A stretch of 62,133 nucleotides of DNA from Patescibacteria group bacterium (GTDB lineage Bacteria > Patescibacteriota > JABMPQ01 > JAHIRA01), in assembly GCA_018818205.1 (NCBI GenBank), contig JAHISJ010000029.1, positions 1 to 62,133 on the forward strand. Reading direction: 5' to 3'. The position numbers and the translations under genes are program-made. Numbering within the stretch: position 1 is the stretch's first letter; every line of letters begins with the position of its first letter. Positions 1 through 62,133 of the stretch are shown one piece after another. Below the pieces are notes generated by a model, which worked only from the letters and a program-made list of their open reading frames with translations, was not told the DNA's origin and searched no databases.

Positions 1-1
1 G

Positions 2-235
2 ATCCCACTGTATGCTGGTTGTTCAGCTATGGTTCCAGTTGTTTTTGCCATTACTACAAAAGGTATTCCTTTGGGGACTTCTCTAGCTTTTCTAATGGCT
101 GTTGCTGGGCTTTCCTTGCCAGAAGCTTTAATGCTTAAAAAGGTAATGTCTTTAAGGCTCTTGCTTTTATTTTTTGGGATTGTTGCCTTTGGAATTATTA
201 TTGTGGGATATCTGTTTAATCTCTTGGGGGTATAG
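2..235 (+). CDS. C-terminal fragment of a multi-pass permease (DUF318/ArsP-like); the 5' end lies outside the window
   Basis: The frame is open from base 2 (IPLYAGCSA precedes the ATG at 29). The translation gives two hydrophobic helices, and the PLYAGCSA...GIPLGTSLAFLMA segment resembles this permease family as I recall it. Confidence 0.45.
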   Translation: MPLYAGCSAMVPVVFAITTKGIPLGTSLAFLMAVAGLSLPEALMLKKVMSLRLLLLFFGIVAFGIIIVGYLFNLLGV

Positions 236-285
236 ATTTTTGAAAACCTTATTATCACGTTAAGCGTGGTGTAATCCTCTCAAAC

Positions 286-406
286 CTGAGATTATGATTG
301 ATTATGGCACGGCTTTGTGGGGTTTTTGTTTACAAAAAAAGACCAATTTTAGGTCTTTTTCCAGTTCAATTCTCTTCAGGGTCGTGCGAGGGAGGAAATT
401 AGAACT
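286..406 (+). repeat. Cassette-boundary repeat, copy A (long form)
   Basis: About 95 nt (286-381) align with the 3' flank of tRNA-His at 7197-7290. The shared part includes GTGGGGTTTTTGTTTAC, the hairpin AAAAAGACC..GGTCTTTTT and CAGTTCAATTC. It ends in the 28-nt core GGGTCGTGCGAGGGAGGAAATTAGAACT (379-406). Confidence 0.85.
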
Positions 407-520
407 GTGTTTGTTGATTCTAGTTTGTGCTAATGTCTAACTTGATAAAGCAGGAGTAGTTATTAAATAGGTTAAATCATGAAATGCTCTGTATTTTCTC
501 TAGATAAATTGTGAGATTTA

Positions 521-549
521 AAAACGCCTCAATTTTTATTGAGACGTTT
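521..549 (-). terminator. Rho-independent terminator downstream of the 582-1439 gene
   Basis: On the minus strand the stem is ACGTCTCAAT / ATTGAGGCGT, followed by TTTTT. Confidence 0.6.
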
Positions 550-581
550 AAATTTTGCTTGGCATAAAGGTAGTACAAATC

Positions 582-1439
582 CTATAAAAAGAACACTAAT
601 ACGTTGATCCCAAGACCAATCAAAAAAGGATCTGGGATAATTGTGACACCTACATAGTAGCCAAATCCAACAGGAATATCTTTTAAAAAGAACTCGAAAC
701 CTAGGTAGGTTCTGATAACTGGTTGAATGGAGGGATATTTAAGTGTTTCTGGTAAGCCTGAAGGGTCAAAAATATTAAACCCCAGGTCAAACGAAGTTTT
801 TCCTACAAAGTTTATATTGAAGATTCCTTTTAAAAGAGGAGCTTTCAATATAAATCCAGGAGAAATTGGAACCAAATATACTCCTCTAAAAAGATTCCCT
901 TTAGGGGTGCATACACTTGAAGATGTAAAAGCCACACTAATTATGAGGCCCAGCCTAAGTTTTCCAAGTTTCCAGAGAAGCGTAGCATCTAAACTATTGC
1001 CAAACAGACCACTAGACTCTCGACACCCACGATTTGAAGTGGTCGCAGTAAATCTAATTCCAATAGCTGTTTCTATAAAGAAATTTTTCTCTTTGATATT
1101 TTTTTGACTTTTCTTGGTTTTGGCGCTTTTGGTCGTGCTGCTTTGGCTGGTTGGGCAGTAAAAAGAGTTCATTTGCCCCAAGCCCTTTCCTTTTGGAGGG
1201 AGATACACTGGCAGTCTCCCATTCTCCGCTTCTGCAATGAGTCTATACATTTCGCTGGCTTTAGAAACACAGCGTCTAAGATCCTTCAGGCAGTATGCTC
1301 CTTTTTTACAATCATTATCCCGCAGGCATTCACCAGGGAAATATTGTATCTTTCTGCATGGGAGAGTAGAAGCCTTTTCAGCACAAGCTACGTTCATTTC
1401 TATCAAGAAAAAAATCACAAACAACACTTTATTGTTCAT
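582..1439 (-). CDS. Secreted hypothetical protein: signal peptide, small Cys-rich module, then a beta-strand-rich region
   Basis: An AGGAG SD precedes the ATG. The N-terminus is hydrophobic (MNNKVLFVIFFLIEMNVACA). A CxxxxxCxxDxDCxxGxxC module follows, and the C-terminal 170 aa show alternating hydrophobic/polar residues. Confidence 0.55.
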   Translation of the reverse strand: MNNKVLFVIFFLIEMNVACAEKASTLPCRKIQYFPGECLRDNDCKKGAYCLKDLRRCVSKASEMYRLIAEAENGRLPVYLPPKGKGLGQMNSFYCPTSQSSTTKSAKTKKSQKNIKEKNFFIETAIGIRFTATTSNRGCRESSGLFGNSLDATLLWKLGKLRLGLIISVAFTSSSVCTPKGNLFRGVYLVPISPGFILKAPLLKGIFNINFVGKTSFDLGFNIFDPSGLPETLKYPSIQPVIRTYLGFEFFLKDIPVGFGYYVGVTIIPDPFLIGLGINVLVFFL

Positions 1440-1569
1440 TTTCCCACTCCTAAAGTAGAAGGTTCCTCGTTACTGCAGGATTCAAACTAACAGGTATTCA
1501 AACTGGTTACAAGTGCTTTTGTGAATCAAAACCACCAGCATTTGCGGTGGTTACTTGGTAATTTCAAAA

Positions 1570-1597
1570 GGGTCGCTTGAGGGAGGATATTAGAACT
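1570..1597 (+). repeat. Cassette-boundary repeat, copy B (core only)
   Basis: GGGTCGCTTGAGGGAGGATATTAGAACT, in the same orientation as the other copies. It lies between the divergent genes 582-1439 and 1721-2728. Confidence 0.8.
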
Positions 1598-1644
1598 CAA
1601 TGTGTAGAAGTGGGGTGTCGGAATTGGTTTGGTACATCAACCCG

Positions 1645-1673
1645 TTGACATTTGCATAAACAAATGCTATCTT
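1645..1673 (+). promoter_or_regulatory. Candidate sigma70-type promoter for the 1721-2728 gene
   Basis: TTGACA, a 17-nt spacer, then TATCTT, located about 50 nt upstream of the start codon. Confidence 0.35.
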
Positions 1674-1720
1674 TATTGGCTTTGTATAGCAAAGTGTTCG
1701 TACTTAGTTTAGGAGGTCCC

Positions 1721-2728
1721 ATGAAAAACGTATTTTTGTATTCTTTACTGACTGTTTTCTTTTTTTCACAAAACGTATTTGCTGCTCCGACAACAAAAAA
1801 GGCTACCTCAAAGCCTGTTGTGATTATTGGCAACAATGTTCCCCAAATTAAAAAAGCACGTGCGTTGCTTAGCAAGCTTTTAGTGATGGTTCGTAAGAGC
1901 AGGCAGGCCGATGCATTTGCAGCATTGAACTGGTTTAAGGATCATATGTCGCTGAGTCGTTATCAAGCAATTGACAGTTCAGTGTTAGCTGTTCATCTTC
2001 CTTCAAAAAAGCGTCCTGCGGTGAGATTCTACTATATTACTAAAAAGGATATGAAACGGTTCAAAAATATTCATGTAGTCAAGAAACTTTCTGAAGGGAA
2101 TGCTCGCGGAGGTTACAGCTGTTACCAGAAAAGCTTGTTTATTCCCGAGTCGGCTGATTGGACAAAGACGTTTCAACTGATTGTATTTTTGCATGAAATT
2201 CTGCACACCTACAATCATTTGGGTAAGAAAGTTAGAAAATGCTTAAAGCCAAAGAAACCGATTAGGACGAAAAAGCAATACAGGGCATTTGCAAAGAAAC
2301 GGTTTTTAGAATCAATGAAAGACGAAACTCGCGTGCGGGTTGTGCTTCTTAAGTTTCTCAAGGCTCTTTGGAAGAAGAAGTTTTCCGATCTTCTGGAGCA
2401 AATGAGAAAGAAGATCGTTCTTAGAGGTTATAAGCAACCACTTTATAACTCAAAAAAAGCGATTCTGGCGTTTTTGTGGCAGCTTAGGGTTATGGAGCGC
2501 GAGGTGGCAAGTGGCAGAGCAAAGCATCTTTTTAAGCCGTTTGACCTTGTTTTGGATAGCCTTTTTGGCAAACCAAAGTCACATGCAGAAATGGTTCAAC
2601 GGACCATGTTTATTTTTAGACTTGCGGTGTTCCATACGTGTGAGAAGAGTCCGCTTTTGCAACAAAAACCGTATACGCCGTTTGCTATTCAGTATAACTT
2701 TCTGAGATATACATTGAAGACGGGATAA
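1721..2728 (+). CDS. Secreted protein with an HExxH motif (possible zinc metallopeptidase-like protein)
   Basis: An AGGAGG SD precedes the ATG at 1721. The signal peptide is MKNVFLYSLLTVFFFSQNVFA. It contains FLHEILHTYNH (HExxH plus a nearby His) and is very basic. Confidence 0.55.
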   Translation: MKNVFLYSLLTVFFFSQNVFAAPTTKKATSKPVVIIGNNVPQIKKARALLSKLLVMVRKSRQADAFAALNWFKDHMSLSRYQAIDSSVLAVHLPSKKRPAVRFYYITKKDMKRFKNIHVVKKLSEGNARGGYSCYQKSLFIPESADWTKTFQLIVFLHEILHTYNHLGKKVRKCLKPKKPIRTKKQYRAFAKKRFLESMKDETRVRVVLLKFLKALWKKKFSDLLEQMRKKIVLRGYKQPLYNSKKAILAFLWQLRVMEREVASGRAKHLFKPFDLVLDSLFGKPKSHAEMVQRTMFIFRLAVFHTCEKSPLLQQKPYTPFAIQYNFLRYTLKTG

Positions 2729-2811
2729 TCATTTAGACGACACCTTTAGCACACTATTAAAGTAGTAAGCCGGATCCAAATAGTGGGTTCGGTTTTTTTG
2801 TATGCATGTAT

Positions 2812-2886
2812 GCAAAAAAGACCATTCTCAGGTCTTTTTCTCAGTTCAATTCCTGTATGGGTGGCGTGAGGGAGGAAATTAGAACT
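2812..2886 (+). repeat. Cassette-boundary repeat, copy C (hairpin-terminator + core)
   Basis: AAAAAAGACCATTCTCAGGTCTTTTTCTCAGTTCAATTCCTGTATGGG is nearly identical to 7243-7290. It is followed by the core GGGTGGCGTGAGGGAGGAAATTAGAACT (2859-2886). Confidence 0.85.
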
Positions 2887-2975
2887 CTAGAGTCAAAAAA
2901 GTAGATTTATTCTTTACAGTAGCAACTTAGTAAGCTACTGTTTTTGGTGTCCTTTGGTTTTTGTTTGGAGGAACA

Positions 2976-4001
2976 ATGAAAGAATCGATTGAAACTATTC
3001 TTGCTATTGCACATGACTATCATAAGCCATTATCGGAAGCTCTTATTGTTGGCTGGGTTAATCAGTTTCCAGAAAATACTCGATCAGTTATTTTAAAGGA
3101 ACTTGCGAAGATTTTACGTGTTTTTTACTTTTCCAAAGACCGCTTTGTGGAACTTGTTCAGACAGGATACAAAAAGGTTATCACTACACTTAAGAAAAAA
3201 TGTGACAATTCTATTACTGTAGGAGATGTGGAATTTATTAGAGGCTACTCTGAAGGAGGCGCAAGCCAAGATGAGATTCTAGATATTCTTGATGCACATC
3301 TTATGTCTGAGCATGGCATTCATGTCGATACGTGTGGCGGCGGGTATTATTTTGCCCTTTTTGATGATGCATCATACACTGGCAATAAAATGGTACACTC
3401 TGCGCGGAGATGGATTGAAGCCGAGGGTGACAAAGATAAAGTACTGGTAGTTGCACCTCTTATTATTCACACTAAAAGTTTAGATTATTTGAGCAAACAA
3501 GTCCGCGTTGCCTCGGTGCGTACTTTAAAAAAAGCTCTGGTTATCGCAGTGTATCAGGTGCAAAATACAACAACTATGGGTGGAGTGTTCCAGGGATACA
3601 TTCCTGCACAGTGTGATAATGAAAGCGTGAAAGCATTTATAGAGTGCCATCTAGATTTAGGGTATGGACAACGACTTTATAGGCCCGATAACTTTATTCG
3701 TGAAGAAAAGTTTTTTAGTTCAAAAGAAGCTAGAGAGATTGTTGAGCAGCAACTTCTAAGCAGCGGTGCACGACTTATAAACCGGTGTAGCTCTGTTGGT
3801 CGTTCAACCCGTCCCATGGGATTTGAGACGCTGGATACACTCGGATTTGGCACGCCTTTGGTTTTTTACCGCAATATTCCCAACAATGCGCCGATTGCAT
3901 TTTGGTGGGGTGTTGGACAACATCAACCGCTATTTGATCGAGTAACATACGCAGATCGTGTTGATGCTGCAGAAGAGACTGACGATGAATGGCCTTGGTG
4001 A
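2976..4001 (+). CDS. Phosphoribosyltransferase (PRTase)-fold-like protein of unknown function
   Basis: A GGAGG SD precedes the ATG at 2976. YYFALFDDASYTGNK matches the type-I PRTase PRPP loop (hydrophobic run-DD-x3-TG). The rest of the protein I cannot assign. Confidence 0.6.
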   Translation: MKESIETILAIAHDYHKPLSEALIVGWVNQFPENTRSVILKELAKILRVFYFSKDRFVELVQTGYKKVITTLKKKCDNSITVGDVEFIRGYSEGGASQDEILDILDAHLMSEHGIHVDTCGGGYYFALFDDASYTGNKMVHSARRWIEAEGDKDKVLVVAPLIIHTKSLDYLSKQVRVASVRTLKKALVIAVYQVQNTTTMGGVFQGYIPAQCDNESVKAFIECHLDLGYGQRLYRPDNFIREEKFFSSKEAREIVEQQLLSSGARLINRCSSVGRSTRPMGFETLDTLGFGTPLVFYRNIPNNAPIAFWWGVGQHQPLFDRVTYADRVDAAEETDDEWPW

Positions 4002-4671
4002 AAAGCGAGTATATGTGCAGAATGAATGTGTATTAATTCATAAAACTAACGCTCAGTGGGGCGCGCTTTCCAATATGTGTCGTGGATTCCCGATTTTACT
4101 TCCATTTAACGGTGGCAATGTAGTGCTACCCACATCTGAAGTGCTCTATCAAATGATGCGATTTCCTGAATTGATTGCGTCAGACGGATCCCACTATTTT
4201 CAAGCGCATCTTGCAAAAGAAGTGAATCCTATGAAAGCAAAAATGATCACCAAGCCTTATCGTATGCAGCACAATCGGCCTGATTGGGATTATGTACGTG
4301 TACGTATTATGCGATGGACACTTAGAATGAAATGGCTTTGCAGCTTGAGTCGTCTTGGACCGTTTCTTTTGGAGACAGGGGTTGCACCAATTGTTGAGTA
4401 CTCAAAAAGGGATGATTTCTGGGGTGCAAAGCCGATTAAAGAAAGGCCAGGACTGCTTTTGGGTTACAATGCGTTGGGTAGGTTGCTTATGGAGCTTAGG
4501 GAAGGATTGTGGCATAGAGACAACTTTCATTGGTTTTTATATGTTGAACCGCCAATTCTGCCCCACTTTACGTACGGCGAAAGACAAATTCTTCCCCTAG
4601 TGTACGAATCAGGTCTTGAGCAAGCGCTTATGGATTTTTCCTTGCAGCATTTTTGGCGGACACTAAAATGA
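3985..4671 (+). CDS. NADAR (YbiA/DUF1768) family protein
   Basis: GALSNM...LPTSEVLYQMMRF, RPDWDYVRVRIMRWTLRMKW and DDFWGAKP...GYNALGRLLMELRE align with E. coli YbiA blocks (FSNF...PTSEHYFQAQKF, NWESVKEQVMR, YWG..G.N.LG.LLMELRE). The start overlaps the upstream stop by 17 nt; the alternative start is 3958. Confidence 0.85.
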   Translation: MNGLGEKRVYVQNECVLIHKTNAQWGALSNMCRGFPILLPFNGGNVVLPTSEVLYQMMRFPELIASDGSHYFQAHLAKEVNPMKAKMITKPYRMQHNRPDWDYVRVRIMRWTLRMKWLCSLSRLGPFLLETGVAPIVEYSKRDDFWGAKPIKERPGLLLGYNALGRLLMELREGLWHRDNFHWFLYVEPPILPHFTYGERQILPLVYESGLEQALMDFSLQHFWRTLK

Positions 4672-4726
4672 AATTAAAACAAAAGCACGTGCTCTTTTTG
4701 AGTTCGTGCTCTTTTTGTTAAAAATT

Positions 4727-4754
4727 AGGTTGCGTGCGGGAAGAAATTAGAACT
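4727..4754 (+). repeat. Cassette-boundary repeat, copy D (core only, most diverged)
   Basis: AGGTTGCGTGCGGGAAGAAATTAGAACT. Confidence 0.7.
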
Positions 4755-4806
4755 GAGATGTGTAAATGTACAGCGGCAGATTTGGTTTATTGATATTTTA
4801 AAACAA

Positions 4807-4838
4807 AAAACCATCATGATGATTTACTCATGATGGTT
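4807..4838 (-). terminator. Rho-independent terminator downstream of the 4890-5285 gene
   Basis: A 12-bp stem AAACCATCATGA / TCATGATGGTTT, with a T-run on the minus strand. Confidence 0.7.
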
Positions 4839-4889
4839 TAGAACTTATTTGAATTTAGGTTAATTGGAAAGAAATAATTCAATTTAACT

Positions 4890-5285
4890 CTATGAGCAGT
4901 TTGATTGCTGTGTTAATATTTTTATTTCAAGTGCTCTTTTGTACTCCTCTTGTCGAGCAGACTCAAGAGGGGTGCCTTTTGCACGTTTCAACACTTCTTC
5001 TGCAACGTTCAGCGCAGCAACTGCTTGTTTTGGGCTAGCGCTACATTTCATTTTTTGAGCTAATTCATGAAATCTGGTCCACTCGTCATCGGTTTCCAAG
5101 TTTTCTTTGTTGGCATGGATGAGCATAATAGCCCACGAAAAGTAGTTTTCGTTTTTTCGCTCAAGACAAAGTTCTGCGAAGAGAAAAGCTTCTTCAAGTT
5201 TCTTTACTTCTTGAGCGAGTTGTTTTAAGAGGTCACGAATTTTCCCATTTTTTCCTTTAGCTTGTTTATAGAGTTTTTGAAACAT
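4890..5285 (-). CDS. Small helical hypothetical protein
   Basis: AAGGAGG lies 8 nt before the ATG at 5285 (MFQKLYKQAK...). The protein is charged and helix-prone. I recognise no motif. Confidence 0.5.
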   Translation of the reverse strand: MFQKLYKQAKGKNGKIRDLLKQLAQEVKKLEEAFLFAELCLERKNENYFSWAIMLIHANKENLETDDEWTRFHELAQKMKCSASPKQAVAALNVAEEVLKRAKGTPLESARQEEYKRALEIKILTQQSNCS

Positions 5286-5433
5286 TTCAGTCGCCTCCTT
5301 GTTTTTTGATATTAGAGAACACATGCAGAATGAATGCACCTCAGTGCATAAATGCTACGTCATTATACAATAAAAAGGGCTGGAAGTCAACCCCTTCTAG
5401 AAAAATTTAAGATAAGGTAAATTTGATTGTCTT

Positions 5434-5462
5434 AAGGTGGCTTGAGGGAGGATATTAGAACT
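5434..5462 (+). repeat. Cassette-boundary repeat, copy E (core plus a 3' extension shared with copy A)
   Basis: AAGGTGGCTTGAGGGAGGATATTAGAACT. The following GTGTTTG...AGGAGTA.GTATT resembles the sequence after copy A. Confidence 0.8.
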
Positions 5463-5612
5463 GTGTTTGCTAGTTTTACTCATCTTAAGTAGGAGTATGT
5501 ATTTTATTCGGGCGTGCAATAATTGCTTATAATGTTAGTGCTCTTTTCTAGCTTTCAGAATTCCCTTATTTCAGCCTAAAGAGTGGCTTTCTTATATTTG
5601 CTTATAATAAAT

Positions 5613-7038
5613 CTAAAAGGATGTATTATAATAAGTATTTTTAGATTGTCCCCTTTGGCTAATCAGCCCTAGTTGGCGCATTTGTTTTAAATCATGATTT
5701 AAGGTTATTCTTGGGGTTTGAGGTAATAGGTTTTCACATTCTTTTGCTTTGACAGTTTTGTTTTCAACCAAGTGTTCCCATATTTTAACTTGTCTTTCAT
5801 TTAACTTACTTAATTTTTGTCCCATTAAAATAACCTTGAAGCTATTTGATGTGTTTTTGAAAATTGGTAAAAGTAAGTTCCATTTCTGCATTTCATTAAA
5901 AACAATATCTATCCCTCTTCCATATTCTTCCAAGTAATCAAGCTCTTTCAAGCGAGCTGCTATAGTTTCATTTCTACTTACCTGGGCATCTTTAATATTT
6001 TCTATGGTGACGCCAGGTGGCAAGCAGCCAGGGTTAAACACTTCTATCCTGTCTTCAAAAATGTTTACCTGCGTGTATGTTTCAGTGGAGTTATAATCTC
6101 TATGTATAACTGCGTTGGCCACTATTTCTCTGATGGCTTTTTCAGGATACTCGTATTTTTCGATTCTTCTTGTACCAACTATTTCTGCACTTTTTCTTAT
6201 GTTTCTTAGAACAAATTTTTGCATATCGTCGATTTGATTATCCAATGTACCATCGATATCTAGGCTATCAATTATGTCAGTTGCTACATTTGACCCTTGA
6301 TACTTTACACATCTAATAACATATCTGCTAAACTGTTGTTTACGCTGTGGTTTGTCTTTGGCGAAGATTAAAAAACCCGCGAGAGTAAGTTTTTCTTTTC
6401 CTCTAAAAATATCGGCTATGCCTAAATTCTTTAATAATTCAAAATCAATTTCTTTTATAGAGCTTCTTCTCTGGGTTCTTTCACCACTTTTAATTAAAAG
6501 TTCTAGAATTTTCTCTTTTGATAAATCATCAAGCGAAGTTCCTTCTGCTGCAATAATATCGTACTTAAATTTTTTTGAATTATCTATTAAGCTTCTCATC
6601 TCGTTGTCAGTCATTTTTCTGTCAGTGTTGCCATCTCGTATATAAGCACCATGTGGTAAGCCAACTGGCTTGTAATAACAGGGCTTAAATTGATTGGGGC
6701 ATTCCGGTATAAATGGCTAAGATTGCTTTTCCTTTCATTTCTAGAATGTGGTACTCGGGCCGAAGGGTGAAGCTCATTTCATTATTCGCTAGGTCTCCAA
6801 TTTTTTCTTGTAAATTGTCAATCACATCAGTCCCTACAATCGTTAATTTATGTTTGTTCTTGTCTTCATCAATGCCAAATACAATAATTCCACCACCAGG
6901 CCGATGTGAAAAAGAAGATACCGATTTCCATATGCTTTTTGGCAAGTCATTACGAGCAGTTTTGAATTCAATACTGCTTGTTTCAGTTTTATTTTTAATT
7001 GATTCTTCAATTAGTTTTATTGTCTCTTCTTTGTCCAT
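5613..7038 (-). pseudogene. Frameshifted AlbA_2 (Schlafen-type) + HATPase_c_4 'divergent AAA / RecG-like' regulator gene
   Basis: ORF 6685-7038 encodes the AlbA_2 N-terminus (SSIEFKTARNDLPKSIWKSVSSFSHRPGGGIIVFGIDED). ORF 5613-6614 encodes the HATPase_c_4 part (REIVANAVIHRDY...SRNETIAARLKEL..EYGRGI). Shifting frame by one base near 6705-6712 restores ...AILAIYIPECPNQFKPCYYKPVGLPHGAYIRDGNTDRKMTDNE. Confidence 0.75.
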
Positions 7039-7196
7039 ATTTTACTTAGATTATTTCTTTGAAATTATTCTTTGTGCATAGTATTCAAATTTGCATATGT
7101 ATCGAGTATATCATTTTTGCTTCTGAATGAATATCTACATAATGCTTTATCACTAGACCTTCATAATTATGCTAATCTTGGGGTAATTTGACATAT

Positions 7197-7290
7197 CTGA
7201 GATATTTATTGAACTGCACGGTTGGTGGGGTTTTTGTTTACAAAAAAAGACCATTCTCAGGCCTTTTTTCAGTTCAATTCCCGTATGGGG
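7197..7290 (+). repeat. Cassette-boundary repeat, copy F (long form, abutting the 3' end of tRNA-His)
   Basis: It aligns with copy A over about 95 nt and with copy C over about 50 nt. GTTCAATTCCCGT (7272-7284) is an inverted copy of the tRNA-His T-arm (7297-7309). Confidence 0.85.
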
Positions 7291-7360
7291 TGACCAACGG
7301 GAATTGAACCCGTAATAGGAGTACCACAAACTCCTGTGTTACCATTACACTATGGTCACC
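7286..7360 (-). tRNA. tRNA-His (GTG)
   Basis: The cloverleaf was folded by hand: G-1 plus acceptor GTGACCA/TGGTCAC, D stem GTGT/ACAC, anticodon stem GGAGT/ACTCC with loop TTGTGGT, and T arm ACGGG-TTCAATT-CCCGT. CCA is encoded. Confidence 0.9.
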
Positions 7361-7425
7361 ATCATATTTACGTAGTAAATTATAGCGGTTTTTCTAAAAT
7401 AAGGAAGGGAAAATCTAAAAAACTT

Positions 7426-7698
7426 TTATGCGGAAAATCCTTCTAAATCCCCGCTTTCCTCAATTTTCTTGTCTTCATACGGCCCTGCTTTTCTGCGGTA
7501 AAATTCAAGTTTAGCAGCCTCTAAGGCACCAATGAGCTCATTTAAATCCTTGTATCTGCCCTCTCCGGTCATAGCAAGCAATAATCTATTGATGGTATAG
7601 TTTAGTTCGCCTGCTCTACCCTCTTGTGTCATCGCGCTTGCTAAGGGGTCAATGAATTGATCTAAACGTTCTCTGTCTTTTTTGGGTAGATAGGGCAT
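7426..7698 (-). CDS. Small conserved hypothetical protein (90 aa)
   Basis: Clean ORF encoding MPYLPKKDRERLD...LNYTINRLL...LEAAKLEFYRRKAGPYEDKK. It looks like a conserved family, but I cannot name it. Confidence 0.55.
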   Translation of the reverse strand: MPYLPKKDRERLDQFIDPLASAMTQEGRAGELNYTINRLLLAMTGEGRYKDLNELIGALEAAKLEFYRRKAGPYEDKKIEESGDLEGFSA

Positions 7699-7734
7699 AT
7701 TTTTTGTTTAATTGAATACCAAAATACAAGTTAA

Positions 7735-7777
7735 GGGGTCCCCGAATAATTCCTATTATTTGGAGAGAAGGAGGAAC
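7735..7777 (+). repeat. Hairpin + purine-run repeat, unit 1
   Basis: GGGGTCCCCGAATAATTCCTATTATTTGGAGAGAAGGAGGAAC. The stem is CCGAATAAT/ATTATTTGG with loop TCCT, followed by AAGGAGG and the ATG at 7781. Confidence 0.75.
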
Positions 7778-7855
7778 ATCATGGAAGCTGGAGCGAGCTC
7801 CGTAGCGAAACATGAGTACTTAGCTTAGACAGGAAAAAGGAGAAAAGTAAAAATT

Positions 7856-7898
7856 GGGGTCCCCATAAAATTCCTATTTTATGGGGAAAAGGAAGAAG
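7856..7898 (+). repeat. Hairpin + purine-run repeat, unit 2
   Basis: GGGGTCCCCATAAAATTCCTATTTTATGGGGAAAAGGAAGAAG. It matches unit 1 at 33/43 positions, and the stem differences are compensatory (CCCATAAAAT/ATTTTATGGG, loop TCCT). Confidence 0.75.
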
Positions 7899-7920
7899 TG
7901 TCTTTAGGCTGGAGGTCAGT

Positions 7921-7940
7921 ATCAAAATTCTTATTTTGGT
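7921..7940 (+). repeat. Third, shorter hairpin of the same style
   Basis: ATCAAAAT-TCTT-ATTTTGGT, immediately 3' of tRNA-Leu (minus strand). Confidence 0.5.
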
Positions 7941-7970
7941 GCTGGCGTAAGCCTGTAGGCACTTTTGACG

Positions 7971-8053
7971 TGCCGCTGGTCGGAGTCGAACCGACATGAC
8001 CATAGGCCACACGATTTTGAGTCGTGCGCGTCTACCAGTTCCGCCACAGCGGC
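7971..8053 (-). tRNA. tRNA-Leu (CAA), type II
   Basis: Acceptor GCCGCTG/CAGCGGC, anticodon stem CACGA/TCGTG with loop CTCAAAA, a long variable arm, and T arm GTCGG-TTCGACT-CCGAC. No CCA is encoded. Confidence 0.9.
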
Positions 8054-8122
8054 AGCAAATTATTATAGTTACCATGAACCGACCGAAGGTCTGGTTCATG
8101 GGGATTGTAGCATGAGAAATTT

Positions 8123-9259
8123 CTAATTACAATCTTCACTAAGGAAGTCTATGAAGTTTTTAGAATTGATTAGTTTTAAACTACTACCTGGATATGTTTC
8201 AAGGAAAGATCGTACTGAACGTGCTTTATTGCCTCTCCATTTAAATTCATATCCATGTAGAGTTGCGTTTATATCCTCTAGGTAGTCAATTTCTTGCTGC
8301 TGATATGTTCTCCAAAAGTAAGGATTACTATCGTATCCGTTATTGTGACAATTCTTTATTCGTTCACTTATCATAAAGTTTTCAAAAAGTGCACCAGTGT
8401 CTTGTCTAAGATCTAGCGGGTTTAAATTATTTATTAGAGCATTTCTGATTCCTGTATCAACAAAATAAACTTTTCTCAGTTTCGTTAATTCTTTGCGCAA
8501 ATTTTTACTGTAGGGCTTGAGTCTAAAAATAACAAATGCCTTTTCTAAGATTTGTAAGTAGTGAGTGACTGTTTTTTTGTTAATCCCAACAAGGCTGGCA
8601 AGTTCATTGTAGGATACCTCGTTTCCTACTTGAAGTGCTAATGCTTGAAGAAGCTTTTCAAGCATATCCGGATTTTTGATTTGTTGAAATTGAAGTACAT
8701 CTTTGAAGAGGTAGCTTTTTACAATGTTTTTTAGAAGCTCCTCAGATTCAGCACTTTTCTCAACAATTTCTGGATACATGCCATAGAGCATTCTCCTTTC
8801 TAGCAGTCGCTTTACTTCCTGTCGTGAATATCTCTGCATGAGTTCTTCTACAGAGAAAGGGTACAGAGTAAAAAAATAGGCTCTGCCCGTAAGCGGTTCC
8901 TCAATATCATTTGATAGCTCAAAAGAAGAAGATCCTGTAGCTACAATTTGAATCTTTGGGAATGTGTCTACAATAAGTTTCAATGTCAAACCAATATTTT
9001 TGACTCTCTGAGCTTCATCAATAAATACGATTTTACTATCTCCAATAAATGACTGAATCTCCGTAGAGGTAGCATCAGTGAATGATTTTCGTATATCTGG
9101 CTCATCGCAGTTTAGGTATGTTGAAGATGGATACTTTTTTTGAATTGTCTGAATAAGAGTAGTTTTCCCTACTTGTCTCGCACCATAAATTACTATCACT
9201 TTTCCCTTAAAGAACGAATCTTCTACTTTGCGTTGAATTGTTCTTGTTACAGTATCCAT
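8123..9259 (-). CDS. AAA+ ATPase with a DUF4143-type C-terminal domain
   Basis: Walker A is GARQVGKTTL and Walker B is IVFIDEAQ. The C-terminal YFWRTYQQQEIDYLE block is typical of the AAA_14 + DUF4143 architecture. No SD; the context is AT-rich. Confidence 0.8.
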   Translation of the reverse strand: MDTVTRTIQRKVEDSFFKGKVIVIYGARQVGKTTLIQTIQKKYPSSTYLNCDEPDIRKSFTDATSTEIQSFIGDSKIVFIDEAQRVKNIGLTLKLIVDTFPKIQIVATGSSSFELSNDIEEPLTGRAYFFTLYPFSVEELMQRYSRQEVKRLLERRMLYGMYPEIVEKSAESEELLKNIVKSYLFKDVLQFQQIKNPDMLEKLLQALALQVGNEVSYNELASLVGINKKTVTHYLQILEKAFVIFRLKPYSKNLRKELTKLRKVYFVDTGIRNALINNLNPLDLRQDTGALFENFMISERIKNCHNNGYDSNPYFWRTYQQQEIDYLEDINATLHGYEFKWRGNKARSVRSFLETYPGSSLKLINSKNFIDFLSEDCN

Positions 9260-9409
9260 ATTTCTATTAATTAGGGTACTCTAGTATCCTAATTATACTA
9301 TATTTAAGATACTTAAGCAATAGTTTTATCTTATTCTCCCAAAAACAACCGTTTTTTTTACTTCATGTATATGGTACTCTAAAACTACTCAATCATTAAA
9401 TAAAAACAC

Positions 9410-10513
9410 ATGACCCCAACCGGAGAAAGTGCTGAGCGAATGCACGCAGTAGCTGAGCAAGAAAAAAAGAAGCAAGAAGTGACCATCGGTCCAGAAGAAC
9501 TAACAGAGCTTATTTCAAAAAAAGGGGAATCGGTTGATCTTAAAGGAATGTCACAAAGCGATCCTGACAGATATCAACAACTTATCACTGCACTTACTAA
9601 TCGTAGTGTAAAAAGCGAGCTGCCTTTAGATACGCAGGCTTTTTCAGGCAATGATCTCAGAAGTTACGATGTATATATGCTCGATGTGATTCAGCAAAAA
9701 GAAGCGGCTCGAGCATTGTTTTTTGGAACAGTAAACGACGAAACGCTACAAGATGCTTCAGCTTTTTTGGCTGAAGAGTTGCCAAAGGCTGAGTGGCTTG
9801 AGCAAAACAAATACCCTGAGCTTTATGGTGCCGCAACGACTAGTGCTCGTGCGGAGATTAAGCAGCTTTTTATTGAACACGGCATTGAAGAAGGATTTCC
9901 TTCCGCGGATAAACCGGAGATAGTGCTTAAGGACCAGCTAACTTTTTTGCTTAATGAATCAAATGATCCGGAAGAGTATAGTCATGTTGAAGGTGACACA
10001 ATAACACTCAGAGTGACAGAAAGGATGACCGAGGATGATGAATGGGATGTGTACTTAACATCGGTTCATGAACTTTTGACGTCTATTGGCGAGCACAGTG
10101 CAAAGGAAACGGGAGAAGAGCTTACTGATGAGCAGGTTAGGGCGCGTGAAACAGTAGTCAATATTGTAACAAGGATGGTTGCAACAAAACATGTAGAGAA
10201 AGGAAAAACACCACTGAGCGGAGAAGAGGAATTTGAGTATCATCCCCTCCAATATCTTATTTTCACCAACATCCCTGAGAAAAAGTTTGCTGAGGCTTTG
10301 GTGAGTACCGATGCACTGCAAGAACTTATGGATGAGTTTCAAGAAAAGTATAGCAAGAACGAGCAGATAGTCGGTTATGCAAAGCATCTTAAGGGACTAA
10401 TTGCTGCTCAATCAGAAGAATTTCCGGAAGAAAAAGAAGGGGAAGAGGCACTAGCTGATGTTATATCGATTGCAGACTATCTTGAAAAAAAGAAACAAGA
10501 GCGTAAAGAGTAG
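9410..10513 (+). CDS. Acidic hypothetical protein (367 aa)
   Basis: Long clean ORF. The protein is rich in E/D. No motif recognised. Confidence 0.55.
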   Translation: MTPTGESAERMHAVAEQEKKKQEVTIGPEELTELISKKGESVDLKGMSQSDPDRYQQLITALTNRSVKSELPLDTQAFSGNDLRSYDVYMLDVIQQKEAARALFFGTVNDETLQDASAFLAEELPKAEWLEQNKYPELYGAATTSARAEIKQLFIEHGIEEGFPSADKPEIVLKDQLTFLLNESNDPEEYSHVEGDTITLRVTERMTEDDEWDVYLTSVHELLTSIGEHSAKETGEELTDEQVRARETVVNIVTRMVATKHVEKGKTPLSGEEEFEYHPLQYLIFTNIPEKKFAEALVSTDALQELMDEFQEKYSKNEQIVGYAKHLKGLIAAQSEEFPEEKEGEEALADVISIADYLEKKKQERKE

Positions 10514-10570
10514 TTTTTAAAACAAAAAAGCCCATCATCTGGTAGTAGGTGGGCAAAAATAAGAAAAGAG

Positions 10571-11878
10571 CTAGAAAATAAAAAGTGTAGTTTGGTCTGC
10601 AAGGATTTTTGTAATCTCCTCCGGTTCTTTTGCAGGAGAAAATAAAAACCCCTGAAACGTGTTACATCCAATTTTTTGCAAGAAGGCGAGTTGCTCTCTG
10701 GTGCTGACACCTTCTGCAATTATTTCAATACAAAATGCTTTAGCTAAATTGACAATAAGTTCAATAATGGTCTCTTCAGGAACGCTGATTTCTTCGTTTG
10801 TGATACCGTCAACAAGTCCACGGTCAATCTTGACAAGATGCACAATTTTTAAGTTATTAAGCTTTCTTAAACGATCGATAGTAGAGTGACCAGTGCACAA
10901 GTCGTCAATTGCTATCCTGACACCTATAGCACACAATGCCTGCAGTGCAGAGATGACACACTCATAGTCCTCAATAGGTGCCGTTTCAGTAATCTCCAAA
11001 ATTAAATGATGAGGATCCATAGTGACTTCTTCAAGAACTTTTTTGATGTTGTCTAAAAAAGCACCATTTTGCAAGTGAATGCTAGAAATATTGACCGATA
11101 TCATTAGAGGGCTAGGATACACTTTTTTCCATTCATGCCACTGAAGACAAGCAGCCTTAAGAACAAAAAGATCAATATGATGAATGAATCCCTTGTCTTC
11201 TGCGACAAGGATGAATGTTGTCGGTGATATAAATCCGTGCTTAGGATGCTTCCACCGTGCGAGTGCTTCGAATCCTAGAATTTTTTCCTCGGTTACGATT
11301 GGCTGATACCGGACAAAGAATTCATCTTCTTTAAGTGCACGTAAAAGCTCTGATTCTGTAACCCTGTGTACTAGAGTCTGGTAGTCAGATTCGTCACTAT
11401 AAACATGATATAGAGTACCATTTGGTTTTTTTGCTTCTTCAAATGCGCAAAGTGCATACGAGAAAATAACATCTGGATCTGCTCTGGGCCTAGGAAATGT
11501 AACAATACCAAAGCGTGCAGCAATTTGAAACGTACCCTTCTCTAGAGTGAATGGAGAGTCTAACGCAGCAACAAACGGAGCAATGGGGTCTCCAGTATCA
11601 TTTTCTGGGATGTATATGATAAAAAAATTTCCACGTTCATACCCAATCATGCCGTTTTGACCAGTAATTGCAAGTAGACGTTTCGCAATGCTACGTAACA
11701 GTTCTTCAGTGAACGCAAATCCTTGTAATAGGTCAGAATCAGAAAAGTTTGCCGAGAGTAACGCAAAAATTCCCCTTTTTTTCTGTAATGTTTCTGAAAG
11801 TTGCTTAAGGCAGCTTGCCACTTCTTGGTGGCTTGGAAGGTCTCTAAGTGACGTAAAGCTTTTGTATTGAAACAACAT
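10571..11878 (-). CDS. EAL-domain protein with a degenerate GGDEF-like N-terminal domain (putative c-di-GMP phosphodiesterase)
   Basis: EAL blocks are present: YQPIV, FEALARW, ISVNIS, LEITE, IAIDDLCTGHS, VKIDR, IAEGVST, QGFLFS. The GGDEF position reads GYERGNFFIIY. An AGGAGG SD is present. Confidence 0.85.
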   Translation of the reverse strand: MLFQYKSFTSLRDLPSHQEVASCLKQLSETLQKKRGIFALLSANFSDSDLLQGFAFTEELLRSIAKRLLAITGQNGMIGYERGNFFIIYIPENDTGDPIAPFVAALDSPFTLEKGTFQIAARFGIVTFPRPRADPDVIFSYALCAFEEAKKPNGTLYHVYSDESDYQTLVHRVTESELLRALKEDEFFVRYQPIVTEEKILGFEALARWKHPKHGFISPTTFILVAEDKGFIHHIDLFVLKAACLQWHEWKKVYPSPLMISVNISSIHLQNGAFLDNIKKVLEEVTMDPHHLILEITETAPIEDYECVISALQALCAIGVRIAIDDLCTGHSTIDRLRKLNNLKIVHLVKIDRGLVDGITNEEISVPEETIIELIVNLAKAFCIEIIAEGVSTREQLAFLQKIGCNTFQGFLFSPAKEPEEITKILADQTTLFIF

Positions 11879-11975
11879 TATTATTCCTCCTGAATGTTGA
11901 CAAAGAACTCTTTCTAACTACTAATAGTATATCGCGCTATCCCTGACGAGCGGAAGTGGATCATGAGATCCAAAT

Positions 11976-12024
11976 ACGATAGATCTATATTATTTGTGGA
12001 TAGTTGTGGATAAGCTGTGGGAAG
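11976..12024. promoter_or_regulatory. AT-rich GATC 20-mer followed by three tandem DnaA-box-like 9-mers
   Basis: ACGATAGATCTATATTATTT, then TGTGGATAG (11995-12003), TGTGGATAA (12005-12013, a perfect match to the TTATCCACA consensus) and TGTGGGAAG (12016-12024). It lies in the divergent EAL/HD intergenic region. Confidence 0.6.
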
Positions 12025-12068
12025 ATCGTTTTATTTCTTATTTTCCAGTTTTCACGTACAATAGAAGT

Positions 12069-12614
12069 ATGCAAAAAGTTGATTACTTCTCTATCTTAAA
12101 AAAATACATAGATCAAAGCACAGAAGCATACAGCATGATTATTGCGCACGGTGCTTTGGTCGCGGCAAAAGCGTACAAAGCTGCAGTCAAATTGAGTCTT
12201 ACAAACGAGCAAAAGCAGTTTATTGTAGAGGCATCAATGCTGCACGACATTGGGACGATACAGACTGAAGTATATAGCGATGAGAAAAATCCCTACATTA
12301 TGCACGGCGTTTTAGGGCGTAAAATACTTGAGGATGAAGGTCTCCCAAGACATGCATTCGTCTGCGAGCATCACATTGGTGTTGGTATTGCAAAAGAAGA
12401 TATTACTGACGGGCATCTACCCCTTCCAGTACGTGATATGATTCCTCAGACAATTGAAGAAGAAATCGTTGCCTATGCAGATAAATTTTATTCAAAAAAG
12501 CCTGAGTCATTTTATGTAGAAAAGTCTATTTCTGATATTATTTTGCAGATGAAGAAGGACTTTGGTGAAAGGAAAGCACACATTTTTGAGGAGTGGGTAG
12601 ATAGATTTGAATAA
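12069..12614 (+). CDS. HD/HDIG-domain phosphohydrolase
   Basis: IAHGALVA...MLHDIGT...EHHIGVG shows the H...HD...H pattern. I chose the ATG at 12069 over the upstream alternative start at 11994. Confidence 0.7.
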   Translation: MQKVDYFSILKKYIDQSTEAYSMIIAHGALVAAKAYKAAVKLSLTNEQKQFIVEASMLHDIGTIQTEVYSDEKNPYIMHGVLGRKILEDEGLPRHAFVCEHHIGVGIAKEDITDGHLPLPVRDMIPQTIEEEIVAYADKFYSKKPESFYVEKSISDIILQMKKDFGERKAHIFEEWVDRFE

Positions 12615-12618
12615 TGCA

Positions 12619-12652
12619 TCCGTAGGGGTGCGCCGCGGCGCACCCCTACGGA
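12619..12652. repeat. GC-rich REP-like perfect palindrome (34 bp)
   Basis: TCCGTAGGGGTGCGCCGCGGCGCACCCCTACGGA, directly after the HD gene stop. Confidence 0.85.
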
Positions 12653-12662
12653 CATAAAAACC

Positions 12663-13226
12663 ATGGAAAAATCAAAATTAACCAAGCCATTAAGAATCCT
12701 TCTTGCAACAAATGCCCTTGTTGTATTTGCAGCTGCAATGCTTGGTCCTATTTATGCGCTTTTTGTAAGTGAGATTGGCGGGGAGTTATTGGACGCAAGT
12801 ATAGCAGTGGGAATCTTTGCTATTGCAGCGGCTGTTACTACCTATTTTGCCGGGAAGTATTCGGACAAAATAAAAGAAAATGAGCTTATTGTTATTGCTG
12901 GCTATATTGTGCAAGGGGTAGCGTTTTTATTGTACACGTTTGTTGATTCTCTGTTTTTTTTGTTTGCCGTACAAATTCTTATCGGTTTTTCAGAAGCGCT
13001 CTATTGGCCGGTGTACGATGCGATATATTCTAAGCATGGCAAGAATAAACTGGGAAAGGCATGGGGAAGTTGGGAAGCAATGAACTACGTTACTATTGCG
13101 GCAGGTACATTAGCTGGTGGTCTTATAGTTACCTATGGAAGTTTTGACTTGCTTTTTGTCATCATGGCAGTGCTGTGTTTTGCCAGCGCGATCTACATGT
13201 ACTTTTTGCCGCGAGATGTGTTGTAA
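12663..13226 (+). CDS. Six-TM membrane protein (half-size MFS-like)
   Basis: I counted six hydrophobic helices by eye in 187 aa. The GKYSDK loop between TM2 and TM3 is MFS-like. Confidence 0.5.
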   Translation: MEKSKLTKPLRILLATNALVVFAAAMLGPIYALFVSEIGGELLDASIAVGIFAIAAAVTTYFAGKYSDKIKENELIVIAGYIVQGVAFLLYTFVDSLFFLFAVQILIGFSEALYWPVYDAIYSKHGKNKLGKAWGSWEAMNYVTIAAGTLAGGLIVTYGSFDLLFVIMAVLCFASAIYMYFLPRDVL

Positions 13227-13256
13227 TTGTCTCACTATTAGGTATCCTTAACACAT

Positions 13257-13333
13257 GCCCTTGTAGCTCAATTGGACAGAGCGACGCACTCCTAACGCGT
13301 AGGTTGCAGGTTCGATTCCTGCCAAGGGCACCA
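13257..13333 (+). tRNA. tRNA-Arg (CCT)
   Basis: Acceptor GCCCTTG/CAAGGGC, anticodon loop CTCCTAA, and T arm GCAGG-TTCGATT-CCTGC. CCA is encoded. Confidence 0.88.
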
Positions 13334-13359
13334 AAATAAGATTTCAATCACTAAAAAAC

Positions 13360-14373
13360 ATGAACGAATTTGATACTTCATTAGATACACTCAACTACTA
13401 TCAGAGCATCAAAGAGTTTCCTGACCAGTTTGTTAACATTGATTCAGCTCTTGAAGGTAAAAAAGTTGACGGTACATTTGATAACGTGATTATCTGTGGC
13501 ATGGGTGGGTCGTCCATGGCATTTGACTTGCTTAAAGGGTATTTTCATTCTCATGATATTGATGTGCCAATGTATGTGTCGCGTACGTATTCGCTTCCCA
13601 AAGAAGCAAGCAAGCGCTCACTTGTTTTTATTTCAAGTTATTCAGGAAATACTGAAGAGCCTCTTGCGTGTATGGATGAAGCAGAAGAGAAAAACTTGAC
13701 TATTGTTGGGTTCTCAAGCGGTGGTCAGGTTGAGGAGCGATGCAAGAAGGCAAAACATCTTCATATACGTTTTCCCGATGAACCAGCTTATTTTCAGCCG
13801 AGACTCGGAATTGGATATTCGTTTTCTGCAATGCTCTTCTTGCTTATGCAGTCGGGACTTATCCCAGAAAATATAAAAGAAGTACACAGTCTCGCTGAAT
13901 TTCTAAAAAATATTTCCTTTGAAGAAGAAGCAAAAAAGACGGCTCTCGTGATTGGCGATACTGTTCCTATTATGTATACCACCGATGAGTTTTTAAACAC
14001 GGTTGCTCGTATTGTCAAAATTAAATTCAATGAAAATAGCAAAATGCCTGCGTTTTATAACGCATTCCCGGAGCTTAATCATAATGAAATGGTTGGCTTT
14101 ACGCAGTACGCTGACAGATTTCATTTTATCTTTTTTAGAGATCAAAGCGCCTTTGCTCGTATTAACAAGCGTATGGATATCACCAAGTCGTTGCTTCTCC
14201 AAAGAAAAGCTCATGTAACTGAAATAGAGATGAAGGGCGAGACGTTTTTAGAGAAGATGTTTTCTTCACTTCATTTTGGTGACTATGTAACGTATTACCG
14301 AGCACTGTTAAACGGCATTGACCCAACGCCCGTTGCGATGGTTGAGGATTTTAAGGACATGATGAAGGAGTAG
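13360..14373 (+). CDS. Bifunctional phosphoglucose/phosphomannose isomerase (SIS-domain, archaeal/bacterial PGI-PMI type)
   Basis: ICGMGGSSMAFDLL and SYSGNTEE are SIS motifs. The C-terminal ELNHNEMVG block is typical of the PGI/PMI family. Confidence 0.78.
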   Translation: MNEFDTSLDTLNYYQSIKEFPDQFVNIDSALEGKKVDGTFDNVIICGMGGSSMAFDLLKGYFHSHDIDVPMYVSRTYSLPKEASKRSLVFISSYSGNTEEPLACMDEAEEKNLTIVGFSSGGQVEERCKKAKHLHIRFPDEPAYFQPRLGIGYSFSAMLFLLMQSGLIPENIKEVHSLAEFLKNISFEEEAKKTALVIGDTVPIMYTTDEFLNTVARIVKIKFNENSKMPAFYNAFPELNHNEMVGFTQYADRFHFIFFRDQSAFARINKRMDITKSLLLQRKAHVTEIEMKGETFLEKMFSSLHFGDYVTYYRALLNGIDPTPVAMVEDFKDMMKE

Positions 14374-14665
14374 GGGTTAATAATAGAAATGATCTGCAAT
14401 CCAAAAAACTCCCAGAAGGGAGCTTTTTGAATTCTATCGGGGCGACTAGGGCTTTTTACGGCCCAAGCCTCAGAATACTACCAAAAAGGTAGTAACCTGG
14501 GGAAAGGGCGGGAAGGCATTAGGGTAAAGGCGTAAGACCTTGCCAAAAACGACTTCGTGCACCATTCTAACATACTTTCGTTGTTTTGTCAAGTGTTTTT
14601 TTGTTGTGTCATACCAGACAATCATTCCTAAAGTCCCTCTTCCTTATTTTACTTACAATCTTGGC

Positions 14666-14714
14666 CACGAGATCCCGGATATTTTGCTTAAGAAAGCAAA
14701 ATTCCGGGATGACA
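14666..14714. repeat. MITE-like GATCCCGGA...TCCGGGATGAC hairpin repeat (short copy)
   Basis: CACGAGATCCCGGATATTTTGCTTAAGAAAGCAAAATTCCGGGATGACAT. Related copies are at 30372-30478, 36898-36940 and 47686-47791. Confidence 0.75.
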
Positions 14715-14912
14715 TACATATAAAAAGAGCTACTATCGGTATATATTTTTCATCTTGACTTCACAGTATCTAAAGGATATACTTACATTACCTCTCGTTC
14801 AGGCAAGCGGAACTATAGTATTATATGATGCACGGCAGGCTTGAGGCCTTGCGCCTTTCGCTAGCCGAGCACCGTATGGTGCTGTGGTTTAACCTTTCGA
14901 GAGGTTTTTTAT

Positions 14913-17900
14913 ATGAGGAAACTATTTCCTGTGCTTATAGGCAGTGTTTTTGGGACGCTGTTTTTTTGTGTGTTTTCTGCTCTTGCGGATGAGCCGGCAG
15001 TGTACATTAATGAGGTCGGGTTTAAAGAAGATAACGACTTCATTGAGCTCTTTGTTGCTGCTGATGCCAACTTGGCTCACTACGAGATATGGGAGGGAGG
15101 TACCATTGTTGCAACGCTCCCCGATTCGTTTACGTACCAAGAGGGTGATCTCATTTTGATCCATGAAGAATCTGGCGTAAATGACGTAAAAAAGTCGGAT
15201 AATAGCAAAGAGGCATATGATCTCTTTGCTATGGGGTCGCTTACTGGCACAGATAACATCATTCAAATCAAAAAACCTGATGATACAGGTACGGTAGTTG
15301 ATGTCGTGATCTGGTCAAACGCAAACGGCTCATTCACTGGAAGCAAGTTAGAGGCAAACAATGCACTAACAGAAGGTTTATGGGATGGGGATGAACCATT
15401 CTCCAGTACGTCAGACAGTAGTGCATGGACTGACTCAGATGAAGTGACTAAGGGATTTTCGTTGCAGAGGACGTCAATCGGGTTTCCCGTATCACCGGAT
15501 GACTTTGAGGTTAATGTAGCAAGTCCGGGTGTGGTAGAGCCAGAAAATAGCCCACCTATAGCCAGCGCTGTGTGCTCTGCGAGTGTAGTGGAGGGTAACG
15601 ATGCACAATTTGATGGAACCGGGTCAAGCGACCCTGACGGTGACATGCTTTCATATGCATGGGATTTTGGTGACGATGGTACCGCCGAAACGTCATATGC
15701 AGCACATACGTATCAAAATATCGGGACGTACACTGCAACGCTTGTGGTAACTGATGCGTACGGTCTCAGTAGTAATGATTCCTGCGTAGTGTCGGTATCT
15801 CAAAAAAAGTACTCTCATACCTTAATTATTTCTGAACTCCTCCCCGACCCTATTGGCGATGATGCGTCCGGTGAATTTATTGAACTTACTAATACCGGGC
15901 AGTCGTCAGTCGATTTGGACGGGTACCAAGTGTCGGATGGCAGTAAAACGTATACGATTTCTTCTGACGATTTTGATTCAACCGTTGTGGCATCTTCCAA
16001 CTATTTTCTTATTCCTCGCGCAGTTTCATCGATAGCGCTTAACAATACGAATGACCACGTTTTTCTAAGGGATCCGCATGGCACGAATATTACTGATGTA
16101 CAGTACGATCAGTCTCAAGAAGGATATGCGTATGCTTACAACCAAAGTGTGTATACATGGACTAAAACGCCGACTCCCGGAGCAAAGAATGTCATTGAGC
16201 AAGACCCTCCTCCGGAGCCAAAAGAGACCAAAGATCCACCAAAAACGTCTCCACCTGAACCTGCAAAGCCGGAACTCCCCAGTGGTACGTGTGTGTCTAA
16301 CGTATCAATTACCGAACTCATGCCCAATCCCCAAGGAGAGGATGCTCAGTCAGAATGGATAGAGCTCTATAATGGCAATGATGTTGCAGTTGATCTCGCC
16401 CGGTGGAAGCTTGATGATGCTGAAGGAGGAAGCGTGCCGTATGAGTTTATGACGCAGACACCAGTTGGTGCACACTCGTATGCCGTATTTAACAGAGCTG
16501 AAACAAGCATTGCGCTAAACAACAGTAACGAGTCGGTAAGGCTTTTTTGTCCAGATGGAAGTGACGTTTCTTCTGCTTCTTTTGAGGGCAGTGCTCCTGA
16601 AGGCAGTTCGTATGCTTCACAAGGTACTGTATGGAGTTGGACAACGACGCCAACACCGGGCAGTAATAACGTCATTACAGGGGAAAGCAGTGATACAGGG
16701 GGAAACGTCGGTGGTGATCCTACCCCTTCTTCTGAGTCTAACACTTTACCAAAAGGACCATTCTCACGAGATGTCTTTATAACGGAACTTGTCCCCAACC
16801 CAAAGGGCGTTGATGCAGACAATGAGTGGATAGAACTCTATAATGCCGGAGACAAAGACGTTTCACTTGGAAAATGGCAGATAGATGATGAGGAAGGAGG
16901 GAGTAAACCCTACACGATTCCAGATGAAACGGTTATTAAGGCAAAAACATATGTCGTGTTTACAAGCAACATAACAAAGCTGCAACTCAAAAACACTGTC
17001 GATTCAGCGCGGCTTATAGCACCAGATGGTACCGTTATATCAGGAGTTAGGTACAATGACAAAATACTGGACGATGTTAGTTTTGCGCGTGATGATTCAG
17101 GTAAGTGGCACTGGACCACAACACCTACAAAAGGAACAAAAAATACCTTTACTGCCGTCTCTTCCAATAAAAAAACCAGCACAAAAAGCACCAAGAAATC
17201 TACAGCAACAAAAACGAGCACTAGCAAAGCCAAAAAAGATAAGTCTTCTGCTACTCTTATGACTATTGCAGAGGCACTTACTAAAGAGAAAGGCGAGTTT
17301 GTGAAGCTCAGTGGCACGATTACTGTTGCACCAGGCATGCTCGCAAAAAGGTCATTTTATATCCAAGATGATACCGGTGGTATGCAGCTTTACAAGAGTA
17401 AGGATGATGTGCCTAACGTGGCTGTGGGTGATGAGGTTGAGGTCGTTGGGAAAATTTCCGTCGCACAAGGAGAAAAAAGAGTTCTTATTGCAGAGCTTAG
17501 CGATGTGACCGTTATTTCAAAAGGAAAAGAGCTTAAAATTGACATTTTTAAAACCGGAGAGGTTACCGATCAACATCTTGGGAAAATCATTAGGGTTAAA
17601 GGTGTTTTGATTAAGAAAGAAGGCAACGTGCTCTATCTTGATGATGGAAGCGGTGTGTTAAAGATAGTGATAAGTACCGGATCAGGCCTTAAGGCAAAAG
17701 ATTTTGTTGAGGGAATAGAATATGAAGTTACCGGTCTTTTACGGCTTAAAGATGGGGCAATTGTCCTCTCACCGCGTATGAAGGAAGATGTCATCTTTGC
17801 CGAGGATAAAAAGGGTACAGACGATCTTAAGGCAGAAGCATTGCAGTCGAGCAGTAGCTTACCGTTTAAGAGTAGTGTTATTTGGATTATTGTTGGTGTT

Positions 17901-17969
17901 GCTGCGTTTATTGCTGCAGTAATCAAAGGTATCTATATACTTAAAAAACAAAAGAGAATCACAAAATAG
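14913..17969 (+). CDS. Large surface protein: 4 lamin-tail domains + PKD-like domain + OB-fold-like domain + C-terminal TM anchor
   Basis: LTD signatures are VYINEV..FIELF, ISELLPDP..GEFIELTN, ITELMPNP..SEWIELYN and ITELVPNP..NEWIELYN. The PKD-like block is DGTGSSDPDGDMLSYAWDFGDDG. An S/T/K-rich linker leads to GEFVKLSGTITV...FYIQDDTGGMQLY, then a terminal hydrophobic helix. Confidence 0.85.
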   Translation: MRKLFPVLIGSVFGTLFFCVFSALADEPAVYINEVGFKEDNDFIELFVAADANLAHYEIWEGGTIVATLPDSFTYQEGDLILIHEESGVNDVKKSDNSKEAYDLFAMGSLTGTDNIIQIKKPDDTGTVVDVVIWSNANGSFTGSKLEANNALTEGLWDGDEPFSSTSDSSAWTDSDEVTKGFSLQRTSIGFPVSPDDFEVNVASPGVVEPENSPPIASAVCSASVVEGNDAQFDGTGSSDPDGDMLSYAWDFGDDGTAETSYAAHTYQNIGTYTATLVVTDAYGLSSNDSCVVSVSQKKYSHTLIISELLPDPIGDDASGEFIELTNTGQSSVDLDGYQVSDGSKTYTISSDDFDSTVVASSNYFLIPRAVSSIALNNTNDHVFLRDPHGTNITDVQYDQSQEGYAYAYNQSVYTWTKTPTPGAKNVIEQDPPPEPKETKDPPKTSPPEPAKPELPSGTCVSNVSITELMPNPQGEDAQSEWIELYNGNDVAVDLARWKLDDAEGGSVPYEFMTQTPVGAHSYAVFNRAETSIALNNSNESVRLFCPDGSDVSSASFEGSAPEGSSYASQGTVWSWTTTPTPGSNNVITGESSDTGGNVGGDPTPSSESNTLPKGPFSRDVFITELVPNPKGVDADNEWIELYNAGDKDVSLGKWQIDDEEGGSKPYTIPDETVIKAKTYVVFTSNITKLQLKNTVDSARLIAPDGTVISGVRYNDKILDDVSFARDDSGKWHWTTTPTKGTKNTFTAVSSNKKTSTKSTKKSTATKTSTSKAKKDKSSATLMTIAEALTKEKGEFVKLSGTITVAPGMLAKRSFYIQDDTGGMQLYKSKDDVPNVAVGDEVEVVGKISVAQGEKRVLIAELSDVTVISKGKELKIDIFKTGEVTDQHLGKIIRVKGVLIKKEGNVLYLDDGSGVLKIVISTGSGLKAKDFVEGIEYEVTGLLRLKDGAIVLSPRMKEDVIFAEDKKGTDDLKAEALQSSSSLPFKSSVIWIIVGVAAFIAAVIKGIYILKKQKRITK

Positions 17970-18040
17970 TTGACTCAAACACTCATTTATGGTTAACTGA
18001 GGTGCTTGTACTTTGGTTAACCAAAAAACAGGAGGGAGTC

Positions 18041-19663
18041 ATGGATATAATGGCTCTGTTTGAGAAGGCGTTTAGTTTAGGCTTTAACATATCACTTGCA
18101 GAGGTGCTTACGTCAAAAGAGTATGTACAGATTTTAGAGCATCAACAAGGATTTTCTAGGCAGTTTCCAGAAAGCTCTGACGAAGGGATTGCATTGCGTG
18201 CGGGAATTGGAGAAATGGCGGTTGTTTTGAATACGCACAATGAGCATACCCCCTGGTGTTTGCCACAGAATTTTGCCAACGATCAGCTGCCAAATTTTGA
18301 ACTTATGGCACTAATACGCTTTTTTGGTATCAAAATAATTGCGTCTGCCAAAGATTGCCTACCGCAAAGAGCGCTTGAACTTGCAGAGCAATGGAAAAGT
18401 GCGATGAGTTCGGACGAGCAAATTAAGATTGCAAAGGAAGTTGCACTACTATTTCAGGGACCTGATTTGGAGGAACACAAGTCGCTCATTGAACTTCCTC
18501 CCGGAAGAACAATTGATCTAAAGGAATATCCTTGCAACTATATTCCACGAATATATGGACGATTTGAGCCAGGAGTTACCGATATCTGTTGTGTTGGCAA
18601 AGCACTCTTACTTGCGGCATTTGCAGAATTAACAAGTTCGCGTTTTGTTGCCGTTTTTCCTATCGTAAGCGTTGAATGTGCCATCCAGCAGTATATACAT
18701 GAGATGTGTGATGTTGTTGCTCAAGAGATTATGGCAGGAGCGTTTCCTGTCAGTAAAAGCTTGTCGGATATGATCTTACAATTGTGTAAAGTTGATATTC
18801 AAGATGATTTTCATGTTGCTATTGCAATTCAGCTTAAAAATAGTGAGTTATGTCTCATTGATCCAAATTTACGACTCGCCTCTTCCTATCGCTTGACCGG
18901 TGAACTTGGGAAAGCACTTACGGCGCTCAACAAATATCACGAGGTACTCCCTGGTCTTACGATTCACGTTAATGACGGTGCATTTTGTGAAAAAATTGAT
19001 GTACAAAAAGAGTGTATTCAAGAGCAAATTGAATTTACGAAAAGATTACAAGAATGTTGTCTTGGCTGGAATGATTCTAATCCTGAAACACTGATATTGC
19101 TCATAAATGATTTTAGCGAGTTTGTATTAGTAAAGAAACAATATGCGGACGAATTGAGACACACTGGTCACGAAGATAAATCAAAAGAAGTTGAATCACT
19201 GAACACAGCAGATTTTATACGTGATATTATTCTCAGCGGTGACCTAGATGGTGTGAAAGAGGTTATTCATGAGCAAGGCACAAGAGCGATTATTAGTCAT
19301 GTTGTTGGGTTTATACTTGAACGTGCGCTAAATGCAGCTCTAAATAGGGTATTTGGCGAAGACAATCGAAGAAAAATGGTTCATCCCCATTTGGAACTAG
19401 GAAACCCTGTATTCAGCTTGGCTATTGCGGTCCTTTCAAAAATTGCCACATACATGGATGTTGATGAGAATGCACTATTATTTGCAGGATTTACGCGATC
19501 GCAGCTGATGCTTAGAAACGTGCTTGTATATCTTGCGTCAAAAGAGGCACGTGATGCTTACGAGGAAGAAATGCTTTGTGAAACAGTTATTGCTCTTCAG
19601 GGTCTGCCTCTCATACACCCAGAATGTAAGAAGCTTATTGATCTTATGTCCCAGCCTATGTAG
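18041..19663 (+). CDS. Cytoplasmic hypothetical protein with a possible transglutaminase-like Cys/His/Asp core
   Basis: AGGAGGGAGTC precedes the ATG at 18041. DICCVGKALLLAAFAEL ... FHVAIAIQLKNSELCLIDPN resembles the C...H-x16-D arrangement of the transglutaminase-like fold. This is tentative. Confidence 0.55.
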   Translation: MDIMALFEKAFSLGFNISLAEVLTSKEYVQILEHQQGFSRQFPESSDEGIALRAGIGEMAVVLNTHNEHTPWCLPQNFANDQLPNFELMALIRFFGIKIIASAKDCLPQRALELAEQWKSAMSSDEQIKIAKEVALLFQGPDLEEHKSLIELPPGRTIDLKEYPCNYIPRIYGRFEPGVTDICCVGKALLLAAFAELTSSRFVAVFPIVSVECAIQQYIHEMCDVVAQEIMAGAFPVSKSLSDMILQLCKVDIQDDFHVAIAIQLKNSELCLIDPNLRLASSYRLTGELGKALTALNKYHEVLPGLTIHVNDGAFCEKIDVQKECIQEQIEFTKRLQECCLGWNDSNPETLILLINDFSEFVLVKKQYADELRHTGHEDKSKEVESLNTADFIRDIILSGDLDGVKEVIHEQGTRAIISHVVGFILERALNAALNRVFGEDNRRKMVHPHLELGNPVFSLAIAVLSKIATYMDVDENALLFAGFTRSQLMLRNVLVYLASKEARDAYEEEMLCETVIALQGLPLIHPECKKLIDLMSQPM

Positions 19664-19694
19664 CTATAGTATTTTTTATCAATGCTTAATTGAT

Positions 19695-19729
19695 TCACCG
19701 GTTTGCATAAAGCAGATCGGTGATTTTTT
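19695..19729 (+). terminator. Probable terminator after the 18041-19663 gene
   Basis: TCACCG / CGGTGA stem followed by TTTTTT. Confidence 0.5.
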
Positions 19730-19787
19730 ATTGCCCAAGAAAAAGATTCAGCGTATACTCATATTATAAGCAAATTATCCCATATTT

Positions 19788-20099
19788 ATGGCAAAAAAGA
19801 ACAAGCACAAAAAAAAGAATTACCATCTTGAGCACGTGTACCGTGATGTTAAGAAAGATGACAGTGGTTCTGAAGAAACTGAGGTAAAAAGTACTAAGCA
19901 GTCACCTATTTCACCCGTTTCTGAGCAACAGACCCAAGGCAGTATCCAAGGAAAAAGCGTACGAAAGGATGCTCTATTTGCACTGTCGCTTACCGTTTTG
20001 TGCGTAGGTATTTTAGGTGTTCTCTATTACTTTGAATCAACAAGCCCATTTATTGATGCAACTGCCAACTCTTTTCTTGATTCGCTCATGAGTAGATAG
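19788..20099 (+). CDS. Small membrane-anchored protein (basic N-terminus, one TM)
   Basis: MAKKNKHKKKNYH... with the hydrophobic helix ALFALSLTVLCVGILGVLYYF. Confidence 0.5.
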   Translation: MAKKNKHKKKNYHLEHVYRDVKKDDSGSEETEVKSTKQSPISPVSEQQTQGSIQGKSVRKDALFALSLTVLCVGILGVLYYFESTSPFIDATANSFLDSLMSR

Positions 20100-20101
20100 C
20101 G

Positions 20102-20110
20102 TTATCCACA
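20102..20110 (+). promoter_or_regulatory. Perfect DnaA-box 9-mer (TTATCCACA)
   Basis: Exact consensus, intergenic, 3 nt after the stop of the 19788-20099 gene. Confidence 0.55.
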
Positions 20111-20113
20111 ACA

Positions 20114-20140
20114 AAATACCCTTATTCTAGGGTATTTTTT
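20114..20140 (+). terminator. Rho-independent terminator
   Basis: AAATACCC / GGGTATTT stem followed by a T-run. Confidence 0.7.
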
Positions 20141-20156
20141 AGTACATTCGGTAGAT

Positions 20157-20177
20157 ACGATCGATCTATATTATTTT
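20157..20177. repeat. AT-rich GATC 20-mer, copy 2
   Basis: ACGATCGATCTATATTATTTT. It lies between convergent genes. Confidence 0.7.
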
Positions 20178-20180
20178 GAA

Positions 20181-20447
20181 CTAGGCATCCTTCCAATTCC
20201 ACCATTTGAGTTTTTCCGGATCCGGATTTTTAGTGCGTGCAAAGTATACGGCAGTTTTGCATACATACAGTAAGCAGCGATCAATGTGGCTCCCTTGATA
20301 TGCACAGATATCATCGTACAATTTTTGGGGTTGAACGGAACGTAAGTCACTGACTTTCCTAATACCAACATTCCAAAAATCATGTGCAATACTTTCACCA
20401 ACTCCTGGGATTGTTTTTAGCTCAGTTATTGACTCTTTCTTGCTCAT
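20181..20447 (-). CDS. Helix-hairpin-helix domain protein (Cdd1/TfoX-C-like)
   Basis: LKTIPGVGESIAHDFWNVGIRKVSDL is an HhH motif. The protein is 88 aa. Confidence 0.6.
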   Translation of the reverse strand: MSKKESITELKTIPGVGESIAHDFWNVGIRKVSDLRSVQPQKLYDDICAYQGSHIDRCLLYVCKTAVYFARTKNPDPEKLKWWNWKDA

Positions 20448-20508
20448 TTAGCATGTTTTAGATTGTCTCTGTCTAGTGTAGCATAGAAGCACGTCGGTTT
20501 TCCACTGC

Positions 20509-20551
20509 TTATCCACAGAATTATGGCAAATATGATAGATCTATATTATTT
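20509..20551 (+). promoter_or_regulatory. DnaA box + GATC 20-mer composite unit
   Basis: TTATCCACAGAATTATGGCAAATATGATAGATCTATATTATTT. It is nearly identical to 21422-21464. Confidence 0.65.
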
Positions 20552-20662
20552 CTTTCTATCGTTTTAGCATATTGAGCGTCCCTTTTTGGAAAGCAGATTG
20601 GGATTCAAGATAATGTAGAAAAAGAGATTCATGTTGCGCATTTCTGAGTTACCTTTTTGGTG

Positions 20663-20684
20663 CATTGTTCCACGTGGAACAATG
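20663..20684. promoter_or_regulatory. parS-type palindrome 1
   Basis: CATTGTTCCACGTGGAACAATG is a perfect 22-bp dyad. The core TGTTCCACGTGGAACA differs by one base from the consensus parS TGTTNCACGTGAAACA. Confidence 0.8.
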
Positions 20685-20838
20685 CCTCTGGTTTTTTGGT
20701 TATTGCATATGCATACTACATAGCTGTCTCTATATGTAAAAAATCTTACACTGTATCATTATTAATGTACCTGTTAGTGAGGTATGCTTTGTCCCTGCAC
20801 GATATTTTCAAAATTTTGAGCGTAGAGATACTTTGTTG

Positions 20839-20858
20839 ATTGTTCCACGTGGAACAAT
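20839..20858. promoter_or_regulatory. parS-type palindrome 2
   Basis: ATTGTTCCACGTGGAACAAT, a perfect 20-bp dyad. Confidence 0.8.
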
Positions 20859-20937
20859 GTTATTCAATGCAGAAAGAATACATACCGCTTGTTTGCAAAG
20901 TAGTATTGATCAAAGATGTGATTTGCTTGACTGGTGC

Positions 20938-20965
20938 ATAGAATGTTCCACGTGGAACATTCTAT
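20938..20965. promoter_or_regulatory. parS-type palindrome 3
   Basis: ATAGAATGTTCCACGTGGAACATTCTAT, a perfect 28-bp dyad. Confidence 0.8.
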
Positions 20966-21112
20966 TGATGTGCAATGGTTGTGAACGTAACATATAATAA
21001 TTTGTGTCGCGATTTTCAGATCACATAGTAGCACTTCTTCATATTGAATGTAAAAGTTCTGCTTGTTGGAAAATTTCTGTCAGATGCTCGGAATATTTGT
21101 ATTGTCTGCATA

Positions 21113-21136
21113 TATATGTTCCACGTGGAACATATA
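21113..21136. promoter_or_regulatory. parS-type palindrome 4
   Basis: TATATGTTCCACGTGGAACATATA, a perfect 24-bp dyad. Confidence 0.8.
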
Positions 21137-21238
21137 CATGTCATGCTACCTGTTTACTGAACGTACATCCTCCTGGCAATAATTTTAGTGTCTATTCCAT
21201 TGTAGCGTTCGACTATTTACTGATGTCAAACGGAGCTA

Positions 21239-21264
21239 CTCATTGTTCCACGTGGAACAATGAG
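21239..21264. promoter_or_regulatory. parS-type palindrome 5
   Basis: CTCATTGTTCCACGTGGAACAATGAG, a perfect 26-bp dyad. Confidence 0.8.
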
Positions 21265-21421
21265 GATGCTCAAAAGGGTGAGAGCACTCATCAGGCACTT
21301 GCCATTCAGGAAATTGTATTTGGCACAAAGCTTGGGGAGCAAACGTATGCTTGCGGATAGTGACAGGTAAAAGAGACTATTTTGCACAGAAAAGATACTT
21401 CCTGGCACTGTTATACACTAC

Positions 21422-21464
21422 TTATCCACAGAATAGTGGCAAAAACGATCGATCTATATTATTT
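21422..21464 (+). promoter_or_regulatory. DnaA box + GATC 20-mer composite unit
   Basis: TTATCCACAGAATAGTGGCAAAAACGATCGATCTATATTATTT. Confidence 0.65.
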
Positions 21465-21599
21465 CCGTTTCATGGTGTATCTGCTTGTTGTTCGCATATA
21501 CTACAAATCGTGTATATATCCGAAATACAAAAAGCCTTTATTCAAGGCTTTTTATGTATACATGTTCGGATACTCTGCAAAACGCGCGTATATCCGAAC

Positions 21600-23069
21600 T
21601 TATCTACGGGGTTGCTTCTTAATATATGGGAGTACAAAAACAATACCAAGTGTTAGCCAAAACAGCATGATCCCCTGTCTAATCGACCAAAAGTAATGGT
21701 CAAAGAATCCTGCAAAAATAAGTATGCTGCCAAGTATTATAGAAAAGAGCATAGGAAGGGTTATTTTCCCTTTTTTTTGTATGGCAATGTAGAGTCTTTT
21801 TACCACTCTCAGGAGGATAATAAGGAGTATTCCGAGTCCCATGAGTCCAATTTCAGCGGTAATAAGGAGATAGAGGTTGTGTACCGGTTGATATACCCAG
21901 TCCTCGAGTCCAAAGTAGTAGATTGACATGGTGTAGATAAAGTTTCCCATACCAATGCCTACAAAAGGTGAATAAGTAATGAAGTCGTAGGAGACGTCGG
22001 TTAAAAATTGTCTTTGAGAAAGGGCCATATCTCCGTTTGAGTCACCGAGTGTCATTCTGTTTGTGAAAAAAGGAAGAAAAATCATACCAAGAATTACTGT
22101 CGCGAGTAGCAGTGTTCCAATTGGATAGAGTATCTGTTTAGATTTTATTTTCCCCTTAAGTGTTTTTGCCAGTCCGAAGAGTAAAAGAAGGGCCCAAGCG
22201 ATAATTAATGAGGCGAGTGCGGTTCGTGAAAAAGAGAGAAACACCCCAACAGTACTCAGTAATGTGCAAAAAAGTGTACCAAAATAGGCAACAGAAAGCA
22301 CTCCTGACGTAAGCGGGAGAGTTAGTGCTGTTTTTTTTGTTCCAAAAAGCGTTAGTGTAGTCGATTTTTGAGAATTTTTTCGTTTTTTGTAGAGTAATAT
22401 AGTGAGAAGCATTCCTGCAACTGTTGCAATCACCAGGAACATACCGAGCAGGTTAGCATGCGGAAATGTACCGACACTGCGGATTATTCGGGTATTATCA
22501 ATAACGATTTTAGGGACATTAAAGATAAAAGGCGATGTGTCGATTTCACCCAGTATTTTGAGACCAAGCGAACGTTGAAGCGTGAACTGAAACAATGCGA
22601 GTATGGCCTGGAATGCTCCTGATATGAGTAATACACCGAGTGTAGCCGCTATTTTGTATGTAGAGCGAATGGCCGTTGTATAAAAGAAAAGGAATAGTGC
22701 GCCGGTAAGCACCGCTACGCGATACCATGCAATGGTTTTAATATATACCTCAGGAAGAAATACGGTAGCAATAGAGAGCCCAATGAGTGCAATTGCCGCA
22801 AATAAGAGGACTTTGTCTAGTTTAGCTGGTCTAGGTGTCTTTGTGATGATTCGGATAGTGAATTGTACGAGGACTAGAGCTATGAGAGCAAGGAGAACAA
22901 TATCTGAAGCGTAGAGTGACACTGTAAGCCATTCGTTAAAGCCTGAAATAAGCCGTACCATGCCAAATTCAAAGAAATGCCTTTTTTCAAAAGGAAGAAT
23001 AATGACGTAGAGAAGAAAAAGAGCAAATGAAAGTCTTGAGAGATAATATAGAATGGTCGTTTTTGGCAT
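21600..23069 (-). CDS. O-antigen ligase / polymerase-like (Wzy_C) polytopic membrane protein
   Basis: There are roughly ten or more hydrophobic helices. FSRTALASLII and HNLYLLITAEIGLMGL are blocks typical of Wzy_C. I chose the start at 23069 (MPKTTILYY); the longer ORF to 23189 runs through repeats. Confidence 0.72.
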   Translation of the reverse strand: MPKTTILYYLSRLSFALFLLYVIILPFEKRHFFEFGMVRLISGFNEWLTVSLYASDIVLLALIALVLVQFTIRIITKTPRPAKLDKVLLFAAIALIGLSIATVFLPEVYIKTIAWYRVAVLTGALFLFFYTTAIRSTYKIAATLGVLLISGAFQAILALFQFTLQRSLGLKILGEIDTSPFIFNVPKIVIDNTRIIRSVGTFPHANLLGMFLVIATVAGMLLTILLYKKRKNSQKSTTLTLFGTKKTALTLPLTSGVLSVAYFGTLFCTLLSTVGVFLSFSRTALASLIIAWALLLLFGLAKTLKGKIKSKQILYPIGTLLLATVILGMIFLPFFTNRMTLGDSNGDMALSQRQFLTDVSYDFITYSPFVGIGMGNFIYTMSIYYFGLEDWVYQPVHNLYLLITAEIGLMGLGILLIILLRVVKRLYIAIQKKGKITLPMLFSIILGSILIFAGFFDHYFWSIRQGIMLFWLTLGIVFVLPYIKKQPRR

Positions 23070-23074
23070 AAATC

Positions 23075-23083
23075 TGTGGATAA
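23075..23083 (-). promoter_or_regulatory. Perfect DnaA-box 9-mer (TGTGGATAA on the plus strand)
   Basis: Exact consensus, 6 nt upstream of the proposed start of the ligase-like gene. Confidence 0.5.
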
Positions 23084-23106
23084 GTTGTTTATAGATTGGA
23101 ATGAAT

Positions 23107-23116
23107 GGGGGGGGGG
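23107..23116. repeat. Homopolymeric G10 (C10 on the coding strand of the ligase-like gene)
   Basis: GGGGGGGGGG lies 38-47 nt upstream of the 23069 start. It is the only G/C run of this length that I saw in the window. Confidence 0.9.
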
Positions 23117-23118
23117 CG

Positions 23119-23267
23119 TTTTGAGAGAGGGTGGGGATGAACCCCACCCGTACGGACATTGAATTTGTAGGGATGGGGTTCATCCCCACCCGCGCGTTAG
23201 GAACAGAATTTCACTTTAGTATAGCATAGATGGTGCCTTTTGAGAGAGGGTGGGATTCATCCCCACG
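23119..23267. repeat. Cluster of three GGGTGGGG..CCCCACCC hairpin repeats
   Basis: TTTTGAGAGAGGGTGGGGATGAACCCCACCCGTACGG (23119-23155), GGGATGGGGTTCATCCCCACCC (23170-23191) and TTTTGAGAGAGGGTGGGATTCATCCCCACGC (23238-23267). The loop orientation differs between units 1 and 3 although their left flanks are the same. Confidence 0.8.
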
Positions 23268-23328
23268 CTACCTTTATTAATTTCTTCACATGGTATATAC
23301 TACAGGTGCTCAAAATTAGTATACATCT

Positions 23329-24153
23329 ATGAAAAAGTTTGTTATTGGATTTTTTATTGTCGTAGGACTTATCTTTATAATTGGTGCAATTATTCTTGGT
23401 GTTTTGTATGTGGCGGCCCCTGATCGCTATAACGTACTTATTATTGGTACTGACCAGCGTGGTGATGAGCGGTCGCGTAGTGATGTATTGATGGTTTTTT
23501 CTATTCCCAAGAATCCAAAGGAGCAGACGACGCTGCTTACGATTCCTCGGGACAGTAAGGTTGAGATTCCTGGAGAAGGGGAAGATAAGATTACCCATGC
23601 CTATGTGTATGGGAAGAAAAAGGACCCTGACAGCTCCCTTGGCAATGTTGATTTAACACAAAGCACTGTGGAGAATCTTTTAGGCATTAAAATGGACGCA
23701 ACACTTGAGTATAATTTTGATAGTTTCTCAGAGATTGTTGACTTGATTGGTGGAGTAAACGTAGATGGCACACAAATGGATAGCGATGACGCGCTCCTTG
23801 CAGCGCGGAATCGCTATAGAGCAGGTGGTGACTTTGCTCGTACAGAAGATCAACGGCAGATATTTCAAAGTATTTTAGCTCAGGCAAAGAATAAAGATGT
23901 TGCTACGGCGCTTTACCATTACATGACTACTTCAAAAAACGCTCGGTTGCAGTTTTCACGGATGAGTGCAGGGCATTTTGGATTGGGGTTTTATATGAGA
24001 AGGCTTGGTAGGATTTCTATTGGTGACATTACGGAAGAAGTGGTGCCAGGGAAGGGCGGTACGCAGTATTCGGCGAAGTTTGGGCAGAATTTGTATTTTT
24101 GGGGTGTGGATGAAGAGGGGTTAGAAGAGATTGTGGAAGAGGGGTTTAGGTAG
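23329..24153 (+). CDS. LytR-CpsA-Psr (LCP) family protein
   Basis: N-terminal TM helix, then VLIIGTDQRGDERSRSDVLMVFSIP...LLTIPRDSKVEIPG, which is the canonical LCP core. Confidence 0.85.
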   Translation: MKKFVIGFFIVVGLIFIIGAIILGVLYVAAPDRYNVLIIGTDQRGDERSRSDVLMVFSIPKNPKEQTTLLTIPRDSKVEIPGEGEDKITHAYVYGKKKDPDSSLGNVDLTQSTVENLLGIKMDATLEYNFDSFSEIVDLIGGVNVDGTQMDSDDALLAARNRYRAGGDFARTEDQRQIFQSILAQAKNKDVATALYHYMTTSKNARLQFSRMSAGHFGLGFYMRRLGRISIGDITEEVVPGKGGTQYSAKFGQNLYFWGVDEEGLEEIVEEGFR

Positions 24154-24237
24154 ATTAGGGTGGGGACAAAGCTTAGACAGATTAGGGTGGGGACAAGCCC
24201 CACCCGTACGCAGTAGGGGTGCCCCTTGTGGGTACCC
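24152..24237 (+). repeat. Tandem AGATTAGGGTGGGGACAA(A)GC x2, GGGTGGGG hairpin and a REP (GTAGGGGTGCCCCTTGTGGGTACCC)
   Basis: Direct tandem copies are at 24152-24173 and 24178-24198. The hairpin is at 24185-24205 and the REP at 24213-24237, upstream of the RAYT gene. Confidence 0.8.
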
Positions 24238-24246
24238 GATGGGAAT

Positions 24247-24280
24247 AAAAGCGGAGAAAATTTATTTTTATCCGCTTTTT
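24247..24280 (+). terminator. Rho-independent terminator (after the LCP gene)
   Basis: AAAAGCGGA / TCCGCTTTT stem plus a T-run, ending right at the RAYT start codon. Confidence 0.65.
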
Positions 24281-24859
24281 ATGTATAGAAGAAAAAATTC
24301 GTTGAGGCTGAAGAGATGGGATTATTCAAATAATGGGTGGTACTTTGTGACGATATTTGTGCAAAATGGTGTATTAATGTTTGGTGAAGTTGTAAGAGGG
24401 GTAATGGAATCAAATGAGTCCGGAAAATTGGTTTATCAAGCATGGAAAGAGTTGCCGAAAAGTTACCCCACAATAGCAATTGATGAGTTTGTAATTATGC
24501 CAAATCATATGCACGGCATAATAATTAATAAAAACCCCGTAGGGGAGCCCCTTGTGGGCACCCAACCCCGAAGCACCCAATCCCGAAGCACCCAATCCCG
24601 AAGCACCCAATTCATGGGCATCACCAAATCCCATAATCATTATAGTAATGTGAGCAATATCATTGGCGCATATAAATCAATCACAACGAATGGCTATATA
24701 CGTAATGTAAAACAGAATAATTGGAAACCATTCCAAAAAAGAATTTGGCAACGTTCCTTCCACGACCACATTATCCAAGACGAACCTGATTTACATCGGA
24801 TTCGTACCTATATTCAGAATAATCCTCAAAATTGGGAATGTGGTTGTGATGATCAATAA
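24281..24859 (+). CDS. REP-associated tyrosine transposase (RAYT, IS200/IS605 Y1 HUH family)
   Basis: YFVTIFVQN, the HUH motif MPNHMHGII, and C-terminal IWQRSFHDHIIQDE..L.RIRTYIQNNP. I chose the start at 24281; the longer ORF from 24131 reads through repeats. Confidence 0.85.
   Translation: MYRRKNSLRLKRWDYSNNGWYFVTIFVQNGVLMFGEVVRGVMESNESGKLVYQAWKELPKSYPTIAIDEFVIMPNHMHGIIINKNPVGEPLVGTQPRSTQSRSTQSRSTQFMGITKSHNHYSNVSNIIGAYKSITTNGYIRNVKQNNWKPFQKRIWQRSFHDHIIQDEPDLHRIRTYIQNNPQNWECGCDDQ
24537..24563 (+). repeat. REP copy inside the RAYT coding sequence
   Basis: CCGTAGGGGAGCCCCTTGTGGGCACCC encodes PVGEPLVGT in frame. Confidence 0.8.
24567..24611 (+). repeat. 3 x 15-bp perfect tandem repeat inside the RAYT CDS
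   Basis: CCCGAAGCACCCAAT repeated three times, in frame (RSTQS x3). Confidence 0.9.
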
Positions 24860-24872
24860 TGCAATAACAAAA

Positions 24873-24916
24873 GGGGTGCCCACAAGAAAAGGGGTGCCCA
24901 CAAGGGGCACCCCTAC
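24873..24916 (-). repeat. REP half-copy + full REP in inverted orientation downstream of RAYT
   Basis: GGGGTGCCCACAAG, then GGGGTGCCCACAAGGGGCACCCCTAC, which is the reverse complement of the 24213-24237 type. Confidence 0.85.
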
Positions 24917-24930
24917 GTAAAAAACGATTT

Positions 24931-25017
24931 TGGTGGGCGAGAGAGGACTCGAACCTCCACGGCATATAATGCCACTAGCTCCTAAGGCTAGCGTGTCTAC
25001 CATTTCACCACTCGCCC
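24931..25017 (-). tRNA. tRNA-Leu (TAG), type II
   Basis: Acceptor GGGCGAG/CTCGCCC, anticodon stem CTAGC/GCTAG with loop CTTAGGA, a long variable arm, and T arm GGAGG-TTCGAGT-CCTCT. CCA is encoded. Confidence 0.9.
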
Positions 25018-25027
25018 TTCGCTCTGA

Positions 25028-25049
25028 TGCCCCTTGTGGGCGTCCGTAC
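25028..25049 (+). repeat. Partial REP next to the 5' end of tRNA-Leu(TAG)
   Basis: TGCCCCTTGTGGGCGTCCGTAC. Confidence 0.6.
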
Positions 25050-25243
25050 AAGTGTGAACGTGAGTATAACATAGAAAATTCTGTAGTTCAATAAAATCGA
25101 CCCATTTTGTCTTGTTTGAGGGATAAAATGAGTGAAATCTATTGACAAAAACACAAAAACGTGCTAAGATGTAGTGCTTGTACAATAGGAATATGCCTGT
25201 TCTATAAGCGTAATCGCACTTTTTTTAGTCATAAGGAGGAATT

Positions 25244-26869
25244 ATGGCGAAAAACCGTCAAAGCCAGCAGAAAGCTGGTGGGAGTCAGGGCCAACAGAAT
25301 GGTCCAGATTCCGAAAAGATTAAGGCAAGAATTGAGGAAGAAAAACGCTTCAAAAAGTTGAAGACACAATTGTTGATAGTTAGACGCACTTCTGATCAAG
25401 AGCGTGCGTTTAATGCGATCGTGGAATTTGATGATGTTTTTCCTGAGCTTGAATCTGCCGATCAGGCTTTTCTTATTCAGGTGGCTGGCCTTGATCAGCC
25501 GCAGGGTGGTGGTCAGGGGCAGGCACAGCAGCCGTCTCCAAATCAACCCTCTCCAGATTTATCAATTGAATACTATGAAGGCTTGAAGAAAGTTGCGTTA
25601 CAAGACCTTGAGGATGAGGATGATGTTGAGAGTGCGCACCAAGCTTCTCATGAGATTCTTGGTGTTCCTGAATTTGTAACAGCGCTTAAATCTGAGGAGA
25701 AAATTGCTCGCAAGAAAATTGAGCGTCGTGCCACCACCGCGTGGAAAGACGCAAAATTGAACAGCTTTTCTTTTAAAGCTGTTAAGTTCATTAATGCTGG
25801 TAGAAAGTTGAAATTCGTTGTTGAAAAATGGCCGCACATCTTGAGTGGTCTTTTTGGAAGTGTTGGCTTTATTGCCCTGCTTTCCAGCGCATTTTTCTTG
25901 TTGATAGTCATTGCATTGATCCTATTTGTAATTTGGTCGCACAATCCTATTCGTGACGCATCGATGCCGCTTAGGACGTTAAAGTCCTTTGGAATTCGTG
26001 GCTTCATGATCATTTTGCTCTTCTCCTTCTCGTCGCAGGCAAAACGCATTACAGGCGAGAAGGCAAACAAGACTTCCTGCTCAGGATGTTTTGTTAGTAA
26101 AATTGGTGACAATGCTGTTGAAGGGTGTAGAGGTTGCGCGGGATGTCGCGTTGAGCGACCTAGGGTTCCTGCGTGGCAGCAGAGGCGGAATGTACCGCTT
26201 CAGCCTACTTATGGACGCCCGAACGTTCCATTGCAACCAATGCCTGGTCAAGCAACCCCGCGGCCGCAGGTTCGTATGCCTCCAGTGTATTCAAAATGGA
26301 GTTGCGCGCAATTGGTGAACAGATTCCAACGGATTCCCGTGGGGAGTTATAGCAAGACAGTTCAGCTTATTGGATGTGAATCCAAGACGCACGTTCTGAG
26401 CTTGCGCCCCCGCTGGACATTGATTGTGCAGCATGTTGTTAATGGAGTTACTCTTCGCGATGCGACTGACCCGTCCAAGGACAGGTTTATGTCTATGTGG
26501 GGCAGGGATCTTAAAAAGGGTGAGAAGAAAGAGGACTTTCCATATCCTCAGTTCAAACCCGAGTCACTTGTTGTGTTGTTCAATAGGAAGCCGATCAAGA
26601 CCTTTACAAAAGGTGAACGGAGGTTTTTTGTCACTAACCTGACCGGTAAAGCGGTTAAGGTGAGTTTGGCGGAGAATGTTCCGAAGGAGTGGCTTTCACG
26701 AATTGGCACACTTAAAGGTGATGTTTGGACAATCACCCTTAAACTAACCCTTAAGAGTTCTTCAGAAAGGATCCTCGATCCTGATGTAGAGCTTGATACG
26801 CCCAAAAAGAAATCGCGCGTAAAAAAGAAGCGACGCCGTCGCAAAAGGAGGAAGAGGCGACGCCGCTAA
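25244..26869 (+). CDS. Membrane protein of unknown function with a Cys cluster and a poly-Arg/Lys C-terminal tail
   Basis: An AAGGAGG SD is present. The N-terminal region is acidic and Q-rich, followed by two or three TM helices (FGSVGFIALLSSAFFLLIVIALILFVIW; FMIILLFSFS). It contains CSGC...CRGCAGC and ends in KKKSRVKKKRRRRKRRKRRRR. Confidence 0.6.
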   Translation: MAKNRQSQQKAGGSQGQQNGPDSEKIKARIEEEKRFKKLKTQLLIVRRTSDQERAFNAIVEFDDVFPELESADQAFLIQVAGLDQPQGGGQGQAQQPSPNQPSPDLSIEYYEGLKKVALQDLEDEDDVESAHQASHEILGVPEFVTALKSEEKIARKKIERRATTAWKDAKLNSFSFKAVKFINAGRKLKFVVEKWPHILSGLFGSVGFIALLSSAFFLLIVIALILFVIWSHNPIRDASMPLRTLKSFGIRGFMIILLFSFSSQAKRITGEKANKTSCSGCFVSKIGDNAVEGCRGCAGCRVERPRVPAWQQRRNVPLQPTYGRPNVPLQPMPGQATPRPQVRMPPVYSKWSCAQLVNRFQRIPVGSYSKTVQLIGCESKTHVLSLRPRWTLIVQHVVNGVTLRDATDPSKDRFMSMWGRDLKKGEKKEDFPYPQFKPESLVVLFNRKPIKTFTKGERRFFVTNLTGKAVKVSLAENVPKEWLSRIGTLKGDVWTITLKLTLKSSSERILDPDVELDTPKKKSRVKKKRRRRKRRKRRRR

Positions 26870-26942
26870 TTAAAAAAACACGAGAGTCCACCACTCTTCC
26901 AGACACTCGTGTTACATGAACCGGAAGGGAGAAAATACATAG

Positions 26943-26978
26943 AGAGCTTTAACGCGTAGCGCTTAAAGCTCTTTTTTT
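26943..26978 (+). terminator. Rho-independent terminator
   Basis: AGAGCTTTAACGC / GCGCTTAAAGCTCT stem followed by TTTTTT. Confidence 0.7.
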
Positions 26979-27023
26979 AGCTTTAAAATATATTTGTTTT
27001 GGTTTTTACGATATAATACAACT

Positions 27024-28700
27024 ATGAATGATCATGCAGAAAAGTCAAAAAGAAAACTATTTGAGGTGGTACTTGTTTTAATACTTTGCATGCTTTTTAC
27101 ATTTATCCTCCAATTTTCGTTTAGCGATTTAATAGGCGTAGATGGCTATTATCATATTGCCATGGCGGATCTTATGAGAGATCAAGGCCTTACCCTAAAT
27201 GGGAGCAGCTTTCCCTATTTGTACTTAACGACACTCAAAGACAATTTTGCTGACCAGCATTTTTTGTATCATGTATTGCTTATCCCCTTCACCTATCTTG
27301 GATTACTCTTTGGTGCGAAGGTTGCCGCCGCTTTTTTTGCAGGCCTTGCCTTTTTTAGTGTCTATCTTCTTCTTAGAGTTCTAACGGGAAAACATGCGTG
27401 GTGGCTTATTCTCTTCTTTCCGCTTCTTTCATCAGGGTTTTTATTCAGAATGTTTTTGCCGCGAGCTCCTGCAGTGTCGCTTGCGTGCATGCTTTTGCTT
27501 ATTGCACTTCAGCTTGTCTACACAACAAAAAAACAGTCCCGAGGGTTTCTTGCTTTGCTCAGTATTGGCTCATTCTTTTTTGTGTGGCTCTATGGAGGAT
27601 TTGTGTTGTTTGGCGTGTGGTGTGTAATGTATACAGCCGTGTCACTTTTGGTGTCATTTTTTTCAAAGTCTTACACATCATTTAAACGTGTACTCAAAAG
27701 CTCAGTCGCCGTTTTCCTTGGATTTATTGTTGGGCTTTTGCTGCACCCCTTTTTCCCGGAAATACTACAATTTTTGCATATTCAGATTTTTAAAACAGGG
27801 ACAATGGCATCAATTCCTGTTGGAGGAGAGTGGAGCTCGTATGATTTTAACGGGTTTGTCTCAAATAATGGTATAGCTTTGCTTATATTTATGCTGGGAC
27901 TTATTGCTTTAGCTATAAATGTAGTTGCTGCTTGTGTTATTCACAAAATGAGGTTAGATGGTGAGTTTACGAAGAGTGGGACACTCTATTGGTTCAGGCT
28001 TTCTGGGGCAGGAAGAAGCGTAATAGTGAGCTTGGGACTATTTTCATTTCTCCTGTTTATTATGACGCTCGTGTCAAAACGGTATGTGGAGTACTTTGTG
28101 CCATTTGCGTTTGTTTTCTTTTGTGCACAGTTTGTATACTTTATTCCGCTCATTAAAAACGGCATAAAAAAAGGTGTATCTATACTACCAAAAAAGGTAA
28201 GATCGATACTTTCTAAAAAAAGTGTATGGGGAGGGAGTGTCTTTGTTATCTTGCTAGCGTGTGGCATTTTCTTGTATCAATACACGAGCATTTACGCATT
28301 TTATACGAGTGCCGTAGAGAATACTAACGAGAGGCCATATAGTTACATGGAAGAAATCACCCAGTATACGCTTGAGCATATTCCAGAAGGCGAGATTATT
28401 TTTAATGTTTCATGGGACGATTTCCCCGCGTTGTTTATGGGTGATCGTAAGCACTTGTATGTTTGGGGTCTTGATCCATTGTTTTTGTATGAACATGATC
28501 CTCGGCTGTATGAGCAGGGTAAGCTGGTGTGGGATGTGGAGGATCCGGATATGCTTAAGGAGATAATTACGCAGGATTTTAGGAGTACGTATATTTATGT
28601 TAATAGGCGCGATGAAAAGTTAATACAAACGCTTGATAGTCGGCGGGAATTTAAGAGACTTGTGGGGAATGAGGCGGGAGTGCTGTATGAGGTTTTGTAG
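27024..28700 (+). CDS. Polytopic membrane protein, GT-C-like (putative glycosyltransferase)
   Basis: About 12 hydrophobic helices with an early GVDGYYHIAMADL loop and a soluble C-terminal domain. The family assignment is by architecture only. Confidence 0.55.
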   Translation: MNDHAEKSKRKLFEVVLVLILCMLFTFILQFSFSDLIGVDGYYHIAMADLMRDQGLTLNGSSFPYLYLTTLKDNFADQHFLYHVLLIPFTYLGLLFGAKVAAAFFAGLAFFSVYLLLRVLTGKHAWWLILFFPLLSSGFLFRMFLPRAPAVSLACMLLLIALQLVYTTKKQSRGFLALLSIGSFFFVWLYGGFVLFGVWCVMYTAVSLLVSFFSKSYTSFKRVLKSSVAVFLGFIVGLLLHPFFPEILQFLHIQIFKTGTMASIPVGGEWSSYDFNGFVSNNGIALLIFMLGLIALAINVVAACVIHKMRLDGEFTKSGTLYWFRLSGAGRSVIVSLGLFSFLLFIMTLVSKRYVEYFVPFAFVFFCAQFVYFIPLIKNGIKKGVSILPKKVRSILSKKSVWGGSVFVILLACGIFLYQYTSIYAFYTSAVENTNERPYSYMEEITQYTLEHIPEGEIIFNVSWDDFPALFMGDRKHLYVWGLDPLFLYEHDPRLYEQGKLVWDVEDPDMLKEIITQDFRSTYIYVNRRDEKLIQTLDSRREFKRLVGNEAGVLYEVL

Positions 28701-30351
28701 GCGAGATTTTTGTCTTGTACACCACAAACTGCTCATTCTCAAACACCTTTTTAACAAAATCCACCGAATCAAAATCAAACCTATGGTACTTATCTGCCGC
28801 TTTTTCTATAAGTAGATACTCTATGGAACCATCAATGAGAAATTGCTTTTTCCACGGAATATTGTTTTGAAACGTCCAAAATGCAAAAATCTCTTGTTCT
28901 TTCTTTGCATAATTAATCGTTTGATGATCATTCCCGCTGTAGACTCGCTTAAAAATAATGCCGGGGATGAGTTGATCGTATCCGGGTGACGCAAGAATAT
29001 GCTCAGAGTCTCTGACATTTTTTTCTAAATAAGTAAAAACATCTTGCTCGTTTTTGTTCAGGAAATAGGCAAACTCTTTTTTTGAAAAATCATGAATTTG
29101 AAAAAAAGTAATATACAGCGGTGTAAGAAAGAGAGCTATGCTAAGGACACTCAGAAGAACACCTTGGTAGATAGTTGCGGCTGTTTTTCGTTTAAAAATT
29201 CCACTTTTTTGATACAGGGCAATGATTGCATAGGTGGATAGAATGCCAAGGGGAACAGAAATACCCTGAAACAGTTTTCTTTGAAACGGAAGCGGAGAAA
29301 ACGCAAGAATAAAGCAAGGTATAGCCCAAAACGCAAGAAAAATAAGTCGATAGTTACTTGTTTTTGCTGCCCTATATGATCCATAGAGTGCGAGTGGAAT
29401 GAGTGCACCAAAACCAATAAGTGTGGGGAACAGGTACGACGTTATTACTTTGTTTTGCATAGCCCACCCACCAAGCACCGGGTCAGTGTTAAAGAGAATG
29501 TAGAAGTAACTTGCGCATACTGCAAAAACAAAAAATATAAGCAGCAGTCTATATACATAACGAGGTTGCAGTCGTTTTTTTACAATAAAAGTGAAAAGAA
29601 CATAGAGAGTAGCCACTACGGTAATAGTGATAAGGTCATAGATATGCATTAAGCCTAATGTAGCTGCGGAAGTACCAAGAAAAAAGTACCCCCAAAAGGA
29701 CTCAGTTCTTCTTAGAAAAAGCCAAAAGATACTGAGCATAAGAGTAAGCGAAAGGGAAAACAATGCGGAATGTGAGAGAATGGAAAAGGTAAAGGCTTCA
29801 GAAATAACCATGTCTATCGGGTAAAATAGTCCCTGTCTGATTGGGATATTCTGAGAGATGTACGTGATGTAGGGCAAGGCAAAAAATGATATTCCCGCGC
29901 TCAGTGTGGTAACAACCAGAGCGATTTTTCTGTGCTTTTTGTTTTTAAAAAAGTATGCAATAAAGCAGTATAGCATCAAAATGCAGAGCAATCCCGAGAC
30001 AATTTTAGCAAGCTCAAATATAGTATGAGACTCAAGGTTGTTTACACTCGCAATCTTGCCAAGGAGCAACCACAGTGGTGAGAAGTATACTCCTGCATGT
30101 GGCTCTGAGGTAAAGAAGTTTTGGAAAAGAAACGCGCCGTTTTTAGATTGCTCAATGAGGTTGTAGTAGATGATGTAGTCCGCAGGTGAGGCATTAAGAA
30201 GATGCGTATAGTGAGCGCTTGAAGATGATATGTATGTTCCGTAGAAGTAGGGGATCTCTAAAAAGAGTATGATGACTATACCAAAAAGCAGCGCAAAGAG
30301 GAGTTCTTTAGTGGAGACTGATTTTTTGAATGAAGTGAGGAAGTTTTTCAT
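28651..30351 (-). CDS. Polytopic membrane protein, GT-C-like (putative glycosyltransferase)
   Basis: Many TM helices plus a C-terminal soluble domain. It is convergent with the previous gene and overlaps its 3' end by 50 nt. I chose the ATG at 30351. Confidence 0.55.
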   Translation of the reverse strand: MKNFLTSFKKSVSTKELLFALLFGIVIILFLEIPYFYGTYISSSSAHYTHLLNASPADYIIYYNLIEQSKNGAFLFQNFFTSEPHAGVYFSPLWLLLGKIASVNNLESHTIFELAKIVSGLLCILMLYCFIAYFFKNKKHRKIALVVTTLSAGISFFALPYITYISQNIPIRQGLFYPIDMVISEAFTFSILSHSALFSLSLTLMLSIFWLFLRRTESFWGYFFLGTSAATLGLMHIYDLITITVVATLYVLFTFIVKKRLQPRYVYRLLLIFFVFAVCASYFYILFNTDPVLGGWAMQNKVITSYLFPTLIGFGALIPLALYGSYRAAKTSNYRLIFLAFWAIPCFILAFSPLPFQRKLFQGISVPLGILSTYAIIALYQKSGIFKRKTAATIYQGVLLSVLSIALFLTPLYITFFQIHDFSKKEFAYFLNKNEQDVFTYLEKNVRDSEHILASPGYDQLIPGIIFKRVYSGNDHQTINYAKKEQEIFAFWTFQNNIPWKKQFLIDGSIEYLLIEKAADKYHRFDFDSVDFVKKVFENEQFVVYKTKISPTKPHTALPPHSPQVS

Positions 30352-30371
30352 GACGGTGTACTTGCTCAAAT

Positions 30372-30478
30372 GTTATCCCGGAATCTCGCTTCTGAGTGAG
30401 ATATCCGGGATCTCGTGGATTAGCCTGTAAGCGTTGAGATCCCGGATCAGTCTTCGAAAAAGCCTGTCCGGGATGACA
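30372..30478 (-). repeat. MITE-like double-hairpin repeat (long copy)
   Basis: Its reverse complement aligns over about 105 nt with 47686-47791 (GTCATCCCGGACAG...CCGGGAT...CTTACAGG...CGAGATCCCGGATATC...). Confidence 0.8.
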
Positions 30479-30569
30479 TATTGTTGAGAAATAGTTATTG
30501 ATATCCCTTAACCATACAAAAAAACAGGCCACTCGCGCAACCTGCTTTTTTGTATTCTCTTTGATTTCT

Positions 30570-30971
30570 TTAGAATGCGGAACCAGTCGTTTCACTTGCA
30601 AACAATGCGTTTACAATGTAATCCGTTGCAATGAACGCAACGACGATGATGACCGTACCAATGATGGCATAGATCATAATCTTCTTCCCTGTTTCTACAC
30701 GTTCGTCATTACCCGCTGATGTTGCGTACATCACACCTCCGTAGACAAACATGGCAACGAGGATGATGCCAACGAGACCCAATATCCATTTAACAATTGT
30801 CGCAACAAATGTTGGCAGATCTCCACCTCTCAGCCCCGAATACTTTTGGACAGTATTGAGTGAGTTACTAATTGATGGTGCAGTCGTAGCAAGTGCTGTC
30901 GGAGCTACGAGTGCAAAACCAAATACTGCAATAAGTGCAATGGCAATAACTTTGATATATGATTTATTCAT
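30570..30971 (-). CDS. T4SS-pilin family (TrbC/VirB2-like) protein, minimal form
   Basis: Signal peptide, then the shared block VYGGVMYATSAGNDERVETGKKIMIYAIIGTVIIVVAF flanked by two hydrophobic helices. Confidence 0.75.
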   Translation of the reverse strand: MNKSYIKVIAIALIAVFGFALVAPTALATTAPSISNSLNTVQKYSGLRGGDLPTFVATIVKWILGLVGIILVAMFVYGGVMYATSAGNDERVETGKKIMIYAIIGTVIIVVAFIATDYIVNALFASETTGSAF

Positions 30972-31090
30972 GTTGTCACCTCCCTTCAGCTAGGGTTAGC
31001 TTATTATTTTTTTAAACTTAGAAATAGTATAGCATACTTTCAGTAAAATGCGAAGATTTGTCAAGTTGAATACAGATAATTGTGGAAAAC

Positions 31091-31951
31091 TTATTTTTGT
31101 TTGCAAATCCCATCTGCTGCGCCACCTAAAATTTCATCGTATAATGAAACATTTTCCTGCTTTTCACATGTAAGTGGAGATACACAGCCGTGATTTGAAA
31201 TAGTCTCGCTGGCGCTTATTGAAGAGGTACTGCATTTGTCATTCTCTTTAAGTAGACAATATTTTATAGGAGAATTTGGCGGCTGGAGACAGCGAGTATT
31301 TGGGTGACAGGTTTTACCTTCTACAAGGAAGGTACGTTTATACCGTTCGCACTGTTCAGAAGTCATGTCTTTACACTCTCCTCCACAGAGAGCATAGAGG
31401 GGTAATACGGCCTTCTGTTCTCCCGGTTGTTTCTGAGCATTTTCAGGCGTGTTTCCAGAACCTGATGATGGAAGAGTGCCACTGCCAGTATTCCCTGATT
31501 GGCTTGATTGATTTGCGTTTTGGGTGGGGCTTGAAGGGTCATTTTGCGTAGCAGCATTGGGGGTAAATACAGGCGTTTCTGTTGGGTCACTAAAGAGTGC
31601 ACCGGTTACATAACTTGCAATGAGAAATGCGGCAACGACAATAACCATACCAATAACGCCATATGTGATAATCTTTTTTCCAAGCTCTATGCGCTCTTGA
31701 CTGCCTGCTGACGTTGCATACGTTACTCCGCCATAAACCATAACGGCAAGAAGCACTACGGCAAGGGCCGCAAGTACCCATCTGATGATATTTCCAACAA
31801 AGACATCTGCTTTCTGGTTTGTAAGTCCCAGGTTAGTTACGTTTTTTAATCCAAAATCAGTAACGGCATGAGTCGCGGACGGAGCAAAAATAAGAACAAC
31901 AAGTGCTATAAGTAACAAACTGGTGCATAAAAATGTAACAACGGGCTTCAT
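31091..31951 (-). CDS. T4SS-pilin family protein with a C-terminal low-complexity + Cys-rich extension
   Basis: The pilin block is VYGGVTYATSAGSQERIELGKKIITYGVIGMVIVVAAF. A P/S/Q/N-rich linker and a Cys-containing tail follow. I chose the start at 31951. Confidence 0.7.
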   Translation of the reverse strand: MKPVVTFLCTSLLLIALVVLIFAPSATHAVTDFGLKNVTNLGLTNQKADVFVGNIIRWVLAALAVVLLAVMVYGGVTYATSAGSQERIELGKKIITYGVIGMVIVVAAFLIASYVTGALFSDPTETPVFTPNAATQNDPSSPTQNANQSSQSGNTGSGTLPSSGSGNTPENAQKQPGEQKAVLPLYALCGGECKDMTSEQCERYKRTFLVEGKTCHPNTRCLQPPNSPIKYCLLKENDKCSTSSISASETISNHGCVSPLTCEKQENVSLYDEILGGAADGICKQK

Positions 31952-31961
31952 CGTCAAAAAA

Positions 31962-32324
31962 TTATTTGGTAAGTGAACCGATAACAAATTCAGCAATGAT
32001 GCGCGCTGCCGCGACAACTGCAATACCTATGATAGCGTATGTGATGGTTTTCTTTGCGGAACCAACTCTCTCCTCGCTTCCCGCCGAGGTGAGATACAAT
32101 GTACCACCATACACCAGCATGGCGATTAATATTACGGCAAGGACCCCCGTTACTGCATTGATAATCTTAGTTACATACTCTGTAGGACTTGCTTTTGGAA
32201 GATCAGTCTTTGCTAGGAATCCTAAGCCAAAGTCTCCCGCCGCAGCTGCAGTCTCAGAAAAAACAAACAGGCCTATGCAGGCAAGAAGAACTACACTAAA
32301 AATCACAATACTCTTTTTGCTCAT
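31962..32324 (-). CDS. T4SS-pilin family protein, minimal form
   Basis: VYGGTLYLTSAGSEERVGSAKKTITYAIIGIAVVAAA. I chose the start at 32324 (MSKKSIVIF). Confidence 0.72.
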   Translation of the reverse strand: MSKKSIVIFSVVLLACIGLFVFSETAAAAGDFGLGFLAKTDLPKASPTEYVTKIINAVTGVLAVILIAMLVYGGTLYLTSAGSEERVGSAKKTITYAIIGIAVVAAARIIAEFVIGSLTK

Positions 32325-32380
32325 ACGTGTGTTTACTAGTGGGTGAAAATCACCCAAGTTTATAGGTAAGAAACAAACTA

Positions 32381-33037
32381 TTAACCAGCACCAAGCGCAC
32401 CCATAACAAACTTTATTATAGTATATGCACCAAGAGAAATAACAAGACCAATGATGCCGGCGGTAAGAGCGGATTTCCCTTTCTTTGCATTTTCTTCACT
32501 ACCACCAGACGTTGCGTACAGGAGTCCTCCATAAATAAATACCGCAGCGGCAACTACTGCAACAAAGCCTAAAATATAGTTGATAATCTTTACGATTAGA
32601 TCACCGATATTGGTAACACCAAGGGGGTTATCAAGAGTTACAGATGTTGTTTTTGTACCACCGGTGGTGGCTCCTGGTGTGGCAGCAGCATTGGTATTAC
32701 TTGATGCGGGTGTAGATGCACATGTGCCGTTTACACACTTGATGGTACCGCCGCATTCAGCATCTTTTGTACACGCTTTTTGTCCAGTTGCTGCTGGAGC
32801 AGTGGTACATACATCATTTACACAGGTTTCTCCAGTTTGACATTCATGATCTATTTGGCAAATTCCTCCACTGGGACCACAAGCTCCCTTTGTTCCACCA
32901 CTTGGTATGGTACACGATTGACCCCGAGAACATGCAGAGCTATCCGTGCATTCAACTGCATACGTTGTTGATGACACAAACAACAGACCACCTAAAAGGA
33001 AGGCAACGACTATGAATAACTTTATTACATTGTTCAT
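32381..33037 (-). CDS. T4SS-pilin family protein with an N-terminal Cys-rich repeat domain
   Basis: Signal peptide and three C-x3-[DS]-x-C-x2-G-x2-C-type modules precede IYGGLLYATSGGSEENAKKGKSALTAGIIGLVISLGAY. Confidence 0.72.
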   Translation of the reverse strand: MNNVIKLFIVVAFLLGGLLFVSSTTYAVECTDSSACSRGQSCTIPSGGTKGACGPSGGICQIDHECQTGETCVNDVCTTAPAATGQKACTKDAECGGTIKCVNGTCASTPASSNTNAAATPGATTGGTKTTSVTLDNPLGVTNIGDLIVKIINYILGFVAVVAAAVFIYGGLLYATSGGSEENAKKGKSALTAGIIGLVISLGAYTIIKFVMGALGAG

Positions 33038-33075
33038 TGAAAAAATATGTTATTTTATTTACCTAGCTTTTTATC

Positions 33076-34590
33076 TCAAACGCCCTTCCACTTCCACGCG
33101 TCTGTTGGGCAGGTGAAACTTGGCTTATACCACGAACCAGCTTGCTTTGCGCCAACCGCACTCATGACACTATTGATGATAAGCCAACCTGACATCATGA
33201 TGACCATGCCAATAATTGCGGCGCCAAGGGCTTTTTTTGCTTTGCCTTTTCTTTCTTCATTGCCACCTGAGGTCATGTACATTAAACCACTGATGACAAT
33301 CATGAGGCCACCAATGGGTGCTAAAAACATTGTAGCATACCGTGCAAAGTTTGTTACTACGTTCATTATATCACAGATTGTGCATGCACCGCAGTTTAAA
33401 CACTCATTTGACATACCTTCTGTAAAACGGCCGCGAGAGCCGGGGTCAGCTTTGCATTGCGCGGATATGTCGAGTGATGTTACCCCAAGTTGCGTGGGTG
33501 CCTGGGTTACCGGATTTGATGGGTTTGCACATTGCTTTGCTGTTGTTTTGCATGCGTAAACCTGCTTTCCGTCCTGTGTTTTTGTTTCCAGCTCTTCACC
33601 AGCTCCACATTTTGAGGTGGATGTTTTTTCTTTAAATGAAACGTTACCAGCTGTGACAAAGGCTGCGTTGTATGTTTGTTGACACTTTTGGCCTGTTGAG
33701 CATTGACTATCACTTGCGCAGCTATGACCAAGGTTCAATTTTGCCATACAATATGTTGTACCGGTTTCCATGTTAGGATTAGAACCTGAATCTTTACCCG
33801 CTTGGGCATCGCTATTTGTAGCAGCTCTGCAGGAAAGTCCATCTTTACACTGACTGGTTGATGAACACTCTTTGTAAACAGTTGACCCTTTATCTAAGGA
33901 TTGGCATGAGCACGTATCGCTTCCAGGACCACATCCTTCTGATGTTTTTTTGCTATTTAAGCACTTAAGTCCGTAGTTACAATCAGAATCACGTCTGCAC
34001 GCAGTTGCCGTTGTTACGTACTTTTTGTTTACGCAGTATCCATGAGATTTATCAGCGCGTACAATACATGATTCACCATCTGAACATTCTGCATCATCAT
34101 CAGCAAATTGAGGATTACACTTTGTGTCAGTAGATTTAATGCACTTGCTATACGGGTCTTTGCCAAGACATTTCTCGTCGGATTTGCAGTCACTTGATGT
34201 TGTGCATTTCTTTTCGTTTCCATTTGCCAACGATGTTTGCCCGTCCTGACATTTTTTATCTTTGCATACGAGTGGTGCTTGACAGTCGTTATCAAAGGAA
34301 CATAAGTCACCTTGGCTCTTATCTCCTCTACATTGATTGTACACACAATTACCCGTCCTGCATTCAATATCTTTCAAACAAGCTCCCCCTTTTGTTTTCA
34401 CACAATGCTTCTTATTGTCCGATGACCCTTCAACCTTCTCACAAATATACCCACTACCACAGTCAGCTGAAGCATTACATACTTCTCCAGGGTCATTGAC
34501 GGCAAAAGCATAAGTAGTTACGCCGAAAATAGTGACAATCAAAAAACATAAACAATGAAAGATAGTTACTATCGGGTATGCTCTTTTCAT
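33076..34590 (-). CDS. T4SS-pilin family protein with a ~380-aa N-terminal Cys-rich repeat domain
   Basis: Signal peptide, then repeated modules such as CNASADCGSGYIC, CLKDIECRTGNC, CSFDNDCQAPLVC, CRRDSDCNYGLKC and CASDSQCSTGQKC. The C-terminus is LMYMTSGGNEERKGKAKKALGAAIIGMVIMMSGW. Confidence 0.72.
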   Translation of the reverse strand: MKRAYPIVTIFHCLCFLIVTIFGVTTYAFAVNDPGEVCNASADCGSGYICEKVEGSSDNKKHCVKTKGGACLKDIECRTGNCVYNQCRGDKSQGDLCSFDNDCQAPLVCKDKKCQDGQTSLANGNEKKCTTSSDCKSDEKCLGKDPYSKCIKSTDTKCNPQFADDDAECSDGESCIVRADKSHGYCVNKKYVTTATACRRDSDCNYGLKCLNSKKTSEGCGPGSDTCSCQSLDKGSTVYKECSSTSQCKDGLSCRAATNSDAQAGKDSGSNPNMETGTTYCMAKLNLGHSCASDSQCSTGQKCQQTYNAAFVTAGNVSFKEKTSTSKCGAGEELETKTQDGKQVYACKTTAKQCANPSNPVTQAPTQLGVTSLDISAQCKADPGSRGRFTEGMSNECLNCGACTICDIMNVVTNFARYATMFLAPIGGLMIVISGLMYMTSGGNEERKGKAKKALGAAIIGMVIMMSGWLIINSVMSAVGAKQAGSWYKPSFTCPTDAWKWKGV

Positions 34591-34601
34591 AATTATTACG
34601 A

Positions 34602-35894
34602 TTATTCCATTAGTGCACTCACCTGCTGATTTGCGGTGTTTAAAGCATCTTCCGGTTCTGCCTCACCTAACACCACTGAGTCAATCATATTGTTAAAAAT
34701 TGCTTCAACTTTTGCAGCCTCCGGTTGGTACCAGCTCTTTGCGGTTAAGGTTTGCTCCGCAAACACTCTAAGAAACGGATCTTCAACCTGTTCTTTGATT
34801 ATATCTTTACGTGCTGCCGGTCTATTGGTTGCTTCAACAAATTTTTGATTTTGTTCTTTTTTGGCAAGAAACATGAGAAAGTCCCAGGCTTCCGCTTTAT
34901 GCTCTGAAGATTTACTGACTACCTCGCCCCAGTAGTTAGCGTAATTTACCTCTTTGGGTGTGTCTGCAATTTGCGGCATTGGCGCTACACCAACGTTCAT
35001 TTTTGGTGCTTTTGATTTAATGATTTCGTCTTGGTAGCTGTAGCTAAACATCATGGCCGTTTTTTCTTCTATAAACGCATCAACGGAATGAGGCATGGTT
35101 GGTGTCCATGTGTAGACCGGTTTTCTGGGGTTTGCAAAGTCGGTATAAAAGGTGAGTGCGTCAAGGCCGGGGAAATAGGTGCCGGTGCTTGTTTCCTTGC
35201 TGCGATTAAACGTTGCAATGCCTTGCTCGGGGTCAATCATTTCTGTGCCGTTTTGCAGCATGAGGAGAGACAAAATATCCGGAGCTCTGTTGATGTTGGA
35301 AGCGGTTCCCAGTGCTGCGCCTGAGACCTCAACATCAGCAACACTATCTATTTGGGTTATTTTTTCTACTGCATCAATAAGCTCTGTCCAATTTGCCGGC
35401 GGCTCTACAATGAATGCTGAATTTAGCATGTCTTTGTTGTAATAAAGCGCGAGAGTATCCATGGAAAGAGGGAATCCATAAATTCTGTTGTCTGCAACAA
35501 AATCACTGGTTACCACATCAACGTAGGTATCAGAATATGCCGGAAGCGAGAGAAGGTCCTCTGGAAGGGGATCAAGCTTGGATTCATGTTTTGGAAGCCA
35601 GGTATTATGAATTGACCACATGTCCGGACCTTTGCTCGAAGCTAGGCCATCTGTTACTTTTTGTTCGTACTCTGTGAAGGTCAATTTCTTATATTCTATA
35701 GTGATGTGTGGGTGTAGCTGCTGGTACTCGGCAATAAATGGTTCAAAGACATCGCTATCATCAAATACCCGCCAATACTGGAGGGTGATTGGCTCGGGAG
35801 GGGCTTCACCTTTATCCCCGCCGCAATTCTTAAAACCAAAAGCCGCAAACACCATAAGCGCTGCGAGAAGAATAATAAGAACTCTCTTTGTCAT
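34602..35894 (-). CDS. ABC transporter extracellular solute-binding lipoprotein (family 1, sugar-type)
   Basis: A lipobox-like AFGFKNC, with length and sequence blocks (LQYWRVFDD, ...LYYNKDML..., ...WYQP) typical of SBP_bac_1. Confidence 0.75.
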   Translation of the reverse strand: MTKRVLIILLAALMVFAAFGFKNCGGDKGEAPPEPITLQYWRVFDDSDVFEPFIAEYQQLHPHITIEYKKLTFTEYEQKVTDGLASSKGPDMWSIHNTWLPKHESKLDPLPEDLLSLPAYSDTYVDVVTSDFVADNRIYGFPLSMDTLALYYNKDMLNSAFIVEPPANWTELIDAVEKITQIDSVADVEVSGAALGTASNINRAPDILSLLMLQNGTEMIDPEQGIATFNRSKETSTGTYFPGLDALTFYTDFANPRKPVYTWTPTMPHSVDAFIEEKTAMMFSYSYQDEIIKSKAPKMNVGVAPMPQIADTPKEVNYANYWGEVVSKSSEHKAEAWDFLMFLAKKEQNQKFVEATNRPAARKDIIKEQVEDPFLRVFAEQTLTAKSWYQPEAAKVEAIFNNMIDSVVLGEAEPEDALNTANQQVSALME

Positions 35895-35920
35895 ACTGTT
35901 TTACTAAAAAATGATAAGTT

Positions 35921-36793
35921 CTAGCACATTTTGTCTTTGAGGAATGCTTTAAACGCGTCCTTGAGGTCATTCCTGAGAAGGCTAAAGTGAACAACCGCTT
36001 TTAAATATTCTATTTTATTGCCACAATCAAAATAGGTTCCTTCTACGGCTTTTGCGTAGATAGGTCGTGATTTCATCAGTGTTAAGATACCATCGGGAAG
36101 CTGAATTTCTCCACCAATGCCCGGCTTAGTTTGCATAAGCGTGTCAAAGATATCTGGTGTCAAAAGCCATCTTGCTGCGGAAATATAATTTGACGGTGCT
36201 TTTTCCGGCGAGGGTTTCTCAACAATACCCTTTAGCTCAAAGAGTCCCTTTGAAATTTCTGCTTGCGGGTCAATGACGCCGTATTTATCTACCTCGTTTT
36301 TGTTTACTTCAAAAACAGCTAAAACAGGATCTTGATATTTGTTGTATACGTCTATGAGCTGCTTTATTGAAGGACTCTTGCCGGTGATAATGTCATCACC
36401 ACCACACACAATAAACGGCTCATCACCAACTAGTTCACGTGCTGAAAGCACGGCATGACCAAGGCCTTTTTGCTCGCCTTGGCGGACATACGCATATGAG
36501 ATGCCGGTGCTGATTGACTGAATCTCAGCGAGCTCTTTGGTTTTTCCTTTCTTCTCTAATAGATTTTCGAGCTCAAGCGACCTATCAAAATGGTCCTCAA
36601 TAGCTCGCTTGTTTGAGCTTGTCACAAAAATAATCTGCTCAATACCGGACTTTTTTGCTTCCTCAACAATATATTGGACAACGGGTTTATCTACAATAGG
36701 CAACATCTCTTTTGGAGATGCTTTGGTTGCAGGTAAAAACCGTGTGCCAAACCCGGCAACGGGAATCACTACTTTTCTTACTGGTTTAGTCAT
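35921..36793 (-). CDS. galU: UTP--glucose-1-phosphate uridylyltransferase
   Basis: VIPVAGFGTRFLPATKASPKEMLPIVDKPVVQYIVEEA, with a later VEKP block. I chose the start at 36793; the longer ORF to 36994 crosses a MITE. Confidence 0.88.
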   Translation of the reverse strand: MTKPVRKVVIPVAGFGTRFLPATKASPKEMLPIVDKPVVQYIVEEAKKSGIEQIIFVTSSNKRAIEDHFDRSLELENLLEKKGKTKELAEIQSISTGISYAYVRQGEQKGLGHAVLSARELVGDEPFIVCGGDDIITGKSPSIKQLIDVYNKYQDPVLAVFEVNKNEVDKYGVIDPQAEISKGLFELKGIVEKPSPEKAPSNYISAARWLLTPDIFDTLMQTKPGIGGEIQLPDGILTLMKSRPIYAKAVEGTYFDCGNKIEYLKAVVHFSLLRNDLKDAFKAFLKDKMC

Positions 36794-36897
36794 ACTACTA
36801 CAATTTCTTATATCGATTTGAAGTATACCATATTTGGATGATTTTTCAAGAATATGAGGGAGAAGTGTGGGTAAGTTTTGAAGAATCATTATTTTTG

Positions 36898-36940
36898 TGT
36901 CATCCCGGGTAATCATTAAGAAATGATTTTCGGGATGACA
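36898..36940. repeat. MITE-like hairpin repeat (short copy)
   Basis: TGTCATCCCGGGTAATCATTAAGAAATGATTTTCGGGATGACA. Confidence 0.75.
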
Positions 36941-37027
36941 TGACATTCGACATGACGATTCTAATTTAGTATAATTAAGCCAATAATAAGTCACGTATTT
37001 AACGCGACGAGTTTGTGTGCTTACACT

Positions 37028-39604
37028 ATGAAACTGAGAAAGAAGTACAAAAAAATAGGTGTTTTGGTGGTACTGGGTACAGCACTCGGGTTTTTGAGTT
37101 CTGTTGCGGGGATTGATGCTGAAAGCCGCTTTGATACAACTGCGCCGCGAACGCCGCAGGGGCTTAACGTTACCCTTGGCAATGGAAAAACAGAGCTTAC
37201 CTGGAATGAAAACGGCGAATGGGATCTTTTCTCATACGTGTTGCTCGTTCGTGAAGCACAAGAAAAGGAAGCATCTACAAATCTTCTTACCGGAAAAACA
37301 GATACGTACATACTTGATGACCTTGAGCCAAAAAGGCAGTATTTTGTGAGTCTTGCTGCACGTGACATTTCCGGGAATCTAAGTGCTCCCTCCCCTGAAA
37401 TTGGATTTCAATCGCCCAGTGAATCAAAGGGAGAGGTAAGTGTTCATACGTGGATTCCCGCTTCAGCTGATAGAGTTGACGCGATGCTGGCGTTTGAGGA
37501 AAACAAGGAACTTTTTACATCGGTTAGCCCTTTTATCTATGCGCTTGAGCCTGATGGGTCAATTTCAAAAAGAGGGACCATTTTTTCTGAAGATGAGCAA
37601 AAGAAGACGCAAGACACGGGGACTGAAGTAATCCCGACTATCACCAATAACTTTGACAAAGACAAAAAGGGAACCGAGCTTTTAAAGGACACAGAGAAAA
37701 CAAAACGACACATTGATCTTATTCTCTCAGAGGTTGAAAAAAGCAATTACGATGGAATTGATATTGATTATGAAAATCTGTCACCCGAGGTAAAGGATGC
37801 GTTTACCTCATTTATAGCGACCCTCTCCTCAAAGCTTCACGAGAAAGGGAAAACGCTTAGTGTGACGGTGCAAGCTAAACGTGGCGACGACCAGAACTGG
37901 GATGGTGTTGGTGCAAGTGATTACGAAAAGTTGGGGGAAGTTGCTGACTCGGTGCGCATAATGACGTATGACTACTCCAGATTGAATACGCCACCGGGAC
38001 CTATTGCGCCGCGGACGTGGTTTAGAGATGTCTACACGTATGCCGTGTCTAAAATCCCTGCAGAAAAGATAGTTGCAGGCGTTCCTTCGTATGGGTATAA
38101 GTGGTGTACAAAATCGGTGAATGATTCATGTGAGAGTACGGGGTTAGTGTGGACCGGGGTACAAAATATTATTAAAAAGCATCAGCCGCTTGTGGAATGG
38201 AACAATGAGGCGGCATCGCCGTGGTTTATGTACACCGATGAAGCGGGCAATACCTATGTAGTCAATTTTGAAAACCATCAAAGCCTTTCTGCAAAACTTG
38301 CTGTTGTTAAAGAGCTTGGGCTCTCAGGTGTAGTCATTTGGCGACTTGGAAACGAGGACCCCGAAAACTATAGAGTGATTAAAGAAAAGCTTACACCGCA
38401 GACGGTGCTCCCTTCAGAGGTTTTAGTGGAGGGCAAGGATAAAGAGATCTATCTTTCTTGGGATAAACCAAAGCGTACTCAGGTTACGGGGTATCGCATT
38501 GAGTATGAATCAAAAAGTACGGAGAAGCGTTTTGTTGATATTTTGGATGAGAATGAATATACGATTCCTGCGCTTATGAACAATGAGCAATACACTGTTA
38601 CCGTGTCGCCCATTTCATCAACACATGATGTGCTTTCTGATGAAATGTACGGTGAGGCGCAGCCCAGTTCAAAACTTATCTTTACGGTTACCCCAAAAGA
38701 CTTACGTTATCCGGGAGATATCCCTGATCTTTCTATTGATACAATCGATACACAGTCAGTAGATGTTTCATTTAGTGCGCCCGGCGATGAGTATTTTGAA
38801 GGAACCGTGTCCGAGTTTGATATACGGTATTCTAAAGATACTATCACCGAGGAGAATTTTAATGAGGCACGCAAACTCTCAAATGTGCCAAAACCGGTAA
38901 ATCCCCATGAAGTAGTCAATTGGCAGCTCAAGGGTCTTGAGAGTGGGATAAGCTACACTATCGCGGTGAAGGCTATTGACGAGGCGGGAAACGCATCAAA
39001 TATGTCAAATGTAGTATTCGCTCGAACAATCGATATTGTGCCGCCAAAGGCTCCGGAAGTTGCAACTATTCTCCCCAAAGATAAGAGTGTTGAGGTGATC
39101 TGGAAGGCAAATAATGAACCCGATCTTGCCGGCTATAATCTCTACTTTAAACGAGAGAAGGAAGCATATTCAGAGTTTTCTGTATCCAAAGATAAAAATC
39201 ACTTTGTTATTCCCGATCTTGATAATAATCGTACCTATTCAGTTGCGCTTGTTGCGTTTGATGGGAATGGCAATGAGAGTCATCGGTCTGAGGTAAAGGA
39301 AGCAGTGCCGAGAGCGGATAATTCACTTACTAGGCTTTCAGAAGAGATGCTTTTAGAGAAAGAAAAAATTTCAGGAACACTCTATCTCTTTGGGCAAAAG
39401 GTGTTTAATGAAAAGGCACTACCGTACGTTGCTATGATCTCAGTTGTGGTAGTGAATATCTTTATCTACTATTCGTTTAAAAATGAGATTTTACGACTTC
39501 TTAAGGGGAGTGCTCATGCAGCTGAAGTGACTCATGCACCATTAGTAGTGCGAAGACAGAAGATCACTGATTTAAAGAGGAAAGGTAGGAAGAGGGTCGT
39601 CTAA
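37028..39604 (+). CDS. GH18 (chitinase-like) glycoside hydrolase flanked by fibronectin-III-like domains, C-terminal TM
   Basis: YDGIDIDYE matches the GH18 catalytic DxxDxDxE motif. FN3-like segments lie before and after it. The start codon is uncertain (37013 or 37028). Confidence 0.78.
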   Translation: MKLRKKYKKIGVLVVLGTALGFLSSVAGIDAESRFDTTAPRTPQGLNVTLGNGKTELTWNENGEWDLFSYVLLVREAQEKEASTNLLTGKTDTYILDDLEPKRQYFVSLAARDISGNLSAPSPEIGFQSPSESKGEVSVHTWIPASADRVDAMLAFEENKELFTSVSPFIYALEPDGSISKRGTIFSEDEQKKTQDTGTEVIPTITNNFDKDKKGTELLKDTEKTKRHIDLILSEVEKSNYDGIDIDYENLSPEVKDAFTSFIATLSSKLHEKGKTLSVTVQAKRGDDQNWDGVGASDYEKLGEVADSVRIMTYDYSRLNTPPGPIAPRTWFRDVYTYAVSKIPAEKIVAGVPSYGYKWCTKSVNDSCESTGLVWTGVQNIIKKHQPLVEWNNEAASPWFMYTDEAGNTYVVNFENHQSLSAKLAVVKELGLSGVVIWRLGNEDPENYRVIKEKLTPQTVLPSEVLVEGKDKEIYLSWDKPKRTQVTGYRIEYESKSTEKRFVDILDENEYTIPALMNNEQYTVTVSPISSTHDVLSDEMYGEAQPSSKLIFTVTPKDLRYPGDIPDLSIDTIDTQSVDVSFSAPGDEYFEGTVSEFDIRYSKDTITEENFNEARKLSNVPKPVNPHEVVNWQLKGLESGISYTIAVKAIDEAGNASNMSNVVFARTIDIVPPKAPEVATILPKDKSVEVIWKANNEPDLAGYNLYFKREKEAYSEFSVSKDKNHFVIPDLDNNRTYSVALVAFDGNGNESHRSEVKEAVPRADNSLTRLSEEMLLEKEKISGTLYLFGQKVFNEKALPYVAMISVVVVNIFIYYSFKNEILRLLKGSAHAAEVTHAPLVVRRQKITDLKRKGRKRVV

Positions 39605-39780
39605 GCCTAAATCCCTTGACACTTTCAAATATTGTGCTATACTTATTATGCTAGGCAAATCACCCTGGTACCCCTCCTTACCGGGTGTCGAGGAGCCTAG
39701 CTTTTTGTTTAATATAAAAGGCGTCCATTTGGGCGTCTTTTTTGATTTTTATGGAGATGTGCCGCACACCTTTTTGAGAC

Positions 39781-40368
39781 TCATTTTGTACAGGCGCCCT
39801 CATTCCGTACGGGCGTGCCGCGGCGCGCCCGTACGGAATGCGAGAACATACATCCGCAGTATTTCTGTCTGTAGAGAGCGAACTTTTTTGATAGCTCAAT
39901 GCTTTGTTTGTAGCCCTCTTCATCTTCAAAGTTTTTTTCTAGGAAAGGAATATTGATGTGTTTGCTGATATTTTGTGCAATTTTAAAAAGATCCCTTGAA
40001 TTTTTATAGGGGGAAACGCTCAGTGTTGTTGAAAAACTATCAAAGTTATTTTTCTTTGCTTTATGTGCGGTTTTTGTCAGTCTCAACTCGAAGCATTTTT
40101 TACAGCGCTTGCCTCCTTCAGGTTCCTTCTCCAATCCTTCCATAGTGTTTAGCCATTTTTCCAGATCCCCATCTTGAATCGTAATTGGTACAAAGTACTC
40201 AGCAAAAAGCCGGGTTGTTTCATTGGCACGTTTGGTCCATTCATTTTTTGGGTGGATGTTTGGATTATAAAAAAAGCCATGTACGGTGTATTCAGTACAG
40301 AGCCGTTCTAACGCAGTGGTTGAACATGGTGCGCAGCATGCGTGGAGGAGTGTGGAGGATTTTTTCAT
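39781..40368 (-). CDS. queH: Epoxyqueuosine reductase QueH (DUF208)
   Basis: LLHACCAPCS, KRCKKCFELR and YRQKYCGC are signature Cys motifs. The last ~19 codons are encoded by the REP palindrome. Confidence 0.8.
   Translation of the reverse strand: MKKSSTLLHACCAPCSTTALERLCTEYTVHGFFYNPNIHPKNEWTKRANETTRLFAEYFVPITIQDGDLEKWLNTMEGLEKEPEGGKRCKKCFELRLTKTAHKAKKNNFDSFSTTLSVSPYKNSRDLFKIAQNISKHINIPFLEKNFEDEEGYKQSIELSKKFALYRQKYCGCMFSHSVRARRGTPVRNEGACTK
39801..39840. repeat. GC-rich REP-like palindrome inside the 3' end of the queH ORF
   Basis: CATTCCGTACGGGCG-TGCCGCGGCG-CGCCCGTACGGAATG, with 15-bp arms. Confidence 0.85.
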
Positions 40369-40399
40369 ATAACGTTAGGTTGTGGTGGTTTAAGCGTTT

Positions 40400-41005
40400 C
40401 TATTTCTTTTTGGCAACGAGATACCATTCTTTACTTTTTTTTCGCGTTGCTTTTGGCTTGTACCGTTTTAGGATAGAGAAATTCGGTGCAATCTCTTGTT
40501 CAAAAGCCTGCGTGTCCGATCCCTCAAATAGTTTGCTTATTATCGTACCGTTTGGCTTAAGATACCATGTCGCAATCTCAAATGCCTTCCTGTTTAGCTC
40601 AATTGAGCGTTCATGATCAAGATCCTTAATGCCTGATGTCATCGGGGCGAGGTCTGCTGTAATAACATCAAATGATCGTATTTTTTCTGGTAGCACTTTT
40701 ATAATGTCAGGATCACTCGGAACAATATCAACTATGTCTTTTTGGAGAAGATGTGTGTTTTTTTGGTTGATCGAGTCTATTTTTTGAATATCAATCCCCA
40801 GTACAAATCCTTTTGGTCCGACAATCTTAGAGAGATACTGAATAAAGCTTCCCGGAGCGGAGCCTAGATCCAAAATGATATCACCTTTCTTAATAATATG
40901 AAGCTTATCTTGGATCTCTTTAAGCTTAAACACTGACCGCGCACGATATCCTTGGCGTTTTGCTTCTTTTGAGTAGTAGTTGTCTAGATAGGGGTTGTAA
41001 GACAT
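40400..41005 (-). CDS. rlmE: 23S rRNA (uridine-2'-O)-methyltransferase RlmE/FtsJ
   Basis: YRARSVFKLKEIQDK and the SAM motif LDLGSAPGSFIQY. Confidence 0.85.
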   Translation of the reverse strand: MSYNPYLDNYYSKEAKRQGYRARSVFKLKEIQDKLHIIKKGDIILDLGSAPGSFIQYLSKIVGPKGFVLGIDIQKIDSINQKNTHLLQKDIVDIVPSDPDIIKVLPEKIRSFDVITADLAPMTSGIKDLDHERSIELNRKAFEIATWYLKPNGTIISKLFEGSDTQAFEQEIAPNFSILKRYKPKATRKKSKEWYLVAKKK

Positions 41006-41021
41006 ATGGGTTTAAACGACA

Positions 41022-41047
41022 TAGAGGCGCGCCGTGGCGCGCCTCTA
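41022..41047. repeat. GC-rich REP-like palindrome
   Basis: TAGAGGCGCGC(C)-GTG-GCGCGCCTCTA. Confidence 0.8.
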
Positions 41048-41073
41048 CACTATTTACGAAATGTTACTCGTGT

Positions 41074-42291
41074 TTAGTCAATGTAGTACTGTCCATTATC
41101 ATAGTATATCGCTGATGCATCATCAGATTGCTCAGTGTGAACGAGTACAAAGTCGTCACTTCCATCGCCTGTCCAATCTTTGATCAAAATTCTTGTTGTA
41201 GGGTAACTGTATTGCTCCTCAAAGGCAACGTCATATTGCTGAATAGCATCGTTCCAATCTAAAACAAATACATGATACTCGTCTGCTGTGCCACGCTGTC
41301 CCAAAATGCATCCTTCCAAAACACCATCGCCATCTATGTCGAGCGTTGCCCAGTCCTTAATGTTTTCTTCAGACCAGACAAAGTAGTCTTTGTAGTAGAA
41401 GGTTGTTGGGTCAAGTGACTCTGGTGTCGCAGATTTTTGCTGAGGTGGGGCCTCGATTTCAAATGAACCTGAGTCCATCTCAAGCGCAGCCAAATACACT
41501 GTATAGGTATGTGTTCCCGGTGTAAAGCCAAAAGGAGGCACAAAGACAAAGTTTACTGATGAACTGTTTCCGCGCTCTTTAGTCATTTTGTCCATGATCT
41601 GCCCAAACGGGTCATACAGTTCAACCGTTATTTGTGTCTGCGGCTTTCCGCCCTCGACATTTACGTTAACCGAGACATTGTCAACATCTGAGTTTAGTAC
41701 TTGTTTAGGGGTAAAGTTTCCGTAGTTGTCGGTAATGCCGGTGGATGACTCTATCTTTATGTTTAGATCAGTTGCGGTGTTTGTGTTGCTATTTACGTTT
41801 GCGTTCGTGTTTGTGCTGCTATTTACATTCGCGTTCTCATTTGCGTTTTCATTCGCATTGGTGTTTTGATTAAGCTCAGCATTAAGATTTTCCAATGCGT
41901 TTTCCAGTTGCTCTTCTTGGAGGTTAAGTGCGTTGCTTGTCCAGTTTCTAACGCCGCCTACAAGGAAGTACAGTACCACAACGATAATTCCCGCAAGAAC
42001 CAAGAGTCCACAACAGCCGCCGCCAACGTACCACCATACTTTTGATTTCTTTTTAGGGACTGTGGCAGTTTTTGCGTCGAGTGGTGGTTTCTCAGTAGGT
42101 TCATCTTCGCTTTTGACTTTAGTATCTTCACCTTCTGCTTCTGGCGCAGTTTCTTCAGGAGTTTCCTCAGCTGGCTCTTCAGGGCTTTTTGGAGTATCTT
42201 CTTTTTTCTCAAATGACCCACCTGTAGACGCTTTTTCTTTCTCCGGGGACCCAGAAACATCATCTGGTTTTTGCTCGTTGTTTGTGTCCAT
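41074..42291 (-). CDS. Membrane-anchored protein: acidic N-terminus, one TM, Asn-rich linker, FG-GAP/VCBS-like C-terminal motifs
   Basis: The TM helix is WWYVGGGCCGLLVLAGIIVVVLYFLVG. NANENANENANVNSSTNTNANVNSNTN is low-complexity sequence. DIDGDGVLE and DWTGDGSDDFVLV are calcium-binding-like repeats. Confidence 0.6.
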   Translation of the reverse strand: MDTNNEQKPDDVSGSPEKEKASTGGSFEKKEDTPKSPEEPAEETPEETAPEAEGEDTKVKSEDEPTEKPPLDAKTATVPKKKSKVWWYVGGGCCGLLVLAGIIVVVLYFLVGGVRNWTSNALNLQEEQLENALENLNAELNQNTNANENANENANVNSSTNTNANVNSNTNTATDLNIKIESSTGITDNYGNFTPKQVLNSDVDNVSVNVNVEGGKPQTQITVELYDPFGQIMDKMTKERGNSSSVNFVFVPPFGFTPGTHTYTVYLAALEMDSGSFEIEAPPQQKSATPESLDPTTFYYKDYFVWSEENIKDWATLDIDGDGVLEGCILGQRGTADEYHVFVLDWNDAIQQYDVAFEEQYSYPTTRILIKDWTGDGSDDFVLVHTEQSDDASAIYYDNGQYYID

Positions 42292-42314
42292 TGTTTTTAT
42301 TGTTTAAAAATGGC

Positions 42315-43160
42315 TTATTCGTTAGATATTTTTTTAGTGTTACGCTTAATCAAGTGATGTGCATTTTTTGAAGATACTACACTTTTCTTTGTTCTTAGTT
42401 CAATCTCTTTTCTAGCAGTTGCCGCTACGTGCCCGCCTTGTTTTGCAATTTTCTTACTTTGTTTGAATCCGCTAGGTTTCTTTTCCTTTGAAATTTCTGT
42501 TGTTGTAGCTTCTGCAAGCATGTTTAAAACCAATTCCAAGTTGGTCATATTGTCTCGCAGATTTTCCTTCTTGAGTCCCTTAAGCTTTTTGTATGATTTG
42601 ATAGATTTTCCAGACCACGTTGTTGTGATTGTATCAGTCAAAATAGCGAATTCGATGTCTTCTGTTACTCCTCTTTCTCTCCATTCATCAGTGAGTTCTT
42701 TTCTAACTTCTAATGTTTTAAGGCGCTGATTGATCCATTTTTCAGAATACCCTTTTTGCAGATAGGTTTTCATTGCACGGTCAAAGGTGCGCTCCGGGTC
42801 CTCCGTTTCTTTGATCCGCTCATATCCAACTTTTGCAAGCCACAGTTTTAATGGTTCAGCTTTTTTGCTTGGAACAGATTGGATTATTCTAAGAAGTGTT
42901 TCTGTGTCAGCAACATCAGTGAAATACTTTTTTCCATCACTTGATTTTAATTTCAGTTGTCCCATTTTTTGGGACAACTCACTTCCTTCATCTTCCAGCT
43001 TTACTTTAAGGGCATTCCAATACTTTCTTGGCCGGGGACTTTCTGTTAGAATTTCGATTACATCAACAATCGAGAAATACCATAGTTCATTTTCTTCATC
43101 CCAATGGCGACGAATTTGCTTTTGATTAAAGAGCACAACGGAACTTTCCTTTTTATCCAT
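42315..43160 (-). CDS. Bro-N domain protein (phage antirepressor-like N-terminus)
   Basis: FNQKQIRRHWDEENELWYFSIVDVIEILTES..PRKYWNALK resembles the Bro-N family. Confidence 0.6.
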   Translation of the reverse strand: MDKKESSVVLFNQKQIRRHWDEENELWYFSIVDVIEILTESPRPRKYWNALKVKLEDEGSELSQKMGQLKLKSSDGKKYFTDVADTETLLRIIQSVPSKKAEPLKLWLAKVGYERIKETEDPERTFDRAMKTYLQKGYSEKWINQRLKTLEVRKELTDEWRERGVTEDIEFAILTDTITTTWSGKSIKSYKKLKGLKKENLRDNMTNLELVLNMLAEATTTEISKEKKPSGFKQSKKIAKQGGHVAATARKEIELRTKKSVVSSKNAHHLIKRNTKKISNE

Positions 43161-43203
43161 AGTAGTATGAAATAAAATTATTAAGTAGTGTGTGTGCCCC
43201 TAC

Positions 43204-44232
43204 TTAAAATAGCCTATACGCATAATACCATATTGGTTTTGAAATGACATCATAGGCTCCTATGTATTCAACTTCTGTGCCACCAAATCCTTTTTTGAAA
43301 CGGGTAATACCGTGCCAGGGGTGTTTTGGGTGGTTACTTTTTGTAATGCCCCAGAAATCATAGCATGCATAGCCTTCTTTTTTTGCATCGCAGATTTGAG
43401 CCCATTGGAGCAAGTGCGGTGCCATGACGTTTCTATGTTGATTTGAGGACGCGCCGTGCAGGTATGTTGCGGTGTCTTTATAGTAGACCATAATATGAGC
43501 GGCGATAGGTGTGTTTTTTAACTTTGCGATATAGAGCGTTGCAGCGCCTTGTTTTCCCAGAACCTTAAGCTGTTTTTTATAATACTCCTCATCATGAATA
43601 CCAAAATGGCTGCGTGTTCTGGTTGTCTCTGCAAGTTTGTAAAAAACGGTGATGTCATCCGGATTTTGCGTTTTGGAAATGGTTACTCCTTTTTTCTCAG
43701 CAAGGCGAATATTATACCGTGTCTTTTTATGCATTTCAGAAAGGAGCCCATCTTCTGATTTGGTTATGTCGAGTATCAGTGTTTCTTTTGGCTGTACTTG
43801 CTTAGAGGGGGTATGCGTTTTTATCTGTTCTTCTTGAATTTTTAGAAGTACTGTTGAGTCGTCACTTTTATCAGATATTTGTGGATCAAATCGGTAAAAA
43901 AGTCCTCGCTCTTTTTTTGTTAGTTGTTTGCAGGAATCATAAAAATAAGTGAGCACGCGCGTTAGTTTCTTTTCATCTTTCCAAAGAGTGTTTGCAATAA
44001 GGGGTCCGTGGGGACTGTACAGATACGTTTTACCGAGGCGTAGCGGTAGTACAATAATCAATGCACAAAGAAGGACTTTGTTTTTTTCTGTGATCGTAAG
44101 GATATGTGTTTTTCGGCCGAGTGATGTTTGAAAATCATGCCAAAAAGAAGACTGTAAAAAAGATGCATAGGTGTTGTCTATGCAAAAGCGTTCAAGCTCT
44201 TTTGAAAATGTCTCTTGGTATTCTACTTTCAT
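43204..44232 (-). CDS. FemAB-family peptidoglycan interpeptide-bridge aminoacyltransferase
   Basis: FLQSSFWHDFQ near the N-terminus, a length of 342 aa, and the C-terminal YDFWGI...GITRFKKGFGG block. Confidence 0.78.
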   Translation of the reverse strand: MKVEYQETFSKELERFCIDNTYASFLQSSFWHDFQTSLGRKTHILTITEKNKVLLCALIIVLPLRLGKTYLYSPHGPLIANTLWKDEKKLTRVLTYFYDSCKQLTKKERGLFYRFDPQISDKSDDSTVLLKIQEEQIKTHTPSKQVQPKETLILDITKSEDGLLSEMHKKTRYNIRLAEKKGVTISKTQNPDDITVFYKLAETTRTRSHFGIHDEEYYKKQLKVLGKQGAATLYIAKLKNTPIAAHIMVYYKDTATYLHGASSNQHRNVMAPHLLQWAQICDAKKEGYACYDFWGITKSNHPKHPWHGITRFKKGFGGTEVEYIGAYDVISKPIWYYAYRLF

Positions 44233-44787
44233 TTAGATATATTGAAGTGCTTCTTTCACTTGTTTTTCCGGATTCTTTGCAGTCACTTTTGAAAGGGCCT
44301 GCAGCGCCTCGCTTTTACTGTAACCAAGGCCCACGAGCGCGTGGACAGCATCACTGTTTTCAAGCGTAGCCATGTGTGTGATGTCTTCGTCGGAGAGTTT
44401 ATCTTGCAGCTCAAGGATAACGCGGTGTGCCGTTTTTTTACCAATACCGGGAACCTCGGTTAAAAAGGCGGTGTTCTTTTCTTGTATCGCGGTGAGGATG
44501 TCTTTGGTTGTTCCGGTAGAAAGCAGTGCGAGCCCTGTTTTTGGACCAATACCGGATACACTGATTAGTTTTTCAAAAAAAGAAAGCTCCTCAGTCGTTT
44601 TAAAACCAAACAAATCAAAGGCATCCTCTTTGATGTGAGGGTGAATGTAGAGCTCAACGTCGTCATCTTTTTTTAACTCTAAAAGTTCTGTGGGTTTAAG
44701 GTATACTTTGTATCCAACGTTATTTGTTTTGACGATGACGCACGTACTCAACTGACTTTGAATGGTGCCTTTTAAATACGCTATCAC
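44233..44787 (-). CDS. ruvA: Holliday junction branch migration protein RuvA
   Basis: (V)IAYLKGTI...NNVGYKVY, with HhH motifs SGIGPKTGLALL and PGIGKKTAHRVILEL. I propose a GTG start at 44787; the longer ORF to 44850 is an alternative. Confidence 0.85.
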   Translation of the reverse strand: MIAYLKGTIQSQLSTCVIVKTNNVGYKVYLKPTELLELKKDDDVELYIHPHIKEDAFDLFGFKTTEELSFFEKLISVSGIGPKTGLALLSTGTTKDILTAIQEKNTAFLTEVPGIGKKTAHRVILELQDKLSDEDITHMATLENSDAVHALVGLGYSKSEALQALSKVTAKNPEKQVKEALQYI

Positions 44788-44919
44788 GTGTGTACAGTTA
44801 TGTAGTAGTTTTACGTTTATGATTATAGCATTTTTTGTGGAAAAAGCCATTGATAGATCTACAGGGCTTTCTGTTTTTGTCTTTTTAGTTTACAATGGAC
44901 ATACATAAAAACTGTCACT

Positions 44920-46884
44920 ATGTCATATACACTCAAATCGCCATTTAAACCGACGGGGGATCAGCCGGTTGCCATTGCACAGCTTGAACAAGGTCTAAAG
45001 AAAAAAGACAAATTTCAAACGCTTCTTGGCGTTACCGGTTCAGGAAAGACGTTTACGATGGCCAATATTATTGCAAAGGAAAAAAGGCCAACGCTTATTT
45101 TGTCTCATAATAAAACGCTAGCGGCGCAGCTTGCTTCGGAATTTAGGCAGTTTTTTCCTGATGCGGCTGTCCAATACTTTGTGTCGTATTATGATTACTA
45201 TCAACCGGAATCGTACTTGCCATCATCGGATACGTATATTGATAAAGAAACACAGATAAATGATGAGATAGACAGACTGAGGCATGCAGCAACGTCTGCG
45301 CTTCTAACTCGTGATGATGTGATTATTGTGGCGTCGGTCTCATGTATTTATGGCTTAGGGCCGCCAAGTGAATATAAAGCAGAGAGTCTCTCTATTACTC
45401 AGGGCCAAAAAATTGGGCGGGATGAACTTTTAAAAGCGCTCATTACGATGCAGTATCAGCGGAATGATATTGATTTATACAGGGGGCGGTTTAGAGTGCG
45501 TGGAGATATTGTTGAGATTCATCCGGCGTATGCAGAAGAGGTGCTCAAGGTGGTATTTTTTGGCGATGAGATAGAGTCGATTCAGAAAATTAACGAGCTT
45601 ACCGGAGAGGTGATGCATGAGTTTGAGGAAACGACGCTTTTCCCAGCCTCACATTTTGCAACATCAGAAGAATCGGTTAAAAAGGTGATTCCTTTTATAA
45701 AGAAAGATCTAAAAAAACGTTTAACTGAATTTAAAAGCCAGGGAAAATTGATTGAGGAGCAGCGGCTCAGAGAACGAACCGAGTACGATCTTGAGATGCT
45801 TGAGGTGACAGGATATTGCGGGGGGATAGAAAACTACTCGCGCTATTTTGACGGGAGAAAGCCCGGTGAGCCGCCGTACACGCTTCTTGATTACTTTCCC
45901 AAAGATTTTTTGCTGTTTATTGATGAGTCGCATATTACGATTCCCCAAGTGAGGGGTATGCATGCAGGAGACAGGGCACGTAAAAACACGCTTGTCGATT
46001 ATGGATTTAGATTGCCGTCTGCTAAAGATAATCGTCCACTCAATTTTGAGGAATTTATGGAGCACATTAATCAGACGATTTTTGTTTCAGCAACACCTGA
46101 GTTGTTTGAGCTTAATGAGAGTAAACAAGTTGCAGAGCAGCTGATTAGGCCAACGGGTCTTCTGGATCCGGATGTTGATGTGCGGCCTATTAAACATCAG
46201 ATTGATGACTTGCTTGCAGAAATTAATGATAGGGCTGAAAAAAAGGAACGTGTTCTTGTTACTACGCTTACCAAGCGAATGGCGGAGGAGTTTACTGAAT
46301 ATCTTAAAGAGCTGGGTATTGCGGTTCAGTATTTGCACAGTGATATTAATACGCTTGAGCGGATAGAGATTCTACGTGATTTGCGTCTTGGTAAATATGA
46401 TGTGCTTATTGGCATTAACCTTCTTAGAGAAGGTCTTGATCTCCCCGAAGTGTCGCTTGTGGCTATTATGGATGCAGATAAAGAAGGCTTTTTACGGTCA
46501 AAAACTGCATTAGTACAAACAATGGGACGTGCAGCGAGGCATGAGAAAGGGCACGTCATTATGTACGCAGATAGGATGACCAAATCTATGCGTAATGCGA
46601 TAGAAGAAGTGAGCAGACGTCGAAAGATACAAGAAGCGTACAACAAAAAGAATGGCATTGTGCCAATGTCAGTTAAGAAAGAAATTTCTGATGATAGGCT
46701 TGCGGGCAAGAAGGAAAAGAAAAAAACAAAAGTGCCAAAAAATATTAGACCAGGTGAACTTAAAAATACTATCAAACAGATGGAAAACCGCATGGAACTT
46801 GCGGCACGGAATTTTGAATTTGAGGAAGCTGCAGAGCTTAGGGATCAGATTATTGAATTGAAGAAGTTGGATGTAAATCCGTAG
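44920..46884 (+). CDS. uvrB: Excinuclease ABC subunit B
   Basis: Walker A is [12 protein letters not shown]. Helicase motifs are present, and the C-terminal UVR domain reads [17 protein letters not shown]. Confidence 0.95.
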
Positions 46885-46952
46885 GGTGTACCCCCCTTGT
46901 GGGTACCCGTGAAAGTATGGTGCGATAGGGCGCCCACAAGGGGCACCCGTAC
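46881..46952. repeat. Inverted REP doublet
   Basis: GTAGGGTGTACCCCCCTTGTGGGTACCC (46881-46908, contains the uvrB stop codon) and GGGCGCCCACAAGGGGCACCCGTAC (46928-46952) in the opposite orientation. Confidence 0.85.
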
Positions 46953-47004
46953 AGATGTCCGGATATTTAGGCGGGGCTTCACATAAAAAATAGTATATTT
47001 GAGC

Positions 47005-47709
47005 ATGAAAGACCTAACCGGCATTCTCCTCGTAAATAAACCCCCAGGCCCAACCTCGCATGACATGGTAGGAATGCTTAGACGTATCACTGGTGTGAAG
47101 AAAATTGGTCACGCGGGGACACTTGATCCGTTTGCAAACGGGCTATTAATTTGCCTAATTGGGAGAGGTGCAACAAAGAAATCAGACGAGTTTATGCATA
47201 TGGATAAGGAGTATGTCGCGGTGCTGAGTCTTGGAGTGGAAACAGACACGTATGATAGAGAGGGGAAAATCGTTAAGGAATATGGTGAAGTAGACATGGG
47301 TGAGGTACAAAAGAAACTTCCCGAGGTGTTAAATAAATTTATCGGAACGATTATGCAAGAGCCGCCCATGTTTTCTGCAAAGAAGATTAAGGGAAAGAAG
47401 TTGTATGAGCTTGCAAGGGAGGGAAAGACTATAAAAAGAACAAAGGTGCCGGTTGAGATTGCGTCTATTGAAGTACTTGATATAGATACAACAAAATCAC
47501 AAATCATACTAAAAATTGCCTGTGGTTCAGGAACATATATTCGCAGTCTTGCGTATGATATTGGGAGAACATTGGGAGTTGGTGCGTATTTGGAAGAGCT
47601 TGAGCGGACAAGGATAGGACAGTATCTTCTAAAGGATGCGATGTTGCTTGAAGGATGTACTAAAGAGGATATTAAAAAAAATTGTGTCATCCCGGACAGT
47701 CTTTCTTAA
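47005..47709 (+). CDS. truB: tRNA pseudouridine(55) synthase TruB
   Basis: GILLVNKPPGPTSHDMV and KIGHAGTLDPFANGLL (catalytic Asp). The last ~8 codons lie in a MITE. Confidence 0.9.
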   Translation: MKDLTGILLVNKPPGPTSHDMVGMLRRITGVKKIGHAGTLDPFANGLLICLIGRGATKKSDEFMHMDKEYVAVLSLGVETDTYDREGKIVKEYGEVDMGEVQKKLPEVLNKFIGTIMQEPPMFSAKKIKGKKLYELAREGKTIKRTKVPVEIASIEVLDIDTTKSQIILKIACGSGTYIRSLAYDIGRTLGVGAYLEELERTRIGQYLLKDAMLLEGCTKEDIKKNCVIPDSLS

Positions 47710-47791
47710 GACTGAGCCGGGATGACATTGCTTACAGGTATGGAAACGAGATCCCGGATATCCGCTTAAGAAAGTGGATTCCGAGATGACA
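47686..47791 (+). repeat. MITE-like double-hairpin repeat (long copy)
   Basis: TGTCATCCCGGACAGTCTTTCTTAAGACTGAGCCGGGATGACA...CGAGATCCCGGATATCCGCTTAAGAAAGTGGATTCCGAGATGACA. Confidence 0.8.
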
Positions 47792-47941
47792 GTAAGAAGT
47801 TAAATCGTTCAAAAGCTGAATGATTTTTTTCTTTTTGAAGGGTATTGACATATAAAAAAGGGATTGCTAGGTTGAACGCAGTTCTTTTCCATAAAAAACC
47901 CTGAGCGAAGGCTCGTACAGAGAAAGAAGGAGGATTTTGTT

Positions 47942-49534
47942 TTGAAAATTACAGATTTTGCGACTGTTGAACTTGCTGATAATTATTCTTTAACTACGCA
48001 TGGCGGGGCCGTCCCTTCACTTCAACACCATGTTGGTGGTAAATGGGTAAGTCAAACTGGCGGTTTTACCGTTGTTCTGAGCCCACTGAACGGTGAACCA
48101 CTTTTTTTGTATCCAAAGGAAGTGGATCAGACTATTGGATTTGAACCGTTTATTGATGGCTTCAAAAATTGTCCTAAACATGGTCTTCATAACCCCATTA
48201 AAAATCCTGAGCGGTATCTCATGCTTGGGGAAGTCTGTTTCAAAGCAGCGGTAGCTTTGCAAGTCCCAGAAATTGAAGATTTCTTTACCCGACTGATTCA
48301 GTGTGTTATGCCAAAATCATATGCCCAGGCAAGGGGTGAGGTCATTGTTACCAGGCAGTTTTTTAAAAACTTTTCTGGTGACAACGCCAGGTTTTTGTGT
48401 AAAGGCGAAACCACCCCAGGTGATCACCTAGGTCAAGAAAGTTGTATCTACCATTGGCCGTATGGCGCAGTTTTGATTATAGCTCCTTTTAACTTTCCTC
48501 TTGAGATTCCAGCACTTCAGCTTGTTGGTGCACTTCTTGTAGGAAACCGTCCCACGATCAAGGCTGCAACGACTGTGGCGGTTGTTCTTGAGCAGTTTCT
48601 TCGCTTGCTGTTTACGTGTGGACTTCCGGAAAGCGATGTTGATTTGATTCATTGCAGTGGTTGGTGGATGGAAAGGCTTATTGATGAGGAAAAAAGTCTT
48701 ATTCGTCATCTGCAGTTTACCGGGTCATCTTCTGTTGCCAACCATTTGGCAGCCAAAATGAAAGGCAAGATTGCTGTTGAGGATGCCGGTTTTGACTGGA
48801 AGATTTTAGGTCCGGATTGCGATCCTTGTACGATTGGTTGGGTCGCGTACCAGTGTGATCAGGACGCGTTTGCGGCATCAGGACAAAAGTGTTCTGCACA
48901 ATCCATTCTCTTTTACCATGAGAATTGGGAGACCATACTTCCCGCACTGAAAGATCTTGCGGAAAGAAGGAATCTTGAAAATCTAACCAATGGTCCTGTG
49001 CTGACATGGACGACAAAAGAAATGCTTGATCATATTGAAAAACTTGCAGCCATCCCGGGTGCAAAGATTCTCTTTGGTGGAAGAGCCATTGAAAATCCAA
49101 ACATTCCCAAAGTGTATGGACTTATTGAACCAACAATGGTCTTAGTTCCTATTGAGCGAGTGCTTGGTCATTTTGATCTGGTGTGTAAGGAGGTATTTGG
49201 ACCGGTCACTGTGGCAGTTAAATATGGTCCATATGAATTAGACGCAGTCCTAGAATACTGCGAGCGTATGACTGAGCATTTAACGGCAGCGGTTGTCTCG
49301 CAAGATCCGCAGTTTATCAATACAGTTTTGGGAAGAACGGTTAATGGTACAATATATGCCGGCATCAGAGCACGTACCACTGGAGCACCACAAAACCACT
49401 GGTTTGGCCCTGCAGGTGATCCACGTGCTGCAGGAATTGGAACACCAGAGGCAATTAGGCGTACATGGACGAGTCCGCGATGCGTGATTTGTGATGTTGG
49501 ACCTATCCCCGATACGATTCCCGAACAATCGTAA
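47942..49534 (+). CDS. Aldehyde dehydrogenase family protein, resembling 1-pyrroline-5-carboxylate dehydrogenase of the ALDH4/ALDH12 type
   Basis: FTGSS, VEDAGFDWKILGPD and ASGQKCSAQS (catalytic Cys context), plus C-terminal TTGAP..FGP.GDPR..GIGTPEAIRRTW. A TTG start follows GAAGGAGGA. The subfamily call is from memory. Confidence 0.75.
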   Translation: MKITDFATVELADNYSLTTHGGAVPSLQHHVGGKWVSQTGGFTVVLSPLNGEPLFLYPKEVDQTIGFEPFIDGFKNCPKHGLHNPIKNPERYLMLGEVCFKAAVALQVPEIEDFFTRLIQCVMPKSYAQARGEVIVTRQFFKNFSGDNARFLCKGETTPGDHLGQESCIYHWPYGAVLIIAPFNFPLEIPALQLVGALLVGNRPTIKAATTVAVVLEQFLRLLFTCGLPESDVDLIHCSGWWMERLIDEEKSLIRHLQFTGSSSVANHLAAKMKGKIAVEDAGFDWKILGPDCDPCTIGWVAYQCDQDAFAASGQKCSAQSILFYHENWETILPALKDLAERRNLENLTNGPVLTWTTKEMLDHIEKLAAIPGAKILFGGRAIENPNIPKVYGLIEPTMVLVPIERVLGHFDLVCKEVFGPVTVAVKYGPYELDAVLEYCERMTEHLTAAVVSQDPQFINTVLGRTVNGTIYAGIRARTTGAPQNHWFGPAGDPRAAGIGTPEAIRRTWTSPRCVICDVGPIPDTIPEQS

Positions 49535-49752
49535 TCCACTGATACACTTTTGACTTGTATTGTTTCTAAACAAAAGAGGGAGCTGTTTTGTTAAACACTC
49601 CCTCAACTTACTGTTTTCTCTATTTGTAATATAGAGGTGACTGAGGTATAAAAAATCTCCTGAGAGGGGATTTTTTTATTCCCATTTGACATACTTATTT
49701 TTCTGCGTTAATATATGCTATGTTCGAAATGTAAGTTTAATCAATCGATTCA

Positions 49753-50025
49753 ATGCCGATCAAAGATTCAGCAAAAAAGTCGCTTCGTCAGGATAAAGCA
49801 CGTGCATCCAGAAACCTTTTGCGCAAGAAAGCAATGCGTGAAATTATCAAAGAGATGTATGAGATGCTTGATGAGAAGAAGGTAAGCGATGCGGAAAAGA
49901 AGCTTCCTGAAGCGTATAAAGCTATAGATAAAGCAGCAAAGGCTGGAACAATTGAGAAGAACACTGCAGCACGAAAAAAGTCACGGTTAATCCGTGCAAT
50001 CGCACATGCAGGCTCTTCAAAGTAA
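49753..50025 (+). CDS. rpsT: 30S ribosomal protein S20
   Basis: MPIKDSAKKSLRQDKARASRN...; basic, 90 aa. Confidence 0.9.
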   Translation: MPIKDSAKKSLRQDKARASRNLLRKKAMREIIKEMYEMLDEKKVSDAEKKLPEAYKAIDKAAKAGTIEKNTAARKKSRLIRAIAHAGSSK

Positions 50026-50097
50026 GTACGTTATTGACACTCGTGTTAAAAAACGATACAATAACGATGTTTAACTAGTGCTAATTTTTTTTGATTT

Positions 50098-50721
50098 ATG
50101 CCGAAGTATCTTGGTCCAAAAGGAAAAGTAGTCAGACGACTTGGAGTCAATGTTTTTGGTAATCCAAAATTTGACAAAGTTCTTGCAAAAAGACCATATG
50201 CACCTGGAATCCATGGCCCGGTGACCAAGGGTCGTAAACGTGTTTCAGAATATGGAAGACAGCTTGTAGAGAAACAGAAGCTTAAGTTTACGTATGGGTT
50301 GAGAGAAAAGCAGTTTAGAAAATTATTTGAGAAGGCACAAAGCATGGAAGGTGTCACTGGTCATAATCTTCTGACCCTTCTTGAGAGACGGCTTGATATG
50401 ATTGTGTATCGTGCGCGTATGGCGGCTACAAAAGATGCGGCTAGACAGCTCATTTCACACGGTCATGTGTTGGTAAACGGTAGACGTGTTGATGTTCCTT
50501 CATACAGCGTAAAAAAGGATGATGTTATTACCGTTAAAGAGGCTACCCGGTCAAAGGGAATTGTCATGCGGAACCTAAAAGAAAACGGTATGCGCGAGGC
50601 CCCGGAATGGCTTGAAGTCAACGATAAAGACGCTGAGTGTACGGTATTTAAGTATCCTGTTGGTGCTGAGATTCAATCGCCGGCTGATCTTCAGATGATT
50701 GTTGAGTTGTATTCACGTTAA
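50098..50721 (+). CDS. rpsD: 30S ribosomal protein S4
   Basis: MPKYLGPKGKVVRRLG... and the S4 RNA-binding domain RLDMIVYRARMAATKDAARQLISHGHVLVNGRRVDVPSY. Confidence 0.95.
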   Translation: MPKYLGPKGKVVRRLGVNVFGNPKFDKVLAKRPYAPGIHGPVTKGRKRVSEYGRQLVEKQKLKFTYGLREKQFRKLFEKAQSMEGVTGHNLLTLLERRLDMIVYRARMAATKDAARQLISHGHVLVNGRRVDVPSYSVKKDDVITVKEATRSKGIVMRNLKENGMREAPEWLEVNDKDAECTVFKYPVGAEIQSPADLQMIVELYSR

Positions 50722-50749
50722 GCGTACATTTCTTATTACGTACTAAATT

Positions 50750-50773
50750 AAGGCGGTTTACCCGCCTTTTTTG
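50750..50773 (+). terminator. Rho-independent terminator after rpsD
   Basis: AAGGCGG-TTTA-CCCGCCTT followed by TTTTG. Confidence 0.75.
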
Positions 50774-50834
50774 TTTGAATAAAAAAATCACCAGACAGAA
50801 GCCGGGTGTTTTTTAATGTTGATAGAATATATTA

Positions 50835-52409
50835 TTATTTAATACAGTTTGCCTTAAAGCCGAACTGTACATCTATTGGGTTAACACATCCCGTAGGAGA
50901 TTTTCCCGGACAGTTAAGTTTTGCAGAATTTGGACTGCAGCAGTATGATCCAAAAGAATGAACATTTTTGCAGGTGCTGCATATGCACTGAGATCTACAT
51001 TCTGTCCCAGAAGGGCAGTACCCATCTCTTCCGTAACTTGCTTGGCAATGCTCCACTTTACTTGGCCAACACGTGGGGCCAAGGTGAGTGTCTACAATGA
51101 GTGGATTTGGAGGTTGGCAGTAGCAGTATTGATTTCCAATTTGTTTGCACGTGGCACCTTTGGGGACACAGAGAGCTTTGTTAGCAAAGCTACAGCAGGT
51201 CTGCAATTGATTGCAGAGAGCATGTATTTTTCCATCACCGCTTATGCATTCTGTGTATCCTGACGGGATACAGCCAAAACTCCCACAGCTACTTGAATGC
51301 GGACAGCATTTGTTCATGTCAGGGCATGGACGTGGTGCTGTTGCATCGCAGCAAAGGAGCGGTGCTTTTGCGCATACTTGATCATATTTGCACGTATGTG
51401 TACCGCAATCCTTGTTAGATTTATCGATACATTTTTTGAGCATTTTTGAGCATTTTTCTCCAGGAGTGCACAGTACGTGAGTTGACGCGGAAGTAGCGCA
51501 AGTAGTCCATCCCTTTGTTACACACACCTTTTTCTTGTTGACCGATTGGCATTCTTCGTTTGCGCTGCAGCAATCGTTTGTGCAAGGGGTAGGGGTTGCA
51601 GTTGGGCAGCATGGCTTTGTTACTGCGTTAGTGCACGTGAAGTTGGGAGGGCATACGAGGCCATTTCCACAATCATCTGAACCTCGCGTCATGCACGCGC
51701 CACTTTTTGTACCGCATTCTTGAGATGCATCACAAATAGTGTAACTTGTTTTATTAACTGATGGGCAAAGGCTGCACCCGGGGCAAACGCATGCGGTATA
51801 TTTAGTATCGCATTTGTTGCCATAAGGGCAGCATTTTGTTCCGCATGCTACAGGAGCGTCTGAAGCACAGCATGGTTTTGCCTTGCTGTGGGTACATTTT
51901 TGTCCGGGATTACAGAAACCAGTGGTGCTTTCTTCACACTCCTCACATCCTCTGCAAATGCATCGTCTATTTGGCGTACAGATCTCATATTGTTCGTTGC
52001 ATAAGTTGGTGCAGGAGCCACAAGGTTTGAAGTTAGGCGGGGTGCAACAGTTTACCTGTTCAGCTTTCTTGGTAATATACCACTTACAGTCGTAATTTGA
52101 GTAGCAACAATCAGTGCCGCAGCGATCCTCGCCTGCTCTGCATTTTTTTAAGCACACTGATTTGTCATGGCGACATGATTCTGTTGTATCATCGCAGCAC
52201 ACAGCTTGTAAGTCTTTGTGCCCACAGTAGATACTTCCTGGAGCGCAGGGCATATCAGATTTTCTCTCTCCTGCGTCGCTTGTGGACTCAAAATTCTTTA
52301 CGTGCTCTGCCTTTGCTTGTTGCTCTGCTTGCTCATTAGGTGCTGGAGCACAGTTGAAAAGTGAAAAAACAAAAAGTAACAAAATGACTCTAGATAGAGC
52401 TATTTTCAT
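50835..52409 (-). CDS. Secreted, extremely cysteine-rich repeat protein (524 aa)
   Basis: Signal peptide or lipobox-like MKIALSRVILLLFVFSLFNC. By my hand count there are about 80 Cys, many as CC doublets in recurring C-G-x2-CC-P-x4-6-C ... C-x-P-x-G-x3-C modules. Confidence 0.7.
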   Translation of the reverse strand: MKIALSRVILLLFVFSLFNCAPAPNEQAEQQAKAEHVKNFESTSDAGERKSDMPCAPGSIYCGHKDLQAVCCDDTTESCRHDKSVCLKKCRAGEDRCGTDCCYSNYDCKWYITKKAEQVNCCTPPNFKPCGSCTNLCNEQYEICTPNRRCICRGCEECEESTTGFCNPGQKCTHSKAKPCCASDAPVACGTKCCPYGNKCDTKYTACVCPGCSLCPSVNKTSYTICDASQECGTKSGACMTRGSDDCGNGLVCPPNFTCTNAVTKPCCPTATPTPCTNDCCSANEECQSVNKKKVCVTKGWTTCATSASTHVLCTPGEKCSKMLKKCIDKSNKDCGTHTCKYDQVCAKAPLLCCDATAPRPCPDMNKCCPHSSSCGSFGCIPSGYTECISGDGKIHALCNQLQTCCSFANKALCVPKGATCKQIGNQYCYCQPPNPLIVDTHLGPTCWPSKVEHCQASYGRDGYCPSGTECRSQCICSTCKNVHSFGSYCCSPNSAKLNCPGKSPTGCVNPIDVQFGFKANCIK

Positions 52410-52561
52410 CGTTCCTCCTTATGATATACAGGGTTCCTTTGATCTGGCTCAATAGTATAGTTTTTTGGTAACTTGTCAAATGAAAAGAGTAATGATATTG
52501 ATAGGCGAACCGTTTAGCGTATACTCTAACTACTGAAACTTAACATCAATCGGAGGGAGTC

Positions 52562-55000
52562 ATGAAACAATTGTGTGTTTTTATTATTGTGCTGGCATTT
52601 ATTTTTGGATGCGGCACTCGTTCAAACGAGACTGATGGCGGTACCAATGATCAAAAGCAAGCAACGTGTCCAGATGGATATATTAAGAAGGAAGGTTTGT
52701 GTTGTTTGATTGGTCTTACTACCATTTGTAATAGGAGATGCTACCCAAATGATTGTTTATGCGTTCAAGATACAGTAGTATGCCCCGGTGAGAAGTTTTG
52801 TGAAAAGGGTTTGGTGTGTCGCACAGTTGAAGAATGCAAGAAAATTGCCAACAAAGCATATTGTGTTCCAAACGGAGGAACTGTTTGTCCAGAAGGACAT
52901 GTATGTGCGCAAAGCGATGTCTGTTCATTATTTGGTTGTTGTCCAAAAGAGCGCTCATTCATTTGTGGAAGTGAATGTTGTGAAAGCCAAAGCCTATGTA
53001 TTACATACCGCGGGAAAAAACTGTGCATTCCTAAAGGATCTGAAGTGTGTAGCGATTCATTATATTGCTCCCCAGGACTTACATGTTCTCCAGACAAAAA
53101 AACGTGCTTACTTACTAATCAAGATTATTGTGGTAATGGAATCAGTTGTCCGCAAGGGCAATTTTGCTTAAAGAACAATGCTGCTAGACAGTGTTGTCCA
53201 CGAGTACTGCCACAACTGTGCGGCTCAAGCTGTTGTCCAAAAACATATGAGTGTAAGTTTGGAAAGCTTTGTATTCCAAAAGGTGCGGAGCTTTGTACTT
53301 CTTCAGGAACTTTTTGTCCAAGTGGGTGGAAATGTGGTCAGAAATTTCAGTGTATTCCAAACACTGCAACAGAATGTGGGTCAAGTTGGTGTATGCCAGG
53401 AACCGTGTGCACGAGTGGTGTTTGTTGTGATACACATAGCAACACAATGTGTGGTGGAAAGTGCTGCCCCAATTATTTCAAGTGTGCATCTGGCGTGTGC
53501 GTTCCACCAAATGGGACGCTTTGTAGCGGTGGAATATGGTGCGCTCAGGATTCAAAATGTTCAAAGGATGGGAAGTCTTGCATACCGCTTTTTCAGGAAG
53601 AATGTGACCAAAAACTATGCGATCACGGTGAAATTTGTGCTGGCACGGCACCAAATAGGATATGTTGTTTGCAAGAAACACCTATCGCGTGTGGCACTCA
53701 TTGTTGTGCAGTTGAGGAAGAATGTCTGCGTACAAAGAATGGGTATGCGTGTGTTCCCCAAGGAGCCGCGGCATGTACAAAGGAACAGAAGCCAGAGTAT
53801 TGTATTTTTGGTATGAAATGTGGCAAGCTCAAGTGTCTGTATCAGTACGAGAATGAATGTCCAGATGGGCATTCATGCCAGACAGGACTTGAGTGTGCAA
53901 AGAATGAAAATGAAGACTATGTTTGTTGTAAAAATGGTGAGCACGGATGTGGGGTGAATTGTTGCAACAGTTCTGAAGTTTGTCTAAATGGCAGGTGTAT
54001 CGATGGGAGTGTGGTGCATAGTCGTTGTTCTAACTCTAGTGAATGTGTTGCTCCATTAAAATGTGTGCGACCAGCAACAAATGCCAATTATTTTGTTAAT
54101 GTAGCGTTGCCTACACATACAAAACAGGGATATTGTGAGCATGCTGCAGACTGGGTTGATAAGAAGCTCATGTTGTGGACCTTTGAAGGCAAATGTCACG
54201 AGGAAGCGTCATTCTCTCTGAATTTTGGACATCTTCCTTGCTTAGCAATGCCTGAAGATGGTAGGAAGTTTTGTGGGTGTTTAGAATGTACTTTGACTAT
54301 GCCCATAAGCTCAAGGAAATGTATTCCAGATCCAACATGCATGAAAAAGTGTGATGAGCACAAAGACATACTTCCAAAAGCGTATTCCATTTTGGTGAGA
54401 ACCCGTGAAGGATTTATGGACCCGACTATTAGAAATGACCGTCAGCATGTTAATGGATTTTGTGAAGTTGATGATTTGTGTCTTGATAGAGCCTATATTA
54501 TAGATAATCGTGAAGGAAAAGGAGGATTCCACGGACCAGTCGGAAGAATCAAAGTGTTTTTTATAGATATGTCACGTGGTTTTAAAAATTCTAGATTTTA
54601 CTCAGAATTTCAATACTCTAAAAATACTGAAATAATTTTGTTTGGACCACTTAATGAGGAGGGTAAAAGTGAGTGGGACGACAATCAAAGTGTCGCGTAT
54701 AAACACACAACAGTTTTACGTTGGAAGACATGGAACAGATTGCATCCAAATTCCAGAGACAGAGTAGGTATTTTGGTTTTTGAGAGTGATGGGTGTGGCG
54801 AAGCTGAGAGTCTTCCAATTATTGGTGGCATTGCAGGGTATGGCTGTAGAAAGTATCGTGAGGATGATTTATTGGGAATCGTTGAGCTTTTTAAATCCGA
54901 GACAATGAGCCCAGGCGGTAAACGTTTTTGTCTTCACAGAGATGGTAATCCAAAAGCTCCTTGTGATGGCTATATATGGCTTCGCACAAGAACTCGGTAG
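52562..55000 (+). CDS. Cysteine-rich repeat lipoprotein with a ~300-aa non-repetitive C-terminal domain (812 aa)
   Basis: A GGAGGGAGTC SD is present, with the lipobox-like AFIFGC. It has about 500 aa of modules such as CGSSCCPKTYECKFGKLCIPKGAELC, CGGKCCPNYFKCASGVCVPPNGTLC and CGTHCCAVEEEC. The C-terminal domain is Cys-poor and I cannot assign it. Confidence 0.7.
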   Translation: MKQLCVFIIVLAFIFGCGTRSNETDGGTNDQKQATCPDGYIKKEGLCCLIGLTTICNRRCYPNDCLCVQDTVVCPGEKFCEKGLVCRTVEECKKIANKAYCVPNGGTVCPEGHVCAQSDVCSLFGCCPKERSFICGSECCESQSLCITYRGKKLCIPKGSEVCSDSLYCSPGLTCSPDKKTCLLTNQDYCGNGISCPQGQFCLKNNAARQCCPRVLPQLCGSSCCPKTYECKFGKLCIPKGAELCTSSGTFCPSGWKCGQKFQCIPNTATECGSSWCMPGTVCTSGVCCDTHSNTMCGGKCCPNYFKCASGVCVPPNGTLCSGGIWCAQDSKCSKDGKSCIPLFQEECDQKLCDHGEICAGTAPNRICCLQETPIACGTHCCAVEEECLRTKNGYACVPQGAAACTKEQKPEYCIFGMKCGKLKCLYQYENECPDGHSCQTGLECAKNENEDYVCCKNGEHGCGVNCCNSSEVCLNGRCIDGSVVHSRCSNSSECVAPLKCVRPATNANYFVNVALPTHTKQGYCEHAADWVDKKLMLWTFEGKCHEEASFSLNFGHLPCLAMPEDGRKFCGCLECTLTMPISSRKCIPDPTCMKKCDEHKDILPKAYSILVRTREGFMDPTIRNDRQHVNGFCEVDDLCLDRAYIIDNREGKGGFHGPVGRIKVFFIDMSRGFKNSRFYSEFQYSKNTEIILFGPLNEEGKSEWDDNQSVAYKHTTVLRWKTWNRLHPNSRDRVGILVFESDGCGEAESLPIIGGIAGYGCRKYREDDLLGIVELFKSETMSPGGKRFCLHRDGNPKAPCDGYIWLRTRTR

Positions 55001-55018
55001 ATTGAAAAAAATATTATT

Positions 55019-55052
55019 CTGTCAGATGTACATTGTACACTGACAGTTTTTT
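55019..55052. terminator. Bidirectional terminator hairpin between the convergent 52562-55000 gene and holA
   Basis: CTGTCAG..TGTACATTGTACA..CTGACAG followed by TTTTTT. Confidence 0.7.
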
Positions 55053-55061
55053 GTTTTCTTT

Positions 55062-56003
55062 TTATCTAATACTCACCAAAAATGACTGAAACGCATCTTC
55101 TGATTTGGTGTTTGATTTTACCGTACTATCGAGCACCAAAATATATTTATATATTTGTTTAAGCTTAACAACAGAAAAGTTCTCGGCAAGAACCTTGGTT
55201 TTGTTAAATACGAATGGGTGCATTCTAACTTCGCTCAGTATTTCTTGTTCGCTTCTTCCTTCGTCTTGGAGTGATTTTATAAGCAGCATGTTTCTAAATT
55301 GATACGCAATCATTGAGACGATGTACGGAATGTTCTCGCCTTTTTTGAGATTCTCATTAAATAGTGATAACGCCTTGTTAAAGTCATTTTTTGCGACGTA
55401 TTCTATAAAAACAAAAATGGTTTCCTCTGTTGTTTTTGGAATGAGTGCATCAATGTCTTCCTCAGTTATTGTTTTTGAGTCTCTTGAGTAGGCACAGAGC
55501 TTGTCTAGCTCATTTGAAAGCCTAACAAGATTTTGCCCGACACTAAATGCGAGTTTTTGCTGAGCTTGAGCATCTATAGCATACCCTCTTTCTTTGCACG
55601 TTGCAGAAATACGCTGCTTTATTTCAGATTCTTTGGGCAGTGGGTACTCTTTGATACTTGCATGTTTTTTAAACGCTTTGTAGGGGCGTCTTTTTTTGTC
55701 GACTTTGCGTTCCAAAAAAAGGGCATTTGCTGTCTTACTTTTGCCGTGTTTTTCTACGAGAGTTACCAGCGCATCTGCATCTGCTTTTTTTATCTTTTTT
55801 ATAAAGTCTTTTACCACTACCAAAGTGAGCGCTCCAAAAAGCGATCGATTTTTAAGTGCTCCTGCAATGTCGCTTACCGTGTTTTCATTATCAAGAGAGA
55901 CGATGTTAAGGCCAGACGGCGCATTTTTCTTGAATGCATTTTTAACCAGATCAACTTGTTTTTGAAGAGCGCTTGGGTCATCGCCAAAATAGAGGTACAG
56001 CAT
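55062..56003 (-). CDS. holA: DNA polymerase III delta subunit
   Basis: Its size (313 aa), N-terminal LYLYFGDD...L and helical C-terminal domains fit HolA. Its ATG overlaps the polA stop (TAATG). Confidence 0.65.
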   Translation of the reverse strand: MLYLYFGDDPSALQKQVDLVKNAFKKNAPSGLNIVSLDNENTVSDIAGALKNRSLFGALTLVVVKDFIKKIKKADADALVTLVEKHGKSKTANALFLERKVDKKRRPYKAFKKHASIKEYPLPKESEIKQRISATCKERGYAIDAQAQQKLAFSVGQNLVRLSNELDKLCAYSRDSKTITEEDIDALIPKTTEETIFVFIEYVAKNDFNKALSLFNENLKKGENIPYIVSMIAYQFRNMLLIKSLQDEGRSEQEILSEVRMHPFVFNKTKVLAENFSVVKLKQIYKYILVLDSTVKSNTKSEDAFQSFLVSIR

Positions 56004-58786
56004 TATTTTAAAGCTCCCCAGTTTTTTCCGGTTCCCATGTTGACGGTAAGAGGGACATCAAGCTTAAACGCTGTTTCCATTTTTTCCTTAATGATAGGTT
56101 GTAATTCTTGGACTTTTGACTCGTCAGCTTCAAAGACAAGCTCGTCGTGAATTTGTAAGACCATAGCCATTTTGAGGTTTTCTTTCTTGGTTAGCTCAAA
56201 GATGTCTCGCATGGCAATTTTAATGATATCCGCCGCGGTTCCTTGCACGGGCATGTTAATTGCGATTCGTTCCCCGGCACTTACTACCGGCCCTGATTGT
56301 GCTTGAAGCTCCGGTAAGTTTCGTCTTCTGCCGGTAAGCGTTTCTACGTATCCTTTGAGCCGAGCGTCTGCCACAATATCGTTCATATAGTCTTTAATGC
56401 CAGTGTATCTCTCAAAGTAGCGGGTGATAAATTCACGTGCGTCATCAAAAGTGATCCCCATTCTTGTTGCAAGGCCATATGGGCTCATACCGTAAATAAT
56501 ACCAAAGTTGATTGTTTTTGCCGTATCTCTTTCTTCCGGCGTTACGTTTGATTGTTTTTTGTCAAACATAAGTGAGGCGGTGTAGGTATGAATATCTTGA
56601 TTTTCTCTAAATGCCTTAATCATTTCTTTGTCTTGTGCGATATGCGCTACAACGCGTAAGTCAATCTGACTGTAATCCGCGGAGATAAATATTTTTCCTT
56701 TGTCTGAAACAAACGCTTTTCTGATTTTAGTGCCAAAGTGCGATCTAACCGGAATGTTTTGCAAGTTTGGGTCAGAGGAGGAGAGCCTGCCGGTTGCAGT
56801 GACGGTTTGATTAAAGCTTGTGTGGATCCTGCCGGTTTTAGGATTAATAAGATCCGGAAGCGTGTCTATGTAGGTATTTTTGAGCTTGGTAAGTTCTCTA
56901 TATTCTTCAATACAACCAATAATAGGATGTGCCTTGTGGAGTTTTTGTAATTCTGATGAGGCGGTCGAGTAGCCCGTTTGTGTTTTTTTGATTCCTTGGA
57001 TGGGGAGCTTTAGGGTGTCAAAGAGGATTTTTGAGAGTTGCTGCGTTGAGTTAATGTTAAATGCTGAAGTTCCCGCGAGTTTATAAATCTCTTTTGCGAG
57101 ACCGACAATATTTTTTCCAAATTCTTTTGAAAGCTTTTTAAGGATTGAGGCATTTACTTTAATGCCGTGCATTTCCATGCTTGCAAGAACGTATATAAGC
57201 GGCATCTCTATCGTTTTGAATAGTTTCTCAAGCTTTTTTTCTTTGATAAATTGCTTTTTGTAGAGCTTAAACAGTCTAAACGTCATGTCCGCATCTTCAG
57301 CGGCATAAAAGGCGAGCTTCTCTTCTTCAACATCCGTTAGTGCCTTTTTATTTTTACCGGTCCCCACTAAGTCACTATACGTCATCATTTTGTAGGAGAG
57401 CTCCTGAAAAACGAGATCGTCGAGATTATATCTGCGAATACCGGGAAGAAGAAGATACGCGGCAATCATCGTGTCAAATTTGATTCCGGAGAGGGGGAAG
57501 CCCGCGTTTTCTAAAATGATAAAATCATATTTAATGTTGTGCCCAATTTTGTGTATCGTTTTACTTGCAAGGATATTTTTTAGTCTTTTTTTATGAGAGG
57601 CAGAAAGGCGAGAAATGTCTGAGAGATACGTTGCTTCTCCTTTTCTTATGCAAAATGATATACCCAGAAGTGTTGCCTCCATAGGGTGGAGCGATGTGGT
57701 TTCTGTGTCTATGGTAATCAGTTTTTGTTTTTCAAGAGATGATAACAGTTTCTGAGCAGGTGCGTTATCACCTCCCTTGACATGGGTATAGGCGACGTTA
57801 TTTCTTTGACACGTTTTTTTAAGTGAAAATGGACCGGTTTCTTTTGGCTTGTCAAAGAGTGTACGTTGACCGGAGGTCGGTGGTTTGTACTCAGGAATTT
57901 TAGCAAGGAGTTGTTTAAACTCAAGTTCTCTAAATAAATTAATCACGGTCTCAGGATCATAATCTTTTAGTTCACATGCCGTGAGATCAAAATCGATTCT
58001 AATATCAGTGATAATAGTGCCGAGTCTTTTTGAGAGGAACGCTTGCTCTTCTTGCTCGAGAAGATTTTCTAACGCTTTTGGTCGAACCAGTTTTTCTTTT
58101 TTATTCTTTGTAGCAAACCCCGGCTTCTTAATTTCTTTGTACAGATTTTCTAACGTACCAAAATGGTTAAGGAGTGTAATTGCTGTTTTTTCTCCTATTC
58201 CCGTTACGCCGGGGATATTGTCGGAAGCATCTCCCGCAAGACCTTTAAAATCCACCAGTTGATCAGGCTTTAAGCCATTGTATTTATTTATGACCTTTTT
58301 TGTGTCGTACAAAACGGTGTCTTTTATTCCACGTCTAAGCGTATAGACATTTGTGTTGCTATCAACGAGCTGCAGTGCGTCGTTATCACCCGTGACAATC
58401 ACGTTAGGGACGTTGCAGGTCTTTGAGAGTGTGCCAATAAAGTCGTCAGCCTCATAGCCCTTCATTGAGTAGATGGGAATGTTAAATGCCTTAACGATTT
58501 CTTTGACGCGAGGGAACTGACGATAGAGCTCGGTTGGCGCTGCTTCTCTTTTGCCTTTGTAGTCCTTAAATATTTTGTGTCTAAACGTGTCACCTTTTCT
58601 GTCAAACGCAACAGCGACATGAGTTGGTTTTAGTTCCTGAAACGCTTTGAGCATGGTGGTTGTGAACCCGTAGACACCATTAACCATTTCACCCTTTGAT
58701 GTGGTAAGTGGTGGCAGGGCGTGGAAACCTCTGTGTACGAGCGCGTTTCCATCGATTAGAACGAGTTTTATTCTTTTTTTTGCCAT
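56003..58786 (-). CDS. polA: DNA polymerase I
   Basis: The 5'-nuclease N-terminus is LVLIDGNALVHRGFHA. A 3'-5' exo-like region (ITIDTETTSL) is present. Polymerase motifs are DYSQIDLRVVAH, RDTAKTINFGIIYG and QIHDELVFE. Confidence 0.95.
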   Translation of the reverse strand: MAKKRIKLVLIDGNALVHRGFHALPPLTTSKGEMVNGVYGFTTTMLKAFQELKPTHVAVAFDRKGDTFRHKIFKDYKGKREAAPTELYRQFPRVKEIVKAFNIPIYSMKGYEADDFIGTLSKTCNVPNVIVTGDNDALQLVDSNTNVYTLRRGIKDTVLYDTKKVINKYNGLKPDQLVDFKGLAGDASDNIPGVTGIGEKTAITLLNHFGTLENLYKEIKKPGFATKNKKEKLVRPKALENLLEQEEQAFLSKRLGTIITDIRIDFDLTACELKDYDPETVINLFRELEFKQLLAKIPEYKPPTSGQRTLFDKPKETGPFSLKKTCQRNNVAYTHVKGGDNAPAQKLLSSLEKQKLITIDTETTSLHPMEATLLGISFCIRKGEATYLSDISRLSASHKKRLKNILASKTIHKIGHNIKYDFIILENAGFPLSGIKFDTMIAAYLLLPGIRRYNLDDLVFQELSYKMMTYSDLVGTGKNKKALTDVEEEKLAFYAAEDADMTFRLFKLYKKQFIKEKKLEKLFKTIEMPLIYVLASMEMHGIKVNASILKKLSKEFGKNIVGLAKEIYKLAGTSAFNINSTQQLSKILFDTLKLPIQGIKKTQTGYSTASSELQKLHKAHPIIGCIEEYRELTKLKNTYIDTLPDLINPKTGRIHTSFNQTVTATGRLSSSDPNLQNIPVRSHFGTKIRKAFVSDKGKIFISADYSQIDLRVVAHIAQDKEMIKAFRENQDIHTYTASLMFDKKQSNVTPEERDTAKTINFGIIYGMSPYGLATRMGITFDDAREFITRYFERYTGIKDYMNDIVADARLKGYVETLTGRRRNLPELQAQSGPVVSAGERIAINMPVQGTAADIIKIAMRDIFELTKKENLKMAMVLQIHDELVFEADESKVQELQPIIKEKMETAFKLDVPLTVNMGTGKNWGALK

Positions 58787-58897
58787 GCTATTTGCTCATT
58801 TTTTCTATAATAAAAGCATACCTTTTTGGTGTGCTTTTAACAAGGGGGAGGGAAGATTGTAGTATATTTTTTGGGCTTTTGTTACCTGATGCTATTT

Positions 58898-59446
58898 TTA
58901 GTTAGTAAACTCAAAACTCTTATAGAATGCTTCAAACGTGTCATCGTCTATTGCTCCATTTGTGATAGCAAATAACTGACCGTCTTTTTCAAAATATACT
59001 GTCTTTAAAATCCAATCCGGATATTTATTGGTCGTTACCGTTACGAGTGTTCCGGTGATATTGTTGTTTACCATTACTTCTTCTCTTGTTTCTTTTCTGT
59101 CAGTGAACTGGTCACCCATTTGCGCGATTACTTTCTCTAATTCGTTTGGTTGGTGAATAAAAATACCCCAAATATATCCTCCGGTTTTTGACTCAGGAGT
59201 ACCAAAATATATTACTTCGTTATTATATTTTTCATAGACCCAATCTTGCGGGTATTTAATGTGGAATCCTATTTGTTCATTTTGATATTCTTGCCAATCG
59301 TTTGCTACTTCGGATTCTTTACTCGTAGATACGTTGTTTTCTGTCACTTTTTTTGTTGAGCTTTGAATTTGCCATAAGTACACCCCTCCTCCGACTATGA
59401 GGGCAATGATTAGTATAGCTAAAATAATTCTTATTGGTTGGTTCAT
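58898..59446 (-). CDS. Membrane-anchored hypothetical protein
   Basis: I chose the start MNQPIRIILAILIIALIVGGGVYLW (TM anchor). The rest is a soluble beta-rich domain with no motif I recognise. Confidence 0.5.
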   Translation of the reverse strand: MNQPIRIILAILIIALIVGGGVYLWQIQSSTKKVTENNVSTSKESEVANDWQEYQNEQIGFHIKYPQDWVYEKYNNEVIYFGTPESKTGGYIWGIFIHQPNELEKVIAQMGDQFTDRKETREEVMVNNNITGTLVTVTTNKYPDWILKTVYFEKDGQLFAITNGAIDDDTFEAFYKSFEFTN

Positions 59447-59513
59447 GCTATTTTTGTATACAATGAAGTATAAATGATATAGAAAATCATGCACTATTTC
59501 CGATAACCTTCTG

Positions 59514-60041
59514 TTATGATCTGTTAGGCGATGTAGTAGAGAGAAATTTCACCCAAACTTGTGACACTTTTTCATATTCTGGTGGTGATAATCGACCGAC
59601 TCTGTCAAAGTCCATATTATCATAAAAACCCCAGCCAGTATCTGATAATTTTTCTGCACTACGAACAATAAACTCTTTATATTTCCGCTTTTTGGCTTGT
59701 TTAATTATATGATTCAGTAATGCAGTACCTACACCTTTTCCTCCTCTGTGTTCTTTGTCAACGTAAAGTATGCATAATTCGGCAGGGGTTTTTGTGGTGG
59801 TAAATTCTAATAACTTTGGGTTTGGCTTTCTAAAACCGGCAACACCAACCACCTTTCCTTCAAAAGTAGCAACATAGTAATGACTATCAAATTTGGGCTT
59901 TGAGGTGCTTTTTGAGATGATATTTTCAATAGATTTGACATAATGGTCCACTTCTTCTTTTGATAACCAATCTGACAAAATAGTATTAACAGTATCGAGA
60001 TCTTTTTGGTTTATTGGACTGATTTCAAATTTGTATTTCAT
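59514..60041 (-). CDS. GNAT-family N-acetyltransferase
   Basis: LYVDKEHRGGKGVGTALLNHIIKQAKK carries the acetyl-CoA motif A (R-x-x-G-x-G). Confidence 0.78.
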   Translation of the reverse strand: MKYKFEISPINQKDLDTVNTILSDWLSKEEVDHYVKSIENIISKSTSKPKFDSHYYVATFEGKVVGVAGFRKPNPKLLEFTTTKTPAELCILYVDKEHRGGKGVGTALLNHIIKQAKKRKYKEFIVRSAEKLSDTGWGFYDNMDFDRVGRLSPPEYEKVSQVWVKFLSTTSPNRS

Positions 60042-60044
60042 AAA

Positions 60045-60070
60045 GAATTTCTATTATTTCGACTAAACTT
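60045..60070 (-). promoter_or_regulatory. Shared upstream 25-nt motif, copy 1 (before the GNAT gene)
   Basis: The plus strand reads GAATTTCTATTATTTCGACTAAACTT. Related copies are at 60603-60628 and 61918-61942. Confidence 0.5.
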
Positions 60071-60121
60071 CGCGGTCATTCGAAGTTACGAAGCAATTTA
60101 GGATATCTACTGTCAGGTGAT

Positions 60122-60162
60122 ATAATTTAAAAATTTAAAAGGATGAAGTTTTTTATTTTTTT
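60122..60162. repeat. Left arm of a ~40-bp inverted repeat bracketing the 60153-60563 gene
   Basis: ATAATTTAAAAATTTAAAAGGATGAAGTTTTTTATTTTTTT. It contains a 28-bp perfect match to the reverse complement of the right arm and overlaps the stop codon. Confidence 0.85.
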
Positions 60163-60563
60163 GTTCCCCATTTTTTATATTTTTTATCTGACCTTTTGGT
60201 TTTCTGTGCAATCTCCTCTGTAACTCTCCTTACTTTTATTGTTTTGTATCCAAGACGAACTACCTTTGTAAATCTATGAATTCCGTCAAGAATAATCCAT
60301 TTTTCTTGATGCTTATAAATTTCAATTGGATATGTAATATCTGCTTTTTCAACTTGTTTTGCATGCGAAATTTCTTTATCAAAATTTTTAATTAACATTC
60401 TTGGAGTTAAATTCCAATCATCTGTTCCTTCTTGCTCAAGATAAGGAATATCTAAATTGTAATCTATTTCTGAAATATCTATTTCTTCTATTGGGATATC
60501 TATTGCCCATAATTTTGGTTCGTCTGTTTTAAATCCTATATTTAATATTTCTGGTAATGGCAT
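60153..60563 (-). CDS. Small ParB/Srx-like domain protein
   Basis: WIILDGIHRFTKVVRLG resembles the ParB N-terminal domain DGxHR motif. It is 136 aa, has no SD and is AT-rich. Confidence 0.5.
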   Translation of the reverse strand: MPLPEILNIGFKTDEPKLWAIDIPIEEIDISEIDYNLDIPYLEQEGTDDWNLTPRMLIKNFDKEISHAKQVEKADITYPIEIYKHQEKWIILDGIHRFTKVVRLGYKTIKVRRVTEEIAQKTKRSDKKYKKWGTKK

Positions 60564-60575
60564 TATTTTAAGATT

Positions 60576-60615
60576 AAAAAATAAAAAACTTCATCCTTTT
60601 AAAATTTTTAATTAT
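60576..60615. repeat. Right arm of the ~40-bp inverted repeat
   Basis: AAAAAATAAAAAACTTCATCCTTTTAAAATTTTTAATTAT, 13-52 nt upstream of the start codon at 60563. Confidence 0.85.
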
Positions 60616-60628
60616 TTCATCTAACGTT
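60603..60628 (-). promoter_or_regulatory. Shared upstream 25-nt motif, copy 2
   Basis: AATTTTTAATTATTTCATCTAACGTT. Confidence 0.5.
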
Positions 60629-60741
60629 CGTGAGTATGAGAAGTTTGCGGAGCAAATTTGGGCGGAGGCTTTTGTATAAAAGCCGTAGCCTCATACACGC
60701 GGTTAGATGATGTAATTAAATTCAGCGAACGATAGCGAGCT

Positions 60742-60758
60742 ATTATTTGGGCAAATTT
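60742..60758. repeat. Left arm of an inverted repeat bracketing the 60757-61866 gene
   Basis: ATTATTTGGGCAAATTT. It overlaps the stop codon. Confidence 0.7.
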
Positions 60759-61866
60759 ATTTTTTCTCTAATAATTTTACTATTCTTATGGCTTCTAACT
60801 CTTCAGAAGGTCGAATATCTATATGTGTTAAACCATATTCTTGCAGTGTTTGCCTCATGTTTTCGATCTGTGATTCAGGAACAAAAACTGTCGATGCTTC
60901 GGATAATGGTACTCCGCCTTTACGGTATGATCTAAGCTCAAAATCTCTTTGCAGTCCTTCTGTGCCTTCTTTGGTTAAATCCTGCAATTTATCTTCTTCA
61001 AATACAATAGTTAATCCGTATAATTTTGAAAGTGTCTCTGGGTCATTTTCAAGCTCTTTTGGTTTTGCTTTGAATTTAAACCCTTCTGCGATTTTGAGTG
61101 CGTCCTCAAAAGTATCAACTTTTTTATCACCACTTATCTTACTTAAATACTGTCGAGTTTCTTCTTGCTTGTTGTCCCAAAAATACCTTACAAAGTTTTC
61201 TACCTTATCACCGTAATCTTGCGAGTTTAATTTCTTATCGGAACTATGGGTATTTTGGTCCTCATATAATGTTTGAAACGATGCTGCTTCTGAAAAATCG
61301 CCGTCTGTAAAAGAGGCTCCTCGAGAGCTGTACATACCTTCTTGGTCGCTTCCAGTTTTGATGTTGCCGGATTCTAACATTCTCCCAAAGTTGAAATCGT
61401 TAGTTGTGTGTAAAACTTTACCTTTTAAATCGTAAAATTGATCAACGCGCCCCTCCTGATTACCCAAGATTTTTTCGAAATACAAAAAATCTTCCGGTGA
61501 TAAAGTCTCAGCTACTTTTTTTAGTCGTTGCAGATTATCAAGCCTTTCGTTATCTCTTTGCGCTTGTTTAATGGTACTATCGACCATATTTTGATGAATC
61601 ATATCTGTACTTTCTTGACCAAGTTTTGTCCCAAGGCCTTCTTCAAGTTCTACTACTTTAGATTGATATTCCTGTTCTCTTTGTTCCTGAATTTGTTGTA
61701 TTTCTTCCGGGGAAGAAGTCTGATGATTGAATACTTCTAACTCTTGATTAATTTGAGTTAATCTTTCGTTCCTTATTTCAGAAGGTGGCTTCTCAGATTG
61801 GGGCTGAACTGTTTTTTCAGCTTCTTGAGGCTGTACTTCTTTTTGTGTGTCTTCTGGGTTTTTCAT
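60757..61866 (-). CDS. Hypothetical protein (369 aa): Q/E-rich N-terminus, globular C-terminal part
   Basis: Clean ORF with no SD. No motif recognised. Confidence 0.55.
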   Translation of the reverse strand: MKNPEDTQKEVQPQEAEKTVQPQSEKPPSEIRNERLTQINQELEVFNHQTSSPEEIQQIQEQREQEYQSKVVELEEGLGTKLGQESTDMIHQNMVDSTIKQAQRDNERLDNLQRLKKVAETLSPEDFLYFEKILGNQEGRVDQFYDLKGKVLHTTNDFNFGRMLESGNIKTGSDQEGMYSSRGASFTDGDFSEAASFQTLYEDQNTHSSDKKLNSQDYGDKVENFVRYFWDNKQEETRQYLSKISGDKKVDTFEDALKIAEGFKFKAKPKELENDPETLSKLYGLTIVFEEDKLQDLTKEGTEGLQRDFELRSYRKGGVPLSEASTVFVPESQIENMRQTLQEYGLTHIDIRPSEELEAIRIVKLLEKK

Positions 61867-61879
61867 AAAAATAGAAATT

Positions 61880-61896
61880 AAATTTGCCCGAATAAT
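61880..61896. repeat. Right arm of the inverted repeat bracketing the 60757-61866 gene
   Basis: AAATTTGCCCGAATAAT. It matches the reverse complement of 60742-60758 at 16/17 positions and lies 14-30 nt upstream of the start codon. Confidence 0.7.
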
Positions 61897-61917
61897 TTTT
61901 CGGCAATGGCCGAAAAG

Positions 61918-61942
61918 AATTTAATTATTTCATACAACGTTT
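61918..61942 (-). promoter_or_regulatory. Shared upstream 25-nt motif, copy 3
   Basis: GAATTTAATTATTTCATACAACGTT. Confidence 0.5.
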
Positions 61943-62034
61943 AGCACACTAGTGTCCGGTTAAACACCTCCCGAACATCGATAAATAAATAATATAAGCC
62001 AAAAACTGAAGATTAGATCATTTTTCGATTTGAA

Positions 62035-62095
62035 TTGATTCATGTATATAATTAGTAAATAGACTATCAATTTACTAATTATATACATGAATCAA
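62035..62095. repeat. Perfect 26-bp inverted repeat with a 9-nt spacer
   Basis: TTGATTCATGTATATAATTAGTAAAT-AGACTATCA-ATTTACTAATTATATACATGAATCAA. The right arm contains the ATG at 62087. Confidence 0.9.
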
Positions 62096-62133
62096 GGAAA
62101 GTACGTTTTATCTCAAATAGTAGAATTTATTCC
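62087..62133 (+). mobile_element. 5' end of an IS4-family (DUF4372-type N-terminus) transposase gene, truncated by the window edge
   Basis: MNQGKYVLSQIVEFI matches the MNQGKYVF.QL..F N-terminus that I recall for this transposase family. Only 15 codons are visible. Confidence 0.4.

Follow-up and report, generated by a model that had tools for sequence, protein, structure and literature searches.

The contig analysed here carries five consecutive chromosomal genes of the T4SS_pilin family (PF18895) that, judging from gene order in related genomes, make up the distal portion of a conserved operon whose first gene encodes an orphan solute-binding lipoprotein (SBP). An array of this type, led by a sugar-binding lipoprotein gene and remote from any secretion motor, did not appear in the literature searched. 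We propose that these VirB2-like proteins would form a heteromeric surface structure with a minimal bulk subunit and modular minor subunits, a reading whose chances we consider evenly balanced.

The array and its genes

The window is the whole contig, 62 kb of DNA from a member of the Patescibacteria. The array (30570-34590) and its surroundings comprise the following features:

35921..36994, minus strand: GalU (UTP-glucose-1-phosphate uridylyltransferase), TIGR01099 352.5 bits (cutoff 326.8)
34602..35894, minus strand: orphan solute-binding lipoprotein (SBP_bac_1/8) at the head of the operon, ending 11 nt before the start of ORF5
33076..34590, minus strand: ORF5, modular pilin of 504 aa, array position 1
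33607..34479, minus strand: Cys-module region of ORF5 (aa 38-328), repeats C-x5-C-x4-6-C-x3-30-C, located by regular expression and alignment
33373..33402, minus strand: ORF5 juxtamembrane motif C-L-N-C-G-A-C-T-I-C (aa 397-406), directly before TM1
33109-33111, minus strand: C494 of ORF5, directly after TM2, evolutionarily paired with the juxtamembrane Cys motif
32381..33037, minus strand: ORF4, modular pilin of 218 aa, position 2
31962..32324, minus strand: ORF3, minimal pilin of 120 aa, position 3
31091..31951, minus strand: ORF2, pilin of 286 aa with a C-terminal extension, position 4
31388-31600, minus strand: low-complexity linker of ORF2, 70 aa, rich in S/P/T/N/Q
31103-31387, minus strand: 10-Cys tail of ORF2, with Cys spacing unlike the ORF4 and ORF5 modules
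30570..30971, minus strand: ORF1, minimal pilin of 133 aa, last position, candidate major subunit
28651..30369, minus strand: polytopic membrane protein of 572 aa downstream of the array, a recurrent neighbour

The initial annotation had placed five ORFs of the TrbC/VirB2-like T4SS_pilin family of CPR bacteria in this interval, and both statements were borne out. Two other assemblies with the same sequence, processed by independent gene callers, gave the same products (504, 218, 120/131, 286/308 and 133 aa), and in a profile HMM search 5/5 ORFs scored above the PF18895 gathering score of 26.6 bits (47.6, 33.0, 47.6, 32.6 and 31.5 bits for ORF1 to ORF5). Precomputed Pfam results on independent gene calls gave the same PF18895 assignment. 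None of the five proteins reached the PF04956 (TrbC) cutoff of 27.9 bits, the sole trace being in ORF5 (11.3 bits, E 0.43). By its scores (38.0, 27.6, 37.2, 35.2 and 21.6 bits), NF045849, the Mbov_0395 family pilin-like conjugal transfer protein, is related to ORF1-ORF5, yet all five stay below its equivalog cutoff of 40 bits.

The sequence block described at first as common to all five proteins was present in each, with invariant G, Y, T, S, G, E, K, I and G columns in the alignment, but its Y-G-G start is missing from ORF5, which reads V-I-S-G-L-M-Y-M-T-S-G-G-N-E-E. The cores of the other members are 30-48% identical to that of ORF1. By hydropathy and site inspection, all five proteins start with a segment that resembles a signal peptide and closes with an A-x-A-type site, and hydropathy delimits in each two hydrophobic helices separated by a short polar charged loop. 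From ORF1 to ORF5, the proteins contain 0, 11, 1, 12 and 44 Cys residues. In the predicted hairpin topology both termini are extracellular, and every Cys-rich segment is thus predicted to lie outside the cell. The idea that these modules decorate an assembled structure is therefore topologically sound, since they fall on the predicted outer face; the assembly itself we infer from the arguments given below.

The solute-binding protein was correctly identified from the beginning (SBP_bac_8 98.5 bits, SBP_bac_1 96.1 bits). It presents a lipobox-like FGFKNC, where close homologues have G-[FL]-G-C-K or FGL-x-S-C, and it matched the GanS and MalE equivalogs weakly (46 and 27 bits, with cutoffs of 700 and 291). 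Genes for a cognate ABC permease or ATPase (BPD_transp, ABC_tran) were absent from the 62-kb window and from the neighborhood, up to 10 kb, in the related loci L050-L055.

Modular and minimal members

The anatomy of the extensions agreed with the first description. ORF5 consists of a signal peptide, a Cys-rich ectodomain of ~380 aa with seven strict modules and one variant, a juxtamembrane Cys cluster, the hairpin core and a C-terminal Cys. In the alignment of orthologues, 22/44 Cys columns were kept in all four, versus 45/450 non-Cys columns. The ORF5 modules were below every family cutoff (PF04706 gave only 15.6 bits), and a word-indexed search of 5.8e9 proteins returned no full-length ORF5 homologue at E<=1e-3. 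In ORF4, the signal peptide is followed by exactly three 4-Cys modules of the form C-x5-C-x5-C-x4-10-C (32720-32950), a T/S/A-rich linker and the hairpin core (32387-32626). ORF2 has the reverse arrangement, with the linker and the 10-Cys tail after the core.

ORF4 was the only member to pass the 25-bit cutoff of PF04706, Dickkopf_N (33.3 bits). Its AF2 model (pLDDT 74.9) comprises three beta-hairpin modules followed by a disordered linker and then a helical hairpin (helices 144-176/181-216), and Foldseek matched it to the N-terminal region of Dkk4 (5o57, prob 0.99, 38% identity over 58 columns). The spacing of the Cys residues and the consensus C-x2-[DS]-x-[DEQ]-C-x2-G-x2-C are also shared with Dickkopf N-terminal/knottin-like domains and bacterial Cys-rich repeats (PF04706, TIGR04201 Myxo_Cys_RPT, DUF7107); unlike in those families, the modules are here fused to the membrane hairpin of bacterial pilin-family proteins. 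As the modules resemble knottin protease inhibitors and the N-terminal domain of Dkk, and flexible low-complexity linkers separate modules from anchor, one could imagine the proteins as membrane-tethered precursors whose modules are cleaved off the hairpin to act on the host as soluble effectors or inhibitors. We regard this as very improbable, because neither a protease nor a processing site is evident, 2/5 proteins lack a module altogether, the juxtamembrane Cys motifs bind the ectodomain region to the core, and the family offers no precedent.

In the first-position pilins of L001-L009, and others, TM1 is preceded by a conserved C-x2-C-G-x-C-x3-D, and the C-terminus carries a conserved W-x-P-x-x-C. 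In the cyclic pilins RP4 TrbC, Ti VirB2 and TrhA of the H-pilus, the N- and C-termini are covalently joined on the outer face (PMC12037004). In the first-position pilin, Cys residues are conserved in the juxtamembrane segments at both ends of the hairpin, and a disulfide probably staples these two segments together; this would be an analogue of pilin cyclisation, with a disulfide in place of the peptide bond, and it is proposed from conservation alone.

The two minimal members are ORF3, whose closest match is the position 3 protein of L005 (53% core identity), and ORF1, the best-conserved of the five (45-72% identity to its homologues). Only ORF1 has a strong Shine-Dalgarno sequence (GGGAGGTG), and the 119-nt gap upstream of it contains a promoter-like match. 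In the AF2 model, the mature part of ORF1 has three helices, with pLDDT of about 90 in the hairpin (helices 24-56/61-96).

This predicted three-helix fold is a likeness to the conjugative VirB2/TrbC/TraA pilins of diderms and the archaeal CedA1/TedC pilins (8exh, 8fai, 8dfu), as are the small hairpin inserted by Sec, the short polar positive loop and the outward termini. However, the PF04956 scores are below the cutoff, and the structural matches were not significant: in two Foldseek searches the A. pernix pilin 8dfu was found at rank 7 and rank 3, and Agrobacterium VirB2 at rank 10 (8exh_A, TM 0.61 on target, 23% identity) and rank 38 (8fai), all with E>1 and among generic helical hairpins. 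Moreover, the modular members bear ectodomains by nature, 80-380 aa long (relatives reach 2,861 aa). To our knowledge, known pilins are bare subunits of 60-120 aa, with the exception of engineered short epitope fusions to F-pilin.

The type IV pilins PilB and PilC of Streptococcus sanguinis are modular: a binding module is grafted on a polymerisation module, giving a minor subunit beside the bare major pilin, in one locus. The present array shares this design principle, but its VirB2-like fold and machinery are unrelated to type IV pili, and its disulfide-rich 4-Cys repeats stand at either terminus.

Related loci

SBP homologues (32-55% identity) were found directly upstream of pilin arrays in 20/47 loci chosen from the pilin side, and 6/6 loci picked from the SBP side had a pilin array directly downstream of the SBP gene. 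The SBP gene, initially listed as a mere neighbour, actually opens the operon as its conserved leading member. In related loci the SBP and array genes show 4-nt overlaps, which suggests translational coupling. Most of these loci have comparable tandem arrays of 2-10 genes, and the array members follow a fixed order across genomes, each position with its own orthologue and the same domain architecture (L002, L003, L005, L050, L051). In L002, L003, L005 and L051 the SBP gene is immediately followed by the ORF5 orthologue, and the C-tail architecture of ORF2 occupies position 4 in these same four loci and position 5 in L050. Since member order is fixed, the array is an old ordered gene set and not a recent duplication.

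This order also bears on the idea that the array is a variation cassette, from which one of five alternative pilins is used at a time, altering surface specificity or evading host defences. Such one-at-a-time use was proposed for the VirB2 paralogues of Bartonella and Anaplasma, and the accessible text of PMC12102498 raises it for Patescibacteria arrays. It would fit the divergence of the paralogues (27-39% full-length identity) and the fact that pilins diverge faster than the genes beside them (28-31% identity among ORF5 orthologues versus 51-53% for the SBP). Nevertheless, position-specific orthologues with the same architecture and order occur in other genomes, no DNA repeats or conversion tracts were found between the five paralogues, the pilin genes showed 0 differences across three independent assemblies, and the spacing is operon-like with a strong Shine-Dalgarno at one gene only. 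We consider this explanation improbable.

The relatives also show that fusion of the pilin hairpin to Cys-rich, and even to giant, ectodomains is widespread: at least 83 of the best 150 representative clusters have Cys-rich extensions at the N-terminus, and some proteins string 6-8 cores together in one chain or bear extensions of 1,400-2,900 aa. Together with the recurrence in the five loci named above, this makes the initial description of an unusual "adhesin-on-pilin" design overstated.

Secretion machinery and possible surface structure

As the initial annotation had noted, VirB4, VirD4 and VirB6 are not in view; a Pfam and NCBIfam scan of every ORF >=175 aa in the window found none of these three, nor VirB3 or a relaxase. 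Likewise, no VirB4 or coupling protein was found near the 27 SBP-led arrays examined, with flanks up to 10 kb. The weight first given to a tandem array with no ATPase nearby was overstated, because both features are already published for Patescibacteria: as far as the accessible text of PMC12102498 goes, tandem VirB2-like arrays of 2-11 genes occur in 383 assemblies, and the pilins lie in or near the virB4 cluster in 1,135/1,948 assemblies and away from it in 813/1,948 (~40%). The same source reports VirB4 in 2,417/3,035 Patescibacteria assemblies (80%), and on this literature frequency, as a prior only, a T4SS elsewhere in the present genome is likely.

The published arrays (the TM7x "secreted array", McLean 2020, PMC7427843; Wang 2023, PMC10633639; Quinonero-Coronel 2025, PMC12102498) resemble the present one in PF18895 membership, in their 2-11 divergent tandem paralogues with Sec signal peptides and in their occurrence in monoderm ultrasmall bacteria. 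They differ in being in or near a virB4 cluster (the Fig. S9 legend of PMC12102498 scores arrays "near virB4"), whereas here no T4SS gene lies within 62 kb and an orphan SBP gene leads. The accessible portions of these accounts, and of the literature searched, contain no mention of an SBP-led operon, of positional orthology or of modular, Cys-rich or giant ectodomain fusions in these arrays.

In the mechanism that we propose, one operon would provide the lipoprotein and five Sec-exported two-helix hairpin proteins. After removal of the signal peptide, each hairpin would sit in the membrane with its termini outside and the conserved T-S-[AG]-G-x-[EQD]-E...K-K loop inside, and a T4SS of VirB4 type, with its genes elsewhere in the genome, would extract and polymerise the pilins. 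The five old position-specific paralogues would thus build one heteromeric structure, a short pilus or an anchored fibril, with ORF1 (minimal, best conserved and best translated) as bulk subunit. The minor-subunit role would fall to ORF5, ORF4 and ORF2, which are predicted to contact the host cell surface through fast-evolving, disulfide-stabilised Dickkopf-N/knottin-like 4-Cys units on flexible low-complexity linkers. For this filament we count the PF18895 scores, the PF04956 matches of relatives in SBP-led arrays, the AF2 hairpins, the presence of solved conjugative pilins among the Foldseek hits, the predicted extracellular side of all Cys-rich segments, the Cys framework, the positional orthology, the lack of DNA repeats between paralogues, the Shine-Dalgarno of ORF1, the published frequencies of VirB4 and of pilins apart from virB4, and a family match in Southlakia epibionticum, whose T4SS-cluster pilins SEML1_0014-0019 belong to PF18895 and are essential, according to the accessible text of PMC10633639. 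Against it we count the 27 SBP-led arrays with no VirB4 or coupling protein nearby, the PF04956 scores below cutoff, the Foldseek E values and the fact that the literature, as far as accessible, reports no pilus for any Patescibacteria T4SS. It should be noted that a helical filament of VirB2 type would not easily accommodate relatives with 6-8 cores or 1,400-2,900-aa extensions.

These last proteins would fit a reading in which the hairpins form a T4SS-independent, SBP-coupled hetero-oligomeric platform or anchor in the cytoplasmic membrane that displays the ectodomains and cooperates physically with the lipoprotein, for instance for capture of host-derived glycans or for envelope organisation; "pilin" would then be a misnomer for such loci. 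This is a serious rival, tentative in our estimate, and it draws on the recurrent position of the SBP gene directly upstream (20/47 and 6/6 loci) with its 4-nt overlaps, on the orphan state of the SBP, on the missing T4SS ATPase near every SBP-led array examined and on the envelope and glycan genes around the array. On the other hand, linkage in an operon is no proof of physical interaction, T4SS clusters of Saccharimonadia also contain PF18895 proteins, in L017 the family lies close to a VirB4-like ATPase, and some relatives in SBP-led arrays (L051-L055) are homologous to TrbC/VirB2 by precomputed Pfam matches to PF04956. More broadly, though we find it somewhat unlikely, the SBP-led PF18895 arrays could constitute a distinct, widespread VirB4-independent surface system, in which a lipoprotein of sugar-binding fold and ordered hairpins make a membrane-embedded or shortly protruding hetero-oligomer with disulfide-rich host-recognition modules for host attachment or nutrient capture. 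If so, concatenated "poly-pilins" and hairpin-anchored giants would be variants of one principle.

With respect to the flanking genes, the membrane proteins earlier labelled "GT-C-like", the 572-aa protein included, matched no Pfam or NCBIfam family, and homologues of the latter (26-30% identical) lie downstream of arrays in L002, L003, L031 and L051. GalU is a conserved upstream neighbour in the lineage and precedes the SBP gene in 14 loci, and the general context of the array is one of envelope and glycan genes (GalU, GH18, LCP, Wzy_C).

The array of PF18895 proteins

Five consecutive minus-strand ORFs, encoding 133, 286, 120, 218 and 504 aa from ORF1 to ORF5, were found within 30570-34590 at the coordinates proposed in the initial annotation. 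They are transcribed from ORF5 to ORF1, behind a gene for a solute-binding lipoprotein (SBP).

Genes of the pilin operon
34602-35894, minus strand: SBP
33076-34590, minus strand: ORF5, large Cys-rich N-extension
32381-33037, minus strand: ORF4, medium Cys-rich N-extension
31962-32324, minus strand: ORF3, minimal
31091-31951, minus strand: ORF2, Cys-rich C-tail
30570-30971, minus strand: ORF1, minimal

The array is not an assembly artefact, since independent gene calls gave the same five products in two further public assemblies whose sequence is essentially that of the window, a 62,118-bp contig (ENA ERZ27247128) and 17.7 kb of Logan SRR6514274, each 99.9% identical to it. The pilin genes showed zero differences among the three independent assemblies and therefore give no signal either way on diversifying selection. 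All six substitutions separating the window from the two other assemblies lie in a membrane-protein gene (28651-30369, minus strand), and one assembly differs also by a 15-bp intergenic indel. For ORF2 and ORF3, proper signal peptides result from the ATG starts originally chosen but not from the longer TTG alternatives. No additional pilin copy in the window was matched by an HMM of the five cores.

The assignment to PF18895 (T4SS_pilin, VirB2-like), suggested at first from a shared sequence block, proved right: all five proteins scored above the curated cutoff of 26.6 bits (ORF1, 47.6; ORF2, 33.0; ORF3, 47.6; ORF4, 32.6; ORF5, 31.5). They also came near, yet stayed below, the NCBIfam equivalog cutoff for Mycoplasma ICE pilin-like proteins. 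The block itself was claimed for all five; it aligned as Y-G-G-x2-Y-x-T-S-[AG]-G-x-[EQD]-E in four, ORF5 having I-S-G in place of Y-G-G. Each protein presents an N-terminal charged-then-hydrophobic segment with an A-x-A-like end, followed by two hydrophobic helices. With the signal peptide cleaved and two membrane helices, both termini would lie outside the cell, and therefore every Cys-rich segment, N- or C-terminal, would be placed where disulfides can form; this placement supports the predicted topology.

The predicted structure of mature ORF1, a short helix and then two long ones (hairpin pLDDT about 90), has the general layout of VirB2/TraA-type subunits. When the ORF1 and ORF4 models were compared with the PDB by Foldseek, the Aeropyrum pernix conjugation pilus and the Agrobacterium T-pilus were among the matches, at E>1 and amid unrelated helical hairpins (ranks 3 and 38, respectively, for ORF1; ranks 7 and 10 for ORF4, with 8exh at TM 0.61 on the target and 23% identity). 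Neither model gave a significant pilin match in this search, and a core-alignment profile search of PDB sequences returned nothing meaningful. A pilin fold of the core is consistent with the models but unproven. A sequence-level tie to TrbC/VirB2 is provided by relatives in L051-L055, five of six loci chosen from the SBP side (L050-L055), and by two proteins of Southlakia epibionticum, all of which match PF04956 as well as PF18895.

A scan with the core alignment, taking one genome per GTDB species, gave 47 related loci (L001-L047), nearly all from Patescibacteria MAGs, and the core HMM applied to their ORFs showed that most carry arrays of 2-10 genes. The order of the window (large Cys-rich N-extension, medium Cys-rich N-extension, minimal, Cys-rich C-tail, minimal) is also found in L002, L003, L005, L050 and L051, and in reduced form in L001, L004, L006 and L009. 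When the core domains of the window and seven related arrays were clustered, first genes grouped together and so did last genes, and the second and third pilin genes of the window best matched the same positions elsewhere. The pilins diverge much faster than neighbouring genes: in the same genomes, orthologues share 28-31% identity for ORF5 and 45-52% for ORF1 but 51-53% for the SBP. Given this positional orthology, and since no DNA repeats linking the five paralogues were found, the array is, as far as sequence comparison indicates, an old, ordered and sub-functionalised set, which argues against a cassette of interchangeable variants. Positional orthology and the missing conversion tracts both speak against the idea that the five genes serve as a variation cassette, which is thus improbable.

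Cysteine-rich extensions and ectodomain fusions

The division into two minimal pilins (ORF1 and ORF3) and three with extra domains was borne out, including the proposed module counts. The 12 Cys of ORF4 form exactly three C-x5-C-x5-C-x4-10-C modules, followed by a T/S/A-rich linker and the core; its N-terminal region matches Dickkopf_N with 33.3 bits (cutoff 25). In the AlphaFold2 model of ORF4 (33-sequence alignment, mean pLDDT 74.9), three small beta-hairpin modules are joined through a disordered linker to a long helical hairpin. By Foldseek, the predicted modules resemble Dkk4 in its N-terminal region (probability 0.99) and knottin-type inhibitors. In ORF2 the core comes first, and then a 70-aa S/P/T/N/Q-rich linker and a 10-Cys tail with different spacing. 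ORF5 contains 44 Cys. Seven modules by the strict pattern and one variant precede a juxtamembrane C-x2-C-x2-C-x2-C cluster; after the core, one more Cys stands close to the C-terminus.

A word-indexed search of a 5.8-billion-protein collection returned only ORF5 itself, which is a sensitivity limit and not a sign of an orphan, as BLASTP against the related-locus ORFs found the 28-31% identical orthologues. Across all four orthologues, conservation extends to 22 of the 44 Cys columns of the ORF5 ectodomain but to 45 of 450 other columns, the pattern of a putative disulfide scaffold with fast-changing surfaces. First-position pilins share C-x2-C-G-x-C-x3-D directly before TM1 and W-x-P-x-x-C directly after TM2. 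Judging by conservation only, these flanking motifs may form a disulfide staple joining the two extracellular ends, which would be a functional counterpart of the head-to-tail cyclisation seen in TrbC, VirB2 and TrhA.

Ectodomain fusion is widespread and varied among the related loci. Proteins of 577-632 aa with 43-67 Cys occur in L026, L028 and L038, and seven loci encode giants of 1,526-2,987 aa, in which a single N-terminal core is followed by 1,368-2,861 further residues with up to 142 Cys. The giants are usually preceded by one or two pilin-family proteins of 330-720 aa.

Giant pilin-family proteins (locus:coordinates)
L011:4349-9919
L012:9668-16726
L014:9438-17180
L019:9845-18808
L025:9881-15016
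L030:6898-11478; the next gene encodes a PKD-repeat protein
L035:9680-14794

When ORF4 was searched exhaustively by phmmer against 1.84 billion cluster representatives, 19,464 clusters matched at E<=0.001. Among the best 150 of these, a sample biased by the Cys modules of the query itself, 86 have an N-extension of at least 90 aa, with at least 4 Cys in 83 of the 86. The Cys-rich N-extension is therefore a common architecture and not peculiar to the window locus. The same search matched three "poly-pilins", P0003 (555 aa), P0007 (606 aa) and P0008 (820 aa), with 6, 7 and 8 concatenated PF18895 cores, one N-terminal signal peptide and 12-16 predicted membrane helices. They look unlike fused gene calls because no internal signal peptides were found in them.

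The SBP-led operon, secretion machinery and a proposed surface structure

The SBP is an SBP_bac_1/8 protein with a lipoprotein-type N-terminus, whose gene lies on the same strand as ORF5 with a gap of 11 nt. In 20 of the 47 loci the gene of a homologue (32-55% identity) immediately precedes the first pilin gene and is co-oriented with it; the pair overlaps by 4 nt in L002, L003 and L005 and by 1 nt in L001. When six SBP homologues on long contigs were taken regardless of their neighbours, all six were directly followed by 2-6 PF18895 genes. The SBP belongs to the pilin unit. Moreover, it is an orphan, since no ABC permease or ATPase was found in the window or in the six SBP-side loci. With 3,309 proteins at E<=1e-20 among the scored candidates, its family is a large one, and the named members come from Patescibacteria, Parcubacteria or Portnoybacteria.

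As the initial annotation had noted, VirB4, VirD4 and VirB6 are absent from the window, and neither VirB3/PrgI nor a relaxase was found; the Pfam scan covered every ORF of at least 175 aa, those lacking a family being rescanned at relaxed thresholds and with NCBIfam. A TrbJ trace in a downstream membrane protein (21.8 bits against an NCBIfam cutoff of 164) was discarded as hydrophobic noise. In the 47 loci, all non-pilin ORFs of at least 450 aa were screened for a Walker A motif and 16 of the 17 matches were scanned; the remaining one, in L022, has the size and motif position of three scanned ComM-like proteins. T4SS-type ATPases were present in two loci, neither of them SBP-led:

L017 (Dojkabacteria): 839-aa protein of the HerA/DUF87 type, with a six-pilin array about 7 kb away
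L047 (Firmicute): coupling protein

The other scanned proteins were FtsH, SMC, PilB, ComM-like proteins and EngA, not VirB4. The precomputed Pfam tables for L050-L055 contained no T4SS ATPase, and across both sets of loci no such ATPase was found beside an SBP-led array within the flanks covered (up to 10 kb).

Tandem pilin arrays with no ATPase nearby are already known for the phylum. TM7x has tandem arrays of small Sec-signal proteins adjoining its T4SS (PMC7427843). In S. epibionticum, the one species tested, the T4SS is essential, as is the set of predicted pilins that its cluster encodes (PMC10633639). This set consists of the PF18895 proteins SEML1_0014-0019, adjoining the VirB4 homologue SEML1_0008 (supplement, PMC10633639); that cluster has no SBP_bac_1 gene, whereas the array of the window is SBP-led. 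Among 3,035 genomes surveyed, 2,417 have VirB4, and 1,948 VirB4-positive assemblies have VirB2-like pilins, which lie near virB4 in 1,135; the survey also counted 441 arrays of 2-11 genes at an average identity of 25% (PMC12102498). Judging by a legend in its supplement, the arrays scored were those near virB4. A 2025 review treats the possible pilus of these monoderm systems as an open question (PMC12857230). The limited literature searched held nothing on SBP linkage or on Cys-rich or modular VirB2-type pilins, which is absence of evidence only. New here are the class of operons headed by the SBP, the constant order in which the specialised paralogues occur, the conservation of the juxtamembrane cysteines and the wide range of ectodomains fused to this hairpin.

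The likeliest mechanism, to which we give about an even chance, is that of a heteromeric surface structure served by a VirB4 machine encoded elsewhere. The operon would yield the lipoprotein SBP and five hairpin proteins, Sec-inserted with both ends outside, which would together build a single structure. ORF1 would be the bulk subunit because it is minimal, best conserved, encoded last and the sole member with a strong Shine-Dalgarno sequence, behind a 119-nt gap. This gap holds a promoter-like match; in the promoter and terminator scans such matches were no commoner than in shuffled sequence, and from the regulatory signals only the Shine-Dalgarno and spacing observations were used, as weak evidence. 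ORF5, ORF4 and ORF2 would be minor subunits displaying variable, disulfide-stabilised modules on flexible linkers, since a 380-aa ectodomain on every subunit misfits a VirB2-type helical lattice. The survey detected no VirB5 or PrgB-type adhesins in Patescibacteria (PMC12102498), and the modular members could supply the adhesin role that such proteins play in other systems. Polymerisation would need the VirB4 machine, whose presence elsewhere in the genome is probable beforehand.

It is possible, with clearly less weight, that SBP-led sets stay in the membrane as an SBP-associated platform anchoring ectodomains and are not T4SS substrates. This would agree with the invariant coupling to an orphan SBP and with the complete absence of T4SS genes near 27 SBP-led arrays; in addition, both the 6-8 concatenated cores behind one signal peptide and the hairpin-anchored giants fit a pilus lattice poorly. 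Release of the modules as soluble peptides has no specific support and is very improbable.

Patescibacteria, which account for much of bacterial diversity, live attached to the cells of their hosts. A large class of their "pilin" arrays is linked with a conserved binding lipoprotein of the sugar type and not with a secretion motor, and the pilin hairpin routinely carries fast-evolving, disulfide-rich ectodomains. The modular pilins are candidates for host recognition, with the SBP as a possible ligand sensor. This raises the question whether all PF18895 members are pilus subunits, and PF18895 matches alone should not be counted as T4SS evidence.

Genomic surroundings

The window is ordinary chromosome, with PolA, UvrB, RuvA, S4, TruB, the DNA polymerase III delta subunit and four tRNAs. 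Around the array are the cell-envelope genes for GalU (TIGR01099 above cutoff), a GH18-fn3 protein, an LCP transferase and a Wzy_C protein, as well as three polytopic membrane proteins of about 550 aa lacking a family match. The "GT-C-like" label first given to these polytopic neighbours found no support; the DUF2079-matching neighbour in L051 is not the homologue of the membrane protein of the window. The Wzy_C protein (O-antigen ligase/O-oligosaccharyltransferase-type), the LCP transferase and three family-less proteins lie within 21600-30369, beside the array. With Wzy_C and LCP beside the operon and GalU upstream, one idea is that the S/T/P-rich pilin linkers might be glycosylated.

Three loci have a PilB-type ATPase (T2SSE) of type IV pili at a distance of 5-10 kb from their SBP-led array (L009:15777-17444, L033:16268-17896 and L050:21130-21398); this nearness may be coincidence, type IV pilus genes being common in these genomes.

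Other features of the window
2961-4671, 5613-6614 and 8123-9259, with tRNA genes at 7286-8053: PRTase-CE, NADAR, an HATPase_c_4 protein and an AAA_14/DUF4143 ATPase
10571-11878, minus strand: degenerate-GGDEF and EAL protein (EAL 196.9 bits)
14913-17969, plus strand: protein of 1,018 aa with one PKD and three lamin-tail domains
24131-24859, plus strand: fragmentary IS200-like Y1 transposase domain
37013-39604, plus strand: 863-aa GH18 (chitinase-like) protein with four fibronectin-III domains
42315-43160, minus strand: Bro-N domain protein

The GH18 gene, divergent from galU and beside the pilin operon, encodes a candidate host-wall or glycan hydrolase. The GGDEF-EAL protein is, by its domains, a predicted c-di-GMP phosphodiesterase in a reduced Patescibacteria genome, and the lamin-tail protein is probably secreted or surface-located. 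The PRTase-CE and NADAR genes overlap, with the HATPase_c_4 protein and the AAA_14/DUF4143 ATPase close by among tRNA genes, and this region looks like a small variable or conflict-system island. The Bro-N protein and the transposase fragment stand in an otherwise housekeeping chromosome.
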